Both the position numbers and the translations under genes were made by a program. From Candidatus Heimdallarchaeota archaeon (lineage in GTDB: Archaea > Asgardarchaeota > Heimdallarchaeia > Hodarchaeales > Hodarchaeaceae): a stretch of 46,569 nucleotides of DNA. The notes under the pieces were generated by a model that saw only the letters and a list, made by a program, of their open reading frames with translations, was not told the origin of the DNA and did no database searches. Below are positions 1-46,569 of the stretch, in pieces (position 1 is the stretch's first letter; each line of letters opens with the position of its first letter). The stretch is taken from the NCBI GenBank assembly GCA_019057635.1, contig DXJL01000101.1, positions 1 through 46,569 on the forward strand, in the 5' to 3' direction.

Positions 1-1
1 G

Positions 2-1549
2 ATTGAGCTCTATATTACACTTTTATTATTTGGAGTAGCCGTCTTAAGTTTGTTAAAGGGACGAAAAAGAGGACTTCATCAATACAGTCAATATTTACTA
101 ATAGTACTTTGTGGTATTTTGTGTATCGACATAATTCTACGGGTTTACACAATTTTTGGACAAGACATTACACTTTTTAGTATAATTTTGTTAATATTAG
201 GATTTATTGCTTTTCAAGAATTTCAAGTTCAAGGTAATGATATTGAAGCGCAAGAAATGCGAGAAAAAACAGCACACTTAAGAAAAGATTCGAATCGCAA
301 TATCAAAATATATGCGATAAATTTAATACTCATTCTTGTCCAAATAATTGTGATGATAATTGTCTCTTCAGAACCGTTACCAAATCCTATTGATCTACCA
401 CCTTCAAGTATTATAAATATACCCCCATTCATCACACTTACGAATTGGGGATCGATGATTGCCTTCGCGGGTATTTTTGTACTTATTTTTAGTGCGCTTT
501 ATTTATCAAAACTCGAACTTCCCGAAACTCATAATTTGTATCATCTTATGACTGGAATAAGGATTCTTTACGGATTTACTGCGGTTTCTATGATCTTTAA
601 TTTGAACTCACCTAATTTATTGAGACACACACTTGAGATGGCAGCTCCCATTGGATTGGCAGCACTAGGAGGTATGTTTTCAGAAAAATCTGGGGTTGTA
701 AATATTGGATTGGAGGGGATGATGTTATCTGGAGCTTTTGTTTCAGTTTGGATTACCTTTGAAACTGGGAATCCTTGGTTAGGAGTTCTAGGCGCCATTG
801 TTGGTGGGGCTTTGATGGGGTTGTTACATGCTATTGCATCTATTCGGTTTCGAGCTGATCAAGTTGTAGTTGGTGTGGCTATCAATCTTGTGGCTTCTGC
901 CTTAACAGCCTTGGGGATTCTCATTGTATGGAACGTCCAAGGTACAAGTGAAAACACTGTTCCATTCAAGAAAGTTCAATTGGAAATCCTTACAGAGATT
1001 CCCTTAGTTGGGGATATTCTTTACCAACTTGCAGGTGGAGCAAAAGGTCTTACTCCGTTAGTTTATGTCTTTATTTTGGCAATAATTGTAAGTGCATGGG
1101 TTATTCAACGTACAGCTTTTGGATTGCGAGTCAGGGCAGTTGGTGAACATCCTAGAGCAGCCGATACATTGGGGATAAATGTACATCAAATTCGTTATAT
1201 TTGTGTAGTCATTTCAGGAATTTTAGCAGCCGTAGGGGGAGCACAACTCACTCTAGGAACAGTACCCAGATTTCGAAGTGATGTTTCTTCAGGAAGAGGA
1301 TTTGTTGCACTCGCTGCATTAATCTTTGGTGGTTGGAGTCCAATTGGGGCCGCTTTAGCCAGTTTGTTATTTGCATTCGCATACGCTTTCCTAGCTCAAT
1401 TTCAGTTGCATGATATCACTTGGATTTGGAATACAGAGAAACTTATATCCACACTTCCATTTGTAATAACAATCATCGCTGTAGCAACAGTAGCTAAGCG
1501 TGCAAGGGCACCTGCAGCTGATGGAATTCCCTATGTCAAGGAAGGTTAA
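2..1549 (+). CDS. Nucleoside/sugar ABC transporter permease (BPD_transp_2 family) with extra N-terminal TM segments; 5'-truncated by the window edge
   Basis: Motifs LAALGGMFSEKSGVVNIGLEGMML, FGLRVRAVGEHPRAADTLGINV and GRGFVALAALIFGGWSP. The frame is open from position 2 (ATT GAG CTC...), so the true start probably lies upstream of the window. Confidence 0.9.
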   Translation: MELYITLLLFGVAVLSLLKGRKRGLHQYSQYLLIVLCGILCIDIILRVYTIFGQDITLFSIILLILGFIAFQEFQVQGNDIEAQEMREKTAHLRKDSNRNIKIYAINLILILVQIIVMIIVSSEPLPNPIDLPPSSIINIPPFITLTNWGSMIAFAGIFVLIFSALYLSKLELPETHNLYHLMTGIRILYGFTAVSMIFNLNSPNLLRHTLEMAAPIGLAALGGMFSEKSGVVNIGLEGMMLSGAFVSVWITFETGNPWLGVLGAIVGGALMGLLHAIASIRFRADQVVVGVAINLVASALTALGILIVWNVQGTSENTVPFKKVQLEILTEIPLVGDILYQLAGGAKGLTPLVYVFILAIIVSAWVIQRTAFGLRVRAVGEHPRAADTLGINVHQIRYICVVISGILAAVGGAQLTLGTVPRFRSDVSSGRGFVALAALIFGGWSPIGAALASLLFAFAYAFLAQFQLHDITWIWNTEKLISTLPFVITIIAVATVAKRARAPAADGIPYVKEG

Positions 1550-1611
1550 AACCTTCCTTCATTTCGCCAAATCCCTTAAAAATTAGTGAAAAAGTTAAGA
1601 TGTAGATAAAT

Positions 1612-2835
1612 TTGGAAAAGACGCTTATCACCTTTTTTTCCCCGATCTCAGATAGTGAAAAGAATCAAGAATTATGCAACAAGTGTAATAAGGGAGGATG
1701 GAAAATAATCTCGCCTTCCCAGGTTAACGAAATCTCCCAAGATCCTAAAGATAATCTCGTGTGGCTCTTTATTGGAACTGGAGGAACAGAAAAGAGTGTA
1801 ATTGATTATCTATCAAAGTTCTCTGATAAAACTATTCCTCTCATTGTAACCCATGATCATTACAATTCACTCCCTTCAGGAATGGAAATTAGGAAACATT
1901 TGGCGGATTTAAGAATGGGAACAAGGATTATCCACGTTGATATGAACAGAATATCTGATATCCTAAATAAAGAATATTTACTACTTGAAGTCAAGCAAAA
2001 ATTACAGGACTATAAACTAGGGTTAATTGGTGAAGTTTCTGACTGGTTAATTGCCTCACGAATTGTTCCAAAGAGTGTAAAAGATGTCTGGGGGGTAGAT
2101 TTAATCCCGATACCAATCAAGGAACTAGTTGAATCTATAACTCGTCACAGAGATGAAAAGTTAAGTGAGACAACCGAACAATTTCTTAAGCATGCACAAG
2201 CGACCGATAGAACGGATAACCAGATCTTTGAAGCTCAATATGTCGTACACGCAATTGAGGCTCTAGTAAAGAAGTATAATCTTGATGCATTCTCTATTGA
2301 ATGCTTTTCTCTAATTCAAGAAACCGATAGCACTTCTTGTTATGCTCTTTCTTATTTTAATGACATCGGGCTTGTTGCCGGATGTGAAGGTGATCTTCCT
2401 TCTACTTTTACAATGATATTAGCAAAACTCCTTGTAGATAAACCCTCCTTTATGGCAAATGTTATTTCTGTTAGTCCAGAAGAGAATATCGTGAATCTTG
2501 CTCATTGTACAGTACCACTAACTATGACTGAAGGCTATTCAATCCGATCTCATTTTGAATCAAATAAAGGAGTGGCAATTAAAGGCGAATTTAAACTCAA
2601 TGAACCTGTCACACTTATTAAAATTGGTGGAAGTTCGTTGACAGACTGGTGGGTTTCCTCGGGAATCATCCTCAAAAACCAAGATGATGAAGGATGCTGT
2701 AGAACTCAAGTTGAAATCCACCTCAAGGATTCTGTAAATTATTTTTTACAAAATTCCTTAGCCAATCATCATATAATGATTTTAGGAGACCATCAAGTAT
2801 TATTTGAGACTTTCCTCAATCAGTTCTTACAATAA
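1612..2835 (+). CDS. L-fucose/L-arabinose isomerase-like protein
   Basis: FIGTGGTE, NSLPSGMEI, AGCEGDLPS, LAHCTVP, SHFESNKGVAIKG, CRTQV and NHHIMILGD motifs of the FucI-like family. Confidence 0.75.
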   Translation: MEKTLITFFSPISDSEKNQELCNKCNKGGWKIISPSQVNEISQDPKDNLVWLFIGTGGTEKSVIDYLSKFSDKTIPLIVTHDHYNSLPSGMEIRKHLADLRMGTRIIHVDMNRISDILNKEYLLLEVKQKLQDYKLGLIGEVSDWLIASRIVPKSVKDVWGVDLIPIPIKELVESITRHRDEKLSETTEQFLKHAQATDRTDNQIFEAQYVVHAIEALVKKYNLDAFSIECFSLIQETDSTSCYALSYFNDIGLVAGCEGDLPSTFTMILAKLLVDKPSFMANVISVSPEENIVNLAHCTVPLTMTEGYSIRSHFESNKGVAIKGEFKLNEPVTLIKIGGSSLTDWWVSSGIILKNQDDEGCCRTQVEIHLKDSVNYFLQNSLANHHIMILGDHQVLFETFLNQFLQ

Positions 2836-2849
2836 TTGGAAAAAATAGG

Positions 2850-5336
2850 TTAACTTGCGCGAAGGCGAGAGTTAATGGCCAATCTTTCTAGAGTCATCTT
2901 TATTGTATCCTTTACCTTATCATTTTTCTGCATGTAATCTTCTAAGTAGACCTTAACTTCATCAGGGTTATTCAACCCAGCTACAGATACAATATTGCCA
3001 ATCACACCTTCTAAATGCATCGGGTGGAGTTTTTCTAATTCAACTATATTATTCTTGAACCATTCCCACAGATGATCAACTACAAACAAATTTCTCGCTG
3101 AGATCATAATTGGAAAAATCTTGTTTTTACTTGGAACTTTTTCAATGACATAATCAAGTGCATTTAACTGGAGATCCTTATCTTCAAAACTACCAATTGC
3201 GCGAAGAATATTAATCGTTTCAGGTTCAGGTATGTCTGCACTTTCGAGTTTTTTAATTAAAATAGCAAATGATGAGGGAACTTGTGCAGCTCCAATACGC
3301 GTTATACTAGATAATAGATCAGGGTGAATAGATTTACCTTCAAGATATTCATTGAATTTTTGGCGGCCAAATTCGGCGACTCCTTCATCATTGAAAAGAT
3401 AACTTGAAATTAACAGCGAACTACGCAGATTTGTAACTTGGTGCGGTTCATCTTCTTTGGGCTCATAGCCAATATGTTCTAGGACTTTATAGAATGCTTT
3501 AAAGCCAATTGCACTAATCCTTTCTCTTCGTGATTCGACAACTTGAAACGCATGAACTAGATTTGCACTCATAGCAACTAAGGGGAGATAATTGTCTTCT
3601 TCGGTAAAATATTCCATGAAATCCAAATAATCGTCGATAGAATAGTCCTCACTTCTCACAAACGCATAAAGATCATTATGCAAACCATAACGATCTCTTG
3701 GGGATAAAACTTTCTGTTTAACTAATTTTCCAAGCGCATGGAGATTTTCCTTTTCATAAATCACTCGGTAAAAACCTGATTGTTCAAAATTTAATTTGTG
3801 AGCGGTTACGCCATCTGGTAAGGAAATAACCATTGATTTTTCATTAAATACGAATCTTTGTGTATCAATCAATTGAGTTTCTCTGTAAAAGGAAATAGTA
3901 AGAGGGATCATCCACACGTTAGCTGACGAATTGGGGAGGTATGAAAAACGACTTTGCTCGAGAGATAAATGATCTCCAACCTTGTGAACAGTTATTAAGG
4001 GGTATCCTGGTTGGTAAATCCAAGTTTTCATCATTTCGGATATAGGTTCACCTGTTGCCTCTTCTATCCCCTGCCAATATGCACTACTTTCTACACATTC
4101 AAATTTATGATTATTCAAAAAATATTGAATACCTTTCTTAAACTTATCTTCACCTAGGTACCCTTGAATCATTTGTAATACCGCTCCACCTTTTGAATAG
4201 ATAATTGGAGCAGTTGCAGCCGTTATTTTAGTATTTTCGCCCTTTCCTGGAAGCTCAATTGGAAATGTTTCTAATAAGGAGTCCCGTTCAAACGCTGAGT
4301 CAACTTCTCCAGCCAGAAAGCCTTCCCAGATCTGCCATTCAGGATGGTAGTAATCTGCAATAGCGTATCCAAAAAGCGTGGCGAATGATTCATTTAACCA
4401 TATATATTTCCATTCTACAGGACTGACTAAATTCCCAAACCATTGATGAGCTACCTCATGTGCGATTACTTCTGCAATTCTCTCAATTCCCGCTTTTGAT
4501 GTGATTCCAGGATATACAAGAAGAATATTCTCTCGATATGTAATAGCAGCATAATTTTCCATTGCTCCAAAAGCAAAATCAGGTACTGCGATTTGATCCA
4601 ACTTGTCAATGGGGAATTTGATACCAGTATACTTTTCCCCAAATTCGATACTTTTTCTACCGAAATCCAACGCATAGTCAGCAAATTGTGTTTTTCCAGG
4701 AGTAGTGGCAATTCGATATCGTATAGCTTCCGAGGATGCTTCAAGATACTCAAAATCTCCGATACCAAAGAAAAGAAGATAGCTCGACATTTTAGGGGTT
4801 CTTTTAAATTTTATTAGTTTTTTGTCATTTTTTAAGTCAGTTTCCTCTTCAACACGAGTATTAGCTATTCCGGAGAACTTTTTATCAATAATAAATTCGA
4901 TATTGAACGTCGCTTTCATCGAAGGATGATCAAAACAGGGAAAGGCTTGACGAGCGTGATCTTCTTCGAACTGGGTGACTGCAATAAACTTCTCCTCCTC
5001 ATTTTCAATATATTTACTTCGATAAAGTCCCACTAATTTGTCATTAATAAGACCCATATATTCTATCTTAAGAACTAAATCACTTTTAACTTCTGGTAAG
5101 TCTATTGAAAGAATCTGTTTTTTCGGATTGAAACTAAATTGGCATTCAATGAATTTCTTTTCCTTTTTCACTTGACATTTCCAAACTGCAAGTTCATGTG
5201 CATTTAACTCTATTTTATCAATTGGTTCAGTTGCTCTAATACTTATTTCAGTTAAGCCAGAAAAATAAAAATTTTCGAAATTTGGTTCTAATCTTATAGA
5301 ATAATGACTGGGTCTAATTTTGGCCATGGTTTTCAC
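2850..5336 (-). CDS. M1 family aminopeptidase (tricorn-interacting factor F2/F3 or puromycin-sensitive type)
   Basis: GAMEN exopeptidase motif, HEVAHQWFGNLV...WLNESFAT zinc motif, YSKGGAVL, C-terminal ERAP1-like region. Confidence 0.95.
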   Translation of the reverse strand: MKTMAKIRPSHYSIRLEPNFENFYFSGLTEISIRATEPIDKIELNAHELAVWKCQVKKEKKFIECQFSFNPKKQILSIDLPEVKSDLVLKIEYMGLINDKLVGLYRSKYIENEEEKFIAVTQFEEDHARQAFPCFDHPSMKATFNIEFIIDKKFSGIANTRVEEETDLKNDKKLIKFKRTPKMSSYLLFFGIGDFEYLEASSEAIRYRIATTPGKTQFADYALDFGRKSIEFGEKYTGIKFPIDKLDQIAVPDFAFGAMENYAAITYRENILLVYPGITSKAGIERIAEVIAHEVAHQWFGNLVSPVEWKYIWLNESFATLFGYAIADYYHPEWQIWEGFLAGEVDSAFERDSLLETFPIELPGKGENTKITAATAPIIYSKGGAVLQMIQGYLGEDKFKKGIQYFLNNHKFECVESSAYWQGIEEATGEPISEMMKTWIYQPGYPLITVHKVGDHLSLEQSRFSYLPNSSANVWMIPLTISFYRETQLIDTQRFVFNEKSMVISLPDGVTAHKLNFEQSGFYRVIYEKENLHALGKLVKQKVLSPRDRYGLHNDLYAFVRSEDYSIDDYLDFMEYFTEEDNYLPLVAMSANLVHAFQVVESRRERISAIGFKAFYKVLEHIGYEPKEDEPHQVTNLRSSLLISSYLFNDEGVAEFGRQKFNEYLEGKSIHPDLLSSITRIGAAQVPSSFAILIKKLESADIPEPETINILRAIGSFEDKDLQLNALDYVIEKVPSKNKIFPIMISARNLFVVDHLWEWFKNNIVELEKLHPMHLEGVIGNIVSVAGLNNPDEVKVYLEDYMQKNDKVKDTIKMTLERLAINSRLRAS

Positions 5337-5445
5337 TTCCGAGTTATTATCTTGTTATTTGGACTGAATTAAATCAATTCTAAAATTATTGTGTTAATTA
5401 TTCCAGATGTTGAAGATGATATTTTTTTTATCTTAAATTAGTTCT

Positions 5446-5468
5446 ATGACTAAATTTGTCAGACAACT
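5446..5468. repeat. Inverted repeat, tnpB 3' side
   Basis: ATGACTAAATTTGTCAGACAACT, perfect inverted partner of 6833-6855. Confidence 0.95.
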
Positions 5469-5469
5469 A

Positions 5470-5620
5470 GTGAAAAACTAGTTCTGGACAGGATGAGTCA
5501 CACATCCACTATCCGGCAGGAGAGCAATACTAGAAGGTATGCGTTCCTTTGGGACTACTTGGGGAGCAGAGTGAACCCGCTGAAGAATATTACATGCAGC
5601 ATTGTAATCGGCATTTAGTT
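5470..5620 (-). ncRNA. Putative omegaRNA/reRNA scaffold overlapping the tnpB 3' end (5' boundary is a guess)
   Basis: Hairpin GGATAGTGGATG-TGTGACT-CATCCTGTCC (5514-5486) in the last codons, followed by a TTTTTCAC right-end-like motif ending at 5470. The position matches known TnpB guide RNAs. Confidence 0.45.
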
Positions 5621-6731
5621 GAACTCCACACATTTGGCAACAAAAAGATCCCCGTGATCGACGATTTTTTTTAGCCAGATAACCGCACTTACTGCATTGC
5701 TGGGACGTGTACGCTTCGTTGACACGGATGACCGTTATACCAACTAGTTTAGCTTTATACTCAAGCATTTGTACGAATTAAAGAAAAGGAAGCTGGACAA
5801 ATGATTGATTGGTCCGTTTTCCAAGGTTGCAGTGTTGTTTCCACCTCGGATTATAGCCAATAACAAGGGTCTGAATATTCTGCGTTAAACAATACTTAAT
5901 AATTCGGCGAGAGGTTTGATGAAAGAAATCGCGAAGGCGGTTTGTTCGGAGACGGTGGAGGCGTAGCATCCGTCGAGTCAGCAGCTGCTGGTTGCAGGTG
6001 GTCGCTAAGGAGCGATAGTGCGCGAGCTGCTTGTTATACCACTGATTGATGGTCTTTACCACCCCGCCTTTGACGAGTAAGCCGTCTGACGTAGTTACGA
6101 GGTTGGTAAGCCCAAGATCTATCCCCATAGCGCGGGAAGGAGAATCCGCGGAGGGAAAGGCTAGCTCTTGCACTTCATACAGTATTTCGACCATAAAGCG
6201 ATCGTAATAGGGGACCAGACGTGCCCCCACACAGGTGTCGGCCGTTAAGGGAAGCGATCCGACTGGAAAGGTCGGAAACCCGCGTCTCGTGAGATTTTTC
6301 GCAAATAGAATCTGGTTGTTCCGAATTCGGACCCGAGGGCGGGGAAAATTGAGCATATGCAAAGCATCCTTAGGCTTATACCGTGGGATTCGTGGCCGGG
6401 TGTGAAATTTGGTGGGATCCTTTTTCCAAGCTTTTAGGCCGTTAAAAAAGCTCCGCCAAGTTTGTTCTATTTGCCGTAAGACTTGTTGGGGTAAATAACT
6501 ATCCGAAATAGCTTTTAACGTGAGATAGACAGGTTCATGTTTAAGGCGATGATATAACGCAGTATATTGCACCCAGCTTCCTGTTCTGAAGAATTCTTGG
6601 CAGACCTCATAGGTGGCACGATTATACAAATTTTTAGCACAGGTACACAACTCCGTAAAAATGGGCCGAGGTTTCATTTGCATACGGATAGCTAATTGTG
6701 GTTGAGGATGTTTTTTGGTGCGCATTCCCAC
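5478..6731 (-). pseudogene. tnpB: RNA-guided endonuclease TnpB (IS200/IS605, IS1341-like) interrupted by one in-frame TAA at 5778-5780
   Basis: KNLYNRATY N-terminus, RuvC-I GIDLG, LVIGYN, VNEAYTSQQC, zinc finger CSKC...CQMC, RuvC-III NADYNAACNI. The two ORFs share one frame: ...CCT TTT CTT TAA TTC GTA CAA ATG CTT GAG. Confidence 0.92.
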
Positions 6732-6782
6732 TCTTTTCTAGATTTTTCCCTCCTATAAGTTTGTAACCGAGAGAGAGCGGTG

Positions 6783-6810
6783 AAAATGACGAATATGACG
6801 AAAATGAACG
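6783..6810. repeat. Three tandem ~9-bp direct repeats near the element end
   Basis: AAAATGACG AATATGACG AAAATGAACG. Confidence 0.75.
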
Positions 6811-6832
6811 CTTTTTTCTTCGAAAGATTCTA

Positions 6833-6855
6833 AGTTGTCTGACAAATTTAGTCAT
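6833..6855. repeat. Inverted repeat, tnpB 5' side
   Basis: AGTTGTCTGACAAATTTAGTCAT, perfect inverted partner of 5446-5468. Confidence 0.95.
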
Positions 6856-6859
6856 GTTT

Positions 6860-7261
6860 TTAATTTTTTTTAATCATATCTCTACCTCTCATCCATTCTA
6901 TAGTTCTTTCTACTCCTGTTTCAAAATCGACAATTGGTTTAATACCGAGGTTTTCCTTAGCTTTCTGATTCATATAATTACGGCTAGTAGGAATTTTCTT
7001 CAGTGCATTTGGAACATAAGGATAGCCAAAATTCCGCCAGCGATAAAATCTAAGGAGGAATGGCCAAAAAGGTCGTGCAAGTAATAAAGGGAAAGGGGAA
7101 ATGAAAAGAGGTTTTCTTCTGCCAAGTTTTTCCGCAATAGTAGTAAAAATTTGTCGATAAGTCTGAGGTTCATCGGAAGCCAGAATATAGATTTCTCCAA
7201 TTGTTTGCTCAGGATGTAGGATTATTTTAATGAATACTGGAGATTGAAAATCGATTAGTTC
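6860..7261 (-). pseudogene. C-terminal remnant of an NAD-dependent epimerase/dehydratase (extended SDR); no usable start codon, not in ORF track
   Basis: Open frame translates ...HPEQTIGEIYILASDEPQTYRQIFTTIAEKLGRRKP...YMNQKAKENLGIKPIVDFETGVERTIEWMRGRDMIKKN*, a typical extended-SDR C-terminus. The Rossmann and YxxxK parts are absent. Confidence 0.8.
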
Positions 7262-7948
7262 TTAGGTTTCTACGACATCAAGAACCTCTTTCAACGATAT
7301 TGGTAATTTAAAATCGACTACTGAATCCAATTCTGACTCAGAAATTAACTTTAGTTTGTCAGACAGTCGATAATAAATTGGATCTAGAACCTCGGATTTT
7401 CCTCTCGTTTCGGGATATTGAGGATTTATACTACAACATCCGCCAGGTAGGATAGATAAACCATAATACCCCCACTTCTTAGATAAACTTACTACTTCTT
7501 CCTTATTATATCCAATTAACGGCCTAAGCGCTAGAATATTGATCTTAGATGTTACCATTGGCAAATTATCAAGTGTTTGACTTGCTTGTTCCCCCATTAT
7601 TTCACCTGTGATAACGGCCTCAGCTCCTCGCTGATTTGCGAATTGTTGGGCCTTATAAAACATCTGCATTCGGCAAAATAAGCAAGTTTGTTGAATTTCT
7701 CGTCCTTCTAAGCCATTAAGAATTTTTTCTTGTGTTCCACCGTGTGTCATAATTGAGAGACTTAATGGAGTTGAACTATTTCGACTCGCAATCTGATTTG
7801 CCAAGGCCACGACTTTTTCCAAAGTACCTGGGGAATGAAAAGGATAATTATGATAGTGTAGAAGTAATGGTTGGAAACCATTTTTTATCGCAATCTGAGC
7901 TGCTACAGGGCTATCTATACCACCAGATATCAAACATACAGCTTTCAT
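7262..7948 (-). CDS. thiI: ThiI-like PP-loop sulfurtransferase, catalytic domain only (no THUMP)
   Basis: LISGGIDSPVA PP-loop, TCLFCRMQM, ITGEIMGEQASQTLDNL, LRPLIGYNKEEV, GGCC. Likely start is ATG 7948 rather than 8008. Confidence 0.8.
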   Translation of the reverse strand: MKAVCLISGGIDSPVAAQIAIKNGFQPLLLHYHNYPFHSPGTLEKVVALANQIASRNSSTPLSLSIMTHGGTQEKILNGLEGREIQQTCLFCRMQMFYKAQQFANQRGAEAVITGEIMGEQASQTLDNLPMVTSKINILALRPLIGYNKEEVVSLSKKWGYYGLSILPGGCCSINPQYPETRGKSEVLDPIYYRLSDKLKLISESELDSVVDFKLPISLKEVLDVVET

Positions 7949-8190
7949 GTGAGGCAGAATCCAAGAATAATACTCAAAACCGTAATATGCTATATTATCG
8001 CAACACAAATTTCAAACATAAGGAATTATTGGTAGGAAAACGAGACCAATCCAGTGATAAATTTAGAAAGAATAATGTATACAATCAATGAAAATGAATT
8101 TCATTTTTGTTTATAGAATGGAATGAAATTTCAGTCACTAGACGAAATTAAGTTCAAATTTTTAAATAGTTCTGAAGGAGAAGTGCGTTC

Positions 8191-8493
8191 ATTACGTCAT
8201 TCGTATTTTCAGTCAAAATTTGTGACAATAATCCATACCGATGGTACATTTCCTTTAATCTAAGTAAACCATTCTCACTAGAGAACATAAAAAAAGGTTT
8301 AGAACAGAATTCTTACCGAACTTTAGCCTCAACCCCAACGGTTATGGTATTTCGATCAATCTCAGCTAGATTAACTTGGCATTCACATGGACTTTTACAA
8401 GTGGATTATAATGATAAACAAGAACGAATGGTAGAAACTGTTGAGAATTTTGTTGAAGAACTTCTTGGATTCGTCTATCCAGAAAGTATCTAA
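8191..8493 (+). CDS. Unannotated ~100-aa hypothetical protein, possible ATT start
   Basis: Open frame 8176-8493. SD-like GAAGGAG (8174-8180) precedes ATT 8191. Globular-looking translation ending ...TVENFVEELLGFVYPESI*. Confidence 0.5.
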   Translation: MTSFVFSVKICDNNPYRWYISFNLSKPFSLENIKKGLEQNSYRTLASTPTVMVFRSISARLTWHSHGLLQVDYNDKQERMVETVENFVEELLGFVYPESI

Positions 8494-8708
8494 CTAGAAT
8501 TATCTTGATAACTCATCTCTCAACCGATAAAAGGGGAATCTATTTATTAATTCATTTTTTTTGTAATATCAAAAAACACAATTTCAAAAGCATTAAAAAT
8601 AAAGATATCACTAAATTTTCGTACATAAAAATCTAAAGAGCAATCCAACGACATAAAACAGCGAATACTTAAATAATATCTAATTATCCGGGTAAATAGT
8701 TGTAATCG

Positions 8709-9191
8709 GTGACAAATTTGGGAAGTAATTCATTAGAAATAACCACTGAAAAGAAAACTTACCATTTCCCTTTAGATAGATATTATTTTACACAGGAACC
8801 AGGCCATATATGGTTGAAAATCGATGGCGAATTATTAAACGTAGGTTTTGACGATTTCGGACAATCTCAAGGTCCTATTCTTCATATTCGAACTCGTCCT
8901 GCAGGTAAAACTTATTCCCAAGGAAAAGCTTTTGGTACCGTTGAAACAAACAAATTTATTGGACAATTACGTTTTCCTGTATCTGGATCCATTGTTGAAA
9001 CCAATTCCGAAGTTTTTGATGATCCTCAATTAATAAATAATGCACCTTATGATCAATGGATAGTAAAAATTAGGCCTACAAACTTAGAATTAGATATGAA
9101 ATCAGAATATATTATTGCAATCGGTGATCGAGATCGACTCGAAAAATATATCGTAGCAGAACTCATAAAATATGAAGATCCGCCAATCTAA
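8709..9191 (+). CDS. GcvH-like lipoyl-carrier protein (divergent paralog)
   Basis: HIWLK, VGFDDFGQ, GTVETNKFIG (lipoyl Lys), PVSGSIVETN, INNAPYDQWIVKI. Confidence 0.85.
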   Translation: MTNLGSNSLEITTEKKTYHFPLDRYYFTQEPGHIWLKIDGELLNVGFDDFGQSQGPILHIRTRPAGKTYSQGKAFGTVETNKFIGQLRFPVSGSIVETNSEVFDDPQLINNAPYDQWIVKIRPTNLELDMKSEYIIAIGDRDRLEKYIVAELIKYEDPPI

Positions 9192-9398
9192 CTATTCATT
9201 TGTGATCACATCACTGATGGAACCGTTACCTAGAAACTATTCGATAAATTGTCTTCTTACAAGGAAATTATTGTAACAGCACTTTTCATCAGTTTAAACT
9301 CTGCGGACTTCTTCATCAGTAACTTTTTTATACCGGGAGAAATTAGGATTATCCAGAAAGACATTTTTGTCGTTTCATCTTTTGAAGGGGACAGTAAA

Positions 9399-9524
9399 AT
9401 GGATATAGTAACAATTCTACTATCACTAATCGGACTCGGGTTAGTAGTGCTACTAGGGGGCTTTCTAATAATTGGGATTCTTGGTTTATTATATTTAATC
9501 ATCACAGGAAAACGATGGGACTAA
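9399..9524 (+). CDS. 41-aa hydrophobic membrane microprotein
   Basis: MDIVTILLSLIGLGLVVLLGGFLIIGILGLLYLIITGKRWD. SD-like GAAGGGGA upstream of ATG 9399. Confidence 0.6.
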   Translation: MDIVTILLSLIGLGLVVLLGGFLIIGILGLLYLIITGKRWD

Positions 9525-9534
9525 TTTTTTCGTT

Positions 9535-10032
9535 TTAGATGATTTTAGAGGAATAAGAAACCTCATTTCCAACTGTTTCACTCAGAATTATTGTCAACTC
9601 GGATACCATTTCATATTTGCCTGTTTCTTTCATTTTTGACGAAATAAATTTATGAATATATTCAGCAAGATGCTCACAAGTCGTCTGTTCAATACCCTTG
9701 AGAATTTTCACATCTTTCTGAGGAAACGAGTACTCCTTTCCTTGTAATAAAATTAACCAGTTTTCTCCATTCCTTATTGGTTGTATTTTTATTCCAGGGG
9801 ATCTTTCGGGTAATAAAATCTTATGATTTAGTTCATTGATTATTTGATTTACCCATGAGTTTACTACCCTGAAGTCAAAAAATTGGTCAATAATTTCCGA
9901 ATGATACTTCATCCGCAACTTTACCGAATAATCGTGACCATGCAATCTATCACACCTTGAATATCCGATTAAAAAGTGACAGGCTGAAAAATGATTTCTT
10001 GGCCTCGAATAATTCTGTTCTAGAATGGGCAT
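9535..10032 (-). CDS. queD: 6-carboxy-5,6,7,8-tetrahydropterin synthase (QueD/PTPS family)
   Basis: FSACH, CDRLHGHDY, DFRVV, LNHKILLP, TTCEHLAEYI, LSET. Confidence 0.9.
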   Translation of the reverse strand: MPILEQNYSRPRNHFSACHFLIGYSRCDRLHGHDYSVKLRMKYHSEIIDQFFDFRVVNSWVNQIINELNHKILLPERSPGIKIQPIRNGENWLILLQGKEYSFPQKDVKILKGIEQTTCEHLAEYIHKFISSKMKETGKYEMVSELTIILSETVGNEVSYSSKII

Positions 10033-10202
10033 TTTCAGGTTCCAACGAGTGATCCTTATATTTGAGAAATTTTTTTGCTATAAATTTAAGCTCTACTAGG
10101 TGGGAAGATGGTGAGAATCAACACTCATAATATGATTGTGACATCGTTCCTTTAATTTCAAAGTTGGTACCTTTACTTAAGGGAATCATAGGAGATACAA
10201 CT

Positions 10203-10727
10203 TTGGCCATTGATAATGTAGCAACCAAACTCATTCTAATAGGTGACGGTAGAGTAGGAAAAACATCACTATGCTCTCATCTTCGAACTAAAACCATTCC
10301 TGGACAATATAACTTGACAGTGGGATTAAATATTGAAGTCCACGAAACATTGATGAAAGGTACATTAGTAAAATTAGTCTTATGGGACTTGGCAGGACAA
10401 CACAGGTTTGGTTGTATAAGAAGTGATTTTTACATGGGAGCCAGAGTTGCATTGATCGTTTTTGATGTTCAGAATAGGGGTTCATTCTTTGATGTCAAGC
10501 ATTGGATTAGAGAATTAAAACGGCATAGTCCAAATACACCTTTTATTCTTGTAGGGAATAAAATGGATCTTCACAAACGTGAAGTTTCAACAGAAGAAGC
10601 TAAACGAGTTGCACAAGAATTTTCCGCCTTTTACTTTGAAACTAGTGCGCTAGAAGGAGAAAATGTCGAAGAATTATTCCAATTGGCTACTCGTCTTGCA
10701 TTACAAGGAACCGCGGTTGCTTATTAA
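10203..10727 (+). CDS. Rab-like small GTPase (Ras superfamily)
   Basis: G1 GDGRVGKTS, G2 YNLTVG, G3 WDLAGQ, G4 NKMD, G5 ETSA. Likely TTG start at 10203 after GGAG (ORF track starts at 10164). Confidence 0.92.
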   Translation: MAIDNVATKLILIGDGRVGKTSLCSHLRTKTIPGQYNLTVGLNIEVHETLMKGTLVKLVLWDLAGQHRFGCIRSDFYMGARVALIVFDVQNRGSFFDVKHWIRELKRHSPNTPFILVGNKMDLHKREVSTEEAKRVAQEFSAFYFETSALEGENVEELFQLATRLALQGTAVAY

Positions 10728-10932
10728 TGCTGAAAGTTTAATTTTTGGAACCATGAGAGAATAAGACTTATCTTCAGCAATGTAGAGTATTTAGGTGTGT
10801 GGTTCATTATCTCGAAAGTTACTTTAATCTAATTATATGCGGTTTTTTTTGTAATATTTCCCAATTCAGACTATTTAGAATGAATTAAAACGAGGATAGA
10901 TCATCTCTCAACATATTTTTGGTGAAAGTTCA

Positions 10933-11568
10933 ATGATTAGGAACCTGAAAGTTCAACGCCTTGCATTATTATTTTTCATAGTTATCATACTAATTGTAAA
11001 CGGTTCAATTTTACAATCAAAAAGCACTCCTCAAGATAATGATTACTATCCATTTCGACTTTACATGGTTGCTAGTCCTGAGGCTGCTTATCAAAATGAT
11101 CACTTTAATATGAGTCTTTCAATAACTAATATTCACTTTGATGAGATTTTGAATGTCTCCTTGCAGTTTGAAGTTCATGAGGATTTGGAATTCATAAAAA
11201 GTTCAGAATTAGACTTGGAAGCGGAAAATGATTCCTCTGAGATGAACTATACCGTTGGTGCACTAGAAGTTGACGAGATATATTTAATCCGCCTAGAATT
11301 CAATGTTACGAGTTCTGATACAAAAACAATAACTGTGGAAGGGATTACTGTGAATTTTCAACTTTTAAATGGTCTTTCGTCATTTGTAATTTCAAATTCT
11401 GTCAATATTCTGCTTAAAGGCGAACAAGTTACATCCCAATCGAATTCTCTTCCTACTTTACCTTCAGACCTGACACCTCCAGATGATAGTCTAATATTCT
11501 TCGCCTATTTCTTACCAATTGTAATGTTCGGAATCAGTGTTTTTATTCTTAGACGTATCCGTCGTTAA
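10933..11568 (+). CDS. Signal peptide + beta-sandwich + C-terminal TM protein (DUF11/TRAP-beta-like)
   Basis: N-terminal hydrophobic helix, alternating beta pattern with several N-x-S/T sequons, TM helix LIFFAYFLPIVMFGISVFIL, basic tail RRIRR. Confidence 0.6.
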   Translation: MIRNLKVQRLALLFFIVIILIVNGSILQSKSTPQDNDYYPFRLYMVASPEAAYQNDHFNMSLSITNIHFDEILNVSLQFEVHEDLEFIKSSELDLEAENDSSEMNYTVGALEVDEIYLIRLEFNVTSSDTKTITVEGITVNFQLLNGLSSFVISNSVNILLKGEQVTSQSNSLPTLPSDLTPPDDSLIFFAYFLPIVMFGISVFILRRIRR

Positions 11569-11815
11569 ATTAACGAATATTAACCTTGGAATAACCAGTT
11601 TCATTAACAGTAGATGTAGGTGAAATTTGTGATTTTATTCTTAAGAAAAGTTGTCTAATTTAGTGATTTCATAAATCATTCAAGATTTTCTAGTCAAAAA
11701 AAGTAGAATCTATCCTACTTTGTCTCTTTACGAATATTTACCTAGGATGAGAAAAAAATTTGATTTAATCATTTTTGCCAAATAATTTAAATTTGGCTGA
11801 GGAGCTAATCTGAAA

Positions 11816-13270
11816 ATGAAAAGATCCTCAATTCAGGAGGTAATACCTGCTTTGCATTCGATTCAGCACTTATCTCACCCATTTCTGCCTCAAACCGAAT
11901 CTCAAATTAAGACTATGTTAAAAACTATGAATGTTTCATCGATTGAAGACCTTTACTCAATAATACCCAAGGAATTACGCTTTGAAGGAAAATTAAACCT
12001 CCCAAAAACCCACTCAGAACAAGAAACTTTGCGAAAGATTCAATCTGTTTTGCAGAAAAACGTAACTACAGACGATTTAATCTCATTTCTAGGTGCGGGA
12101 ATATATCCACACTTCATTCCTTCAGTAGTTCCCTCAATCGTGAATAGATCAGAATTTATTACTTCATATACACCTTATGCACCAGAAGTCTCACAAGGTA
12201 TGCTCCAGGGATTATGGGAATATCAATCAATGATAGCAGAATTAACCCAGCTAGACCTCGTAAATTCATCAATGTACGACTTCGCCACCACTTTAGGTGA
12301 AGCTGCTTTAATGTCTACTCGTGCAACGAAAAAAAATACGTTCCTTGTTCCAGAATACATTCAACCAGAGAGATTGAATACTCTTATAACCTATACTACC
12401 GGCCCTAAATTGAAAATAGTAACGTATCCCTGTGATAAGCTAACTGGTCAAGCTGATTTAGAAAAGTTAACCAGTATTATCGAATTGAAACGAAATCAGA
12501 TAAGTGGAGTTTACATTGAAAATCCTAACTTCTGGGGGGTGATTGAGGAGGAAATAGTCCAGATTGGAGAATTAACCCATGATCAGAACTCATTATTCAT
12601 TATAGGTTTTGATCCAATTTCCTTAGGATTACTGAGATCGCCAGGAGAATTGGGAGCTGATATCGCAATCGGAGACGGACAACCGTTAGGCCTTCCAATG
12701 AATTTCGGGGGCCCATTATTAGGTTTATTTGCCGTTAAAAATGATAAAAAATTAGTAAGAGCAATGCCAGGTAGAATAATTGGATTAACCACAGAAATAA
12801 ATTCTTCCAATAGGGCTTTTACAATGACACTACAAACTCGTGAGCAGCATATTCGACGAGAAAGAGCCACATCCAATATATGCACAAATAACGCCTTATG
12901 CGCCCTTGCATCAACTGTGTATTTGAGTTTAATAGGCCCCCATGGATTAAAATCATTGGCTGAAACTTCTCTAGCAAAAGCTCACCATTTGGCAGAGCGA
13001 CTTTCAATGTTTGATGAAATCAGCTCCCCCCACTTTACTGGTCCCTTTTTTAAAGAATTTGTCTTTACATTGAATTCTCCCTCACTAATGGACTCATTCA
13101 CTAAATTTATGAGAACGAGAAACATAATTCCCGGCCTTTCCTTAATTAAGGACTTTCCATCTTTGGGATCGAGTTATTTAGCAAGTGTTACAGAAATGAC
13201 AACGAGCTCAGATATGGAGCTATTTCTTGACACAGTTCTTGAATTTTTTAGGACACATGGAGGGAAATAA
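11816..13270 (+). CDS. gcvPA: Glycine dehydrogenase (decarboxylating) subunit 1
   Basis: FLGAGIYPH, TSYTPYAPEVSQGMLQ, NSSMYD, FGGPLLG, LQTREQHIRRERATSNICTN. The start may be slightly downstream. Confidence 0.97.
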   Translation: MKRSSIQEVIPALHSIQHLSHPFLPQTESQIKTMLKTMNVSSIEDLYSIIPKELRFEGKLNLPKTHSEQETLRKIQSVLQKNVTTDDLISFLGAGIYPHFIPSVVPSIVNRSEFITSYTPYAPEVSQGMLQGLWEYQSMIAELTQLDLVNSSMYDFATTLGEAALMSTRATKKNTFLVPEYIQPERLNTLITYTTGPKLKIVTYPCDKLTGQADLEKLTSIIELKRNQISGVYIENPNFWGVIEEEIVQIGELTHDQNSLFIIGFDPISLGLLRSPGELGADIAIGDGQPLGLPMNFGGPLLGLFAVKNDKKLVRAMPGRIIGLTTEINSSNRAFTMTLQTREQHIRRERATSNICTNNALCALASTVYLSLIGPHGLKSLAETSLAKAHHLAERLSMFDEISSPHFTGPFFKEFVFTLNSPSLMDSFTKFMRTRNIIPGLSLIKDFPSLGSSYLASVTEMTTSSDMELFLDTVLEFFRTHGGK

Positions 13271-13271
13271 A

Positions 13272-14798
13272 GTGTTTAAACAAAGTAAATGGCCAAAAAC
13301 ACTGATTTTCGAGAAATCAACTCCTGGACGAATTGGATATCAGGTTCCAGAATTATCATCTGAAGAAGAAAAAGTGCTAGAGAAGGCAAAACGTACGATT
13401 TCAAGTGATTTATTAAGGGAGAATTCCCCTAATCTTCCTGAAGTCAGTGAACTTGAGGTAGTACGACATTTTACTCGCTTATCTCAAATGACCTATGGAG
13501 TAGACTCTGGTTTTTATCCTCTAGGAAGCTGTACCATGAAATACAATCCGAAAATTTGTGATACTGCAGCTTCCATGATTGACGCTCAAAATATTCATCC
13601 CTACCAACCAGAGGATACAATTCAAGGTTCATTACAAATAATGTATGAATTAGCAAAATGGCTAGCGGAGCTTTCAGGAATGGCGGGCGTAACCTTACAA
13701 CCTGCCGCTGGTGCTCATGGAGAATATACGGGTATTATGATTCTTAGGAAATACCATGAATCTCAAAATAACCTAGCAATTAAAAATGAAATAATCGTAC
13801 CTGATAGTGCTCATGGAACAAATCCTGCAACTGTTTCAATGTGCGGGTTCAAAACCATAGTAATACCATCTAACAATGATGGCTGCGTTGATATTGATGC
13901 TCTTAGATCTTCTGTCACAAATAAGACAGCAGGTATGATGTTAACTAATCCAAACACTCTAGGAATTTTTGAACCAAATATTAAGGAAATAACTGACATC
14001 ATCCATGATGTGGATGGATTAATGTATTATGATGGTGCTAATTTCAACGCTATCATGGGTAAAGTTCGACCAGGTGATATGGGATTTGATATTGTACATT
14101 TTAATATTCATAAGACTTTCGCCACACCTCATGGAGGTGGAGGCCCTGGTGCTGGTCCAGTAGGAGTAGTATCACATCTAATACCATTCTTACCTGTACC
14201 ATCGGTTGCTTACAATTCTACAAGTGATTTTTATTATTTGAATTATAACCATAAACAAACAATTGGCAAAGTTAGAAGCTATTTTGGAAATTTCTCAATC
14301 CTGCTGCGAGCTTACACCTATATTCTCAGGTTAGGTCAAACTGGTTTAACTCGAGTTTCTGAAATGGCTAATCTTAATGCAAACTATATGAAAGCTCAAT
14401 GTGCCCGAATTGACGGATTTTCTGTGCCTTATGGTGAGAATTCTTCGTGTATGCACGAATTCGTCCTTTCAGCAAAAAAATTGTACAAAGAAACAGAGAT
14501 TTCGGCCCTAGACATCTCAAAATATCTTCTTGATAATGGTCTTCACCCACCTACAGTGTATTTTCCATTAATTGTTCCTGAGGCACTTATGATAGAACCA
14601 ACGGAGACTGAACCTAAAGAAATCATTGATGACTTTATACAGGTAATTAGAAACATTTCTAAACTGGCATATTCAGGAAAAAAAGAAGACATACAAAATG
14701 CCCCAATAAATACATCTGTTGGAAGAATTGATGATGTTAAGGCTGCAAGAGATCCAATCATAAGCTATCGAATGTTGAAAAAGCAGAAAAAAAATTAA
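13272..14798 (+). CDS. gcvPB: Glycine dehydrogenase (decarboxylating) subunit 2
   Basis: YPLGSCTMKYNP, QPAAGAHGE, SAHGTNPAT, HFNIHKTFATPHGGGGPGAGP (PLP Lys), MIEPTETE. Likely GTG start at 13272, right after the gcvPA stop. Confidence 0.97.
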   Translation: MFKQSKWPKTLIFEKSTPGRIGYQVPELSSEEEKVLEKAKRTISSDLLRENSPNLPEVSELEVVRHFTRLSQMTYGVDSGFYPLGSCTMKYNPKICDTAASMIDAQNIHPYQPEDTIQGSLQIMYELAKWLAELSGMAGVTLQPAAGAHGEYTGIMILRKYHESQNNLAIKNEIIVPDSAHGTNPATVSMCGFKTIVIPSNNDGCVDIDALRSSVTNKTAGMMLTNPNTLGIFEPNIKEITDIIHDVDGLMYYDGANFNAIMGKVRPGDMGFDIVHFNIHKTFATPHGGGGPGAGPVGVVSHLIPFLPVPSVAYNSTSDFYYLNYNHKQTIGKVRSYFGNFSILLRAYTYILRLGQTGLTRVSEMANLNANYMKAQCARIDGFSVPYGENSSCMHEFVLSAKKLYKETEISALDISKYLLDNGLHPPTVYFPLIVPEALMIEPTETEPKEIIDDFIQVIRNISKLAYSGKKEDIQNAPINTSVGRIDDVKAARDPIISYRMLKKQKKN

Positions 14799-14836
14799 AC
14801 CTACCCCAGATTTGTCTTATCTTCTGAAAATATTTA

Positions 14837-15484
14837 TCAATCTTGGTTTTCTCTAGTTGATTTATGTTCAAGGATTTCTTTGAAAGTTTCTACTAATTGG
14901 AGACGATTCAATGCTAACGTGACGTCTCCACGAGTTCTTTCTGTAAGATTCCGTACAAAATCAGTTTTTTTGCGAAGATTATATGTTAAACTATCTGGAA
15001 AATCAATTGTGAGTAATAAGGTGTATAAATCATCCATCAAATCTAAAGCATTCACCGCAATCTCAATATTATCCTCCTTCCTCAAAGTATCGAGAATAAC
15101 TCTACGTAATTCTCCTACAAAATCTGGAATTCCATGAATATAACCTAAATAAGGAATCTGTAGATCAGTAAAGGTAGGAAAAGGGGTATGGGTCAAAAAA
15201 GATTGAAGGAAAACAGCTTCGGCGTATTCTTGATTACATGATAAAATCATGCCAAAGCGAACCTGTTCCATCTGATTAGACAGTTCATTAATCTCAATAA
15301 TCAACGCTTTGTTTTCCATTATTAATTTGTCAGCTTCTTGGAATTCAGCACGGTGTAAATGCTTTATTGCAATTGATGATTTCTGAATTGCCTTTCGAGA
15401 GAGTATCAAAATTTTTTCACGAACAGAATTAGCTTTGGTTAACTCCTCACTAATTTCTTCAAATATTGTTTGTAATTCTTCCAT
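14837..15484 (-). CDS. Translin/TRAX (C3PO) family protein
   Basis: REKILILSR, QEYAEA, YIHGIPDFVGELRR, LRKKTDFVR. Confidence 0.88.
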   Translation of the reverse strand: MEELQTIFEEISEELTKANSVREKILILSRKAIQKSSIAIKHLHRAEFQEADKLIMENKALIIEINELSNQMEQVRFGMILSCNQEYAEAVFLQSFLTHTPFPTFTDLQIPYLGYIHGIPDFVGELRRVILDTLRKEDNIEIAVNALDLMDDLYTLLLTIDFPDSLTYNLRKKTDFVRNLTERTRGDVTLALNRLQLVETFKEILEHKSTRENQD

Positions 15485-15513
15485 AATAAATCACTGGAAT
15501 TAAATGTTAAAAA

Positions 15514-15648
15514 TGCGGGGGGTGAGATTTGAACTCACGAACGCCTATGCGACTGGATCCTAAGTCCAGCTCCTTTAGTCGGCTTTCAATGATAGCACAT
15601 CATCGAAATTTCAATTTGATGCCTTTGACCTGGCTGGGAAACCCCCGC
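15514..15648 (-). tRNA. tRNA-Leu(UAG) with a 50-nt intron at non-canonical position 21/22 (intron 15575-15624)
   Basis: Spliced: GCGGGGGTTTCCCAGCCAGGTCAA|AGGAGCTGGACTTAGGATCCAGTCGCATAGGCGTTCGTGAGTTCAAATCTCACCCCCCGCA. Anticodon arm CTGGA-CTTAGGA-TCCAG, long variable arm, relaxed BHB (GGTC/GACT helix, AAA bulges). Confidence 0.92.
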
Positions 15649-15655
15649 ATCTATA

Positions 15656-15970
15656 TTAAAATTCTAATTTGATACCAACTGCCTGTCGAATTAATTCCGC
15701 TACGGGATCCTTTGTTCCTTTTACCTGTGATGGAATTTCCAGAATAACTGGATATAAGTTCTTTGCCATATAATTACTAATAGGCTGATGATATTTCTCT
15801 GCGACATCTGAAGTGATCAGAATAATACTTACGTCTTCCCGCTGCCATAAATTAGTGAGAATTGACAATGTATCAATTTTTGCCTCATCTTCAATAGGAT
15901 AAATTTCTCCTACTCCTGCGAGTTTTAGCCAAGAACAGGTCTCTGGATTACCAACAGCTGCAAGATTCAT
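15656..15970 (-). CDS. atpF: A/V-type ATP synthase subunit F
   Basis: LAAVGNPETCSWLKLAGVG, VSIILITSDVA, PVILEIP, LIRQAVGIKL. Confidence 0.92.
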   Translation of the reverse strand: MNLAAVGNPETCSWLKLAGVGEIYPIEDEAKIDTLSILTNLWQREDVSIILITSDVAEKYHQPISNYMAKNLYPVILEIPSQVKGTKDPVAELIRQAVGIKLEF

Positions 15971-15983
15971 TGATTTTCACTTC

Positions 15984-16298
15984 TTAGCTCTCAAGAACCA
16001 TTTTTAGGACCGTTTCAACAGCTTCCTGTCTGTTTTTTACTGCATTTTCTTTTAGATCTTCTTCTTTCTCTTGAAATTTAGACGTAAGTTGTTCTTTTTG
16101 GTCAGTAATTTGATTCTGAATTTCAGATTGTATATTCGCATCATCCATTTGTTTTGTTGTAGTTGAGTCTTGTAATAATCGTTTTGCTGTCTCTTTAGCA
16201 CGGGTTAGAACAGCCTTTGATTCAACGGTTGCTTCTTGTTCAATTTTTTCAGCTTTCTTTTCCGCGTCACGAATGAGATGTAAAAGTTCACCAGCCAT
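15984..16298 (-). CDS. atpH: A/V-type ATP synthase peripheral stalk subunit H (G-like)
   Basis: LLHLIRDAEKKAEKIEQEA coiled coil, 104 aa, ends EAVETVLKMVLES, adjacent to subunit F. Confidence 0.8.
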   Translation of the reverse strand: MAGELLHLIRDAEKKAEKIEQEATVESKAVLTRAKETAKRLLQDSTTTKQMDDANIQSEIQNQITDQKEQLTSKFQEKEEDLKENAVKNRQEAVETVLKMVLES

Positions 16299-16329
16299 CT
16301 ATATTACCTCATATTTTATATTGAGAGAA

Positions 16330-16404
16330 TGGGCCGGAGCAGATTTGAACTGCCGACTTCCACCTTGTAAGGGTGGCGTCATAACCGGGCTAGACCACCG
16401 GCCC
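16330..16404 (-). tRNA. tRNA-Val(UAC)
   Basis: GGGCCGGTGGTCTAGCCCGGTTATGACGCCACCCTTACAAGGTGGAAGTCGGCAGTTCAAATCTGCTCCGGCCCA. Anticodon arm CCACC-CTTACAA-GGTGG. Confidence 0.97.
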
Positions 16405-16501
16405 AGACGAAAAGCTACTCAGATGTAAGGTAATTTTAAATTTATTTAATATTTTTGAGAAGTCTTTTTAATTCAAAATTCTCTCATATTTTTGAGGTAT
16501 C

Positions 16502-17557
16502 ATGGGTACACAAATTGGGAAGTTATTCAGTAATAGTCGTCAAATTATTACAATAAATGCATTGTCTGGCAATAAAATTGGATTTGACGCTTATAATACT
16601 ATATATGCTTTTTTAGCAAGAATTAGAGATAAATCAACTGGTGGAGGTTACTTCACAGATTCGAATGGTCATGTTACTAGCCATTTATTGGGTTTATTTC
16701 CCAGACTTGCTTATTTTCTCGTCCATGATATTCATCCGATATTTATATTTGATGGTAAGCCCCCTGAATTTAAGAAATCAGAAATTATTTCCAGAAAAGA
16801 AAGGAAGAAGAATGCTGAAGACAAGTGGGAGATTGCGATAGCTGCTGGTGATATGGAGGAGGCAGCTAAATATGCACAAGCAACATCACGAATAACTCCT
16901 GAGATTTTAGATGATACCAAGACTCTTCTTCGCTATTTAGGAATCCCGATTGTACAGGCCCCCTCGGAAGCCGAGGCGCAGGGGGCAATACTGACACAAC
17001 AAGGGATTATTACCGCAATGGCATCTCAAGATTATGACTCTTTCCTATTTGGATGTCCAATTGTTATCCGAAACCTTGGGGTAACTCAAAGACGAAAACT
17101 CCCAAATCAACAACGTTTTGTTGATGTGGAAACTGAAAGAATTCAGTTAAAACAATTACTAGCTGAAATGCAGCTTAAGGACAGAGACCAGTTAATTCTT
17201 CTTGGACTACTTATTGGTACGGATTATAATCCAAAAGGGATTAGAGGAATTGGCCCTAAAACCGCTCTGAAACTGGTACAAAAGTATCCATCTTTAGACT
17301 TTTTATTATCTTATCTCGATGCAAAATATGATCTAGAAGAGATATTTCCTTATCCACTCGAAGTGCTGCTCAAATATTTCCGATCTCCTGAAGTGAATGA
17401 GAACGCTGAGATCACTTTTTCTAATCCTCGACCTGCAAGAGTACAAAAATTCTTAGTTGAGGAGCGTGGTTTTAAACCGGAACGTATTCAGAGACAGATA
17501 AAATCCCTTCAACGGATTGCGAATCAAAGTACACTTGACAAATTTTTCAGTGGTTAG
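16502..17557 (+). CDS. fen: Flap endonuclease 1
   Basis: DAYNTIYAFL, TSHLLG, FDGKPP, APSEAEAQ, SQDYDSFLFG, GTDYN..GIGPKTA, C-terminal PIP box QSTLDKFF. Confidence 0.97.
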   Translation: MGTQIGKLFSNSRQIITINALSGNKIGFDAYNTIYAFLARIRDKSTGGGYFTDSNGHVTSHLLGLFPRLAYFLVHDIHPIFIFDGKPPEFKKSEIISRKERKKNAEDKWEIAIAAGDMEEAAKYAQATSRITPEILDDTKTLLRYLGIPIVQAPSEAEAQGAILTQQGIITAMASQDYDSFLFGCPIVIRNLGVTQRRKLPNQQRFVDVETERIQLKQLLAEMQLKDRDQLILLGLLIGTDYNPKGIRGIGPKTALKLVQKYPSLDFLLSYLDAKYDLEEIFPYPLEVLLKYFRSPEVNENAEITFSNPRPARVQKFLVEERGFKPERIQRQIKSLQRIANQSTLDKFFSG

Positions 17558-18222
17558 ATTCCATATTGTCCTCTTAGAGGTACGAAGGCAACTGAAGATA
17601 ATACTTCTTGAGAAAAATCTGTTTCAGTAGTTTTTCGAAATTTGGTCATAACTTGCCACATTCTTGGTGTTCCGACTGGCATTACTAACAGCCCTCCTAT
17701 TTCAAGCTGTTCGAATAACGGGGGTGGTAATTCTGGTCCGGCCGCGGTGAGAATGATTCGATCATAAGGGGAAGCATCTTCATAGCCTAGCGTACCATCT
17801 CCTGAGATTACCGTTACACGGTCATCATATCCTGTTTCTTCTATATTCTTTCGAGCATAGTTAACAAGTTCAGGTACAATTTCTAGAGAATAAACATGTC
17901 CGACTTCATCAGATGATGTAATTGCTGCTGCAATCAATACAGCTTGATACCCTGAACCAGCACCAACTTCTAGCACTTTTAAACCTGGAGTGAGTTCTAA
18001 ATATTCCAAAATCATAATAGTCATATGCGGGGCTGAGATCGTCTGTCCGGTATTCATTAATGGTAATGGATGATCCGAATATGCTGAAGATCGAGAATTT
18101 TCTGGAAGAAACATCTCTCTTGGTACTTCTTTAAAAGCTCTGAACGCTAACTCGTCTTTTACAAGTCCTCTTGCTTTATAGTTTTGAATCAAACGATCTT
18201 TAGCTTGGTGAAGAGTCGACAC
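17554..18222 (-). CDS. pcm: Protein-L-isoaspartate O-methyltransferase
   Basis: VPREMF, GQTISAPHM, VLEVGAGSGYQA, PYDRIILTAA, AFVPLRG. Confidence 0.95.
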   Translation of the reverse strand: MSTLHQAKDRLIQNYKARGLVKDELAFRAFKEVPREMFLPENSRSSAYSDHPLPLMNTGQTISAPHMTIMILEYLELTPGLKVLEVGAGSGYQAVLIAAAITSSDEVGHVYSLEIVPELVNYARKNIEETGYDDRVTVISGDGTLGYEDASPYDRIILTAAGPELPPPLFEQLEIGGLLVMPVGTPRMWQVMTKFRKTTETDFSQEVLSSVAFVPLRGQYGI

Positions 18223-18254
18223 TCGATTTAATACTCCTGCTTTTCTAATATTGT

Positions 18255-19328
18255 TTATTTTTCGTTATAGATACGAAGGTCAACATTTACTTGAATTCGA
18301 GACGGTGAGACTTCTCGTCCAACACGATTTGTAAGAATGTCATACGTGCAGACATTCTTAAGCTTTTCAGCTATTATGGAGACGAGAGATTGTGGGGGTT
18401 GAATACTTTTTTCAACAAACTGGTAAAATGTAATGATTCCACCATTTTTCACAAGTTTTGATGCATATACAAGATAATTGATTGAGTGATTAGGTAAATT
18501 GATTATTATTCTATCAAAATATTTGTTACTACGAAAAACTTTTCCAGCATCTCCAATAATCGGAATAATAGAACCTTTGAGTTTATTCCGTTTAATACTA
18601 GCATTCAGGTTTTTTATTGCATAGGGGTTAATATCAACTGCTATTACTTCGCAATGTTGTTCTTTAGCACAATGGAGGGAGAAGGGGCCTACTCCAGTAA
18701 ATAAATCCAAAATTCGTTCGCCATTAGTAACTTCTAAAGAAAGTCGCCTATGTTCCTCTGCAAGCCGTGGGTTAAAATATGCATTCTTTAAATCAACTTT
18801 TATAAGAACGCCATACTCTTTATGCCAGCTCTCGTATTTTTCTTCCCCAGCGAGAAATTCTACAGGAAAAATTCGCTTTATTCCTTCCGTAATATCCAAT
18901 TTGTTCAATACAGAGTTAATTTTGGGGTAAGCGTTCAATATTTTTGCTCCTGCTTTCAATCGAAAAGCCTTCGAGGTCAGCTCACTGTCTAATCGTAATA
19001 GCCCAATCTCACCAATTTGATCGAATTTAATTGAAATCTCCTCCCATGGTTCATCAGGAAATTCTAGCTTTAATGAATCAATAATTGAAGGTTTTAACAG
19101 TTCATCAGGAAAGACCTGATATTCAAGTTGATATTCAAGATCTTCTAGAATATCAATAATGCTAGCTGAATCAGAAATTGGTAAATAAACGAAATCTCGA
19201 TTTTTGATTATCTTTTTAGTTTTTAACAAAATCCCTGCCTTTATTAATCGGAGACGAGCCTCTTCTGCTTGAATACGGGGAAGTTTAACTCCAATAGAAG
19301 AGTTTATATCTCGTATGATCTTCAACAC
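18255..19328 (-). CDS. trm5: Trm5 family tRNA (guanine37-N1)-methyltransferase
   Basis: FDQIGEI, HKEYG, YFNPRLAEEHRR, LDLFTGVGPF, DINPYA, DRIIINLP. Confidence 0.88.
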   Translation of the reverse strand: MLKIIRDINSSIGVKLPRIQAEEARLRLIKAGILLKTKKIIKNRDFVYLPISDSASIIDILEDLEYQLEYQVFPDELLKPSIIDSLKLEFPDEPWEEISIKFDQIGEIGLLRLDSELTSKAFRLKAGAKILNAYPKINSVLNKLDITEGIKRIFPVEFLAGEEKYESWHKEYGVLIKVDLKNAYFNPRLAEEHRRLSLEVTNGERILDLFTGVGPFSLHCAKEQHCEVIAVDINPYAIKNLNASIKRNKLKGSIIPIIGDAGKVFRSNKYFDRIIINLPNHSINYLVYASKLVKNGGIITFYQFVEKSIQPPQSLVSIIAEKLKNVCTYDILTNRVGREVSPSRIQVNVDLRIYNEK

Positions 19329-19437
19329 CTGTATTTAATGAGCTTCGCCCCAAATGAAAATTGTCTATCTACATCGAGAAAAATTAATCAAGTATAATTG
19401 AAATTATAGTTGATTTCAGTAAATAAATTAATTTTAA

Positions 19438-19571
19438 CGGGCGCAGAGGGACTTGAACCCCCGACCAACTGGTTTCTCTAATAGGATTCGTGAATACTTA
19501 TGCTACAAATAGTATATTTACTGAATCCTTTTTTAAGAGCCAGCCGCTCTACCTTGCTGAGCTATGCGCCC
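19438..19571 (-). tRNA. tRNA-Lys(CUU) with a 60-nt intron at canonical 37/38 (intron 19474-19533)
   Basis: Spliced: GGGCGCATAGCTCAGCAAGGTAGAGCGGCTGGCTCTTA|ACCAGTTGGTCGGGGGTTCAAGTCCCTCTGCGCCCG. BHB with CTCT/AGAG helix and TAA/AAA bulges. Confidence 0.95.
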
Positions 19572-19739
19572 TTTTAATACAGTATAATTCATTTTAACAG
19601 TAATTATAAAAATTCTAGGTATATTCCTATACAATATCTAAACTGAAGATATTTTTGGCCTCTAATATCCGCGTTCGGAAAATCTCTAGATAATTACACT
19701 ATCTACCCAAAATCAAGTAGTAATTTAAATATATTGTAA

Positions 19740-20486
19740 ATGGCTATAATTATCCATAGGAGCTTATTGACTATGAAAACTACTCCAAAAAAACCTAAAA
19801 ATTCCCTGTTTAATTACTTAGATATACTTATTACATTAGGAAAGATGGGTGGAGGTAGACGACTTGTTACATGCACTACTTCTGAATTGGGTAATTCTAT
19901 CGGAATATCTCAACAATCAACCTCGCGAAAACTTGTGGAAATGGAAAATATGGATTTAATTGTGAGGAACTACTCACAAAGGGGAAATTCCATAAAGATT
20001 ACACCTGAAGGTATTGCCAATTTGGAACAGATATTTACAGATTTATGGATGATTCTTACAACCAGTGGAAGAGTGATTTCAGAAAAAATAGTTCTTCGAG
20101 GAAAAGTCATTACGGGAATGGCTGAAGGAGCATATTACATGGGGCAAAAAGCCTATCAGGACCAATTTTCAATGGTTCTAGACTTTACTCCATTCCCAGG
20201 AACTTTGAATTTGCAGATACTAGATGAAGTTACGATACGTAATTTTGAACGTGTATTAAGATTACCTGCCAAATTCATTTCAGGTTTTAAGGATGGAGAT
20301 CGTGTTTTTGGTAAAGTTTTCATATGGCCAACATTTATCTTGCTGAATGATGAAAAAATCCCTGCCGCAATAGTTCGTCCAGAACGTACACATCATTCAA
20401 ACCAAATTGAATTAATTTCACCCGTGTCAATAAAGAAGAAATATGGAGTTAAAGATGGTGACGAACTCGAGGTAATTCTCGAGTAA
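19740..20486 (+). CDS. ribK: CTP-dependent riboflavin kinase with N-terminal winged HTH (RbkR)
   Basis: TTSELGNSIGISQQSTSRKL wHTH; GKVITGMAEGAYYM, PFPGTLNL, PERTHH, IELISP. Confidence 0.93.
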   Translation: MAIIIHRSLLTMKTTPKKPKNSLFNYLDILITLGKMGGGRRLVTCTTSELGNSIGISQQSTSRKLVEMENMDLIVRNYSQRGNSIKITPEGIANLEQIFTDLWMILTTSGRVISEKIVLRGKVITGMAEGAYYMGQKAYQDQFSMVLDFTPFPGTLNLQILDEVTIRNFERVLRLPAKFISGFKDGDRVFGKVFIWPTFILLNDEKIPAAIVRPERTHHSNQIELISPVSIKKKYGVKDGDELEVILE

Positions 20487-20514
20487 GGACAATTCACGAA
20501 ATGATCCTCACTCG

Positions 20515-21186
20515 TTATTCGAACGAGTACTGATCTAAATTCTTAATTTTTAAAGAAGATTTTTCATTCGGAACCTGTGCATTCAATTTTTTAATTTCAA
20601 TGTTGTTAAGATCAACCTTCTCTAATTGGTCTATTAGCATTTTTTCGGTTGAAGATTGATCATAACCTAGAACAATCACATTGGGTTCATATTCAACAAC
20701 AGTTTCCAAAAATTTTGATGGATCAGGGCTTCCTTCAGCTGTAACATCTACGATTGTTAATTCTTTCAAAATTTTCATTCTATTAGCTTGTGAATTCAAA
20801 GGTAGTCTTCCTTTCGTCGATTCAACCATTTTATCAGAAGCAACAACTACTATAAGAATATTTCCTCCCTCTTTGGCCGCTTTTAAGGTTTTTATATGCC
20901 CCATATGTATTATATCAAACACACCTCCAGTTAAAACAATTTTCAAGTTATTTTTCCCCCCTTGAGTAATCTTAAAATGGTCTGGAGGATTTACTAATCT
21001 TTTAATTAGATTCATGCTAGTTAAAACTGAAATTAATGCTTTTCCCTCCTCTATAGTGCGATCAAGTTTAGATGAGAAGTCTTCAACAGTAAATGAATCA
21101 TTATTAATAGTTAACAAGTAAGCTACTCTTAAAAACTCTTTTAATAAGGATTGAAACAAGGTTCCTTCTTCTGTTCCGTTATTCAA
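20515..21186 (-). CDS. ribL: Cytidylyltransferase-family nucleotidyltransferase, probable archaeal FAD synthetase, with N-terminal wHTH-like domain
   Basis: GGVFDIIHMGH, VVVASD, PNVIVLGYDQ, SSLKIK; convergent with ribK. Confidence 0.75.
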   Translation of the reverse strand: MNNGTEEGTLFQSLLKEFLRVAYLLTINNDSFTVEDFSSKLDRTIEEGKALISVLTSMNLIKRLVNPPDHFKITQGGKNNLKIVLTGGVFDIIHMGHIKTLKAAKEGGNILIVVVASDKMVESTKGRLPLNSQANRMKILKELTIVDVTAEGSPDPSKFLETVVEYEPNVIVLGYDQSSTEKMLIDQLEKVDLNNIEIKKLNAQVPNEKSSLKIKNLDQYSFE

Positions 21187-21265
21187 TATATTTTCACCTT
21201 CATACTGATTTATTCAATCAAAGAATGATACTGGTATTCGAATTTGATTACGTACCTCATTGAAG

Positions 21266-22066
21266 TTATTTTTGTGTATTTACTCCCCATAAAACTGAAA
21301 GCGCTTCTTTCTCAGCAAAATGAAAAGCATCTGCACAGACGATTAATGCTTGAGGAGGGCCAATTTTTCTCCAGTTAAACGAATTAGCAACTTTGTCCAT
21401 TGAACCAGCATTGATGAATTCATCATTATACCCAATTTTAGCTAAGCCAATTACTATACTAGATTTTTTAAATACATTTTCGTGAATTTCCGTCTCAAGA
21501 TCTGATAAAATTGAAATAGCTTCATCTACTGATAAAAATTCATCATCTACTAAATTTATATCAAGAAGAACTAATGTGTGAGCATTAATAGATTTATTCT
21601 GTTGTATTATCCTGTAAGGGAACTCACTTTTATTATTTCGAAAGGGACAGGTTACAGTTCGACCAAAACTGTATGAGGATAGTCCAGAAATAGACGAAGC
21701 AGCTGAAATTATTGAGGAATTATGAATTAACTTGCATTTGTACCCTTTTTTTGTGGCAGCCACCCGTATAGAATTGTGAGTTGTTGCGATGAACGGATCT
21801 CCAGGTATGAGAAGGGCAATTATTTTTCCCTCAATTTTTTCTAAGAATAGATGGTCATTTTCCTCTAAGTCCTTTCTTGATAGAGGTTCTAATTTTTGTT
21901 TTATTTCGTTCCAAAACTCAGGTTTATCTTCAGATATGAAATTTGTGTATGTTTCCACAAAAATAATATCCGCTATTTTGAGGATTTCAAGAACTTGCAA
22001 TGAGCAGCTCTTTAGTCCACTAAGTCCCATTCCAATGAAATAAATATTTGTTCTGGGGATAACCAA
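21266..22066 (-). CDS. dph5: Diphthine synthase
   Basis: FIGMGL, ETYTN, PGDPFIATTH, SGLSSYSFGRTVT, HTLVLLDI, GPPQALIV. Confidence 0.95.
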   Translation of the reverse strand: MVIPRTNIYFIGMGLSGLKSCSLQVLEILKIADIIFVETYTNFISEDKPEFWNEIKQKLEPLSRKDLEENDHLFLEKIEGKIIALLIPGDPFIATTHNSIRVAATKKGYKCKLIHNSSIISAASSISGLSSYSFGRTVTCPFRNNKSEFPYRIIQQNKSINAHTLVLLDINLVDDEFLSVDEAISILSDLETEIHENVFKKSSIVIGLAKIGYNDEFINAGSMDKVANSFNWRKIGPPQALIVCADAFHFAEKEALSVLWGVNTQK

Positions 22067-22108
22067 GAGAATTCATCTAATAATACAGAATGTAGAGGGA
22101 TTGTTCAT

Positions 22109-22498
22109 TTAATCTTCAGAAATTTGGATGGTATATTCTTCGGGGGTCATCAATTTACTCCAATCAGTTTCCAGATCCGATGGTTTTATTTTTACAAGCC
22201 ATGCTGAATATGGATCTTGATTAACCTTTTCGGGAGCATCTACCACTGCTTCATTAATCTCAATTATTTCACCACTTATTGGACAGAGTAAATCAGAGAC
22301 AGCTTTTACACTTTCAATCGACCCTATTACATCTTTGAAATTAAATGTCTCTCCTATTTCAGGTAGTTCAATATAGACTACATCTTTAAGTGTTTTTTGA
22401 GCAAAATCTGTTACTCCTACTAACACGTATTCTCCGTCACGCTTTGCCCAATCATGTTCTGGTAAATATTTAAACTCTGGTAAAACCTTGTAAGACAT
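22109..22498 (-). CDS. gcvH: Glycine cleavage system H protein
   Basis: EHDW, VGVTDFAQ, IESVKAVSD lipoyl motif, VNQDPYSAWLVKI. Confidence 0.96.
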   Translation of the reverse strand: MSYKVLPEFKYLPEHDWAKRDGEYVLVGVTDFAQKTLKDVVYIELPEIGETFNFKDVIGSIESVKAVSDLLCPISGEIIEINEAVVDAPEKVNQDPYSAWLVKIKPSDLETDWSKLMTPEEYTIQISED

Positions 22499-22616
22499 GT
22501 AAATGCGACCTTTCCGTTAAATCATTGAGAAAGTAATCCGCGTCAAGAGAAATATTGAGAATATTTATCTGTTATTAGAAAATGTCAGCCATTTTTTCGT
22601 TAATTAACGAACATTC

Positions 22617-23105
22617 TCATACGTCTTCTTCCCAAATTTTATCTCCTAGATAATGGAGATTGATAATGCTTTTTCCTTTCGCGGTTAAAAGGTCTCTAGA
22701 AGAAAACAGGCATTTTCCTATACTTAATACAGAATCCTGTGGATTGGTGATTGTAACAATGGTATTTTCAGAAAAATCTTTGTTAAATTTCACTATTCCT
22801 TGTGAAAATATATCCGCACCATTAATCACAAATTTCACAGCCCCTTCATCGACCTGTACAGAAGGGAAGTCAAGTTCTGCATGCTTACGAATAAATTTCA
22901 AGGTAGGCAGATACATATTTTCAAAAGAAAAAAAAGAAATTTGCTGTTCTTTGTCGAATAAATAGTTCATTAATTTATTCTCATCGTGCAAAACAAACTG
23001 AACATTATTCTTCAACACGTTTGGTGAAATTCCAGGTGCTATGATCGCAGAAATAATGTTTTTTCTTTGTTTCGACCCCAATTCTTTTCTAAATGACATT
23101 TTCAC
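22617..23105 (-). CDS. PUA-domain RNA-binding protein (MCT-1/Tma20-like)
   Basis: YLPTLK, VQVDEGAVKFVINGADIFSQGI, KGKSIINLHYLGDKIW. Confidence 0.9.
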   Translation of the reverse strand: MKMSFRKELGSKQRKNIISAIIAPGISPNVLKNNVQFVLHDENKLMNYLFDKEQQISFFSFENMYLPTLKFIRKHAELDFPSVQVDEGAVKFVINGADIFSQGIVKFNKDFSENTIVTITNPQDSVLSIGKCLFSSRDLLTAKGKSIINLHYLGDKIWEEDV

Positions 23106-23121
23106 TCTCTAATGTTTCAAA

Positions 23122-25050
23122 CTATTTGAATCGTAAAGTTTCAAGATTATAAGGTACCTTTACCTTGACATGATATCTTTTAGAAAGAGATTGAGCCAAC
23201 GATTGGGATTTATTTCTAAGACCATGCATCAAGATTACTTGTTCTGGTTTAGGATTCAATTCACGGAAGAAATTCATAATTTCTCCTCTATCTGAATGAC
23301 CACTAAAACCATCAATTTGGTGGATATCCATATTAACTCTCATCATCTTCATCCTTCCATCTTCAATGCTACGAATTTCTTTCACTCCAGAGGCAATACG
23401 TCGACCCAATGTTCCTTCAGCTTGATAACTGACAAACACTATGGAGTTTCGTGCATCTTCAGCCATTCTTTTGAAATAATCTACTGAATTCCCTCCTGTT
23501 AACATCCCAGAAGTGGCTAAAATTACGGCAGGTTCACCTCGTAGGAGTCCAGTTCTTTCGTTTTGTTTTACAGGATGGAAGATTTCTGCTAGGAAGGGAT
23601 TTTGACCCTCATTGAATATCTGGTCTTGTAAATATGAAGATAAATATTCAGGATGACATGAATGGATAGCTACTGCTTCTGCAATAAGTCCATCCAAATA
23701 AATAGGAACCTTTACTAGCTGTCTACGTTTATAATAATGAGCTAATACAATCATGAGTTCTTGTGCTCTCCCTACAGCTAAGGTTGGAATAAGAACCTTT
23801 CCACCACGTCTTATTGTTTGATTTATTATTTTTACGAGCTGTATTTCCGCATCTTCTCTTCGAGGCATAACATCACGAGGCCCTCCATAAGTTGATTCCA
23901 TAATTATTGTCTCTAATCGTGGAAATCGAGTATTTGCACGGTCTAGTAATCGTGACCGTTTTCCTTTGAAGTCATTCGCAACTGCAAGATTATACTTCCC
24001 ATCCCCGATATGAAGATGTAAGATGGACGATCCCAAAATATGTCCTGCAGGTGTCATTGTTAATCTAACATCATCACTGAGATCCGTTACTTCTCCATAT
24101 CTTCTTGTTATTGTGTGTAGAATCATGTCCCTTATGTTTTTCTGACTATATGGAACAAGTTTATTTTCTCTTTCAGCCACTTCAATGTAATCCTTTTGTA
24201 ATAGAGTCATTAAGGAGAGTGTTGCATCATTCACATAAACAGGCCCACGATATCCCCATTTATACAGGTACGGAACCAATCCACTGTGATCTAGATGTGC
24301 ATGTGTTATAACAACAGCATCCAATTGAGCTATGTCGAATTCAGGTGCACTGAAATAAGGAAACATTTCTCCGGGATCCCGGGCACCCACATTTAAACCA
24401 GTATCAATTAAAATTTTTGTTTCTGCGGTTTCCAAGAGCATACACGATCGTCCTACCTCTGAGAAACCTCCTAAACCTGTCAAACGGATAAAATTATCTC
24501 TAATTACGCGTGGACGGTGTATACGTTTACCAATATTAAGTAAAGCATTTTTACGTTTATCTGAATCCTTAGTAAGAGTGTAGCGAATAGTGTTAATAAG
24601 TTGTGATTGAATAGGAGGAGATCTAACTACTTTAGGTCTCCAAGATATCTCTCTGGCAATTTCACGAAGAGTTGTTCCACTTCTCCCTATTACAGCGCCT
24701 GGTTTCTTTGCCTCAATTACAACTTCTCCCAATTCATCATCGAAGATGATGTTTGTTATTTCAGCATTTTCTGGTACGATTTCACGGATTCTGGCCTTAG
24801 CTTCTTCTTTTTCTCTTCTCACAGACACATCAGAACGTATAACTATACGTTTACGAAGAGTCTTAGCTAAGCTTTTGACGACATCCCCATTTTCCATAAG
24901 TACTGTCGGATTCAAAGAATAGAGTACAACAAATGGTCCTTCGAATTCAACATTAGATATTTGTGCATTTGGGGGAAGAGCATTAATCAAATCAGCTTTT
25001 AAATGATCAATGGCTGATTCACGACTGTACATGGGATGTTTATTGTCCAT
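23122..25050 (-). CDS. fttA: KH-domain beta-CASP ribonuclease aCPSF1 / termination factor FttA
   Basis: EFEGP and KPGAVIGR KH domains; LGGFSEVGRS, HAHLDHSG, AGHILGS, MESTYG, GFSGHSD. Confidence 0.96.
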   Translation of the reverse strand: MDNKHPMYSRESAIDHLKADLINALPPNAQISNVEFEGPFVVLYSLNPTVLMENGDVVKSLAKTLRKRIVIRSDVSVRREKEEAKARIREIVPENAEITNIIFDDELGEVVIEAKKPGAVIGRSGTTLREIAREISWRPKVVRSPPIQSQLINTIRYTLTKDSDKRKNALLNIGKRIHRPRVIRDNFIRLTGLGGFSEVGRSCMLLETAETKILIDTGLNVGARDPGEMFPYFSAPEFDIAQLDAVVITHAHLDHSGLVPYLYKWGYRGPVYVNDATLSLMTLLQKDYIEVAERENKLVPYSQKNIRDMILHTITRRYGEVTDLSDDVRLTMTPAGHILGSSILHLHIGDGKYNLAVANDFKGKRSRLLDRANTRFPRLETIIMESTYGGPRDVMPRREDAEIQLVKIINQTIRRGGKVLIPTLAVGRAQELMIVLAHYYKRRQLVKVPIYLDGLIAEAVAIHSCHPEYLSSYLQDQIFNEGQNPFLAEIFHPVKQNERTGLLRGEPAVILATSGMLTGGNSVDYFKRMAEDARNSIVFVSYQAEGTLGRRIASGVKEIRSIEDGRMKMMRVNMDIHQIDGFSGHSDRGEIMNFFRELNPKPEQVILMHGLRNKSQSLAQSLSKRYHVKVKVPYNLETLRFK

Positions 25051-25568
25051 TCATGTTTCTATCCTTTAAATTGTTTCTTTGCGGTTTTTATCCGTAGTTT
25101 TGCCCAATACTGTAAAGATTAATTTAATTATCCTCTCTTGAATAAAGATTCAGCCTGTTACAAGTAAAATATCTAAATTTCTAAGTTTGGTTGATAATTT
25201 AGAAATTAAATTTCTTAGCATAAGAGGGTTAAATTATACCTGTCCTCATATTTTTCGGTAATATTCTGAATGATTGGGGGAGCCTTAATATAATAAGGGA
25301 AAAGGGAATTACATATTTTCTTTTTTTGCTCAATATTATAATTGAAGAGTATAATCCGATCCAGCATTAATTTAATACCTTATAAGTAAGATACAAATTT
25401 AGGAGATATTAGAATGGATACAAGAAACCATTACAAGATTTAGCATAATTCCCCGAAGAGAAATGTGATTCTTCGCTTTAAATTCCTCTGTTCTCTCCCC
25501 CGCACACAGGAGTTTTTAAGGATTGCGTCATTAATCTTATAAAGGTAAGATTAAGGGATAGATTCACA

Positions 25569-26648
25569 ATGTCGGGATCAGAGATTCTAGAATCGATCGT
25601 ACCAAGATCTATCATTATTGGAAATTCAATTCTTGATAAAATCCCGCAAATAATTGATTCTTTGAGATTCAAACCTAAAGTGATGGTTCTTTCAGGTACC
25701 AAAACACGTCAGATTGTAGGGGAGGAAGTCTATGCAATTTTAGACGATAAGGATATCCCCTTTGACACCTTGATTGTGGAAGAGGCTTCCCTTGAAGCAG
25801 CCATAACCTATCAAGATAGAGTGAAGGATACTGGATCTAATATCATGATTTGTGCGGGAGGAGGAAAAGTAATTGATGTTGGAAAATATTGTTCATTTAA
25901 GGCCAACCAAAAGACAGAATTGATCTCTGTACCGACCACAACCTCTCATGATGGAATAGCTTCTCCTTTTATCTTTTTAAATGATCCTACAGAGACATAT
26001 ATCGGAGAAAGTCGGCCTCCAGTTGCTATCGTTGCAGATATTGATAAAATTATCCAACATCCTGACTTACCTAGATATTTAGCGGCAGGGGTTGGTGACA
26101 CCGTTGGAAAAATGACTGCTATCTGGGATTGGAGGTATGCTCATAGGATAAAATCTGTTAAATTCTCAAGATTTGTTGGGGGAGTTTTACAAAGTGCAGA
26201 TTCCTTATTTCAACATCAAGTTTCAGAAGCATTATTAGATCAAGAACATGCAATAAAAGTGGTATTGAAAGCTTTGCTTATCGCAGGAGTCCTTATGGGA
26301 ACTTCTAATGATATAAGAGTAGGGTATGGTTCAGAACATTTATTTTCTCAAGCTTTACATTCAGAAACACCAGGAATTGACATTCTTCATGGAGAGCGAG
26401 TCGCCCTTGGAACTATTCTAATGGCAAAATTACAGGGTCAAGATTATGCACAAATTATAAAGATATTAGAATCAGCGGGTTGTCCTACAAACATAGAAGA
26501 TTTAGAAGAAGAAGTAGATTCACAATCAATCATAAGCGCATTGCGAAAGGCTCATAAGGTGGATTCAATTTATACGATTCTAGGCGAAACAGGATTATCA
26601 AAAAAAGCAGCAAAGACTCTGGCAACCCAAACGGGCGTAATTCCTTAG
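25569..26648 (+). CDS. egsA: sn-glycerol-1-phosphate dehydrogenase
   Basis: GGGKVIDVGK, PTTTSHDGIASP, AGVGD, GSEHLFS, LHGERV, YTILG. Confidence 0.85.
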   Translation: MSGSEILESIVPRSIIIGNSILDKIPQIIDSLRFKPKVMVLSGTKTRQIVGEEVYAILDDKDIPFDTLIVEEASLEAAITYQDRVKDTGSNIMICAGGGKVIDVGKYCSFKANQKTELISVPTTTSHDGIASPFIFLNDPTETYIGESRPPVAIVADIDKIIQHPDLPRYLAAGVGDTVGKMTAIWDWRYAHRIKSVKFSRFVGGVLQSADSLFQHQVSEALLDQEHAIKVVLKALLIAGVLMGTSNDIRVGYGSEHLFSQALHSETPGIDILHGERVALGTILMAKLQGQDYAQIIKILESAGCPTNIEDLEEEVDSQSIISALRKAHKVDSIYTILGETGLSKKAAKTLATQTGVIP

Positions 26649-26735
26649 TAAATATGAATTGGTCTGATGATTGAGGATATTGTCTAGCTGTATTTTTAAG
26701 TGAGAATCCTAATATTTAATCAACGGTGATTCAAG

Positions 26736-27467
26736 ATGACCGTAAAAACAGAGAGTCCAGTAGTCGGAATAATAATAAGCAATTTCACCGATTCAGGACC
26801 TCAAGTGATCTTCAACTCCGCCGAAAAACATGTATCAGAAGATCAAGCCTTCAATCTGTCAATCCGTATAATGACACTAATCGGGGAAGAAATTAGTGGA
26901 GAGATCTTTGGACCGTTACCTGTTCCTTCAAATGAAGAATTTCTTTGTTTAGCTTATGTATTCTTTGTTAATGCAACGTTTACAACAGATTCTCGTCTGA
27001 ATAAGAGGCCTTCAGTTATCTGTGTAATTTTCAAGAGACAACTTAAACGTATTATATCACATGCACATGGTCTTATTCTCTCATATCTATCGAATGTTAC
27101 TCCTGATATATTCAAGACAGAGGAGGACTTTGTTCAAGATAAAATGAAAGAAATAGATTCCCGCTTAACTTCTTTAATTAGCACAAATCCTATACGAATT
27201 TATCGTGTATCTAAAGACAAATTGATAGAACATATAGACCCAGTTATGATCCCATCGGATGCCTACGTCGTTGCTGATCTCGAGAAGAAAACTCTTTTCG
27301 TTTTATATGATCAGCATTTATCACCTGTTCGAAAAAGAAATGTAAGTATAATGATTGATACTTTAAATGAGAAAGAATATCGACGTGGATTCAACAAACG
27401 AATAATTGACTCAGAGGAAGAGATAGAGCAATTACTTAACTTCTTTGGGTTGAAGAAAACCACTTAG
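26736..27467 (+). CDS. Two-domain hypothetical protein: uDENN/longin-like N-terminus and gelsolin-like C-terminus
   Basis: IIISNFTDSGPQV...GPLPVP...LAYVF...DSRL pattern; C-terminal IRIYRV...SDAYVVAD...LFVLY...S..RK...EEE...FFG pattern. Confidence 0.55.
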   Translation: MTVKTESPVVGIIISNFTDSGPQVIFNSAEKHVSEDQAFNLSIRIMTLIGEEISGEIFGPLPVPSNEEFLCLAYVFFVNATFTTDSRLNKRPSVICVIFKRQLKRIISHAHGLILSYLSNVTPDIFKTEEDFVQDKMKEIDSRLTSLISTNPIRIYRVSKDKLIEHIDPVMIPSDAYVVADLEKKTLFVLYDQHLSPVRKRNVSIMIDTLNEKEYRRGFNKRIIDSEEEIEQLLNFFGLKKTT

Positions 27468-27481
27468 CGAGGGTTAGATTA

Positions 27482-27868
27482 ATGGAATTACCGAGTGCCT
27501 ATGGAATCGAATTATCGAGCTTTGTAGATCTTGTACGCTTAATTACAAGTTCTAGTCCAGATAGACCTTCTACCATTTTTAAATGGAATGTAAAGGGAGA
27601 AAAATATTTTTACAGTTCTTTTGCTATTTTTCCTGGATATTTCGATTACCGAGCATTACCTGTACTCTTTTTCATTACTACAGAGTCTGAGCTTGAAGAA
27701 GAAGGGCAATCATTAGTCCGATATGATTTACAAAAATCTGTTAACCAAATTACATTTCTTCAATTTCTAAAAGAGCAAGACTTGGAAAACACCCACACTG
27801 GTTTAATTCGATTTATTCCAATTATCAATCTTAAATCACCTCCCACAATTTTTACCAATTTAGCATGA
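27482..27868 (+). CDS. Conserved archaeal hypothetical protein (TACK 'cren protein'-like)
   Basis: IELSSFVDLVRL, GYFDYRALPVLFF, IPIINLKSPP; family resemblance recalled from memory. Confidence 0.55.
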   Translation: MELPSAYGIELSSFVDLVRLITSSSPDRPSTIFKWNVKGEKYFYSSFAIFPGYFDYRALPVLFFITTESELEEEGQSLVRYDLQKSVNQITFLQFLKEQDLENTHTGLIRFIPIINLKSPPTIFTNLA

Positions 27869-27869
27869 A

Positions 27870-28658
27870 GTGGATAAAATGCTCAAAGAAGGGTCCATTG
27901 TCAGAGCAGTTGAAATCACAGAAAGGAAACCAAAATCTTGGATTTTCAGGCTAGAGAACGAGGGAGAAAAATCAACCCATCTTGGCCGAATAGATCATGA
28001 CAAGATTATCGGATTGAAGTATGGACAGGTGATTTCAGTAACGAAGGGGCAAATAATGCTGTTGAAACCTTCACCTAGAGACTTCCTCCGTTCTTTTACC
28101 TTAAAAACACAAATATTGTATGCTGACGATTGTGCTGTAGCTTGTAGCGTAGCAGGAGTAGGTAATGGTATGAACGTTGGGGAAGCAGGTACTGGATCAG
28201 GGGCCTTAACTACATTTCTTGCTTGGGCAATAGCTCCTGATGGACACGTATACTCTTTTGATATAAACGAGAAACATCTACGTAACGCGGAGCAAAATAT
28301 CCAAATGACTGGATTGCAGAACAACATTACATTCCAAGTTCAAGATATTCGGGAATCTTTCAATGTTCCACTTCTTGATGCATTTTTTTTAGATTTTTCA
28401 ACCCCTTTTGAGGCAATTGATTCCATTGCTCCGACTTTAATTGGTGGTGGGCATTTTATCTGCTTTGTACCTAATTGGGGACAAGTAGAACAAACTGTTG
28501 AGAAAATCAATCAAAATTTGGCTTTAGAATTACAGCAAGTATTTGAGATTACTCGTAGAGATTTCAATGTTAACCCAAAAAAACATATAATGCGGCCTAA
28601 ATTCCGTTCAATTGTTTACTCTGGAATCCTTATTCACGCAATTAAAATTCTTTCCTAG
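27870..28658 (+). CDS. trmI: tRNA (adenine57/58-N1)-methyltransferase TrmI/Gcd14
   Basis: THLGRI, TQILYADD, EAGTGSGALT, FFLDFSTP, FVPNWGQV. Confidence 0.9.
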   Translation: MDKMLKEGSIVRAVEITERKPKSWIFRLENEGEKSTHLGRIDHDKIIGLKYGQVISVTKGQIMLLKPSPRDFLRSFTLKTQILYADDCAVACSVAGVGNGMNVGEAGTGSGALTTFLAWAIAPDGHVYSFDINEKHLRNAEQNIQMTGLQNNITFQVQDIRESFNVPLLDAFFLDFSTPFEAIDSIAPTLIGGGHFICFVPNWGQVEQTVEKINQNLALELQQVFEITRRDFNVNPKKHIMRPKFRSIVYSGILIHAIKILS

Positions 28659-28673
28659 CATTGAGATGCCTAT

Positions 28674-29570
28674 ATGATCCAAATTCCAAAGGAAGTCTAC
28701 AAAAAATTTCTAAAGTTCGCACTCGAGAATGCTAATCCTCTAGAAAGGTCACGTTATTGGAGAGAGTGTATTGGATTAATCTTGGGTCGAATTAACGATG
28801 AATCGATAATTGTAACTGATATTATCCCCATTGGTTCCGGTTCATCTGTCTTTGTAGATATAAGTGATTATGAAAAGGTTTTTTCTTTAATTTCTTTTGA
28901 ACGAATTGACCAAGGAGAGGTAATCGTAGGTTGGGCTCACACTCATCCTGGTTTAGGCTTGTTTTTTTCAGGTACAGATATAGAAACCCAGCGAACATAT
29001 CAGAGTATGCATTCCCAATCCTTTGGACTTGTATTAGATCCCACTAAGATTAACTCTCAATCACCAGGTTTCAATATCTACAGAGTAGATTCTTACACAT
29101 CTCGTCCATATACCGTTGATTTTCTATTTAATGAAGAATTTGACTTTCTTTCTGTTCATGAGCAACTCACACAAGAATTATTCGAGATACCTGAGATATT
29201 ACCGGCATTAACAGCCAAACACACAGTATCGTGGAAAGACATTTCGTTATCATTAGATGGCCCATCGCATGCCCATCTGAACGAACCTTTCCTCTTAAAA
29301 CTCGTTTTAAAAATGCCTCACCCTCAATTCTTCCGAGTTACTTACAATGTCAAGATTTATAATGCATCCACGAGTCATACACAAGATTTTGTTGAAAAAA
29401 GGGAATACTTTCATGAATCATTAGATTCTGGGACATTGGCTGTTTTTTCACTTGTTACAAATAATACAAATCGAATATTTTTACAGCTAATTAATATGAG
29501 AATCGCTGATTATAATCAAAAATATTTAGATTCGCCAGTTTTGGGTTTTGAGGTCAAGATTCAAGAATAA
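28674..29570 (+). CDS. JAMM/MPN+ metalloprotease (Rpn11/CSN5-like) with C-terminal beta-rich domain
   Basis: ECIGLILG...VGWAHTHPGLGLFFSGTDIETQRTYQ is an intact E-xn-HxH-x7-S-x2-D motif; GLVLDP. Confidence 0.9.
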   Translation: MIQIPKEVYKKFLKFALENANPLERSRYWRECIGLILGRINDESIIVTDIIPIGSGSSVFVDISDYEKVFSLISFERIDQGEVIVGWAHTHPGLGLFFSGTDIETQRTYQSMHSQSFGLVLDPTKINSQSPGFNIYRVDSYTSRPYTVDFLFNEEFDFLSVHEQLTQELFEIPEILPALTAKHTVSWKDISLSLDGPSHAHLNEPFLLKLVLKMPHPQFFRVTYNVKIYNASTSHTQDFVEKREYFHESLDSGTLAVFSLVTNNTNRIFLQLINMRIADYNQKYLDSPVLGFEVKIQE

Positions 29571-29574
29571 ATTA

Positions 29575-30381
29575 TTATATCTCTAAATCCTTATCTTTAC
29601 GAGTACCATATACTCCTAAGGTGACAAATGCAATTAAAATAAGTAGCACACTGTAAAAAAGGAAGTATAAGATATATGGAGGCTCGGGTAAACTCTCAAC
29701 GAACTCGAAAGACATATTTTTAGCAAAGTAAACATCTGTAGGTACCCTTTCTCCCCCATAAACATGATATTGAGCAGTAAATACAAATTTATAATTCCCA
29801 TATGTCGGTAAAGCAAGGTATGGAATAATCAAAAGTTCTGATTTCGAGGAATTCGGAGGTAAAATTAATTCTTCAGGATTATCTGGACTATAGATTGATA
29901 ATCCCGCAACAATTGTAATGTTGTCCGCTTCTCCTGTCAGAACTTCGTATACCTTTACCGTAAAACTATGAATAACAATCGATTCAGGATTTCCAATAAT
30001 TGTAGAATAGGAAGCATTGACTCGAAGTTTTGAGTTATTAATGATCTGGGGTATCAAAGTTTCTTGACCTGTAGTAGGTTCGTCAAGTACTAATTCTTGC
30101 AGAAGTTGATATTTACCGTTTTTTTCGACTTCTAGATTCACTTGTTGAATTTCCAATAATGGAGATGTGGATTGTGCCTTTGCAATATGCAGTTGAATCA
30201 TCTGGGGCTGGGTAGAAGGCAAAATACCTAAAGAAAGCATTATCACAAACACGATGATGCTTGGTCGAATGATTTTACGTATCATGGGGCGTACCGATCC
30301 ATATACTCTATGAAGGGAATCTTTTTGTGTCGTTAAGACTGAAATTTTCTTTTTTTGATACTGTCTATATCTTTTATGCAC
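29575..30381 (-). CDS. Signal peptide + beta-sandwich + C-terminal TM protein (TRAP-alpha-like); start possibly ATG 30285
   Basis: Hydrophobic IIVFVIMLSLGIL, beta-rich ectodomain with sequons, TM ILYFLFYSVLLILIAFVTLGVY, short charged tail. Confidence 0.55.
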   Translation of the reverse strand: MHKRYRQYQKKKISVLTTQKDSLHRVYGSVRPMIRKIIRPSIIVFVIMLSLGILPSTQPQMIQLHIAKAQSTSPLLEIQQVNLEVEKNGKYQLLQELVLDEPTTGQETLIPQIINNSKLRVNASYSTIIGNPESIVIHSFTVKVYEVLTGEADNITIVAGLSIYSPDNPEELILPPNSSKSELLIIPYLALPTYGNYKFVFTAQYHVYGGERVPTDVYFAKNMSFEFVESLPEPPYILYFLFYSVLLILIAFVTLGVYGTRKDKDLEI

Positions 30382-30392
30382 TTTTATTCTCC

Positions 30393-31016
30393 TTAACTCC
30401 CCTTGTTGAAAATGACAGAATTCAATTTATTTCTTATTGCTTCTTTTCTCCGATCAAAAATAGCATTAAAAGTGTTATTAACAATTAAAGATCCTTTTTG
30501 CAAAATCACACCGCCATTTATAAGATCTTGCTCCTTGGAAGATACATTGATTTTGGTGCTGGTTCCAGTTTTTTTTGCGATTTCAGCTTCCAAGGAATTT
30601 TTTTCGATGGTTTGTGCATCACTAGGGTGTAAAGTGATACTCATTTCTCCACCTTCTAAGATCGTTCCACTTAAAACTATAAGATCAGAAAGAGCATTCA
30701 GGTATCTCTTATCTTTTTGTTCGCGCATCTGTTTGATTTTATTTATGCTATCATCAAATATCTCTTGTACAAGAGATTCTTTTAGATTCTCGATTTCAAT
30801 TTTATTCTTGATCCTAATTCGTGAAAGTTCCCGCTGTACTTCGATTTCTTGTCTTTCGAGATGTTCTTTCTCCATCTTTTGCTTTAGCTCTTTATTTTTA
30901 CTTTTCGCTTGGCTTAATATTTCATCAGCTTCTTTCTTTGCTTCTTTTAGGATATTTTCTGCATTATTTTGTGCGTTCTGAAGGATTTCTTGTTCTAATT
31001 GTTGAATATCTGACAT
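30393..31016 (-). CDS. atpE: A/V-type ATP synthase subunit E
   Basis: N-terminal coiled coil ILKEAKKEADEIL; GGVILQ...VNNTFNAIF. Confidence 0.9.
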   Translation of the reverse strand: MSDIQQLEQEILQNAQNNAENILKEAKKEADEILSQAKSKNKELKQKMEKEHLERQEIEVQRELSRIRIKNKIEIENLKESLVQEIFDDSINKIKQMREQKDKRYLNALSDLIVLSGTILEGGEMSITLHPSDAQTIEKNSLEAEIAKKTGTSTKINVSSKEQDLINGGVILQKGSLIVNNTFNAIFDRRKEAIRNKLNSVIFNKGS

Positions 31017-31053
31017 ATCTCTTTTTCCTCTACGTAGTATCTCAATTTAGACT

Positions 31054-32085
31054 TCAATCAAGTCTCATAATGGGATATTTTTCTTCTAGAAGATCCTCTA
31101 TGGTCTGTTTAATTGCATTTTGAGCATTTGAAATTTCTTCCTCTGTAAAAAATTTATTCAATTCTTTTATAATGAAGAAATTCGGATCATTTTTTTTCCC
31201 ATTTGACAGAATTTGATAGATTTCTCTTTCTACTAATCCCCTTGAGAATTTATCTTTCAACAAATCAAATATAATTTCATGGGCTATTAATATTTTCAGT
31301 TCATTCTTACTTATTCGCTTTATTACCTCAGTAGTAAATACTAGAACTGAAAAATCATCTTTTACTTGGCTAGTTGCATCTAAAGAAAATACTGGAATGA
31401 ATGTGGGTTCAAATCGATTTTCTAAGGCAGTTCTAAACAAGTATGGTTTGACCGATATACGATATTTGTTGGCGATCCTAGCAGAATATTCTCGAAGATT
31501 TGATTGAATAGTGACTAGAGCTGCCTTAGCTTTTCTTAATTCTTTCAAATGTTGCATAGATTTGGTAGAAATATCTTCAATTAATTTAGCAACAGGGAAG
31601 ATCTGGATACCCGTTCGCACTTTCATTCGTAATTGCATTTCAATTTTTTCTGCATAGTCCTCATAAGGAATAATATCTTGGCCCTGAGATCTAATTAAAG
31701 GCAGATTCTCAATATCATTAAACGCCATTATTTCCGATTCTGACACCAATTTATTTTCACAGAAGATATTTTTTAGAATAGCAGAAAAATACTCCATCCC
31801 TGTCGATAGAGCATTCGAATCTAAAGACTTAAAAACAGGAATAGAGAAAACAATAATTAAGAACTTCTCATCATGCTCTTCAGTTAAATGAAAATAAAAA
31901 GGACTGACTTTCTGATTCTCTAGCTGTATTAATCCATTAATACCATAAAATCGAACCTGTTCAATGACATCCAATAATGCAGAGTACTGTAAAGTCACTC
32001 TTTCAAATTCAATAGCCATCCATTCTTCTATAGTTAAACGAAATTGGAATTGTTGGGTTGGGGGAATCTTCTGGTGAGAGCTCAT
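31054..32085 (-). CDS. Hypothetical protein with degenerate zincin-like motif
   Basis: 343-aa ORF; ISKNELKILIAHEIIF resembles 'eEL..vlaHExxH' but lacks the second His. Confidence 0.6.
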   Translation of the reverse strand: MSSHQKIPPTQQFQFRLTIEEWMAIEFERVTLQYSALLDVIEQVRFYGINGLIQLENQKVSPFYFHLTEEHDEKFLIIVFSIPVFKSLDSNALSTGMEYFSAILKNIFCENKLVSESEIMAFNDIENLPLIRSQGQDIIPYEDYAEKIEMQLRMKVRTGIQIFPVAKLIEDISTKSMQHLKELRKAKAALVTIQSNLREYSARIANKYRISVKPYLFRTALENRFEPTFIPVFSLDATSQVKDDFSVLVFTTEVIKRISKNELKILIAHEIIFDLLKDKFSRGLVEREIYQILSNGKKNDPNFFIIKELNKFFTEEEISNAQNAIKQTIEDLLEEKYPIMRLD

Positions 32086-32130
32086 ACTACTAGCAAAGAG
32101 GTTGAGGAGCTAATAAAACAATTACCTCCA

Positions 32131-33189
32131 TCAATAACGTTTTCCTGCACGTTGATAAGCCACCCAAAAGAGGAACAAGAAGATAGCAAATGCAATAAAA
32201 ATTGCACTAGAACGGCTAATGGTTTCTAACGCTCCAGTGGCAAAGTTCACAAGCTGAAAGATTAGTAGGGTCAACCAACCAATGATACTTGTATCGCGAC
32301 TTGTCAACAATCCTTTCCAATACCTGATTATGAGTAATAAAACTCCAAGTATAACGACTACAATATGAATCCATCCAAGAAATCCTTCAAAACTGTCGGA
32401 GAAGAATAAATAGAGTGTTTCCAGACTTATAAAACAAACTAATGAAATTAGAGTTATTAAAAATTCAGGAATTTCTACCTCACGATCAACCTGTTGTGCT
32501 CCCTCATATATTAAATAAATAGCCCCTCCTATTGTTGCTGAATCAGCTATAATGAGTGCAGATGTATATAAGAGGTCAACTTGTGATGTCCAGTATTCAA
32601 TAAGTTGGATGAAAAATGAAAAAATTCCTGATTGCGTACCAAATAGATCATATCCAAAATAAAATCCGATCACTACCAATAATGGTAAAGGAAAATATAA
32701 TAGAGTCAGTAATCGTGTCTTCCTTTGGCTGGAAATTTTTTTATCTTCATCTCGCCACCCAAAAAGATACACGGCAATGAAATATCCTCCAAATAAGGAA
32801 ACAACAGGCACTAGCAACGGAAACAAAAAAATAATGCCTAATAGAAAATTAAATCCATAAAAAGCTTTAATTGTTGTCGGTAAACGCCATACTTCGCGTC
32901 CAAAGGTTTCATATGCATCACCAATTTGATACTTCTTTCCGTACGTCCAAAAAAAGAAAGGTACAGCCATTACGAGAGGTCCAATTCCGTAAACAATGAA
33001 ATCGGAAAGAATAACTAGATCTGGGGTTTTCAAAAACCAGATTACACCCCCTACAAAAATAAAAGATAACAAATAGAAGTAAATAGGAATCAAAATAAAC
33101 TGTAAAAGGACTACCAATCGCCCATAATGAATATAGCTTTCGTACTCGCTCAAAAAAACACCAACTCTAACATACAGCCACTCTTGCAA
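32131..33189 (-). CDS. Polytopic membrane protein of unknown function
   Basis: 352 aa with about 9-10 hydrophobic segments; start uncertain. Confidence 0.7.
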   Translation of the reverse strand: MQEWLYVRVGVFLSEYESYIHYGRLVVLLQFILIPIYFYLLSFIFVGGVIWFLKTPDLVILSDFIVYGIGPLVMAVPFFFWTYGKKYQIGDAYETFGREVWRLPTTIKAFYGFNFLLGIIFLFPLLVPVVSLFGGYFIAVYLFGWRDEDKKISSQRKTRLLTLLYFPLPLLVVIGFYFGYDLFGTQSGIFSFFIQLIEYWTSQVDLLYTSALIIADSATIGGAIYLIYEGAQQVDREVEIPEFLITLISLVCFISLETLYLFFSDSFEGFLGWIHIVVVILGVLLLIIRYWKGLLTSRDTSIIGWLTLLIFQLVNFATGALETISRSSAIFIAFAIFLFLFWVAYQRAGKRY

Positions 33190-33296
33190 GAATAATAGAA
33201 TGACACCTCTTAAAAATATATCTTAAGAGCTATCCCGAATTGTATGTGACTAGCCAGTTTTTTATTTGGGTTTTAAATGTGCCCTAAGTAGACAAA

Positions 33297-33623
33297 ATGG
33301 GAGTGTTACTAATGGTAGATGAAAAAACAAAAGAAAGTTTCCCTTATCGTTCTGATTATTATCATTTAATTAAAGGAAAAACAATTTCACGCCGTGGACG
33401 TTGGTGGACGGCCGTTCTACTAGTGCAATCGGTTGATGACGCGGAAAAACGGATAGTTGTCATTCAAAGATGGCAAAAAAGGAATAAAGCGGATCCTGAA
33501 GCAGAAGGAAAAATGTCAAGTTATTGGGCACAAGCAAAGTCTTTCAATCTTAATTCAAGCAAACCATGGGAGATTCTCAGGGAAACAGTAGAGGAATGGC
33601 TGTCAACTAACGATTGGAAATAA
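33297..33623 (+). CDS. Small Trp-rich basic hypothetical protein (PC4-like fold possible)
   Basis: KTISRRGRWWTAVLLV...VIQRWQK...SFNLNSSKPWEILRETVEEWL: beta strands followed by a C-terminal helix. Confidence 0.65.
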   Translation: MGVLLMVDEKTKESFPYRSDYYHLIKGKTISRRGRWWTAVLLVQSVDDAEKRIVVIQRWQKRNKADPEAEGKMSSYWAQAKSFNLNSSKPWEILRETVEEWLSTNDWK

Positions 33624-33654
33624 AAAAGAGAGGTAAAAATTAGGTTTTACCAAT

Positions 33655-34986
33655 CTAAACTATTTTTATATATTCATAAGCCTTAATTGTGGTCTCAAAT
33701 CCGTAATGAATATTCTGGAATTCTTTTCGGAATTCTGATACTTCCTGTGCAACAATTAGCGGATCCTTTTTGTCCACAATTACAGATTTAAAGAAATCTG
33801 CAATTGTAATCATATCTGGTTCTTTCATTCCAAGTCTAGTAACTTCTTGGGATCCGATTCGAATCCCTCCGGGATTTAAATAATTACGTTTTTCTAAGAT
33901 GTCCCAAGGTAATAAATTTCTATTCGCAACAATATGAGCCTTTTCTAGCCTTTGTTCAACATCTGCACCCAAACCGATTGTATCTTGGAAGTTGGTGATA
34001 TCAACTAACAATGTGTGTGATTCGGTGAACCCTTTATCAGGACATACTACCTTGAATCCACTCTCATATAGTGCTTGTCCTAAGGCCTTTGCGTTGAGAA
34101 TAATTTGTTTTGCATACGCTTCACCAAATTTTAAAAATTCCGCAGCTGCTACCGCAAGACCAGCCACATGCATTAAATGATGATTTGATGTCATTCCAGG
34201 AAATGCAGCCGATTTGATCCTTTCTGCAAGTTCATCTTGAGACGCTATTACAATTCCTTTCTGAGGACCAGGAAAAGTTTTATGCGTTGACATGGTCATT
34301 GTATCTGTTCCTTCCTTTATGGGATCTTGGAATTGTTTTCCCGCTATCAATCCTGCTACATGGGCTGCATCGTAATTCACATGAGCTCCTATTTCATGAG
34401 CAACAGGAATAAGTTCCTCAAGCGGGTGAGGAAAAAGGAAAACACTTGCGCCAAACTGAACAAGCTTTGGTTCTTTTTCACGGAATGCTTTTATTGCCGC
34501 ATCAACATCAATATTTAATCCATATCGATCAAAAGGTATATAGTCAACATCTAACCTTGAAACAGCACCTGCTGTTCCTCCAATAAATGAACCTGACTTC
34601 GCAGAAAGAGGGCCAGAGCTGATATGCCCTCCTACAGGTATTGAAATCGCCATCATTTTATCATGAGCTTTTGTAAAAGCAGTATAGACAGTTAGGTTGG
34701 CTACAACACCTGATATAGGTCGAGCGTCTATAAAAGGAGCCTTATATAGCTGTTTCAAGAGTTTTAAAGTTAATTCTTCCATATCATCGAAATATTCGTT
34801 CCCTGGATAGACTCGTTCCCCTATCCATCCTTCTGCATATCTATGTGCTAAATCAGAAATCGCTACTTCTCGTACTGCAGGGCTTGTTAAATTTTCTGAA
34901 GCAATTAAGGGGATTGCATTATTCCAATACTCATGATGAGCTTTGAGAATACCTCGGATTTTTCTAAATGTTGGATCATCGGTCAA
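33655..34986 (-). CDS. glyA: Serine hydroxymethyltransferase (archaeal type)
   Basis: LIASEN, RYAEG, GGHIS, YDAAHVAGLIAG, STHKTFPGPQKG, SNHH, GGIRIGS. Confidence 0.97.
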   Translation of the reverse strand: MTDDPTFRKIRGILKAHHEYWNNAIPLIASENLTSPAVREVAISDLAHRYAEGWIGERVYPGNEYFDDMEELTLKLLKQLYKAPFIDARPISGVVANLTVYTAFTKAHDKMMAISIPVGGHISSGPLSAKSGSFIGGTAGAVSRLDVDYIPFDRYGLNIDVDAAIKAFREKEPKLVQFGASVFLFPHPLEELIPVAHEIGAHVNYDAAHVAGLIAGKQFQDPIKEGTDTMTMSTHKTFPGPQKGIVIASQDELAERIKSAAFPGMTSNHHLMHVAGLAVAAAEFLKFGEAYAKQIILNAKALGQALYESGFKVVCPDKGFTESHTLLVDITNFQDTIGLGADVEQRLEKAHIVANRNLLPWDILEKRNYLNPGGIRIGSQEVTRLGMKEPDMITIADFFKSVIVDKKDPLIVAQEVSEFRKEFQNIHYGFETTIKAYEYIKIV

Positions 34987-35181
34987 TTTAATTCCACACG
35001 CTTTCTACTGTTTATAAAATAAAATTGACAATAGTTTTAAAATAAATTTCTCACCCTTCTTTCAATTATTACAAAGTTCATTAATTCATGAGAAATAACT
35101 TGTTTTCAGATTATTATTCTCCTTTTACAGCCACATGTAGGCTTGAAACGTAGAAAAATTCAAAAAATGTTGTGAAAACAA

Positions 35182-36330
35182 ATGCAAACACAATTATATG
35201 CTTGGCATGCAGAAAATGGCGATATCGTCGATTTTGCAGGCTTTCAAATGCCTGTAATGTATACATCCATAATTGAGGAACATATGGCGGTTAGAAATGC
35301 TGTTGGTTTGTTTGATGTTTCTCATATGGGACGAATGTGGATTCAAGGAAAGGATTCTGAAAAATTTCTCAACGCTCTGGTGCCAAGAGACCTTTCGAAA
35401 ACCAATGTAGGGAGAGCATCATATACTTTCTTGCTCAATGAACTTGGAGGCTTTCGAGATGATTTAGTCTTTGAACATATTGAAGAAAATAAGTGGTTGC
35501 TGGTTTGGAATGCAGGAAATTATGAAAAGATCCTACACTGGATTAAATTATTATCAGCCTTGATTAATCACTTTTCCAAATTGGACATCGAAATAATTAA
35601 TATTTCATCTTCATCTGCGATGTATGCCTTACAAGGTCCGAAGGCAGAGGCTGTGTTAAAACGAGTTATACCAGAGAATGCAACCCCTCCTTCTTCTTGG
35701 AATGTTTTACAAACAACAATTGATAGCTGTGATGTAATTGTCTCAGGTACAGGGTATACTGGAGAGTCAGGCTATGAAATTATAGTATTTAATACATCAA
35801 ATGAAGAGAACACAAATGCGGTCAATGTCTGGACGAAATTACTTGTAGAAGGTAAGCAATTTAACATAAAACCCTGTGGGTTGGGAGCACGCGATTCTCT
35901 AAGATTGGAAGCTGGTTATCATCTCTATGGAAATGATATATCAGAATGTATTAATCCACTTGAAGCGGACTTGTTTTTTCCTCCGTTTATTCATATAAAC
36001 AAATCTTCCTTTATAGGTAAGCCCCAACTTGAAATGTTGAAAGAAAAACCTCTTCAAAAGATTCGAGTAGGCTTAATTTCTATGAAAAGAGGACCTAGTC
36101 CCCGTTCAGGATTAAAATTGTTCCAAGGGGAAAAAGAAATAGGTGTTATTTCATCTGGTGGTTTTTCTCCCATTTTAAACATTGGTATTGGAATGGGTTA
36201 CATACTACCAGAGCACAATGTTGAAAATGGAATATTACAATTCCAAGTCCGAAATAAGATGCATGATGTAAAAATACAGAAATATCCTCTTTATGATCCT
36301 GATATGTATGGAAAATCAAGGAAAGATTGA
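35182..36330 (+). CDS. gcvT: Glycine cleavage aminomethyltransferase T
   Basis: FAGFQMPVMY, EHMAVR, LFDVSHMG, ALQGPKA, TGYTGESGYE, GLGARDSLRLEAG. Confidence 0.97.
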   Translation: MQTQLYAWHAENGDIVDFAGFQMPVMYTSIIEEHMAVRNAVGLFDVSHMGRMWIQGKDSEKFLNALVPRDLSKTNVGRASYTFLLNELGGFRDDLVFEHIEENKWLLVWNAGNYEKILHWIKLLSALINHFSKLDIEIINISSSSAMYALQGPKAEAVLKRVIPENATPPSSWNVLQTTIDSCDVIVSGTGYTGESGYEIIVFNTSNEENTNAVNVWTKLLVEGKQFNIKPCGLGARDSLRLEAGYHLYGNDISECINPLEADLFFPPFIHINKSSFIGKPQLEMLKEKPLQKIRVGLISMKRGPSPRSGLKLFQGEKEIGVISSGGFSPILNIGIGMGYILPEHNVENGILQFQVRNKMHDVKIQKYPLYDPDMYGKSRKD

Positions 36331-36333
36331 GCA

Positions 36334-39300
36334 CTACTTCTTTTTCTTCTTTTGCTTGCCTTTCTTTCCAGATTCCCCAGTTATTGATCCTAATTCAGAT
36401 AAAGCGTCTGAAAATAAATCTATTAAATCAGGTGGTTTCACTTCAGCTGGTTTTGGAGTTTGTGGTTCAGAGATTTCCTCGTAGGACACTTCTGGAATTC
36501 CAAAGATATCTTGTGTGTCACCAGATTCGTCTTCAACAAGGGCATCCACAACAGAGTCTAAAGAACTGGTTATGTCGGTATCGAACAGACTTTTCGTTTC
36601 TTTAGTTGGTTCTGGTTCGTGTCTAGGAGGTAACACTCTTTCTGTATCTACCAGCGCCATTTCTAATTCTTCAAGGTCAGGTAGACTTTGAAGCTGTTTC
36701 TTCTTCTCACTTTCCAAATCAGGTTCTAATTGAAGCGACTTTAATTGTGTGGGTTTTACTACTTCTTCTTTGGGTTTATAGGATGATTTCAGAGTACTTA
36801 AATCTGGAGTTCCAGACGTAACTTCAACTATAGTAGGAGATATTACTGGTTTAGGTTCACTGATTTTATCTGGTGAAGGAGTAGTTGCTCCTTTTCTTAA
36901 TAAACGCCCAAAAGTATCGACTTCCCACTCTTCCTCACTAGCAGAGGGTTCTTGTTCAGACAGTGATCGTAACACATCAGCTCCCCTCTTTTTGGAATCT
37001 TCTCGAGAGCTAAACAGTGTGGTTACTTCATTATCGGATAGTGTTACACCTTCTTTGCCTTGTTGGCTAACTTCAGGAAATAATTCTTCTTCAACTGATA
37101 ATGATACTTGTGAGACCTCTTCAGGGGAAGGATCAAGTGAAAATAAGCTCGAAACTTCATCATCACTCAGTATGGTGGATACTTCGGCCTCATCCTGTTT
37201 CGGAGGGATTTCCAAAACTTCACTGCTTATTTGCGGTTGCCCTTTTAAAGATGGTTTGTCTTCCAATAACTGAGAGATTTGAGGTTCTGGTTCTTGAATT
37301 ACCTTTGGAGTTTCCACTTGTTCTTGTAGTGGTGATTCTGGTTTGATTCCTTTAATAAAATCGACAATCTCTTTATCTTCTTCTTCGGTATCGGGCTCAA
37401 TGACTTTTTCTAAAAGGGGTTCTTCACTCGCTGTGATTAACTCCGCTGTGTCAACCAAAGTTGGAGTTACTGCGTCAACTTCGATTAATTGTCTGTCCTT
37501 TACTGATTTTGACTTCAAAAAGTTGCTACGTTCTTCTGAAAGGTGTTTAAAGTCCTTTTTAAATTTCTTGGGCTGTATACCCAATTCCTCAATATTATTT
37601 CTAATTTTCTTTGCTTTTTCAGTATCGTTTATGTCAGCAACGTAATTTAACATGAAAACTAGAATTCCACCCATATCCTCTGAACGGTTTATCATATTGG
37701 CTAATTTACTCATATATTCTAGATATCTAGATACAAGATTAAGATTATCGGTTGAAATTGCCACGGTAATTATCTCACAACAATTTCTGAAGAGTTCATC
37801 CAGATCCTCCAATTCTTCCAGTTTTTCTATTGTTTGTTGAAAAGCTGCTAGCACTGAGTCGTCTGAAATAGTGCAAAGGTATTTAGTGAGTAAAACTAGT
37901 AGTTGTGCTTCGTGTTTTTTGGCCTTATATTTACTGCAAATGTATATTCCTCTCTCAAATGTACGAATGGCTCTTTTTGAGGATGAGTATTGAGTTGCGA
38001 GATTATTATAGATAGTAACTACTCCATCAAAATCATTTGCTCCTCGTAGATAATCTGCAGCAAGATAAGCATACTCTGAGGCTAGATCAGGATTCTCAAA
38101 CGCTACCATTTGTGCAAATTTATCACAGACTTTTGCCCCTAGGTGATTTTTCTCTGCAGATAGTTCAGGGTTAGTTGTAATATGTTGAATCAACTTATCT
38201 GCAAACTCTCTTGCTTTTTCAATGTTAGATTTTCGAACTAAACTTTGAACGAAGTCCAGAGATTTATTTAAAAGATCCGAAAATGGTAAACTTGATCTTT
38301 CTGACAATATTGACATTAATTTCATTGCCTCAACAGCAAAACCAAACTCTGTCAATTTATTTGTGTATTTATATACCAAGTTATCTCCTAGATCTACAAG
38401 AGCACTTCCATACACAAGGTTAACTAATGAAATTATACCATCTGCACTGTCAAAGGTTAATGAAGAAGATTCAATTAGTTGATCAAAGAATTTTTCAGAA
38501 TACTTTATGTATTCCTCGAGTGGAGGAGAAAGAACCTCATTCACAACCGTAAGTAGCGCAACATCAGGATATTTTGTTAATAACGGATCAACGACTTTCT
38601 TTGTGATTTTCTTGAAGTCATCTTTCTCGCGATGAATTTCTATTATCTTGCGAAATACTTGAAGAGAAGGCTCTTTGACATTTTTAAAAGTAATATTGAA
38701 AATCTTATGAAGAAATTCAAGTGCTTTATCTGATTTATTGTCTTCCTCAAAGAGAGTTGCGACATTAAGAGCGAATTTGATAGCAGATAAATAGTCTTCG
38801 TTATCTAGAGTAATTTTGGCATATTCTTTTATCGATTGGATAGCGATTTTGTATTGTTGATGAGTTTTACCGAATCTAAATATTAGATCGGTCATTTTAG
38901 CTGCGTCTTCAAACTGGTCAAATTCTAAAAATCTATTTCTCATTTTTCCGAGATATTTGATGACATCAGGAATGCTGCCAGAGCTCTCTATATAACGAGC
39001 ATTTTGGACACTAAAAATGTATGCGTCTTGAAACATGCTCTGTTCTAATTGCCTATCAATGATGTTAGTCACAATTTCTATACATTTCTTATATTCTTCT
39101 TTTGCCTCATATTCTTTTAGTATGATGTCAGTAATTTTTTGTGATAATTCAACTGAATAATCAAGTAGGACTTCTTGATATTTCACCAAGACTTCAAGCG
39201 CTCCTTGATCATCTCCCATCCGTCTATAAGCTTCAGCAATCTCAAAAACGTATTTTTGGACAAGATCAACTCTTTGAGTACTTTCCAAAAGATGGTCAAC

Positions 39301-41931
39301 GAAACGACTTATTGAGTCAATTGCTCTCGTATACTCACTTTGTTTACCTTGGAGGATTACTAGCTGATCCAAGATTGACGCCGCTCTATCAACCTCATTC
39401 GTTGTTAATAGATCTTTTATGAACTTCTGCAGCAAATCATAATCACTATGATCTGACTGTAACATTAAGCTAGAGATGTAACGAATATATTCGAAAATCA
39501 TATCGTTTTGGCCATACTCTCTTAATTTGTCTATAAATTGGCAACAAAATTTAATTACATCCTTTATTTTCTTTGTTTCCAACAACCGAGATAATTCTAA
39601 ATTAATCATCTCTTGAGCGGTAAGAAAAGCATGACTCACATGCATTTCATCAACATATTTCAGAACAATTTTCTCCCTCTTCTTAGGGTCATCAATTGTT
39701 TGAAGAGCGGTCTGAATAAAGGATTTAGCGCGATCTTTCATCCCTAATTTCCCCAGTAAATCGCCCATTGCGAGCTGTTTTTCTATTCGACGAGAATCAT
39801 CATCTTTGTATGCTTTACTAATGAGATCTTCAACAAACTGCAAATAATTTTTTGCCGCCTCTATTTCTTTTAATTCAGTGAGTCCCCTCACTACTCCAAG
39901 GCTAAAATCAACAGCTTCTTCAACCTTTTTCAATTCATAAAAAAGCTTTATTGCTTGATTACTAAGTTCACACGCTTTTACATATGTTTCTGAATTCATA
40001 AGTGCTTTTGAAGCTTCCAATGCGATTTCTAAAGCTTTTTCCTTCTTTCCCTGAGTCTCCAGGGTAAGGATTAATCGATTAACGTATCTTTGATAATGAG
40101 ATTTTTCTTGGATCTCTTTTAATAATTGTGTTGTCTCTTCAAGCGTGCTCAGAATTTCAAAATTAGCTTTACGTTCTTCTTGTACTCCCAGTGCAGAGTC
40201 AACTAAGAAAATAATGTCCTCCAAGAATCCATCTCTTTGCTCCTTTGAGAGTGTGTCCCCACTTGCTCCTATCTCTTTTATGGCAAAGTGGGCATAACGA
40301 AGAGCATTCTCCCACATTACTACTGGGAGTCGAGCATGCTTATAATACTCCGCTTGTTTTTTAGCCAAAAGTAAGATTGTTGATATTGAATCAGGTACTA
40401 TTTTTTCAGACAAGTAGTAATCTAAAACTAAATCACATAAATTCGCTGCATTCAAATGTTTATTTTGATCGGCCAGCATCTCTATAGATTCAAATACGAA
40501 TTCAACAGATGATTCCATATCAATTTTGAGCAGATCTGAGATCAATTCTGATTGAAGCTTCACAACTTTGGAATCTTTTCCTTGATCTATCAGGGATTTC
40601 ACAAGTTTTCTCCCAAATCGTAGGATACCCTTAGAATTGTTTTCTTTACGAAATCGCTTGAGCAAAACTTCAGTGATTTTCGAGGCGGCTTTAAGATTCC
40701 CCTCTGCTTCATTCTGTTCAATAATTTTTAAGAAGTGACCAACAGCCACATTACTGATGATTTGGTCCATTGGCTTTGTTGCTAAATTGCCAATAGTCTG
40801 AAAAATCAATTCTGAAGCATCGTACAAGTAACTAAAAGAGATTTGGGGTATTTCCTGATTTATCAGACGAGCAATTTCATCCTGATCAATTTTTATTCCT
40901 GTAGGGGCGGAAATTGAACCATCAGACTTACGAAAACGTAAAAACCAATCATCAAATTTTCTGAGTACAATACAATCCACTCCACCCGAATGAACAATCT
41001 CCACTTCTTTAACAGGAAGAGGTTGTCCTACTTCTACGACTTCTTTAACCTTGTTGATAAATTTATCAAAATCATCAGCCTTACTGAATTCAGACATGTC
41101 AAAATCGGATAAATCAACAAGTGTCACTTCATCTTGTTTTAAGGTAGTAGCTGATTTTGACTTTAAAATGGGTGAAGGATCATCGACATCAACTATAGTG
41201 TCCATTTGAGGAATTGAAACAGTATCTTCAGATTCAAATTTCTCTGGATTTAAAATTAGTGATTCAATTTGCTCTGCAGAATCATATATTGCAGAAAAGG
41301 AAAGAAAATCAATTCCTGATTCACTGATTAATTCTACAACTTTATCTTGATTTACATCGTCTTTAGAATAGACTTTTCTCTGTAGCAATTCATCATTGCG
41401 AGATAAAACTACAGCAAATTTCCCTTCGGGAGTATAATAAATTGTGGCAAATCCTGATTTCGAGTGCAGCATTTTGATCTTTTTTAGTTCTTTATCTCCA
41501 GGAGGAATTGTCAGAATCCTACTTGATGTTCCTGCGGCTGTATCTTCAACAATCTCATCTCCCTCCTCTAGTACATCTTCAGTTAGTATACCGAACTTTT
41601 CAGTTACATCATTAACATCTCGCGTTATTGGAGTCGAAGCAGGTTCATCTTCTATTGAGAAAGCCTGAAATTCATCCTTAATTGTATTCACAAGTAGATC
41701 AGAGATTTCAAAGATTGCAGAAAAACTAAAAAATTCCACTCCCGCCTCACTCAAGAGATCCACCATCCTATCCTGATTAAGCTTGTTTTGAGAGAGAGAA
41801 GCGGTATTTATTTGTCTATCATTCTGGAAAAAATTCAGTACGTACCGATCTCTGCTTTCTCTAATCTCAACTTCTACCCCAGAAGTAGAGGGAAGCTCTA
41901 TCCGAACCAGTTTTTCGTTTCGGGTTGCCAT
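36334..41931 (-). CDS. 1865-aa protein: three N-terminal ~75-aa repeats, long alpha-solenoid (TPR/SNAP-like), acidic disordered tail
   Basis: Repeated NQD...SFS(A/Y)(I/L)(F/Y)(E/D) motif; ~1100 aa of amphipathic helical pairs; E/P/S-rich last ~390 aa; ends GKKGKQKKKKK. Confidence 0.85.
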   Translation of the reverse strand: MATRNEKLVRIELPSTSGVEVEIRESRDRYVLNFFQNDRQINTASLSQNKLNQDRMVDLLSEAGVEFFSFSAIFEISDLLVNTIKDEFQAFSIEDEPASTPITRDVNDVTEKFGILTEDVLEEGDEIVEDTAAGTSSRILTIPPGDKELKKIKMLHSKSGFATIYYTPEGKFAVVLSRNDELLQRKVYSKDDVNQDKVVELISESGIDFLSFSAIYDSAEQIESLILNPEKFESEDTVSIPQMDTIVDVDDPSPILKSKSATTLKQDEVTLVDLSDFDMSEFSKADDFDKFINKVKEVVEVGQPLPVKEVEIVHSGGVDCIVLRKFDDWFLRFRKSDGSISAPTGIKIDQDEIARLINQEIPQISFSYLYDASELIFQTIGNLATKPMDQIISNVAVGHFLKIIEQNEAEGNLKAASKITEVLLKRFRKENNSKGILRFGRKLVKSLIDQGKDSKVVKLQSELISDLLKIDMESSVEFVFESIEMLADQNKHLNAANLCDLVLDYYLSEKIVPDSISTILLLAKKQAEYYKHARLPVVMWENALRYAHFAIKEIGASGDTLSKEQRDGFLEDIIFLVDSALGVQEERKANFEILSTLEETTQLLKEIQEKSHYQRYVNRLILTLETQGKKEKALEIALEASKALMNSETYVKACELSNQAIKLFYELKKVEEAVDFSLGVVRGLTELKEIEAAKNYLQFVEDLISKAYKDDDSRRIEKQLAMGDLLGKLGMKDRAKSFIQTALQTIDDPKKREKIVLKYVDEMHVSHAFLTAQEMINLELSRLLETKKIKDVIKFCCQFIDKLREYGQNDMIFEYIRYISSLMLQSDHSDYDLLQKFIKDLLTTNEVDRAASILDQLVILQGKQSEYTRAIDSISRFVDHLLESTQRVDLVQKYVFEIAEAYRRMGDDQGALEVLVKYQEVLLDYSVELSQKITDIILKEYEAKEEYKKCIEIVTNIIDRQLEQSMFQDAYIFSVQNARYIESSGSIPDVIKYLGKMRNRFLEFDQFEDAAKMTDLIFRFGKTHQQYKIAIQSIKEYAKITLDNEDYLSAIKFALNVATLFEEDNKSDKALEFLHKIFNITFKNVKEPSLQVFRKIIEIHREKDDFKKITKKVVDPLLTKYPDVALLTVVNEVLSPPLEEYIKYSEKFFDQLIESSSLTFDSADGIISLVNLVYGSALVDLGDNLVYKYTNKLTEFGFAVEAMKLMSILSERSSLPFSDLLNKSLDFVQSLVRKSNIEKAREFADKLIQHITTNPELSAEKNHLGAKVCDKFAQMVAFENPDLASEYAYLAADYLRGANDFDGVVTIYNNLATQYSSSKRAIRTFERGIYICSKYKAKKHEAQLLVLLTKYLCTISDDSVLAAFQQTIEKLEELEDLDELFRNCCEIITVAISTDNLNLVSRYLEYMSKLANMINRSEDMGGILVFMLNYVADINDTEKAKKIRNNIEELGIQPKKFKKDFKHLSEERSNFLKSKSVKDRQLIEVDAVTPTLVDTAELITASEEPLLEKVIEPDTEEEDKEIVDFIKGIKPESPLQEQVETPKVIQEPEPQISQLLEDKPSLKGQPQISSEVLEIPPKQDEAEVSTILSDDEVSSLFSLDPSPEEVSQVSLSVEEELFPEVSQQGKEGVTLSDNEVTTLFSSREDSKKRGADVLRSLSEQEPSASEEEWEVDTFGRLLRKGATTPSPDKISEPKPVISPTIVEVTSGTPDLSTLKSSYKPKEEVVKPTQLKSLQLEPDLESEKKKQLQSLPDLEELEMALVDTERVLPPRHEPEPTKETKSLFDTDITSSLDSVVDALVEDESGDTQDIFGIPEVSYEEISEPQTPKPAEVKPPDLIDLFSDALSELGSITGESGKKGKQKKKKK

Positions 41932-42080
41932 AATTACTCGTTCATCCTATGTAGATAAATGATATATTGTGTCTTCTAAAAGATTTTCTAATTCTAAACA
42001 AGGCTAATATCTGTATAGGTTTGTTTCTATACAGGTGAGTGTTAAAGTGGACTGTATTAACAAAACTCTTCCATTGGTGA

Positions 42081-43343
42081 TCATTCAGAGGCTCTCTCGA
42101 CGTAAATTTGCACTAGATTTATAATTGTTTCAACTGATTTCTCCAAGGCGACAACGGGAACAAATTCCTTTTTACTATGAAAATTCATCGCTCCAGAGAA
42201 TATATTCGGAGTTGGTAGACCACGATAACTTAAACGAGCGCCATCTGTTCCTCCACGTATGGCTTTCTTGATGACAGGAATACCTGTTCGTTTGATTGCT
42301 TCCTCGGCATTCATCATAACTTCAGGGACTTCATCTATCTTATATTTCATGTTTTTGTACGATTCTTTGATAGTTAAATTGATTTTGGAATAAGGATATT
42401 TTTCCTGAATATGATTTGTAAACTCTTCTACATTCCGAATCTTTTGTCTAAGCTGTTCAAAATCAAAATCCCGGATAATAAACTTTAATTTTGCCTCATT
42501 AACAGAAGCTGAAGATTCATATGGATGATAATAACCTTTTTTCTTTTCTGTTGTTTCAGGTGACTCATCTATAGGAAAATTTTGAATAATATCAGCTAGA
42601 ATTCTGATAGCATTTATCATTTTACCTTTAGCATACCCTGGATGACAGTTAAAACCCGTTATCTGTATATCCCCTCCTGCGGCATTAAAAGTTTCAGATT
42701 CTAAAACTCCCATTTCATCCCCATCAATCGTATATCCAAAATCTGCCTTTAAGGATTCAACATCAAGTCCATCAACACCACGACCTACCTCTTCATCTGG
42801 AGTAAATACAATTTTAATAGTTCCGTGTTTCAATTTAGGATCGGCCTTCAACTTTGTTAAAGCAGCCATAATTGCCGCCACTCCGGCTTTATTATCTCCT
42901 CCTAATAATGTAGTCCCATCAGATGTTACTATATCACTACCAACGAATTTCAGTAGCGCGGGTGTGTCTTTAGGTGATATTACAATATCTAGATTTCCAG
43001 GAAGTTGTATGTCACCTCCTTGATAGTTATTAACAATTTGGGGTTTGACCTTATCTCCTGCTTCTTCTGGAGAAGTATCCATATGAGCAAAAAAGCAAAC
43101 TACAGGTACTGTCTTTGTAATCTCGGGTGTTAAATTTGATGGTAGTGTTGCAATGACATAACATTCATCGGATACAATGGTATCCACTATTCCAAGTTCT
43201 TTGAGCTCCTGAACAAGTATATTTGCAAGGTCAAACTGCCGTTTAGTACTTGGAATAGTTTCCTCATCCTCCTTACTAGTTGTGTGGATTGTAACGTATT
43301 TTAAAAAGCGTTCTAAAACATCTGATGGCATTATGGACACCAT
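42081..43343 (-). CDS. pepT: Peptidase T (M20B tripeptidase)
   Basis: ERFLKYV, AHMDTS, TTLLGGDNKAGVA, FTPDEEVGRG, IRGGTDGARLS, NFHSKKE. Confidence 0.96.
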   Translation of the reverse strand: MVSIMPSDVLERFLKYVTIHTTSKEDEETIPSTKRQFDLANILVQELKELGIVDTIVSDECYVIATLPSNLTPEITKTVPVVCFFAHMDTSPEEAGDKVKPQIVNNYQGGDIQLPGNLDIVISPKDTPALLKFVGSDIVTSDGTTLLGGDNKAGVAAIMAALTKLKADPKLKHGTIKIVFTPDEEVGRGVDGLDVESLKADFGYTIDGDEMGVLESETFNAAGGDIQITGFNCHPGYAKGKMINAIRILADIIQNFPIDESPETTEKKKGYYHPYESSASVNEAKLKFIIRDFDFEQLRQKIRNVEEFTNHIQEKYPYSKINLTIKESYKNMKYKIDEVPEVMMNAEEAIKRTGIPVIKKAIRGGTDGARLSYRGLPTPNIFSGAMNFHSKKEFVPVVALEKSVETIINLVQIYVERASE

Positions 43344-43418
43344 CTACAACATGTAAAAGTGAGATTTTATTTCTTTTAGAAATAGAAAAAAGGAAAGGAA
43401 TGGAGATAATAGGGTGGT

Positions 43419-44159
43419 TTAGCTACTACGACCCACTGGGAGATATGGGAGAAGTAAGGAGGCTAATAATCCAATCTCACGATTTTGTGTATACACAACA
43501 CCGGGACCAGTATAACGAATCACCACTCCTTCTCCACCGAGTATGAAACTCTTTCGACCACCTACTTTTGAAACTTTATGTTGCATGCCTGCTTGATATG
43601 CCATCATAACTCCGTTATCCACGACGAACTCCTGATCTGGTTCCAATTCATGTCGTTCAACATATCCATACCCCCCTATCCACACATCCCCGTCAGCTTC
43701 AGCCATGATTTTGGTTAGCATTAGACCTTCACCACCCAAAACTCCCTTGAATCCTCCAAATTTCGACGTTACTGCGACACTAGTTGTTCCACAGATATAT
43801 GCGTCTCGACTAAGAATCCATTCTTCTCCTTGTGCTAAATGAAGGTGAACAATATCCCCTGGAGCTCCATGAGCAAAAGCTACCATTCCTGGTGGAGAAC
43901 CATCAGAAATCGAAAAAAAGTTCTGGAACATTGATTCACCAGAAAACTTCCTTTTTAAACCTCGCATAACTCCACCAGCTGATTTAGTTTCCATGTTAAC
44001 ATGTCCATCCATGTATACCATGGCTCCACCTTCAGCTCGAACTTTTTGACCTGGATTATCTAACGTTATTCGGACTACTGCAAACGCTGGAGCACCAGTT
44101 ACTTCATAGTTAAGAAATGACTTTTCCTTACCGCTTGACATTATTTTTTCACTCATCAA
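43419..44159 (-). CDS. AIM24/TIGR00266 (DUF124) family protein
   Basis: VRAEGGAMVYM, SGESMFQN, GGEGL, VVDNG, GGEGVVIRYTGPGVVYTQ. Confidence 0.9.
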   Translation of the reverse strand: MMSEKIMSSGKEKSFLNYEVTGAPAFAVVRITLDNPGQKVRAEGGAMVYMDGHVNMETKSAGGVMRGLKRKFSGESMFQNFFSISDGSPPGMVAFAHGAPGDIVHLHLAQGEEWILSRDAYICGTTSVAVTSKFGGFKGVLGGEGLMLTKIMAEADGDVWIGGYGYVERHELEPDQEFVVDNGVMMAYQAGMQHKVSKVGGRKSFILGGEGVVIRYTGPGVVYTQNREIGLLASLLLPYLPVGRSS

Positions 44160-44253
44160 TACTCAATATGGTTATATCGAGTTCTCATTACTAGTAATTA
44201 TAAGCAATTCTAATTCGGAATCTAACTATTGAAAGAATGAATTTCCTCTGATG

Positions 44254-44895
44254 TTAAGGAGTTCTTAAATTCCGTATAATGAAGTTAAAATCTGCAAAGG
44301 CCTGAAATTTAATCTCATTCTCACGGCAAATTCTTGCTAATTCGGAGTTCTCAACAACAAATGCAGTATCGGCTCGTTTTGCTGCATGAAAATCGCCACT
44401 TCCGTCCCCAACATAAGTAACGGAATAACCCTGAGTTTTATACTGAATAACAAGATCTTCTTTGAAATTATTTGATTCTGGAAATTTTAATTCTGAAAAT
44501 TTGAAAGATATTCCATTAAAATTAAATTTAGTAGTACCAGAGACTATCGGGATGGGATAATTCAATTTTAGCCTCTCTAAAAAATGTTCAATAACAAAAT
44601 CTAGCCCAGCTGACACAATAACAAGGGGAATTTGAAATTTTTCACAAAAAAGGACGAAATTTTTAAAATTCGGTCTGAAAGCGATATTTCCATCAAGTAC
44701 ATGTATAATATCAGCTTGTGTGACATTTATTAACGAAAACTGCTTAGACAGGCACTCTTCTAAAGAAATTTCCCCTTTTAGCAGCTGATCGTCATATTTT
44801 CTCCAATTTCCAGAACCATATCGTTTTAAAACTAATAAAGCACTATCTTCGATGATAATAGTCCCATCAAAATCCAAAAGGACTATATGTTTCAT
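44254..44895 (-). CDS. HAD-superfamily phosphatase, MtnX-like
   Basis: DFDGT, IVSAG, K, YVGDGSGD motifs. Confidence 0.85.
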   Translation of the reverse strand: MKHIVLLDFDGTIIIEDSALLVLKRYGSGNWRKYDDQLLKGEISLEECLSKQFSLINVTQADIIHVLDGNIAFRPNFKNFVLFCEKFQIPLVIVSAGLDFVIEHFLERLKLNYPIPIVSGTTKFNFNGISFKFSELKFPESNNFKEDLVIQYKTQGYSVTYVGDGSGDFHAAKRADTAFVVENSELARICRENEIKFQAFADFNFIIRNLRTP

Positions 44896-44924
44896 CGGAA
44901 TCTAAAACAATTTTCACAAGTGAA

Positions 44925-46373
44925 TCAGTCAAAGGGGGCTCTTTTACCAGCTAAATAGTCTTTATGATGATCTTTAACCAACATTAAGAAAATCAGTCCA
45001 ATAATATATATTACACCAAGAACGATGAATCCTACACGATACGAAGTCGGTATACTTCCAGTTATCTCTTGAGTAATTGATAATACTGCTGCGAAAATGG
45101 ACATACCTATAGCACTGCCACCTTTACTGACTAATTTGCTAAACCCGAAGTATTGTCCCACTTTATCTTCAGGGGCTAATTCAATTACCATCTGTCTATT
45201 GGCGACCCAAGTTGAACCTTGAGCTCCACCAATAATTAATGCTGCAATAAATAATAAAACAAGCCAAACTCCACCTAAGCTAGGATCATTTGTATCAGCT
45301 AAAACCGCTATTACAAGGGTGAATAAGTATCCTACTCCTACTATAAGGAATGCCATTTTAGGCCCCTGTTTATCAGATACTGGACCAATTGCTAAGGTCA
45401 ATACGCTGGCTCCGATAACCCCTACGAAAATTAGTATAAGGGGCATCGTACCTGAGAGTCCCCAAGCATCTTCTGCTGCAGGTAGCATGTATGCAATAAT
45501 TGTATTAACTACATCTACCGTTAAAATCCAACCAATCATGAAAAATAACATATCGCGATAAGTAACTACTTCTCTGGTCGTTATTTTTAGTTCAGAAAAC
45601 GCACTCTTTAATACACTACTAGTGGAGTGAGGTTCTTTCTTCGTTCTTTCAGTTACCCAGAGAAAAGGTATTGCTGTAATAAGAAAAGCAAGTGCGCAAA
45701 TTAACCACATCCACTGAAACTCACCTAAAACAATCTGGTCAAAAGAAATAGGCATTCCTCCTTCTTCAATTGGAGCGCTTAATGGGACTCCATCCTCTCG
45801 TAATGGAGTATGATCTAGTATTCCGACAAACGGCAATATAAATAGAATTGCAATAGCAATAAATGATCCTACATATCCAATAGCCACTCCAGTTGCTGAA
45901 ACTTTACCAATTTCATCTTCGGCACAAATATGAGGAATCATGGCATCATAGAATAGGTTCCCCCACTGATAAGTAATATTAGCGATGATAAATAGGAAAA
46001 AAGCAATCCAAAAATTAACAAAGAAATAAACAATTCCTGTAGTTAGTATACAAAGAACCCCTAAAAGGACAACTTTGCTTTTTCGTTCTCCACTTTTGTC
46101 GCTTAAAGCTCCCATAAAAGGTATTGTTAAAGCCACAAATATCGTAGATATTGAACCAGCCAACCCAGCAAGGAAATTTGACTCACTCCAGCTTAATCCT
46201 TGCTGCATACCAAGTAAAGTAAAAAATTTAATCACTGTTAGGGAAACTATCCCCATAGAAAACACTGTATTGGCCAAATCATACATAGACCATAATAATA
46301 TGTTACCGCGGGTTGAACGTTTATTTATAGGAGCTGTAATGTTAGCCATGATTAACTCAACTGGTTTGAGCAT
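44925..46373 (-). CDS. MFS transporter, UMF1/Atg22 family
   Basis: WSMYDLANT, PFMGALSD, FYDAMIP, GKVSATGVAIGYVG, GQYFGF. Confidence 0.9.
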   Translation of the reverse strand: MLKPVELIMANITAPINKRSTRGNILLWSMYDLANTVFSMGIVSLTVIKFFTLLGMQQGLSWSESNFLAGLAGSISTIFVALTIPFMGALSDKSGERKSKVVLLGVLCILTTGIVYFFVNFWIAFFLFIIANITYQWGNLFYDAMIPHICAEDEIGKVSATGVAIGYVGSFIAIAILFILPFVGILDHTPLREDGVPLSAPIEEGGMPISFDQIVLGEFQWMWLICALAFLITAIPFLWVTERTKKEPHSTSSVLKSAFSELKITTREVVTYRDMLFFMIGWILTVDVVNTIIAYMLPAAEDAWGLSGTMPLILIFVGVIGASVLTLAIGPVSDKQGPKMAFLIVGVGYLFTLVIAVLADTNDPSLGGVWLVLLFIAALIIGGAQGSTWVANRQMVIELAPEDKVGQYFGFSKLVSKGGSAIGMSIFAAVLSITQEITGSIPTSYRVGFIVLGVIYIIGLIFLMLVKDHHKDYLAGKRAPFD

Positions 46374-46466
46374 CGGGAATTGGTTTATTATAAAGTTTTG
46401 TAAGGTACTTCTTAGCGATAAATAAAAGAACCATTCAAAGTAGCTCGTCCTAAGCTGGATGTAATA

Positions 46467-46569
46467 ATGACTAATTCTTCACCTATTGAGAAAGTAGTTC
46501 CCTCTCAAGGTCATTCGTCAATGTATGTAATGCACAAGTTTTTTGGACGAAAACAAGAAAGACTCATAC
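46467..46569 (+). CDS. 5' fragment of a probable DNA methyltransferase (runs off the window)
   Basis: MTNSSPIEKVVPSQGHSSMYVMHKFFGRKQERLI resembles the 'Y.mHKy/fw.RK' N-terminal motif of N4/N6 DNA methyltransferases. Confidence 0.55.
   Translation, partial: MTNSSPIEKVVPSQGHSSMYVMHKFFGRKQERLI

Follow-up and report, generated by a model that had tools for sequence, protein, structure and literature searches.

The DNA analysed here, referred to as the window, is the whole 46,569-nucleotide stretch of contig DXJL01000101.1 (assembly GCA_019057635.1, Candidatus Heimdallarchaeota archaeon). The 23-mer ATGACTAAATTTGTCAGACAACT was found exactly twice in the window, at 5446-5468 on the plus strand and at 6833-6855 on the minus strand, with no further match at up to three mismatches; 0 of 100 dinucleotide shuffles contained a match. 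Repeat search of positions 5000-7400 returned this pair as the sole long inverted repeat, extendable to 34 nt at 85%. The 23-bp inverted repeat is real and non-random. Its arms bracket a 1,410-bp unit (5446-6855) with a GC content of 45.3% (peak 52-54%) against 35.7% in the remaining window. The exact bracketing repeats and the GC richness had both been reported in an initial annotation of this DNA and were borne out. The sole gene of the unit is tnpB, on the minus strand. Both junctions are intergenic and the adjoining ORFs are undamaged. The neighbour at 6863-7198 (minus strand), previously named an epimerase, is a 112-codon fragment with no match in Pfam, even at E ≤ 10, or in NCBIfam, and the name was dropped. 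The unit sits upstream of an M1 aminopeptidase gene, at a distance of 109 bp.

The features of the unit and its immediate flanks are given below; left end (LE) and right end (RE) are as read on the minus strand.

6856..6860, minus strand: predicted TAM or target motif in the 5' flank, proposed from n = 4 copies
6833..6855, minus strand: LE terminal arm, exact inverted copy of the right arm; homologous LE termini in L001-L003
6732..6832, minus strand: LE non-coding region upstream of tnpB, a variable spacer followed by a conserved block (alignment of the window copy with L001 and L002)
6786-6802, minus strand: two direct TTCGTCAT motifs in the conserved LE block, read from the sequence
5478..6731, minus strand: tnpB pseudogene, 417 codons plus TAG stop, with Pfam and NCBIfam matches
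5778..5780, minus strand: in-frame TAA nonsense codon (codon 318), a position occupied by K, Q, R or N in the 34 aligned relatives
5446..5600, minus strand: putative omega-RNA scaffold extending over the right end and into the 3' end of tnpB, hairpins with covariation
5491-5507, minus strand: hairpin A, middle pair covarying
5465-5483, minus strand: hairpin B, within the putative scaffold
5446..5468, minus strand: RE terminal arm, palindromic core TTGTC-N-GACAA plus terminal GTCAT
5430..5445, minus strand: predicted guide segment, the host sequence adjoining the right end on its 3' side, proposed by comparison with characterised TnpB systems

The tnpB gene and the putative omega RNA

The product of the gene was assigned to TnpB using Pfam (OrfB_IS605, 1.5e-20; Cas12f1-like_TNB, 2.7e-22) and NCBIfam (guided_TnpB, NF040570, 224 bits against a cut-off of 100); the RuvC domain (OrfB_IS605) and the TNB zinc-ribbon domain were both present. 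The reading frame is not intact. Because the TAA at codon 318 interrupts it, ORF finders return pieces of 317 and 96 amino acids, and in the DNA alignment the same codon reads AAG in L001, CAA in L002 and AAC in L003. The window copy is a pseudogene; the nonsense codon bars it from producing TnpB, which leaves it a passive passenger at best. The initial annotation was right to call tnpB the only gene of the unit and had overlooked the break.

Predicted catalytic residues are RuvC-I D205, an alternative glutamate E339 and RuvC-III D375, all three invariant in alignments of 35 and of 12 sequences; a C4 zinc finger is also present. E339 occupies the alternative position (E-x6-C), six residues ahead of the zinc finger, and the canonical glutamate position is an invariant glycine, G292, aligned to the E of QMEDL in Cas12f 9nzq. 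This combination was seen in 12/12 aligned sequences, including the IS607-linked L004, L007 and L010, and corresponds to the rearranged RuvC-II form described in PMC10691335 and PMC10711439. The RuvC-I motif reads GIDLG. The best matches in the PDB were Cas12f and TnpB at about 1e-22, a giant-virus 'TnpB-like protein L79' scored 8e-15, and no chain named Fanzor occurred among the 30 PDB matches.

The putative omega RNA was examined indirectly, by folding and covariation. The middle pair of hairpin A was paired in 8/8 sequences (AU 3, UA 2, GC 2, CG 1), and a further stem showed compensatory changes in the window copy, L001 and L003; among three sequences, such changes affected 11 of 55 pairs. 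Fold z-scores, single-sequence folds included, were -1.1 to -3.2. No Rfam family was matched in the element, either at the gathering threshold over the whole window or at E ≤ 1 over 5350-6950. The window ORF stops at a conserved PVQN motif; in 8 of 34 aligned relatives the ORF continues past it, and the out-of-frame reading of the window suggests that these extra codons lie in the RE arm. Since the arm probably meets the ORF end of some relatives and follows covarying hairpins, it looks like the 3' end of an omega-RNA scaffold. The flanks 3' of the right end are unrelated in the window copy, L001 and L003, and the 5' flank ends in AAC in the window copy, L001 and L002 and in ACC in L003.

Conserved termini and the origin of their symmetry

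A look for other copies with different flanks in related MAGs had been proposed, and three were found. L001, L002 and L003 are relatives in other Heimdall/Hodarchaeales MAGs with protein identities of 54-84% and unrelated flanks and neighbour genes; intact relatives are 81-85% identical. Homologous LE termini start at position 2903 in L001, 4868 in L002 and 4852 in L003, and in the alignment of all four copies similarity begins at (A)AC|ATGA.. and stops at ..GTCAT|. Because homologous termini recur between unrelated flanks, the arms are the ends of the element rather than a split host palindrome. All four copies (GC 44-51%) are GC-richer than their hosts (34-37%), which makes the excess a family trait and not the mark of an assembly chimera; the patch of high GC stems from the element family and gives no evidence of DNA acquired recently from a foreign source.

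The right end consists of the core TTGTC-N-GACAA, about 5 nt, and GTCAT, and among the fetched loci the core motif was found in L001-L003 only. Compared with the window, the RE arm was identical at 20/23 positions in L001 and at 23/23 in L003, a copy with 54% protein identity and 60% DNA identity overall, so that by these alignments the arm is far better conserved than the element as a whole. When each LE was compared with the reverse complement of its RE, 23/23 positions agreed in the window, 17/22 in L001 (binomial p 4e-7 to 6e-5) and 14/23 in L003, where the inner part gave 14/16. Since the outer 9 nt of LE are poorly conserved in L003, the constrained feature may be the palindromic core and not a true terminal inverted repeat (TIR). 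The two TTCGTCAT motifs, putative protein-binding sites, have GTCAT in common with the right terminus.

The dinucleotide AT stands at 4/4 LE and 3/3 RE junctions, the terminus comparison comprising four copies, one of which lacks the RE. In L002 an M29 peptidase gene lies next to the element, and the CAT at the LE junction is the complement of that gene's likely start codon; this points to the target as the source of the junction AT. A target duplication outside the arms was sought with shifted boundaries, and none was detected in the window copy or L001, the junctions sharing AT or CAT only. In L003 the 10-nt sequence CATAGTCTGT is repeated in direct orientation, once at the outer LE and once directly after the RE, and this could be a target duplication.

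The Asgard relatives L011, L012 and L015 (40-41% identity) have a right end of the same design, a small palindrome, a few nucleotides and GTCAT, and an inverted copy of it was found at the LE of 0/3. Between the flanks of relatives at 37-43% identity (L004, L005, L011, L012, L015, L027, L048) the search for inverted repeats gave AT-rich, low-scoring matches only; IS607-type L004 has a short inverted motif, AACCTATA and TATAGGTT, at its ends. End symmetry is accordingly derived, as relatives at about 40% identity keep the right-end design with an LE that has no inverted copy. By the same homology of the right arm to the right end of TIR-less relatives, the repeat sequence comes from the TnpB element itself, and the element's own right end was probably the source of the symmetry.

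Candidate transposase and rival explanations

The unit holds no transposase, as first annotated, and domain scanning of 34 other ORFs of the window detected no transposase or recombinase either. No transposase gene was found within 3 kb of L001-L003, and a serine-recombinase tnpA is absent from the element in the window and in all three relatives. A resolvase-family gene adjoins tnpB in L004, L005, L007, L008, L010 and L068, and the three tested all scored above the NCBIfam IS607-transposase cut-off. Among 95 neighbour ORFs of 80 related loci, all of them from genomes other than that of the window, Y1, DDE and Cas1 were found 0 times each; every transposase gene found beside a relative was an IS607-type serine recombinase. 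A quick tree groups the four TIR copies together (SH-aLRT 98) within a larger clade of nine rows, all Asgard solo TnpBs (support 99), whose sister is L004+L005, with IS607 TnpA, at 88, below the threshold of 95 used for starring; all fall within a 21-row clade (support 100) that includes Ktedonobacter IS607 elements. The proposed serine-recombinase link rests on relatives at 36-39% identity and on the sister relation at support 88 in this quick tree. From the transposases neighbouring relatives and the absence of target duplications in the window copy and L001, an IS607-type serine recombinase is the most likely mover.

On balance we favour reading 5446-6855 as a non-autonomous OMEGA element of IS607 lineage, mobilised in trans, with unusually symmetric ends of its own and that symmetry derived. 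The unit would be one copy of a TnpB/omega-RNA insertion sequence family specific to Heimdall/Hodarchaeales. Both 23-bp arms would be the element's own ends, the right arm forming the 3' terminus of the tnpB/omega-RNA module and the left arm an inverted right arm that arose within the TIR clade from an ancestor with asymmetric ends. Having no transposase, the element would be moved in trans, most likely by an IS607-type serine recombinase that binds the palindromic core at each end and exchanges strands at the junction AT, and a circular intermediate joining both arms would present a symmetric crossover site. Intact relatives may make an omega RNA that stops at the right terminus and takes its guide from the neighbouring host DNA, and cutting of the emptied site by these nucleases would restore the element.

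Rather unlikely, in our judgement, is a TnpB riding in a non-autonomous DDE-type or other TIR-recognising cut-and-paste transposon, a prokaryotic counterpart of the Fanzor arrangement. The symmetric, perfect termini of the window would suit it: inverted terminal repeats were reported in 6/6 DDE-associated TnpB branches of a published census, whose solo TnpBs share ends with autonomous copies (PMC10691335). A 2-bp duplication, indistinguishable from a crossover dinucleotide, could account for the AT at both junctions, the junctions of L003 show a direct repeat of 7-10 nt, and the termini lack the GG typical of IS607. On the other hand, no duplication lies outside the arms in the window copy or L001, the direct repeat of L003 does not abut a symmetric terminus, and scanning of the 95 neighbour ORFs and of 34 ORFs in the window turned up no DDE domain. 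Since TIR-less relatives have a right end homologous to the right arm, the repeat did not arrive with a foreign transposon. Together with the IS607-type neighbours, these points leave the initial suggestion of capture by a foreign DDE-type TIR element unsupported. Less probable again is mobilisation by a Y1 HUH transposase, the unit being an IS200/IS605 (IS1341-type) element in which the palindromic core would be a subterminal DNA hairpin at each end. One short palindrome does lie 9-10 nt from each terminus, with its centre base identical on one strand at both ends in L001 and L003, and an AAC-ending 5' flank in 3/4 copies would suit a short fixed target; archaeal IS605-type elements with palindromes near both termini, sometimes identical, and no duplications are described in PMC3119063. 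The stem is just 4-5 bp, however, the outer 9 nt of the arms are inverted and not direct in the window copy, L001 and L002, the relatives' transposases are serine recombinases, and Y1_Tnp was found in 0/95 neighbour ORFs of the 80 related loci.

Insertion of an IS1341-type TnpB element at the centre of a host palindromic repeat of about 46 bp, of which the arms would be the halves, had been offered as the other origin of the unit and is now largely refuted and very improbable. Splitting of a palindrome would explain a perfect repeat that lacks a duplication, and weak inverted similarity continues into the flanks next to the arms (the 34 nt at 85%). The arms nevertheless accompany the element elsewhere, in three further genomes and settings, the right arm is probably partly coding in the 8/34 relatives whose ORF runs past PVQN, the arm is kept at 23/23 in a relative with 60% overall DNA identity, and the window has no other copy of the 23-mer within three mismatches. 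An assembly artefact, in which a foreign, GC-richer contig piece was joined at repeated k-mers, is the least credible of the explanations: composition does jump at the arms in a metagenome-type assembly, yet the architecture and the GC excess over flanks recur in three independent assemblies, and the junctions are intergenic with intact neighbouring ORFs.

For the annotation of the window, a decayed insertion sequence is a modest result. If the symmetry is functional, this family shows how the end architecture of a TnpB element, and perhaps the transposase it uses, can be altered with the guide-RNA-encoding right end kept; eukaryotic Fanzor elements must also have made such a step. Heimdall/Hodarchaeales are the closest archaeal relatives of eukaryotes. 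It is a tempting but doubtful extension that an IS607-derived TnpB lineage confined to Heimdall/Hodarchaeales gained true TIRs by copying its guide-RNA-encoding right terminus leftward, an independent prokaryotic version of the Fanzor layout with the TIR inside the guide-RNA scaffold, which could have opened the element to a different transposition chemistry using symmetric ends. Intact relatives would be compact nucleases of about 420 amino acids whose active site uses the alternative glutamate and whose scaffold and guide meet at a well-defined boundary, so that TAM and guide could be mapped conveniently.

Comparison with known systems

The general kind of element is already known. TIR-flanked prokaryotic TnpBs linked to DDE transposases or to Asgard Cas1 are in print (PMC10691335, PMC13565253). 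Literature searching returned no prior description of a TnpB transposon of Hodarchaeales, and in the accessible text of the Heimdallarchaeum mobile-element paper (PMC8813620) the terms TnpB, IS605, IS607 and 'inverted repeat' were not found.

The Asgard Cas1-associated TnpB transposons (Cas1H-Asgard-1 and -2; PMC10691335) resemble the unit in their Asgard host and their repeat-flanked TnpB loci, and differ in that Cas1 adjoined none of the relatives scanned here. The GTTCACTCA motif reported downstream of tnpB in those transposons (PMC10691335) had 8 matches in the window at up to one mismatch against 10.8 expected, none of them downstream of the right end. Among the DDE-associated branches, such as IS630-linked DDE-6 (PMC10691335), there are also prokaryotic TnpBs within symmetric ends, with solo copies presumed to have moved in trans. 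In contrast to those branches, compared here by their published description, the unit shows no DDE gene and no TA or other duplication, and its right arm goes back to the right end of the ancestral TnpB element.

Fanzor elements of eukaryotes and giant viruses share with the unit the alternative RuvC-II glutamate and, in Fanzor1 (PMC10711439), a TIR overlapping the 3' end of the guide-RNA scaffold, the scaffold being putative in the unit. The published criterion for Fanzor and pro-Fanzor proteins combines RuvC-I DPG with the alternative glutamate (PMC10711439); the window protein has DLG in place of DPG and is not Fanzor-like by this criterion. The archaeal host and the lack of a duplication are further differences.

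The closest comparison is with the IS607 family and its solo-tnpB derivatives. For IS607 elements, GG is reported both at the ends and at the insertion site (PMC6188088, PMC13565253), whereas the unit has GG at neither its termini (ATGA.. and ..GTCAT) nor its target (flanks AAC or ACC), and it carries no tnpA. Zinc-finger cysteines are lost in IS607-linked relatives and kept in the window TnpB. In the census, serine-associated TnpBs are said to have asymmetric ends, and inverted terminal repeats are given for the DDE-associated branches only (PMC10691335). That IS607 elements have no terminal inverted repeats, as assumed at the outset, was too strong: imperfect inverted repeats near the ends are described together with short direct motifs (PMC6188088), and the unit has both in its arms and the two TTCGTCAT motifs, the inverted repeat being terminal, 23 bp long and perfect where that of IS607 is subterminal and imperfect. 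The unit is further like IS607 in its RuvC-II-rearranged TnpB lineage, in the absence of target duplication (window copy and L001, L003 being ambiguous), in the inverted similarity near its ends, in the direct motifs of its LE and in the placing of tnpB near the right end.

The element and its chromosomal setting

The 23-mer ATGACTAAATTTGTCAGACAACT was located at 5446-5468 on the plus strand and its reverse complement at 6833-6855. No further copy with three or fewer mismatches was present in the window beyond these two arms, and 0/100 dinucleotide-preserving shuffles gave a match. An inverted-repeat search of 5000-7400 returned the 23-bp arms, extendable to 34 nt at 85%, as the sole long inverted repeat. 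The enclosed 1,410-bp unit had a GC content of 45.3% (peak 52-54%) versus 35.7% for the remaining window. Its only gene was tnpB (5478-6731, minus), whose product matched Pfam OrfB_IS605 and Cas12f1-like_TNB and scored 224 bits (cut-off 100) against the NCBIfam 'RNA-guided endonuclease TnpB family'. The perfect repeats around a GC-rich unit and the solo tnpB reported in the initial annotation were thus both confirmed. A protein search yielded 230 proteins at E<=1e-3 out of 2,560 candidates; the closest (78-85% identity) were MAG proteins to which their sources give a Hodarchaeales or Heimdallarchaeota name.

In gene content the window resembles ordinary chromosomal DNA, with genes for glycine cleavage, a Ras-family GTPase, translin and FttA. 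No transposase or recombinase was detected among the 34 window ORFs scanned.

Genes of the window
2850-5336, minus: M1 aminopeptidase gene, start 109 bp from the element, which lies upstream
6863-7198, minus: 112-codon ORF fragment, stop codon intact, no start; element 4 nt after the stop
8709-9191, 11816-14798, 22109-22498, 33655-36330: scattered glycine-cleavage and serine hydroxymethyltransferase genes

The fragment at 6863-7198, previously called an epimerase gene, separates the element from a ThiI-like gene (7262-8008). It had no Pfam or NCBIfam match and resembles the 3' part left over from gene truncation. The scattered genes encode two H proteins, the P1 and P2 subunits and the T protein, plus serine hydroxymethyltransferase. 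The small GTPase (10164-10727, plus; Pfam Ras, 3.5e-46) fits an Asgard host. Rfam tRNA matches of 134-135 nt at 15514-15648 and 19438-19571 (minus) are presumably intron-containing archaeal tRNAs; both were left uncalled by ARAGORN, which found only tRNA-Val (16329-16405). A 1,865-aa ORF (36334-41931, minus) had no Pfam family at E<=1e-5.

Shared termini and the origin of their symmetry

A genome scan gave at least 597 pattern matches and 532 confirmed relatives, from which 80 loci were obtained, the window's own genome not being among them. Three of these loci carried closely related elements: L001 (74% identity, complete, beside an M28 peptidase gene), L002 (84%, 3' end lost at the contig end, beside an M29 peptidase gene) and L003 (54%, complete, beside a GNAT acetyltransferase gene).

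Element termini, read along the tnpB strand
Window element (WIN): left end ATGACTAAATTTGTCAGACAACT; right end AGTTGTCTGACAAATTTAGTCAT
L001: left end ATGACCGAGTTTGTCTGACAAC; right end AGTTGGCTGACAAATACAGTCAT
L002: left end ATGATCAAATTTGTCCGACAACT; right end missing (contig end)
L003: left end ATAGTCTGTTTTGTCTGACAGCT; right end identical to WIN

In the four-way DNA alignment similarity began at (A)AC/ATGA.. and ended at ..GTCAT/ (slash, element boundary), and the flanks did not align. Because homologous termini recur between unrelated flanks, the arms belong to the element. Insertion of an IS1341-type element into the loop of a host palindrome, one of the two readings first offered, was rejected on the same ground, the arms accompanying the element in L001-L003 amid different neighbours. 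The GC content of the four copies was 44-51% versus 34-37% for their hosts; the excess is therefore a family property and, taken alone, no sign of recent transfer or mis-assembly. The left junction in L002 (4867-4869) falls on the probable ATG start codon of the M29 peptidase gene, which runs on the opposite strand, so that insertion occurred exactly at the gene start and did not destroy the gene.

Symmetry varied among the copies. The left end matched the reverse complement of the right end at 17/22 positions in L001 and at 14/23 in L003 (inner part 14/16), where the outer 9 nt did not mirror the right end. The right arm was identical between WIN and L003 (23/23) at an overall DNA identity of only 60%, and the left arm had drifted at about the average rate, the core excepted. 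This core, TTGTC-N-GACAA, is itself palindromic, and in all copies 9-10 nt separated it from either terminus. Strictly conserved, therefore, are a palindromic site close to either end and the terminal ATG/CAT, a combination of which the window's perfect 23-bp repeat is the most extended form. The degenerate core motif TTTGTCNGNCA had a third window match inside the ThiI-like gene (7355-7365, plus), taken as chance since about 0.35 matches were expected on both strands by rough estimate.

Three Asgard solo tnpB loci at 40-41% identity (L011, L012, L015) had right ends of the window's design (a small palindrome, a few nucleotides, GTCAT), with no inverted copy at their left ends. The TnpB module thus had the right-arm sequence ancestrally, and the window's clade later gained its left arm as an inverted copy; judged from these ends, the symmetry is derived. 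This counts against the other initial reading, capture of TnpB by a DDE-type TIR element, in the form in which the repeat came in with a foreign transposon.

The disrupted tnpB and a putative omega RNA

An in-frame TAA, absent from the initial annotation, was found at codon 318 of tnpB (5778-5780). The position holds K, Q, R or N in 34 aligned relatives (AAG in L001, CAA in L002, AAC in L003); one substitution thus turned the window gene into a pseudogene, cutting off the alternative glutamate, the zinc finger and RuvC-III. G292 occupies the canonical RuvC-II glutamate position, aligned with the E of QMEDL in Cas12f 9nzq, and E339 lies six residues ahead of the first zinc-finger cysteine. D205, G292, E339 and D375 were invariant in 12/12 sequences from across the fetched clades.

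The window ORF terminates at the conserved PVQN motif, beyond which the ORF continued in 8/34 aligned relatives (C-termini such as ..RVV); given the window's out-of-frame reading, the extra codons would lie in the right arm. Directly upstream of this arm, within the conserved ..DSGCVTHPVQN coding stretch, a hairpin GG-N-UG...C-N'-CC was paired in 8/8 sequences from three clades, its middle pair being AU in 3, UA in 2, GC in 2 and CG in 1. A longer stem in a protein-variable region showed compensatory changes among WIN, L001 and L003 (double change in 11/55 predicted pairs). Single-sequence folds gave three or four consecutive hairpins per copy (z-scores -1.1 to -3.2), and no Rfam family matched the putative scaffold. 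The pattern fits, but does not prove, an omega-RNA scaffold ending at the right terminus.

Mobilisation and comparison with known systems

Neighbour ORFs were scanned in ten loci (39 of 64 computed) and in the other 70 (56 of 78), 95 in all, after dropping ORFs overlapping tnpB, antisense overlaps and more distant small ORFs. No Y1, DDE or Cas1 domain was detected among the 95. A resolvase-family gene adjoined tnpB in L004, L005, L007, L008, L010 and L068, exceeding the NCBIfam IS607-transposase cut-off in L004, L007 and L010. In a quick-search TnpB tree, rooted at midpoint only, the four TIR copies (WIN, L001-L003) formed a clade (SH-aLRT 98) nested among Asgard solo TnpBs (9 rows, 99), with L004 and L005 as sister (88); a 21-row clade (100) took in all these plus Ktedonobacter IS607 elements.

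No target duplication was found in the window or in L001, and AT was present at every element junction. The CAT at the L002 junction is complementary to the probable M29 start codon, which suggests that AT was already in the target before insertion. The left end carries two TTCGTCAT motifs, sharing GTCAT with the right terminus; IS607 ends, as described in the sections of PMC6188088 cited, carry short direct motifs and, close to the termini, an inverted repeat that is imperfect. Together with the IS607-type genes beside relatives and the tree, these features favour movement by an IS607-type serine recombinase supplied in trans, for which AT would be the exchanged dinucleotide and a circular intermediate would abut the arms into a symmetric site. 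Against such a recombinase, no transposase lies near any TIR-clade member, and the termini of these copies lack the GG reported for IS607 (PMC6188088 and PMC13565253, sections cited). Their ends are symmetric, whereas serine-associated TnpB ends are asymmetric in the cited part of the PMC10691335 census, which reports inverted terminal repeats for the DDE-associated branches. A 10-nt direct repeat, CATAGTCTGT, also occurs at the L003 junctions, at 4849-4858 (outer left end) and 6297-6306 (straddling the right junction); the left end's outermost 7 nt thus copy the 3' flank rather than mirror the right end, and the repeat may represent either a duplicated target or a scar of repair.

Literature searches found no earlier account of Hodarchaeales TnpBs that form a family with such ends, though the supplements of the PMC10691335 census may already list it. 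Prokaryotic TnpBs in TIR-bounded transposons, linked to DDE transposases and Asgard Cas1, are in print (PMC10691335 and PMC13565253, parts cited), as are IS607 subterminal inverted repeats, so that the initial annotation's premise that IS607 elements have no terminal inverted repeats goes too far, given the imperfect near-end repeats in the part of PMC6188088 cited. In L011 and L015 (3248-4804 and 3206-4813, minus) a gene lying divergently upstream of tnpB encodes some 520-535 aa that match LAGLIDADG_3 and HTH; the product recalls the 'WhiA/meganuclease-like' cargo that the cited part of PMC10691335 gives for some serine-associated TnpB branches. The initial annotation spoke of a Fanzor-like arrangement; the protein itself is not a pro-Fanzor as defined in the section of PMC10711439 cited, since RuvC-I reads DLG and not DPG. 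The active site of the window TnpB is of the rearranged 'alternative glutamate' type described in sections of PMC10691335 and PMC10711439.

Follow-up and report, generated by a model that had tools for sequence, protein, structure and literature searches.

Genes and repeats at the locus

In the window, i.e. the whole stretch of 46,569 nucleotides of contig DXJL01000101.1 (Candidatus Heimdallarchaeota archaeon) that was analysed, a tnpB pseudogene occupies positions 5478..6731 on the minus strand, starting with GTG, interrupted by an in-frame TAA at 5780-5778 and ending in the stop codon TAG at 5480-5478. Pfam searches with the two halves of this gene returned OrfB_IS605 (PF01385, 1.5e-20) and Cas12f1-like_TNB (PF07282, 2.7e-22), and the PDB matches of the TnpB are Cas12f, TnpB and Fanzor2. 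The gene lies between the arms of a perfect 23-nt inverted repeat, ATGACTAAATTTGTCAGACAACT, which has exactly two matches in the window, at 5446-5468 (plus strand) and 6833-6855 (minus strand). By chance, no match was expected (100 dinucleotide-preserving shuffles), and a repeat search yields longer arms of 34 nt that are 85% complementary. Read on the minus strand, the whole inserted element comprises 5446..6855 (1,410 bp including an AT at both ends) and is a TnpB-only element. Its left-end terminal inverted repeat (6833..6855) carries the sequence type of right ends (ATGACT...A...), which is unusual for a left end, and its right-end terminal inverted repeat is located at 5446..5468. In all full-length copies seen, the left repeat lies ~130-145 nt upstream of the tnpB start. 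The GC content of the element, ~50% (44-54% for the block), stands out against 28-37% in the neighbourhood and 36% in the genome.

On the minus strand, the hairpin at 5514-5486, the stop codon TAG, TTTTTCAC ending at 5470 and a second small hairpin at 5465-5483, all of which had been listed in a first-pass annotation of this DNA, were found at precisely these positions. Its description of the region as the right end of a TnpB element with RNA-type hairpins was correct. The annotation had also supposed that the repeat matches the opposite end and further copies, and this is the case: there are 58 matches at up to 4 mismatches in the genome to which the window belongs (3.19 Mb in 214 contigs, 91.6% complete).

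This genome contains about 50 element termini, including those of MITEs of ~360 bp, and many of its right ends belong to such MITE-like derivatives. Besides both ends, the MITEs retain 55 nt derived from the central part of tnpB. Seven long TnpB copies, with 69-82% protein identity, were identified in the genome, of which four have open frames (contigs C72, C133, C152 and C35) and three are broken (C69, which is the window copy, C179 and C67). Among the 201 genomes of the phylum that were sampled, the repeat motif is present in five, all of them in the genus of the window (5 of 22), and a reversed control pattern was found in none. The named relatives, with 69-95% protein identity, come from metagenome-assembled genomes labelled Heimdallarchaeota (B3_Heim) and Hodarchaeota, the next best matches being at ~35%; metagenome relatives down to 55% identity retain the repeats. 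The hosts are Asgard archaea, and that of the window appears to be of the Heimdall/Hodarchaeales type. In the literature on Asgard TnpBs, we found no description of this family, which the end tables of PMC10691335 and PMC10711439 may list; the Cas1-linked TnpBs of Asgard archaea described in the part of PMC10691335 available to us have an arrangement different from that of the present family.

Boundaries of the element and its insertion sites

The extent of the right end was examined in an alignment of 75 distinct right ends from 5 genomes, anchored on the last base. These right ends were selected by the repeat together with the hairpin A motif, so that conservation inside the repeat is inflated, the drop outside being unaffected. 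Each of the positions −22 to −1, through the terminal ...AGTCAT, carries 1.1-2.0 bits; the first flank base (+1) is G in 84% of the right ends and the second (+2) is A in 53%, and from +3 outward the information falls to ~0.1 bit, the flanks being unrelated. The comparison of homologs that had been proposed as a check, i.e. whether conservation drops at 5470 or at 5446, therefore places the drop at 5446, with variable flanking DNA beyond it, which is the outcome that had been named as refuting a guide within the repeat. In four metagenome runs, the contigs of other copies split from the window exactly before 5446, and no contig bridging the element was found among the contigs from four metagenome DNA runs.

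Empty sites in related genomes fix both ends. In genome G115, whose flanks are 96% identical to those of the window, the window site reads ...AAAAAC-AT-AGAAGT..., joining 5445 and below to 6856 and above, compared with ...AAAAAC[AT-GACT...AGTC-AT]AGAACT... in the occupied site. The site of the intact copy on C72 is empty in genome G181 (...CAAAC-AT-GGACTT...), and G115 also has an empty site for the MITE on C31, the flanks being separated by 2 nt. Because the empty sites at these three related loci join the flanks around a single AT, the insert is exactly 5446-6855. The dinucleotide AT occurs once in each of the three empty sites and at both junctions when the site is occupied, without any longer duplication. 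Such a pattern is equally expected from a crossover at a matching dinucleotide and from a 2-bp duplication. For a further MITE, on C45, the site was uninformative, as the left flank alone was matched in G115.

These boundaries bear on the reading that was initially put forward for the right end. In that reading, the element would finish in an IS605-type TCAC at 5470, the scaffold would end at TTTTTCAC (5477-5470, minus strand), and the 20-24 nt repeat behind it, TAGTTGTCTGACAAATTTAGTCAT at 5469-5446 of the minus strand, would be a fixed guide against the opposite repeat and all other copies. The TCAC does resemble right ends of the IS605 family, the 19-20 nt of repeat left after the small hairpin have a guide-like length, and both repeats of the window copy are identical. 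Across the family, however, TCAC or TCAA stands at the window offset in 5 of the 75 right ends, inside a covarying hairpin (hairpin B, see below), and within 3 nt of that offset in 20 of the 75. The empty sites put the end at 5446, 24 nt farther out than 5470. Furthermore, no Y1 TnpA was detected in the genome of the window, which is 91.6% complete (0 matches to PF01797). Since TCAC sits in the loop and the 3' arm of hairpin B, and since there is no Y1 transposase, the interpretation as an IS605-type end fails, and the TCAC of the window is an accident of this copy.

Left and right ends across copies

The perfect identity of the two repeats turned out to be peculiar to the pseudogene copy in the window. 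Among 59 candidate left/right pairs, some of them spurious (at least 8 mismatches), the outer 20 nt are identical in the window copy alone, and the other 58 pairs have 2-12 mismatches. Intact copies show 3-5 differences between their two repeats within these 20 nt, typically at positions 5, 6 and 16. Left ends start with ATGATC in 39 of 65 cases and with ATGACT in 4 of 65, whereas 71 of 76 right ends start with ATGACT; at the centre, 71 of 76 right ends have an A, compared with C, T, G and A in 32, 17, 9 and 7 left ends, respectively. Positions 5, 6 and 16 are under tighter constraint in right ends than in left ends. This asymmetry indicates an additional constraint on the right end, which fits a role in an RNA. 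As DNA, the core of the repeat is the palindrome TTTGTC-N-GACAAA.

The same comparison counts against a TnpB aimed at its own repeat family, as had been suggested. The 3-5 differences in the outer 20 nt of intact copies include the centre base, near what would be the TAM-proximal end of the target, and a nuclease directed at 50 or more chromosomal sites beside intact TnpB genes would be expected to be self-destructive. Together with conservation through 5446 and the empty sites, this leaves the repeat as a fixed guide very improbable. Even harder to credit, in our view, is a special form of the same idea, in which the repeat-derived 3' segment serves as a fixed guide and TnpB is an RNA-guided excisase of its own element and of the MITEs. 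TnpB cleaves its target on the side away from the TAM; if the excisase reading were true, a 20-nt repeat guide would bring this cut to the precise outer border of both ends, and copies that carry no transposase would be accounted for.

Predicted structure of the right-end RNA

For the analysis of RNA structure, 42 of 46 right ends were aligned; L007, L017 and L106, which form a long-insert subfamily, and a false match (L089:246-378) were left out. In the proposed structure, 87.6-88.0% of the cells in these 42 right ends are paired, compared with 31-47% when the partners are slid, and the observed covariation score was reached by 0 of 500 shuffles. The right-end RNA of the window (5571-5446) folds to −32.5 kcal/mol (z = −2.26; 4 of 200 shuffles were as good), and it scores 136 bits against the family model, on par with active-looking copies. 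No Rfam match at E ≤ 1 was obtained in 4800-7400, and RAGATH-18 or any other curated Rfam family was ruled out on this ground.

The block common to full-length copies and MITEs begins, on its 5' side, with a box of invariant or nearly invariant columns, CAAGTAGTCCC (5551..5561, minus strand), which is probably the start of the RNA scaffold. Downstream of it, hairpin C (GCAUAC ... GUAUUGC; 5524..5542, minus strand) has changes on both sides in 9 of its 9 pairs in 42 copies. Hairpin A, GGAUA-GU-GGAUG[UGUGACU]CAUCC-UGUCC (5486..5514, minus strand), overlaps the last 11 codons of tnpB; its inner stem, GGAUG (5507-5503) with CAUCC (5495-5491), is paired in 98.6% with 2 compensated pairs and encloses the loop UGUGACU (5502-5496), and an outer stem of GGAUA (5514-5510) with UGUCC (5490-5486) is possible. 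Hairpin B, AACTAGT/ACTAGTT (5465..5483, minus strand), holds the stop codon and TTTTTCAC, and the repeat contributes its innermost 3 nt to the base of the stem. Its pairing is kept by at least 7 different stem sequences across the copies, among them ACTAGT/ACTAGT, ACGCAG/CTGCGT, ACTATTT/AAATAGT, ACTCT/AGAGT and ACTTTG/CAAAGT; after covariance-model realignment, the inner pairs of this hairpin still had no fixed register and were judged from the sequence listings.

The repeat itself can be drawn into this structure in two ways. Around hairpin B, a possible extended helix (5457..5490, minus strand) pairs UGUC(C)AGA (5490-5483) with the repeat core UCU-GACA (5463-5457); it is present in the minimum-energy fold of the window copy and is paired in 96.9% in 42 copies, and the divergent subfamily 2 rebuilds the repeat core helix with other letters (UGUCG-U-GAC / GUC-CGACA). 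This helix cannot form together with the outer stem of hairpin A, and the data favour neither. At the very end of the element, the hexamer AGUCAU (5446..5451, minus strand), the last two bases of which are the shared AT, can pair with GUGACU (5501-5496) in the loop of hairpin A and is a candidate for a guide-adjacent pseudoknot strand, like those of TnpB and Fanzor2. RNAalifold and the single-sequence folds both select this pairing, which holds in 100% of 42 copies and in 445 of 450 cells in 75 copies. No double compensatory change was found: among 13 variant copies, the pairing is kept by wobble in 9 and broken in 4. By chance, ~7 of the 12 possible transitions would be tolerated by the pseudoknot pairing. 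As the changes are one-sided (wobble) alone, the pseudoknot is compatible with the data but not proven by them. In total, the RNA offers internal pairing partners to ~18 of the 23 bases of the repeat, and a segment engaged in this way is unsuited to the role of a guide, another point against the fixed-guide interpretation.

It could be argued that the repeat and the hairpins act at the DNA level only, as a binding site for a transposase or recombinase or as a relic end, and that this copy, or the entire family, lacks a functional guide RNA. The TnpB of the window is indeed a pseudogene, the palindromic core TTTGTC-N-GACAAA is of the kind bound by dimeric proteins, the pseudoknot shows no compensatory changes, and the 24 sequencing runs listed include none recorded as RNA. 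The strong covariation of hairpins B and C, however, is not needed for DNA binding sites, and non-coding MITEs retain, with both ends, the whole ~116-nt scaffold block. The greater constraint on the right end compared with the left, the persistence of intact TnpB genes with a full catalytic motif and the 136-bit score of the window right end, like that of active-looking copies, point the same way. We therefore regard an exclusively DNA-level function as improbable. Conservation, the empty sites and the structure jointly favour what had been offered as the alternative, a Fanzor-like arrangement in which the scaffold would continue through the repeat and the guide would lie below 5446.

The TnpB protein

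The TnpB of this family is 417 aa long. Its RuvC-I motif is DLG, and in a HMMER alignment to Cas12f, the column of the canonical RuvC-II glutamate is taken by the Gly of LVIGYN. An alternative Glu is located six residues ahead of the first CxxC, and the Ealt expression of PMC10711439 was matched. The catalytic set DLG ... E-x6-CxxC ... CxxC-x6-D was found in proteins P0001-P0003 and in the read-through of the window gene. By sequence, the D-E-D catalytic set is thus complete in the predicted TnpB, although in the window the frame is cut by the TAA, and the predicted protein falls into the IS607-related 'alternative glutamate' (Ealt) lineage. The nearest other TnpBs adjoin MerR-HTH serine recombinases, one on C54 in the same genome (38%) and one at the metagenome locus L147 (40%), with different ends. 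The IS607 element on C54 was considered as a source of the mobilising enzyme and set aside, its ends being different (...TTTGTGATAACC).

Mobilising enzyme

No copy seen encodes a recombinase, and the enzyme that moves the element would have to act in trans. Insertion sites resemble the joined ends of the element beside the AT, with C at −1 in 74% of the left flanks, as expected for site-to-site recombination, and this likeness of target and joined ends favours a trans-acting serine recombinase. On an excised circle, the two repeats would abut to give a palindrome with AT in its middle; the crossover sites of dimeric recombinases are laid out in this way, and each terminal repeat would provide a half-site. 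Mobility through a trans-acting serine recombinase at AT is therefore the explanation that we favour. Serine recombinase loci were found in 8 of the 22 genomes of the genus, and the repeat was found on 0 of the 17 loci; the presence of a serine recombinase does not track that of the repeat across the genus, and in G181, with 20 right ends and 84% completeness, no serine recombinase was detected.

A trans-acting DDE transposase with a 2-bp AT target-site duplication, and no serine-recombinase crossover, would leave the flank-guide RNA model unchanged, and we hold it to be possible, if somewhat unlikely. Inverted-repeat ends and a 2-bp duplication are in line with such an enzyme, as is the failure of serine recombinases to follow the repeat within the genus. 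In the part of PMC10691335 available to us, asymmetric ends are reported for serine-recombinase-linked TnpBs and inverted repeats for all six DDE-linked groups. However, the likeness of the target to the joined ends goes past the AT itself (−1 is C in 74%, +1 is G in 86% and +2 is A in 55%), the TnpB belongs, like its nearest relatives, to the IS607 type, and no DDE gene with these ends was found among the ORFs adjoining copies. Contig C158, which has two odd repeat matches, showed no transposase-like pattern among its ORFs.

Predicted guide, candidate TAM and proposed mechanism

Considering the evidence as a whole, we find it quite likely that the region is the right end of a TnpB-only mobile element, with a scaffold that runs through the repeat and a guide that is the variable flank. 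In the mechanism that we infer, which extends to RNA production, the RNA 3' end, the pseudoknot, the TAM and the type of recombinase, the right-end DNA would be transcribed as the 3' part of the scaffold of a guide RNA (reRNA or omega-RNA) with three covarying hairpins, and the terminal repeat would serve at once as transposon end and as the last segment of this scaffold. The repeat core would pair back to UGUC(C)AGA, and AGUCAU would pair with the loop of hairpin A, forming a pseudoknot beside the guide. The guide would consist of ~16-20 nt of host DNA outside the element, different in every copy, and would direct TnpB to the unoccupied allele. As the TnpB of the window copy is broken, the protein would come from intact copies elsewhere in the genome.

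For the window copy, the guide is most likely the flank from 5445 or 5444 downward, its length and exact start being deduced from the sequence. The predicted guide, AGAACTAATTTAAGATAAAA (5426..5445, minus strand), is the first non-conserved DNA past the element; it may instead begin at 5444, namely if the scaffold includes the first base of the flank, as it does in IS607. In the empty allele of G115, it is matched at 19 of 20 positions, behind ...AAAAACAT. The TAM would be made up of the left flank and the core, roughly VCAT(R). At −2 of the left flank, the base before C-AT, T occurs in 2 of 65 cases compared with 32% T in the genome (binomial p = 1e-8, the copies not being independent), and at the corresponding position, 97% of right ends have T. 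With such a TAM, TnpB would cut the empty site and spare the occupied right junction, which reads TCAT, with the T that left flanks avoid at this position.

Relation to known systems

The systems compared here are taken from the parts of PMC10711439, PMC11832414 and PMC10691335 available to us. In IS607, insertion proceeds through matching dinucleotides and a fixed base of the right flank is part of the RNA scaffold; in Fanzor transposons, the scaffold incorporates the inverted repeat together with the duplicated target bases; a pseudoknot links the last bases of the scaffold to an upstream segment; and the Ealt lineage of IS607 is the source of the Fanzors (PMC10711439). The pseudoknot of Fanzor2 and TnpB uses nucleotides −4 to 0, beside the guide (PMC11832414). 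Mobile OMEGA systems encode their guide directly beyond the end of the transposon, and standalone guide RNAs act in trans (PMC10691335).

A close parallel is IS607 TnpB with its right-end RNA (ISXfa1; Yoon et al. 2023, PMC10711439, in the part available), in which the RuvC-II Glu has likewise shifted to a place six residues ahead of the zinc finger. Insertion via a shared dinucleotide without longer duplication, a nearly fixed first flank base, and a predicted scaffold that ends in a guide-adjacent pseudoknot with the guide in the flank are common to both. In contrast to IS607, the core is AT rather than GG, the ends are 23-nt inverted repeats, no copy with tnpA was seen and the host is archaeal. 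At the level of the element, there is no MerR-HTH and resolvase TnpA inside, and the ends are inverted repeats of ~21-23 nt instead of being asymmetric; the RuvC-I motif, DLG, also differs from the DPG of the 'pro-Fanzor' IS607 set. With the inverted-repeat transposons of Fanzor1 and Fanzor2, the family shares a catalytic site rearranged in the same way, as well as a predicted scaffold through the repeat and the duplicated bases with the guide beyond. Unlike Fanzors, it resides in a prokaryotic host, and the protein, at 417 aa, has neither an N-terminal extension nor a nuclear localisation signal and carries DLG instead of DPG; we do not claim membership.

IS630 duplicates TA. The TnpBs linked to DDE transposases (IS630-linked DDE-6; Altae-Tran et al. 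2023, PMC10691335, in the part available) resemble the present ones in that TnpB is positioned between inverted repeats, at most 250 bp from the end, and that solo TnpBs are mobilised in trans. The differences are the duplication of AT here, protein relatives that are linked to serine recombinases and the lack of any DDE seen with these ends. As in the IS200/IS605 TnpB of ISDra2, the guide RNA of the right end would overlap the 3' end of tnpB and presumably home to the empty site; unlike IS200/IS605, the family has no Y1, no conserved TCAC/TCAA end and no canonical Glu, AT is duplicated, and its ends are inverted repeats rather than subterminal hairpins. The ~360-bp derivatives, which keep both ends and the scaffold, each with a different flank, are like standalone omega-RNAs or OMEGA MITEs, and each MITE could supply a new guide in trans.

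The family is an IS607-lineage TnpB element of the alternative-glutamate type with inverted-repeat ends, a variation within a known class of elements rather than a novel mechanism. Judging from its composition (~50% GC vs 36% in the genome) and its presence in 5 of the 22 genomes of the genus, it is young in its host and, as such, says nothing direct on the origin of eukaryotes. For the reading of TnpB loci, it implies that an inverted repeat of guide length behind the last TnpB hairpin should not be taken for a guide in elements that inverted repeats delimit. With its compact predicted nucleases, a defined scaffold, many natural guides and three documented empty sites, the family is also a resource. 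More generally, this is a prokaryotic TnpB family that combines a rearranged active site of the Fanzor type with inverted-repeat ends and a scaffold apparently running through the repeat, an arrangement so far described for eukaryotic Fanzor transposons, and it may serve as a test case for how the boundaries of a guide RNA behave under a changed transposition machinery.

Left end and insertion site of the element

At the left end of the element (window 6833-6868), the window copy cannot be aligned with other full-length copies over its outermost ~35 nt, and BLAST matches to those copies begin at element position 35-37. The non-aligning stretch contains a repeat of the right-end type, which suggests that this copy either had its end replaced or transposed aberrantly.

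The element, flanked by 5336-5445 and 6856-6862, occupies a 110-nt spacer that runs from the stop codon of the upstream gene (...MIKKN*) to the start of the M1 aminopeptidase gene (2850-5336, minus strand), all three being carried on the minus strand. Transcriptional read-through out of the element would enter the aminopeptidase gene, whose upstream region overlaps the predicted guide.

The tnpB copy in the window starts with GTG (6729-6731), as does the intact copy on contig C152, and the copies on C72, C133, C35 and C67 start with ATG. An in-frame TAA stop is present at 5780-5778, at a position occupied by Gln or Lys codons in the other copies.

Related elements in the same genome

The same genome harbors a complete IS607-type element (L080, C54:5735-7900; further places on C163 and at C82:48097-48182) that codes, besides a MerR-HTH serine recombinase, for a TnpB with 38% identity to the TnpB of the window; in both TnpB proteins LVIGYN replaces the canonical glutamate. 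The right end of the IS607-type element, ...ACATTTGATAACATTTGTGATAACC, includes ATTTGT..GAYAAC motifs, which bear a loose resemblance to the core of the repeat in the window element.

MITE derivatives of ~360 bp, exemplified by C45:9647-10004, C31:68512-68871 and C203:979-1338, have kept both ends of the element, ~100 nt on the left and ~120 nt on the right, together with a 55-nt segment of central tnpB sequence (codons ...NLVTTSDGLLVKGG), within which there is a small palindrome, GTAACT...AGTTAC; the internal tnpB region relevant to these MITEs is 6064-6164 of the window (minus strand). In metagenome contigs, two depth peaks were observed, one at the 55-nt tnpB segment (~200-240) and the other at the right end (~370), over a background of ~5-10.

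A second subfamily is represented by left ends at C13:2431, C133:128340 and C174:6931 and by right ends at C35:1288 and C118:48092, the right ends having a longer insert between hairpin A, one of the predicted RNA hairpins of the right end, and the repeat. Given that the left ends are near-identical across at least 70 nt at the three places, sequence comparison suggests that this subfamily has been recently active.

Follow-up and report, generated by a model that had tools for sequence, protein, structure and literature searches.

Giant α-solenoids with long disordered, motif-bearing tails wire the trafficking, transport and RNA machines of eukaryotes, and tails of this kind are uncommon in prokaryotes. 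Protocoatomers are defined by an N-terminal β-propeller, Ctr9-type proteins carry charged disordered C-terminal tails, and the canonical TPR has a period of 34 aa. α-SNAP has about 290 aa and a globular bundle at its C-terminus. In Asgard archaea, a cluster with a true propeller-solenoid order is described from Thorarchaeia and is a different family from the one described here (10.64898/2026.10.28.762692, with 0 occurrences of the word Hodarchaeales in its main text). According to the excerpt of PMC11914678, no functional coat has so far been identified in these archaea.

In the window, that is, the whole stretch of 46,569 nucleotides that was analysed, an intact open reading frame at 36334..41931 on the minus strand starts with ATG and encodes P0001, a protein of 1865 aa plus the stop codon with 46 homologues at 46‒84% identity. 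All features below lie on the same strand. A sequence-only reading had described P0001 as an undescribed Asgard membrane-trafficking scaffold with the layout of coats and tethers. The order of domains, solenoid and tail agrees with the AF2 models and the composition of the tail. P0001 represents a new, undescribed family with a private N-terminal fold and a motif-bearing tail, which is conserved in Asgard archaea, mostly Hodarchaeales.

N-terminal module array and α-solenoid

P0001 is a soluble protein without a transmembrane segment. As the sequence-only reading had supposed, no such segment was found in P0001, where the Kyte-Doolittle mean over 19 residues peaks at 1.39. The net charges of its three parts are -34, -22 and -46, making the protein strongly acidic overall. 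Comparison of P0001 with Pfam, NCBIfam and PADLOC gave zero matches above cut-off, and no catalytic or NTPase family of Pfam or NCBIfam was matched anywhere along the protein. No DNA-level tandem repeats except two trivial ones were found, so that the repeats of the protein are old.

The repeated globular domains expected at the N-terminus are present as three copies of about 85 aa, located at aa 5‒89 (41665..41919), aa 145‒231 (41239..41499) and aa 303‒384 (40780..41025), the third of which runs on into the solenoid. The copies share 22‒29% identity and an invariant S-F-S core. In the AF2 model of aa 1‒400 (overall pLDDT 72), each copy folds into four β strands and two helices with a block pLDDT of about 80‒91, and the linkers fall below 50. 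Linker 1 (aa 90‒144, 41500..41664) is acidic, with a net charge of -11, and predicted to be disordered (pLDDT <50 at aa 91‒139). Linker 2 (aa 232‒302, 41026..41238) has a similarly disordered stretch at aa 234‒269, followed by a conserved stretch of acidic and aromatic residues and then a helix at aa 285‒301, and Asp278, Ser280, Asp287, Asp289 and Phe291 in this linker are invariant. The family conservation of both linkers pooled is 0.34. The module occurs two to six times in the relatives.

Structure prediction and Foldseek searches by segment, proposed in the sequence-only reading, returned no known fold for the N-module and generic long TPR scaffolds for the solenoid. The N-terminal model had 0 matches in the PDB at E ≤0.001. 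Weak matches (E 0.03‒0.07, probability 0.4‒0.6) were obtained to the nucleic-acid-binding repeats of PUR-alpha and MRP1/2, in which four strands are followed by a helix, as in the N-module; their TM-scores are 0.24‒0.27 when normalised to the target, with the three-domain model as the query. No match to the PUR family was found for the N-module in Pfam or in a PDB profile search of the N-module alignment, and searches of PDB sequence profiles with the whole-family and N-module alignments gave nothing below E 0.19. Ten viral matches in BFVD at E ≤0.001, all to uncharacterised or unnamed proteins (TMq ≤0.15, TMt ≤0.27), were rejected as noise from the flexible three-domain query. An ESM Atlas search with aa 1‒95 gave no usable match. 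When the N-module profile was searched in longer proteins, all 54 matches belonged to the same family. The N-module is a family-specific small α/β module without a significant match to known folds.

The helical repeat region, placed at aa ~385‒1475 by the sequence-only reading, shifts slightly to aa 388‒1479 (37495..40770). In the AF2 model of aa 380‒1480, these 1092 residues have a mean pLDDT of 86.5 and form 54 helices of 17.1 ± 2.5 residues (84% helix), arranged in some 27 hairpins, each of about 40 aa. The model shows a TPR-like superhelix of ~1100 aa that is predicted to be rigid. Its best match in the PDB is chain 4buj_B of the Ski2-3-8 complex (E 1.6e-11). Chains of Ski2-3-8, IFT-A and Paf1/Ctr9 lead the list with E-values of 1e-11 to 1e-8, and the human SKI complex and spliceosomal helical-repeat subunits are also matched. 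The IFT-A chains occupy ranks 2, 3 and 6, and the clathrin heavy chain 1xi4_A rank 19. Since every match has a TM-score of 0.1‒0.17 and an rmsd of 20‒59 Å, the likeness between the modelled solenoid and these chains seems to exist only at the level of the repeat. The fold is TPR-like by Foldseek, and the hairpin period is 40.2 residues. Four TPR models match P0001 below threshold, the best being TPR_14 with 17.8 bits against a cut-off of 23.5.

Acidic tail and C-terminal end

The tail (aa 1480‒1865, 36337..37494) follows the solenoid. Over aa 1476‒1865, it has a net charge of -46, a pI of 4.3, 22.8% Asp and Glu, 9.2% Pro and 18.5% Ser and Thr, and 13 of its 14 windows of 50 aa fall beyond the charge-hydropathy boundary, where disorder is expected. 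Between short islands, the tail is poorly conserved and rich in gaps. Because of its composition and conservation, the tail is likely disordered, and the charge, composition and conservation agree with the acidic disordered tail of ~390 aa that had been claimed.

The islands coincide with short motifs. The motif L-S-D-x-E-x-x-S-L-F is present in P0001 at aa 1588‒1597 (37141..37170) and aa 1631‒1640 (37012..37041); 29 of the 39 orthologues have two copies, nine have one and one has none. The motif E-W-E-V-D-x-F-G-R-L (aa 1668‒1679, 36895..36930) has a conservation of 0.89, and its W-x-V-D-x-F-G-R-L form is found in all orthologues (39/39). The motif D-I-F-x-x-P-E-V-x-Y-E-E-I (aa 1808‒1820, 36472..36510) contains the conserved island 1811‒1818 with invariant Pro1813, Val1815 and Tyr1817. 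The conservation of the motif islands is 0.85, compared with 0.44 elsewhere in the tail. In the comparison with the 95%-identical locus L002, the motifs have a dN/dS of 0.069, lower than that of the N-domains (0.097), the solenoid (0.125) and the tail spacers (0.422); the values against L001 were discarded, as dS there is above 2 and saturated. By these comparisons, at least five short tail motifs are under purifying selection equal in strength to that acting on the folded domains. To judge from the conservation of the motifs, their low dN/dS and their persistence in orthologues and distant relatives, the tail is functional and not junk. The 425-aa relative P0074, which lacks the solenoid, combines two N-modules with an acidic tail containing L-S-D-E-E-x-x-x-L-F, suggesting a functional link between N-modules and tail motifs. 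The F-G-R-L and Y-E-E-I cores were considered as Atg8- or ubiquitin-like-binding motifs (W-x-x-L consensus, PMC10183829) and dropped, since such a short pattern matches by chance. A WH2-like helix with a basic patch and an ESCRT MIM-like helix were abandoned too, as chance suffices to explain patterns of this length.

The tail ends in an amphipathic helix motif, P-P-D-L-x-D-L-F-S-D-A-L-S-E-L-G (aa 1833‒1853, 36373..36435; conservation 0.89), where the hydrophobic moment peaks at 0.55. Its F-x-x-A-L-x-x-L core is found in 38 of 39 orthologues and is kept in relatives of only 24‒27% identity (P0050, P0051, P0052, P0053, P0057, P0059 and P0089). The helix has an acidic polar face, which makes its direct insertion into anionic membranes less likely, and the strict conservation of its sequence looks more like that of a protein-binding peptide. 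Behind the helix lies a Lys-rich end (aa 1855‒1865, 36337..36369), which corresponds to the polybasic end noted previously: the net charge of the last 12 residues is +8, and 34 of the 39 orthologues have at least six Lys or Arg residues there. The remaining five have the minimum of five, two of them with K-K-K-D-E-D as their last residues. In the group of P0050, P0055 and P0059, an extra C-terminal segment stands where the Lys cluster would be. Membrane association of P0001 is inferred from the Lys-rich end only. When the C-terminal 66 aa were searched in other, longer proteins, all 17 matches were family members or fragments, indicating no shared targeting signal at the sensitivity of the search.

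Family distribution and gene neighbourhood

The family has only 34 representatives among 1.84 billion proteins. All named source genomes are Asgard MAGs, mostly of Hodarchaeales, and include B3_Heim (locus L002), in agreement with the Asgard origin given in the sequence-only reading. That the family is undescribed is also upheld, as no curated family scores above cut-off and no mention of the family was found in the literature searched. Members range from 1400 to 2300 aa and apparently occupy a single locus, and full-length conservation is seen in 39 of the 47 proteins from the homologue search (1806‒1941 aa). The language-model search of the ESM Atlas with the whole protein returned archaeal SNAP/TPR clusters at 0.80‒0.81, below the level that the tool takes as meaningful. 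In a Pfam scan of 24 relatives, three distant ones (P0051, P0055 and P0059) locally pass the SNAP cut-off of 25 bits with 38.6‒42.8 bits over about 54‒160 of the 282 model positions. P0001 itself has no match to SNAP (PF14938) at E up to 1. The likeness to SNAP and TPR proteins suggested earlier is therefore present, in sub-threshold TPR matches and in 3 of 24 relatives, but weak, and its SNAP part does not extend to P0001.

The conserved neighbours of the P0001 gene are PepT, GcvT and SHMT. PepT lies within 10 kb upstream in nine of the ten full loci and is directly adjacent in four, while nine of the ten have GcvT as the adjacent, convergent gene. The neighbourhood was rejected as a functional clue, since the genes have housekeeping roles and the block as a whole is generally syntenic. 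A microcompartment link was rejected as well, because the gene lies outside such an operon and the terms TPR and tetratricopeptide are absent from the main text of PMC12747264.

Proposed function and comparison with known systems

We tentatively, and with some reserve, consider P0001 a lineage-specific soluble scaffold of Hodarchaeales that serves as a multivalent tether or hub, and not as an enzyme, a transporter or a cage-forming coat. The solenoid and the N-modules would provide docking surfaces, the tail would act as a flexible line offering short linear motifs to partner proteins, and the terminal helix and Lys cluster may attach the assembly to a partner or to an anionic surface, either membrane lipid or nucleic acid. 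Together, these features would allow P0001 to work as a multivalent tether or hub. The predicted architecture, the lack of catalytic, NTPase and defence families, and the long TPR assembly scaffolds among the structural neighbours seem to fit this proposal. The PepT, GcvT and SHMT neighbours offer no functional hint and the Lys cluster is not universal, both of which count against it.

Rather unlikely is a scaffold for an RNA- or DNA-associated machine, similar to the long TPR subunits of Ski and Paf1. Here, the contacts to nucleic acid would be made by the Lys-rich end and perhaps by the N-modules. The top Foldseek matches (Ski2-3-8, human SKI, Ctr9/Paf1 and spliceosomal subunits) are of this kind, but the list is biased, since the long TPR chains in the PDB come mostly from such eukaryotic complexes. 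Lys clusters are a common nucleic-acid contact, whereas P0001 is acidic in all three parts. The excerpt of PMC12747264 reports DNA capture by disordered regions rich in Lys and Arg in Hodarchaeales; the P0001 gene has no conserved RNA-processing neighbour. The PUR-alpha and MRP1/2 matches of the N-terminus point the same way but are non-significant, with 0 at E 0.001. Another quite improbable explanation is self-interaction, in which the tail motifs bind the N-modules or solenoid of the same protein, giving either a closed, auto-inhibited form or polymers joined head to tail. The N-modules co-occur with L-S-D-x-E-x-x-L-F and F-x-x-A-L-x-x-L in all deep branches of the family. They are also found together in P0074, which has no solenoid. 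Modules and motifs are both repeated, so multivalency is possible, although no visible correlation exists between the copy number of N-modules (2‒6) and that of recognisable tail motifs. Complex prediction of aa 1‒930 with aa 1800‒1865, each with its own alignment, scored 0.11 and 0.09, where the mark is 0.32; this result of a single pairing speaks neither for nor against head-to-tail binding.

The coat or tether assignment of the sequence-only reading is not supported. As a protocoatomer-like coat or vesicle tether, which we regard as very improbable, P0001 would use its solenoid as a leg, its Lys-rich end for recruitment to the membrane and its motifs as adaptor-binding boxes. Eukaryotic coat accessory proteins likewise combine a long α-solenoid with a disordered motif-bearing tail, and the Lys cluster could bind anionic lipid. 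Clathrin and IFT-A are among the Foldseek matches; however, RNA-processing and transcription scaffolds match equally well or better, all within TM 0.1‒0.17. The orthologue P0005 marginally passes Pfam HEAT_Nup120 (30.2 bits against a cut-off of 29; 1 of 24 relatives), while Clathrin, COP, Sec31, nucleoporin and Vps models have no match in P0001 at E up to 1. The N-terminal part contains no β-propeller in the AF2 model, and no WD40 or propeller model reaches cut-off in P0001, the only trace being a 12-bit match inside the solenoid. The niche is open in Asgard archaea, to go by the excerpt of PMC11914678; still, no trafficking gene is found among the conserved neighbours, and the only small GTPase of the window is 26 kb away. 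Extremely improbable is an ordinary prokaryotic TPR protein, such as the sensor arm of a STAND or defence system or a MalT-like regulator. The hairpin period and sub-threshold TPR_MalT matches in two relatives (P0017 and P0062) recall the super-helical repeats of the MalT type, and NCBI labels some members 'tetratricopeptide repeat protein'. Against this, no NTPase, effector or DNA-binding domain was found in Pfam or NCBIfam, PADLOC gave no defence-system match for P0001 and five neighbours, the GC content of the gene is about that of the rest of the window, and in 9 of 10 loci the gene shows a stable, single-locus synteny with genes of housekeeping function, unlike defence islands. A known prokaryotic TPR family of defined function was thus not matched in Pfam, NCBIfam or PADLOC.

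The family offers a concrete, clonable handle on large interaction hubs in Hodarchaeales cells. Should its partners prove to be GTPases, ESCRT, or components of the cytoskeleton or the membrane, it would have a direct bearing on the pre-eukaryotic organisation of cellular complexity; if they are ordinary, it would still be a useful new domain family. It is decidedly improbable that P0001 is a eukaryote-style scaffold invented by Hodarchaeales, a tether or proto-coat component at the cell membrane that is anchored through the Lys-rich end, with the small GTPases of these archaea perhaps as its regulators. If so, it would be a candidate for the still-missing membrane-remodelling scaffold of Asgard archaea, independent of propeller-solenoid coats.

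With protocoatomers, a family that comprises clathrin heavy chain, the COPI/COPII outer coat, the Nup scaffold and HOPS/CORVET, P0001 shares a globular N-terminal part followed by an α-solenoid. The C-terminal α-solenoid of protocoatomers is present, and in place of their propeller P0001 has three modules on disordered linkers. P0001 is six times as long as α-SNAP and has other appendages. In FtsZ, a C-terminal peptide sits behind a disordered linker, and the variable tail and conserved end of P0001 resemble this arrangement in logic only, with no sequence relation. The terminal helix is similarly analogous, in logic and not in sequence, to the encapsulation peptides of microcompartments, which are short terminal amphipathic helices according to the excerpt of PMC12747264; unlike in both systems, the P0001 gene lies outside any division or microcompartment locus.

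The best Foldseek E-values of P0001 (1.6e-11 to 5e-9) are those to the chains of Ski2-3-8 (4buj_B, which we take to be Ski3), IFT-A (8fgw_D, 1315 aa, presumably TTC21B/IFT139) and Ctr9/Paf1 (7dkh_A). Their overall shape does not match that of P0001 (TM 0.11‒0.16, rmsd >30 Å), they have no sequence-level relation to it and lack the N-terminal module array, and the hairpin period of about 40 aa in P0001 differs from that of the canonical TPR. Like P0001, these chains have no catalytic domain and form an uninterrupted superhelix of helical hairpins over more than 1000 aa.

The giant gene, its family and its neighbourhood

The giant gene (36334..41931, minus strand) is an intact ORF encoding P0001, a protein of 1865 residues. 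Its GC content (0.34-0.37) is the same as that of the remainder of the window, and no tandem repeats were found in it at the DNA level besides two trivial ones. As the sequence-only reading had stated, P0001 lacks a transmembrane segment, since the highest 19-residue hydropathy mean is only 1.39. Against Pfam and NCBIfam, nothing scored above cut-off, the best match being TPR_14 with 17.8 bits versus 23.5.

When 5.8 billion clusters were screened by a word-indexed search, 47 proteins came back, the query among them (46-84% identity); 39 of these have 1806-1941 residues, and the others carry a partial flag or come from short contigs. Exhaustive phmmer with residues 1-1200 against 1.84 billion representatives yielded only 34 proteins at E ≤ 0.001, including giants of 1376-2317 residues with 24-27% identity. 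All source names are Asgard MAGs, mostly Hodarchaeales/Hodarchaeota or Heimdallarchaeota, and a few carry Thor-, Hermod-, Loki- or Promethearchaeota labels as deposited. The LC_3 protein OLS27512.1 belongs to the family. No mention of its locus tag or accession was found in the literature, and searches on Asgard or Hodarchaeales solenoids, TPR, protocoatomers, Foldseek/clathrin and linear motifs gave nothing on the family; together with the Pfam and NCBIfam result, this bears out the earlier view of an undescribed protein. Searches of the ESM Atlas and of PDB profiles, and a scan of other proteins for the C-terminal module, provided no informative lead. A quick tree of 22 members contains at least four deep clades. 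Since no locus-tag prefix is common to two clades among the named matches, the clades may correspond to orthologues from separate genera and not to paralogues, a weak indication.

Eleven loci were found (one genome per GTDB species); among them, L002 from B3_Heim shares 95% identity with the window. PepT (536 bits, NCBIfam PepT subfamily) lies 149 bp upstream on the same strand, followed further upstream by an AIM24-family gene, a HAD hydrolase and an MFS transporter. On the downstream side, the convergent GcvT is separated from the giant gene by a 3-bp gap, with SHMT next. PepT is located within 10 kb upstream in nine of ten full loci (directly adjacent in four), and GcvT is adjacent, and SHMT next, in nine of ten. 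Since these genes form a housekeeping, generally syntenic block, we draw no function from them. In each of the two closed chromosomes one flank of the giant gene has lost synteny, the downstream one in L004 (15605-25442) and the upstream one in L007 (1-10000). The gene itself is kept in both, indicating retention independent of its neighbours.

The glycine-cleavage genes of the window (two GcvH copies, a split GcvP, GcvT and SHMT) are dispersed over 8709-9191, 11816-14798, 22109-22498 and 33655-36330. Ras-family small GTPases are typical of Asgard genomes, and one of 187 residues (10164-10727, plus strand; Pfam Ras 157 bits, with Roc and Arf models also matching) is 26 kb away from the giant gene, adjoined by a 211-residue ORF without family (10933-11568). 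At 28674-29570 (plus strand), a 298-residue protein whose JAB1/MPN domain is of eukaryote type (PF01398, 53.6 bits) is encoded beside a TrmI/GCD14-like methyltransferase and a pair of small unassigned ORFs. The block 29575-33623 comprises four genes without a Pfam or NCBIfam family (29575-30381, 31054-32085, 32131-33189 and 33297-33623) and, amid them, a stand-alone V-ATPase-E/SctL-like coiled-coil protein (30393-31016). All five are kept in order in seven of ten loci, and L010 retains the four unassigned genes with the E-like gene missing; the block may be an uncharacterised conserved module. On the minus strand, an IS605 OrfB/TnpB-like transposase-associated gene (PF01385, 74 bits) occupies 5778-6731, and 14837-15484 and 15656-16298 hold a translin-family protein (34 bits), then V-ATPase F and a weak V-ATPase G-like ORF.

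The N-module array and the solenoid

The repeated globular domains anticipated at the N-terminus are present as three N-modules of ~85 residues (5-89, 145-231 and 303-384), which share 22-29% identity and an invariant S-F-S core. In an AF2 model of residues 1-400 built from a 39-row family alignment, each copy has four β-strands followed by two helices (block pLDDT about 80-91), which rules out a β-propeller, and the linkers (91-139 and 234-269) have pLDDT below 50. A repeat HMM found three copies in all 41 close relatives (P0001-P0041) and two to six in distant ones, in every case as an N-terminal array. The profile of 18 copies gave 54 matches in longer proteins, family members only, and nothing among PDB sequences. 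With the three-domain model as query, Foldseek found nothing in the PDB at E ≤ 0.001; the weak leads (PUR-alpha, MRP1/2, polo-box and the IQGAP RGC domain) are all non-significant, and BFVD matches had low TM only, with uncharacterised or unnamed targets.

The ~1100 residues of helical repeats were likewise recovered: the AF2 model of residues 380-1480 (mean pLDDT 86.5) is 84% helical, with 54 helices averaging 17.1 residues. Every second helix is spaced by 40.2 ± 3.5 residues, and therefore about 27 hairpins are predicted. Foldseek against the PDB gave at least 500 matches at E ≤ 0.001, headed by a Ski2-3-8 chain (E 1.6e-11); IFT-A chains, SKI and Paf1/Ctr9 complexes, spliceosomal helical-repeat subunits and separase also rank high, and the clathrin D6 coat is at rank 19. 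Among the matches listed, TM was 0.06-0.26 (typically 0.11-0.17) and rmsd 20-59 Å, so what they share with the solenoid is the type of repeat rather than the overall shape. Local matches above the Pfam SNAP cut-off occur in three distant relatives, one orthologue exceeds the HEAT_Nup120 cut-off by 1.2 bits, and other relatives show sub-threshold TPR_MalT, TPR_12 and ELP1-TPR matches. From the Foldseek and Pfam results, the modelled solenoid is read as a TPR-like superhelix (SNAP/MalT-type, 40-residue period) without a specific relative. The suggested SNAP/TPR likeness is genuine but weak: some relatives show it in sequence, and in P0001, where TPR_14 stays below cut-off, TPR status is at fold level only.

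A probably disordered tail with conserved motifs

The acidic tail, predicted from its composition to be disordered, and the polybasic end were both recognised correctly. The last ~390 residues have a net charge of -46, a pI of 4.3 and 9.2% Pro, and in a charge-hydropathy comparison 13 of 14 windows fall beyond the boundary into the disordered range; the final 12 residues carry a net charge of +8. Mean family conservation is 0.76 in the N-modules, 0.70 in the solenoid, 0.48 in the tail and 0.34 in the N-linkers, and the tail contains short islands at 0.85 versus 0.44 elsewhere in it. Among 39 orthologues, L-S-D-x-E-x-x-S-L-F occurs twice in 29, once in nine and not in one; E-W-E-V-D-x-F-G-R-L is found in all; and the F-x-x-A-L-x-x-L core of P-P-D-L-x-D-L-F-S-D-A-L-S-E-L-G is kept in 38. 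T-P-D-L-S and D-I-F-x-x-P-E-V-x-Y-E-E-I also recur, and at the extreme C-terminus 34 of 39 have a Lys cluster with at least six K/R among the last 12 residues. Relative to L002, dN/dS is 0.069 in the tail motifs (70 codons) and 0.422 in the tail spacers (304 codons), compared with 0.125 in the solenoid and 0.097 in the N-modules; locus L001 was left out as saturated.

Of the tail elements, the F-x-x-A-L-x-x-L helix is the oldest. It lies near the C-terminus of the relatives P0051, P0052, P0053, P0057 and P0089, with a Lys/Arg cluster coming after it in each, and is internal in P0050 and P0059, where another segment lies beyond. In P0001 it is amphipathic, with a hydrophobic moment peaking at 0.55 and an acidic polar face. 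Another relative, P0074 (425 residues; 4121-nt contig), combines two N-modules with an acidic tail that bears L-S-D-E-E-x-x-x-L-F and F-S-D-x-L-S-x-L. Since it lacks the solenoid, N-module and tail motifs would be tied together independently of the solenoid.

Possible roles and comparison with known systems

P0001 is a soluble protein without an enzyme domain that carries three kinds of interaction hardware: the module array, the superhelix, and the probably disordered tail with its selected motifs and basic tip. We tentatively favor the most economical reading, a multivalent scaffold or tether docked by the terminal helix and Lys cluster. The solenoid and N-modules would serve as surfaces and the tail as a bearer of short linear motifs, and the helix and Lys cluster would dock the whole protein onto a partner or an anionic surface. 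The Lys tip is compatible with anionic lipid or nucleic acid; for the helix, strictly conserved in sequence and acidic on its polar side, a protein partner fits better than a bilayer.

An RNP- or chromatin-associated scaffold would agree with the closest structural neighbours and the basic tip, but the PUR lead is non-significant and the PDB is biased towards such complexes, and we regard this role as unlikely. Self-binding in an auto-inhibited or polymerising form seems improbable. The sequence-only reading of a coat or tether is very doubtful, since the protein has no N-terminal β-propeller and its layout is therefore not that of a protocoatomer. According to PMC11914678, Asgard archaea have yet to yield a functional coat, which leaves room for this bold but unproven reading. 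An ordinary prokaryotic TPR or defence protein is the least probable, hardly to be expected; defence-system models match neither P0001 nor five of its neighbours.

A 2026 preprint on Asgard solenoids (10.64898/2026.10.28.762692) links α-solenoid clusters to Integrator, condensin and HOPS/CORVET and describes a propeller-solenoid cluster in Thorarchaeia; its main text never uses the word Hodarchaeales, and the supplementary clusters may include the family. The scaffold or tether that we favor would work much as long TPR scaffolds do in eukaryotic complexes, yet P0001 is a member of none, and unlike protocoatomers it has no propeller. We see P0001 as a putative TPR-like scaffold whose N-terminal module is private to the family and whose tail carries motifs.
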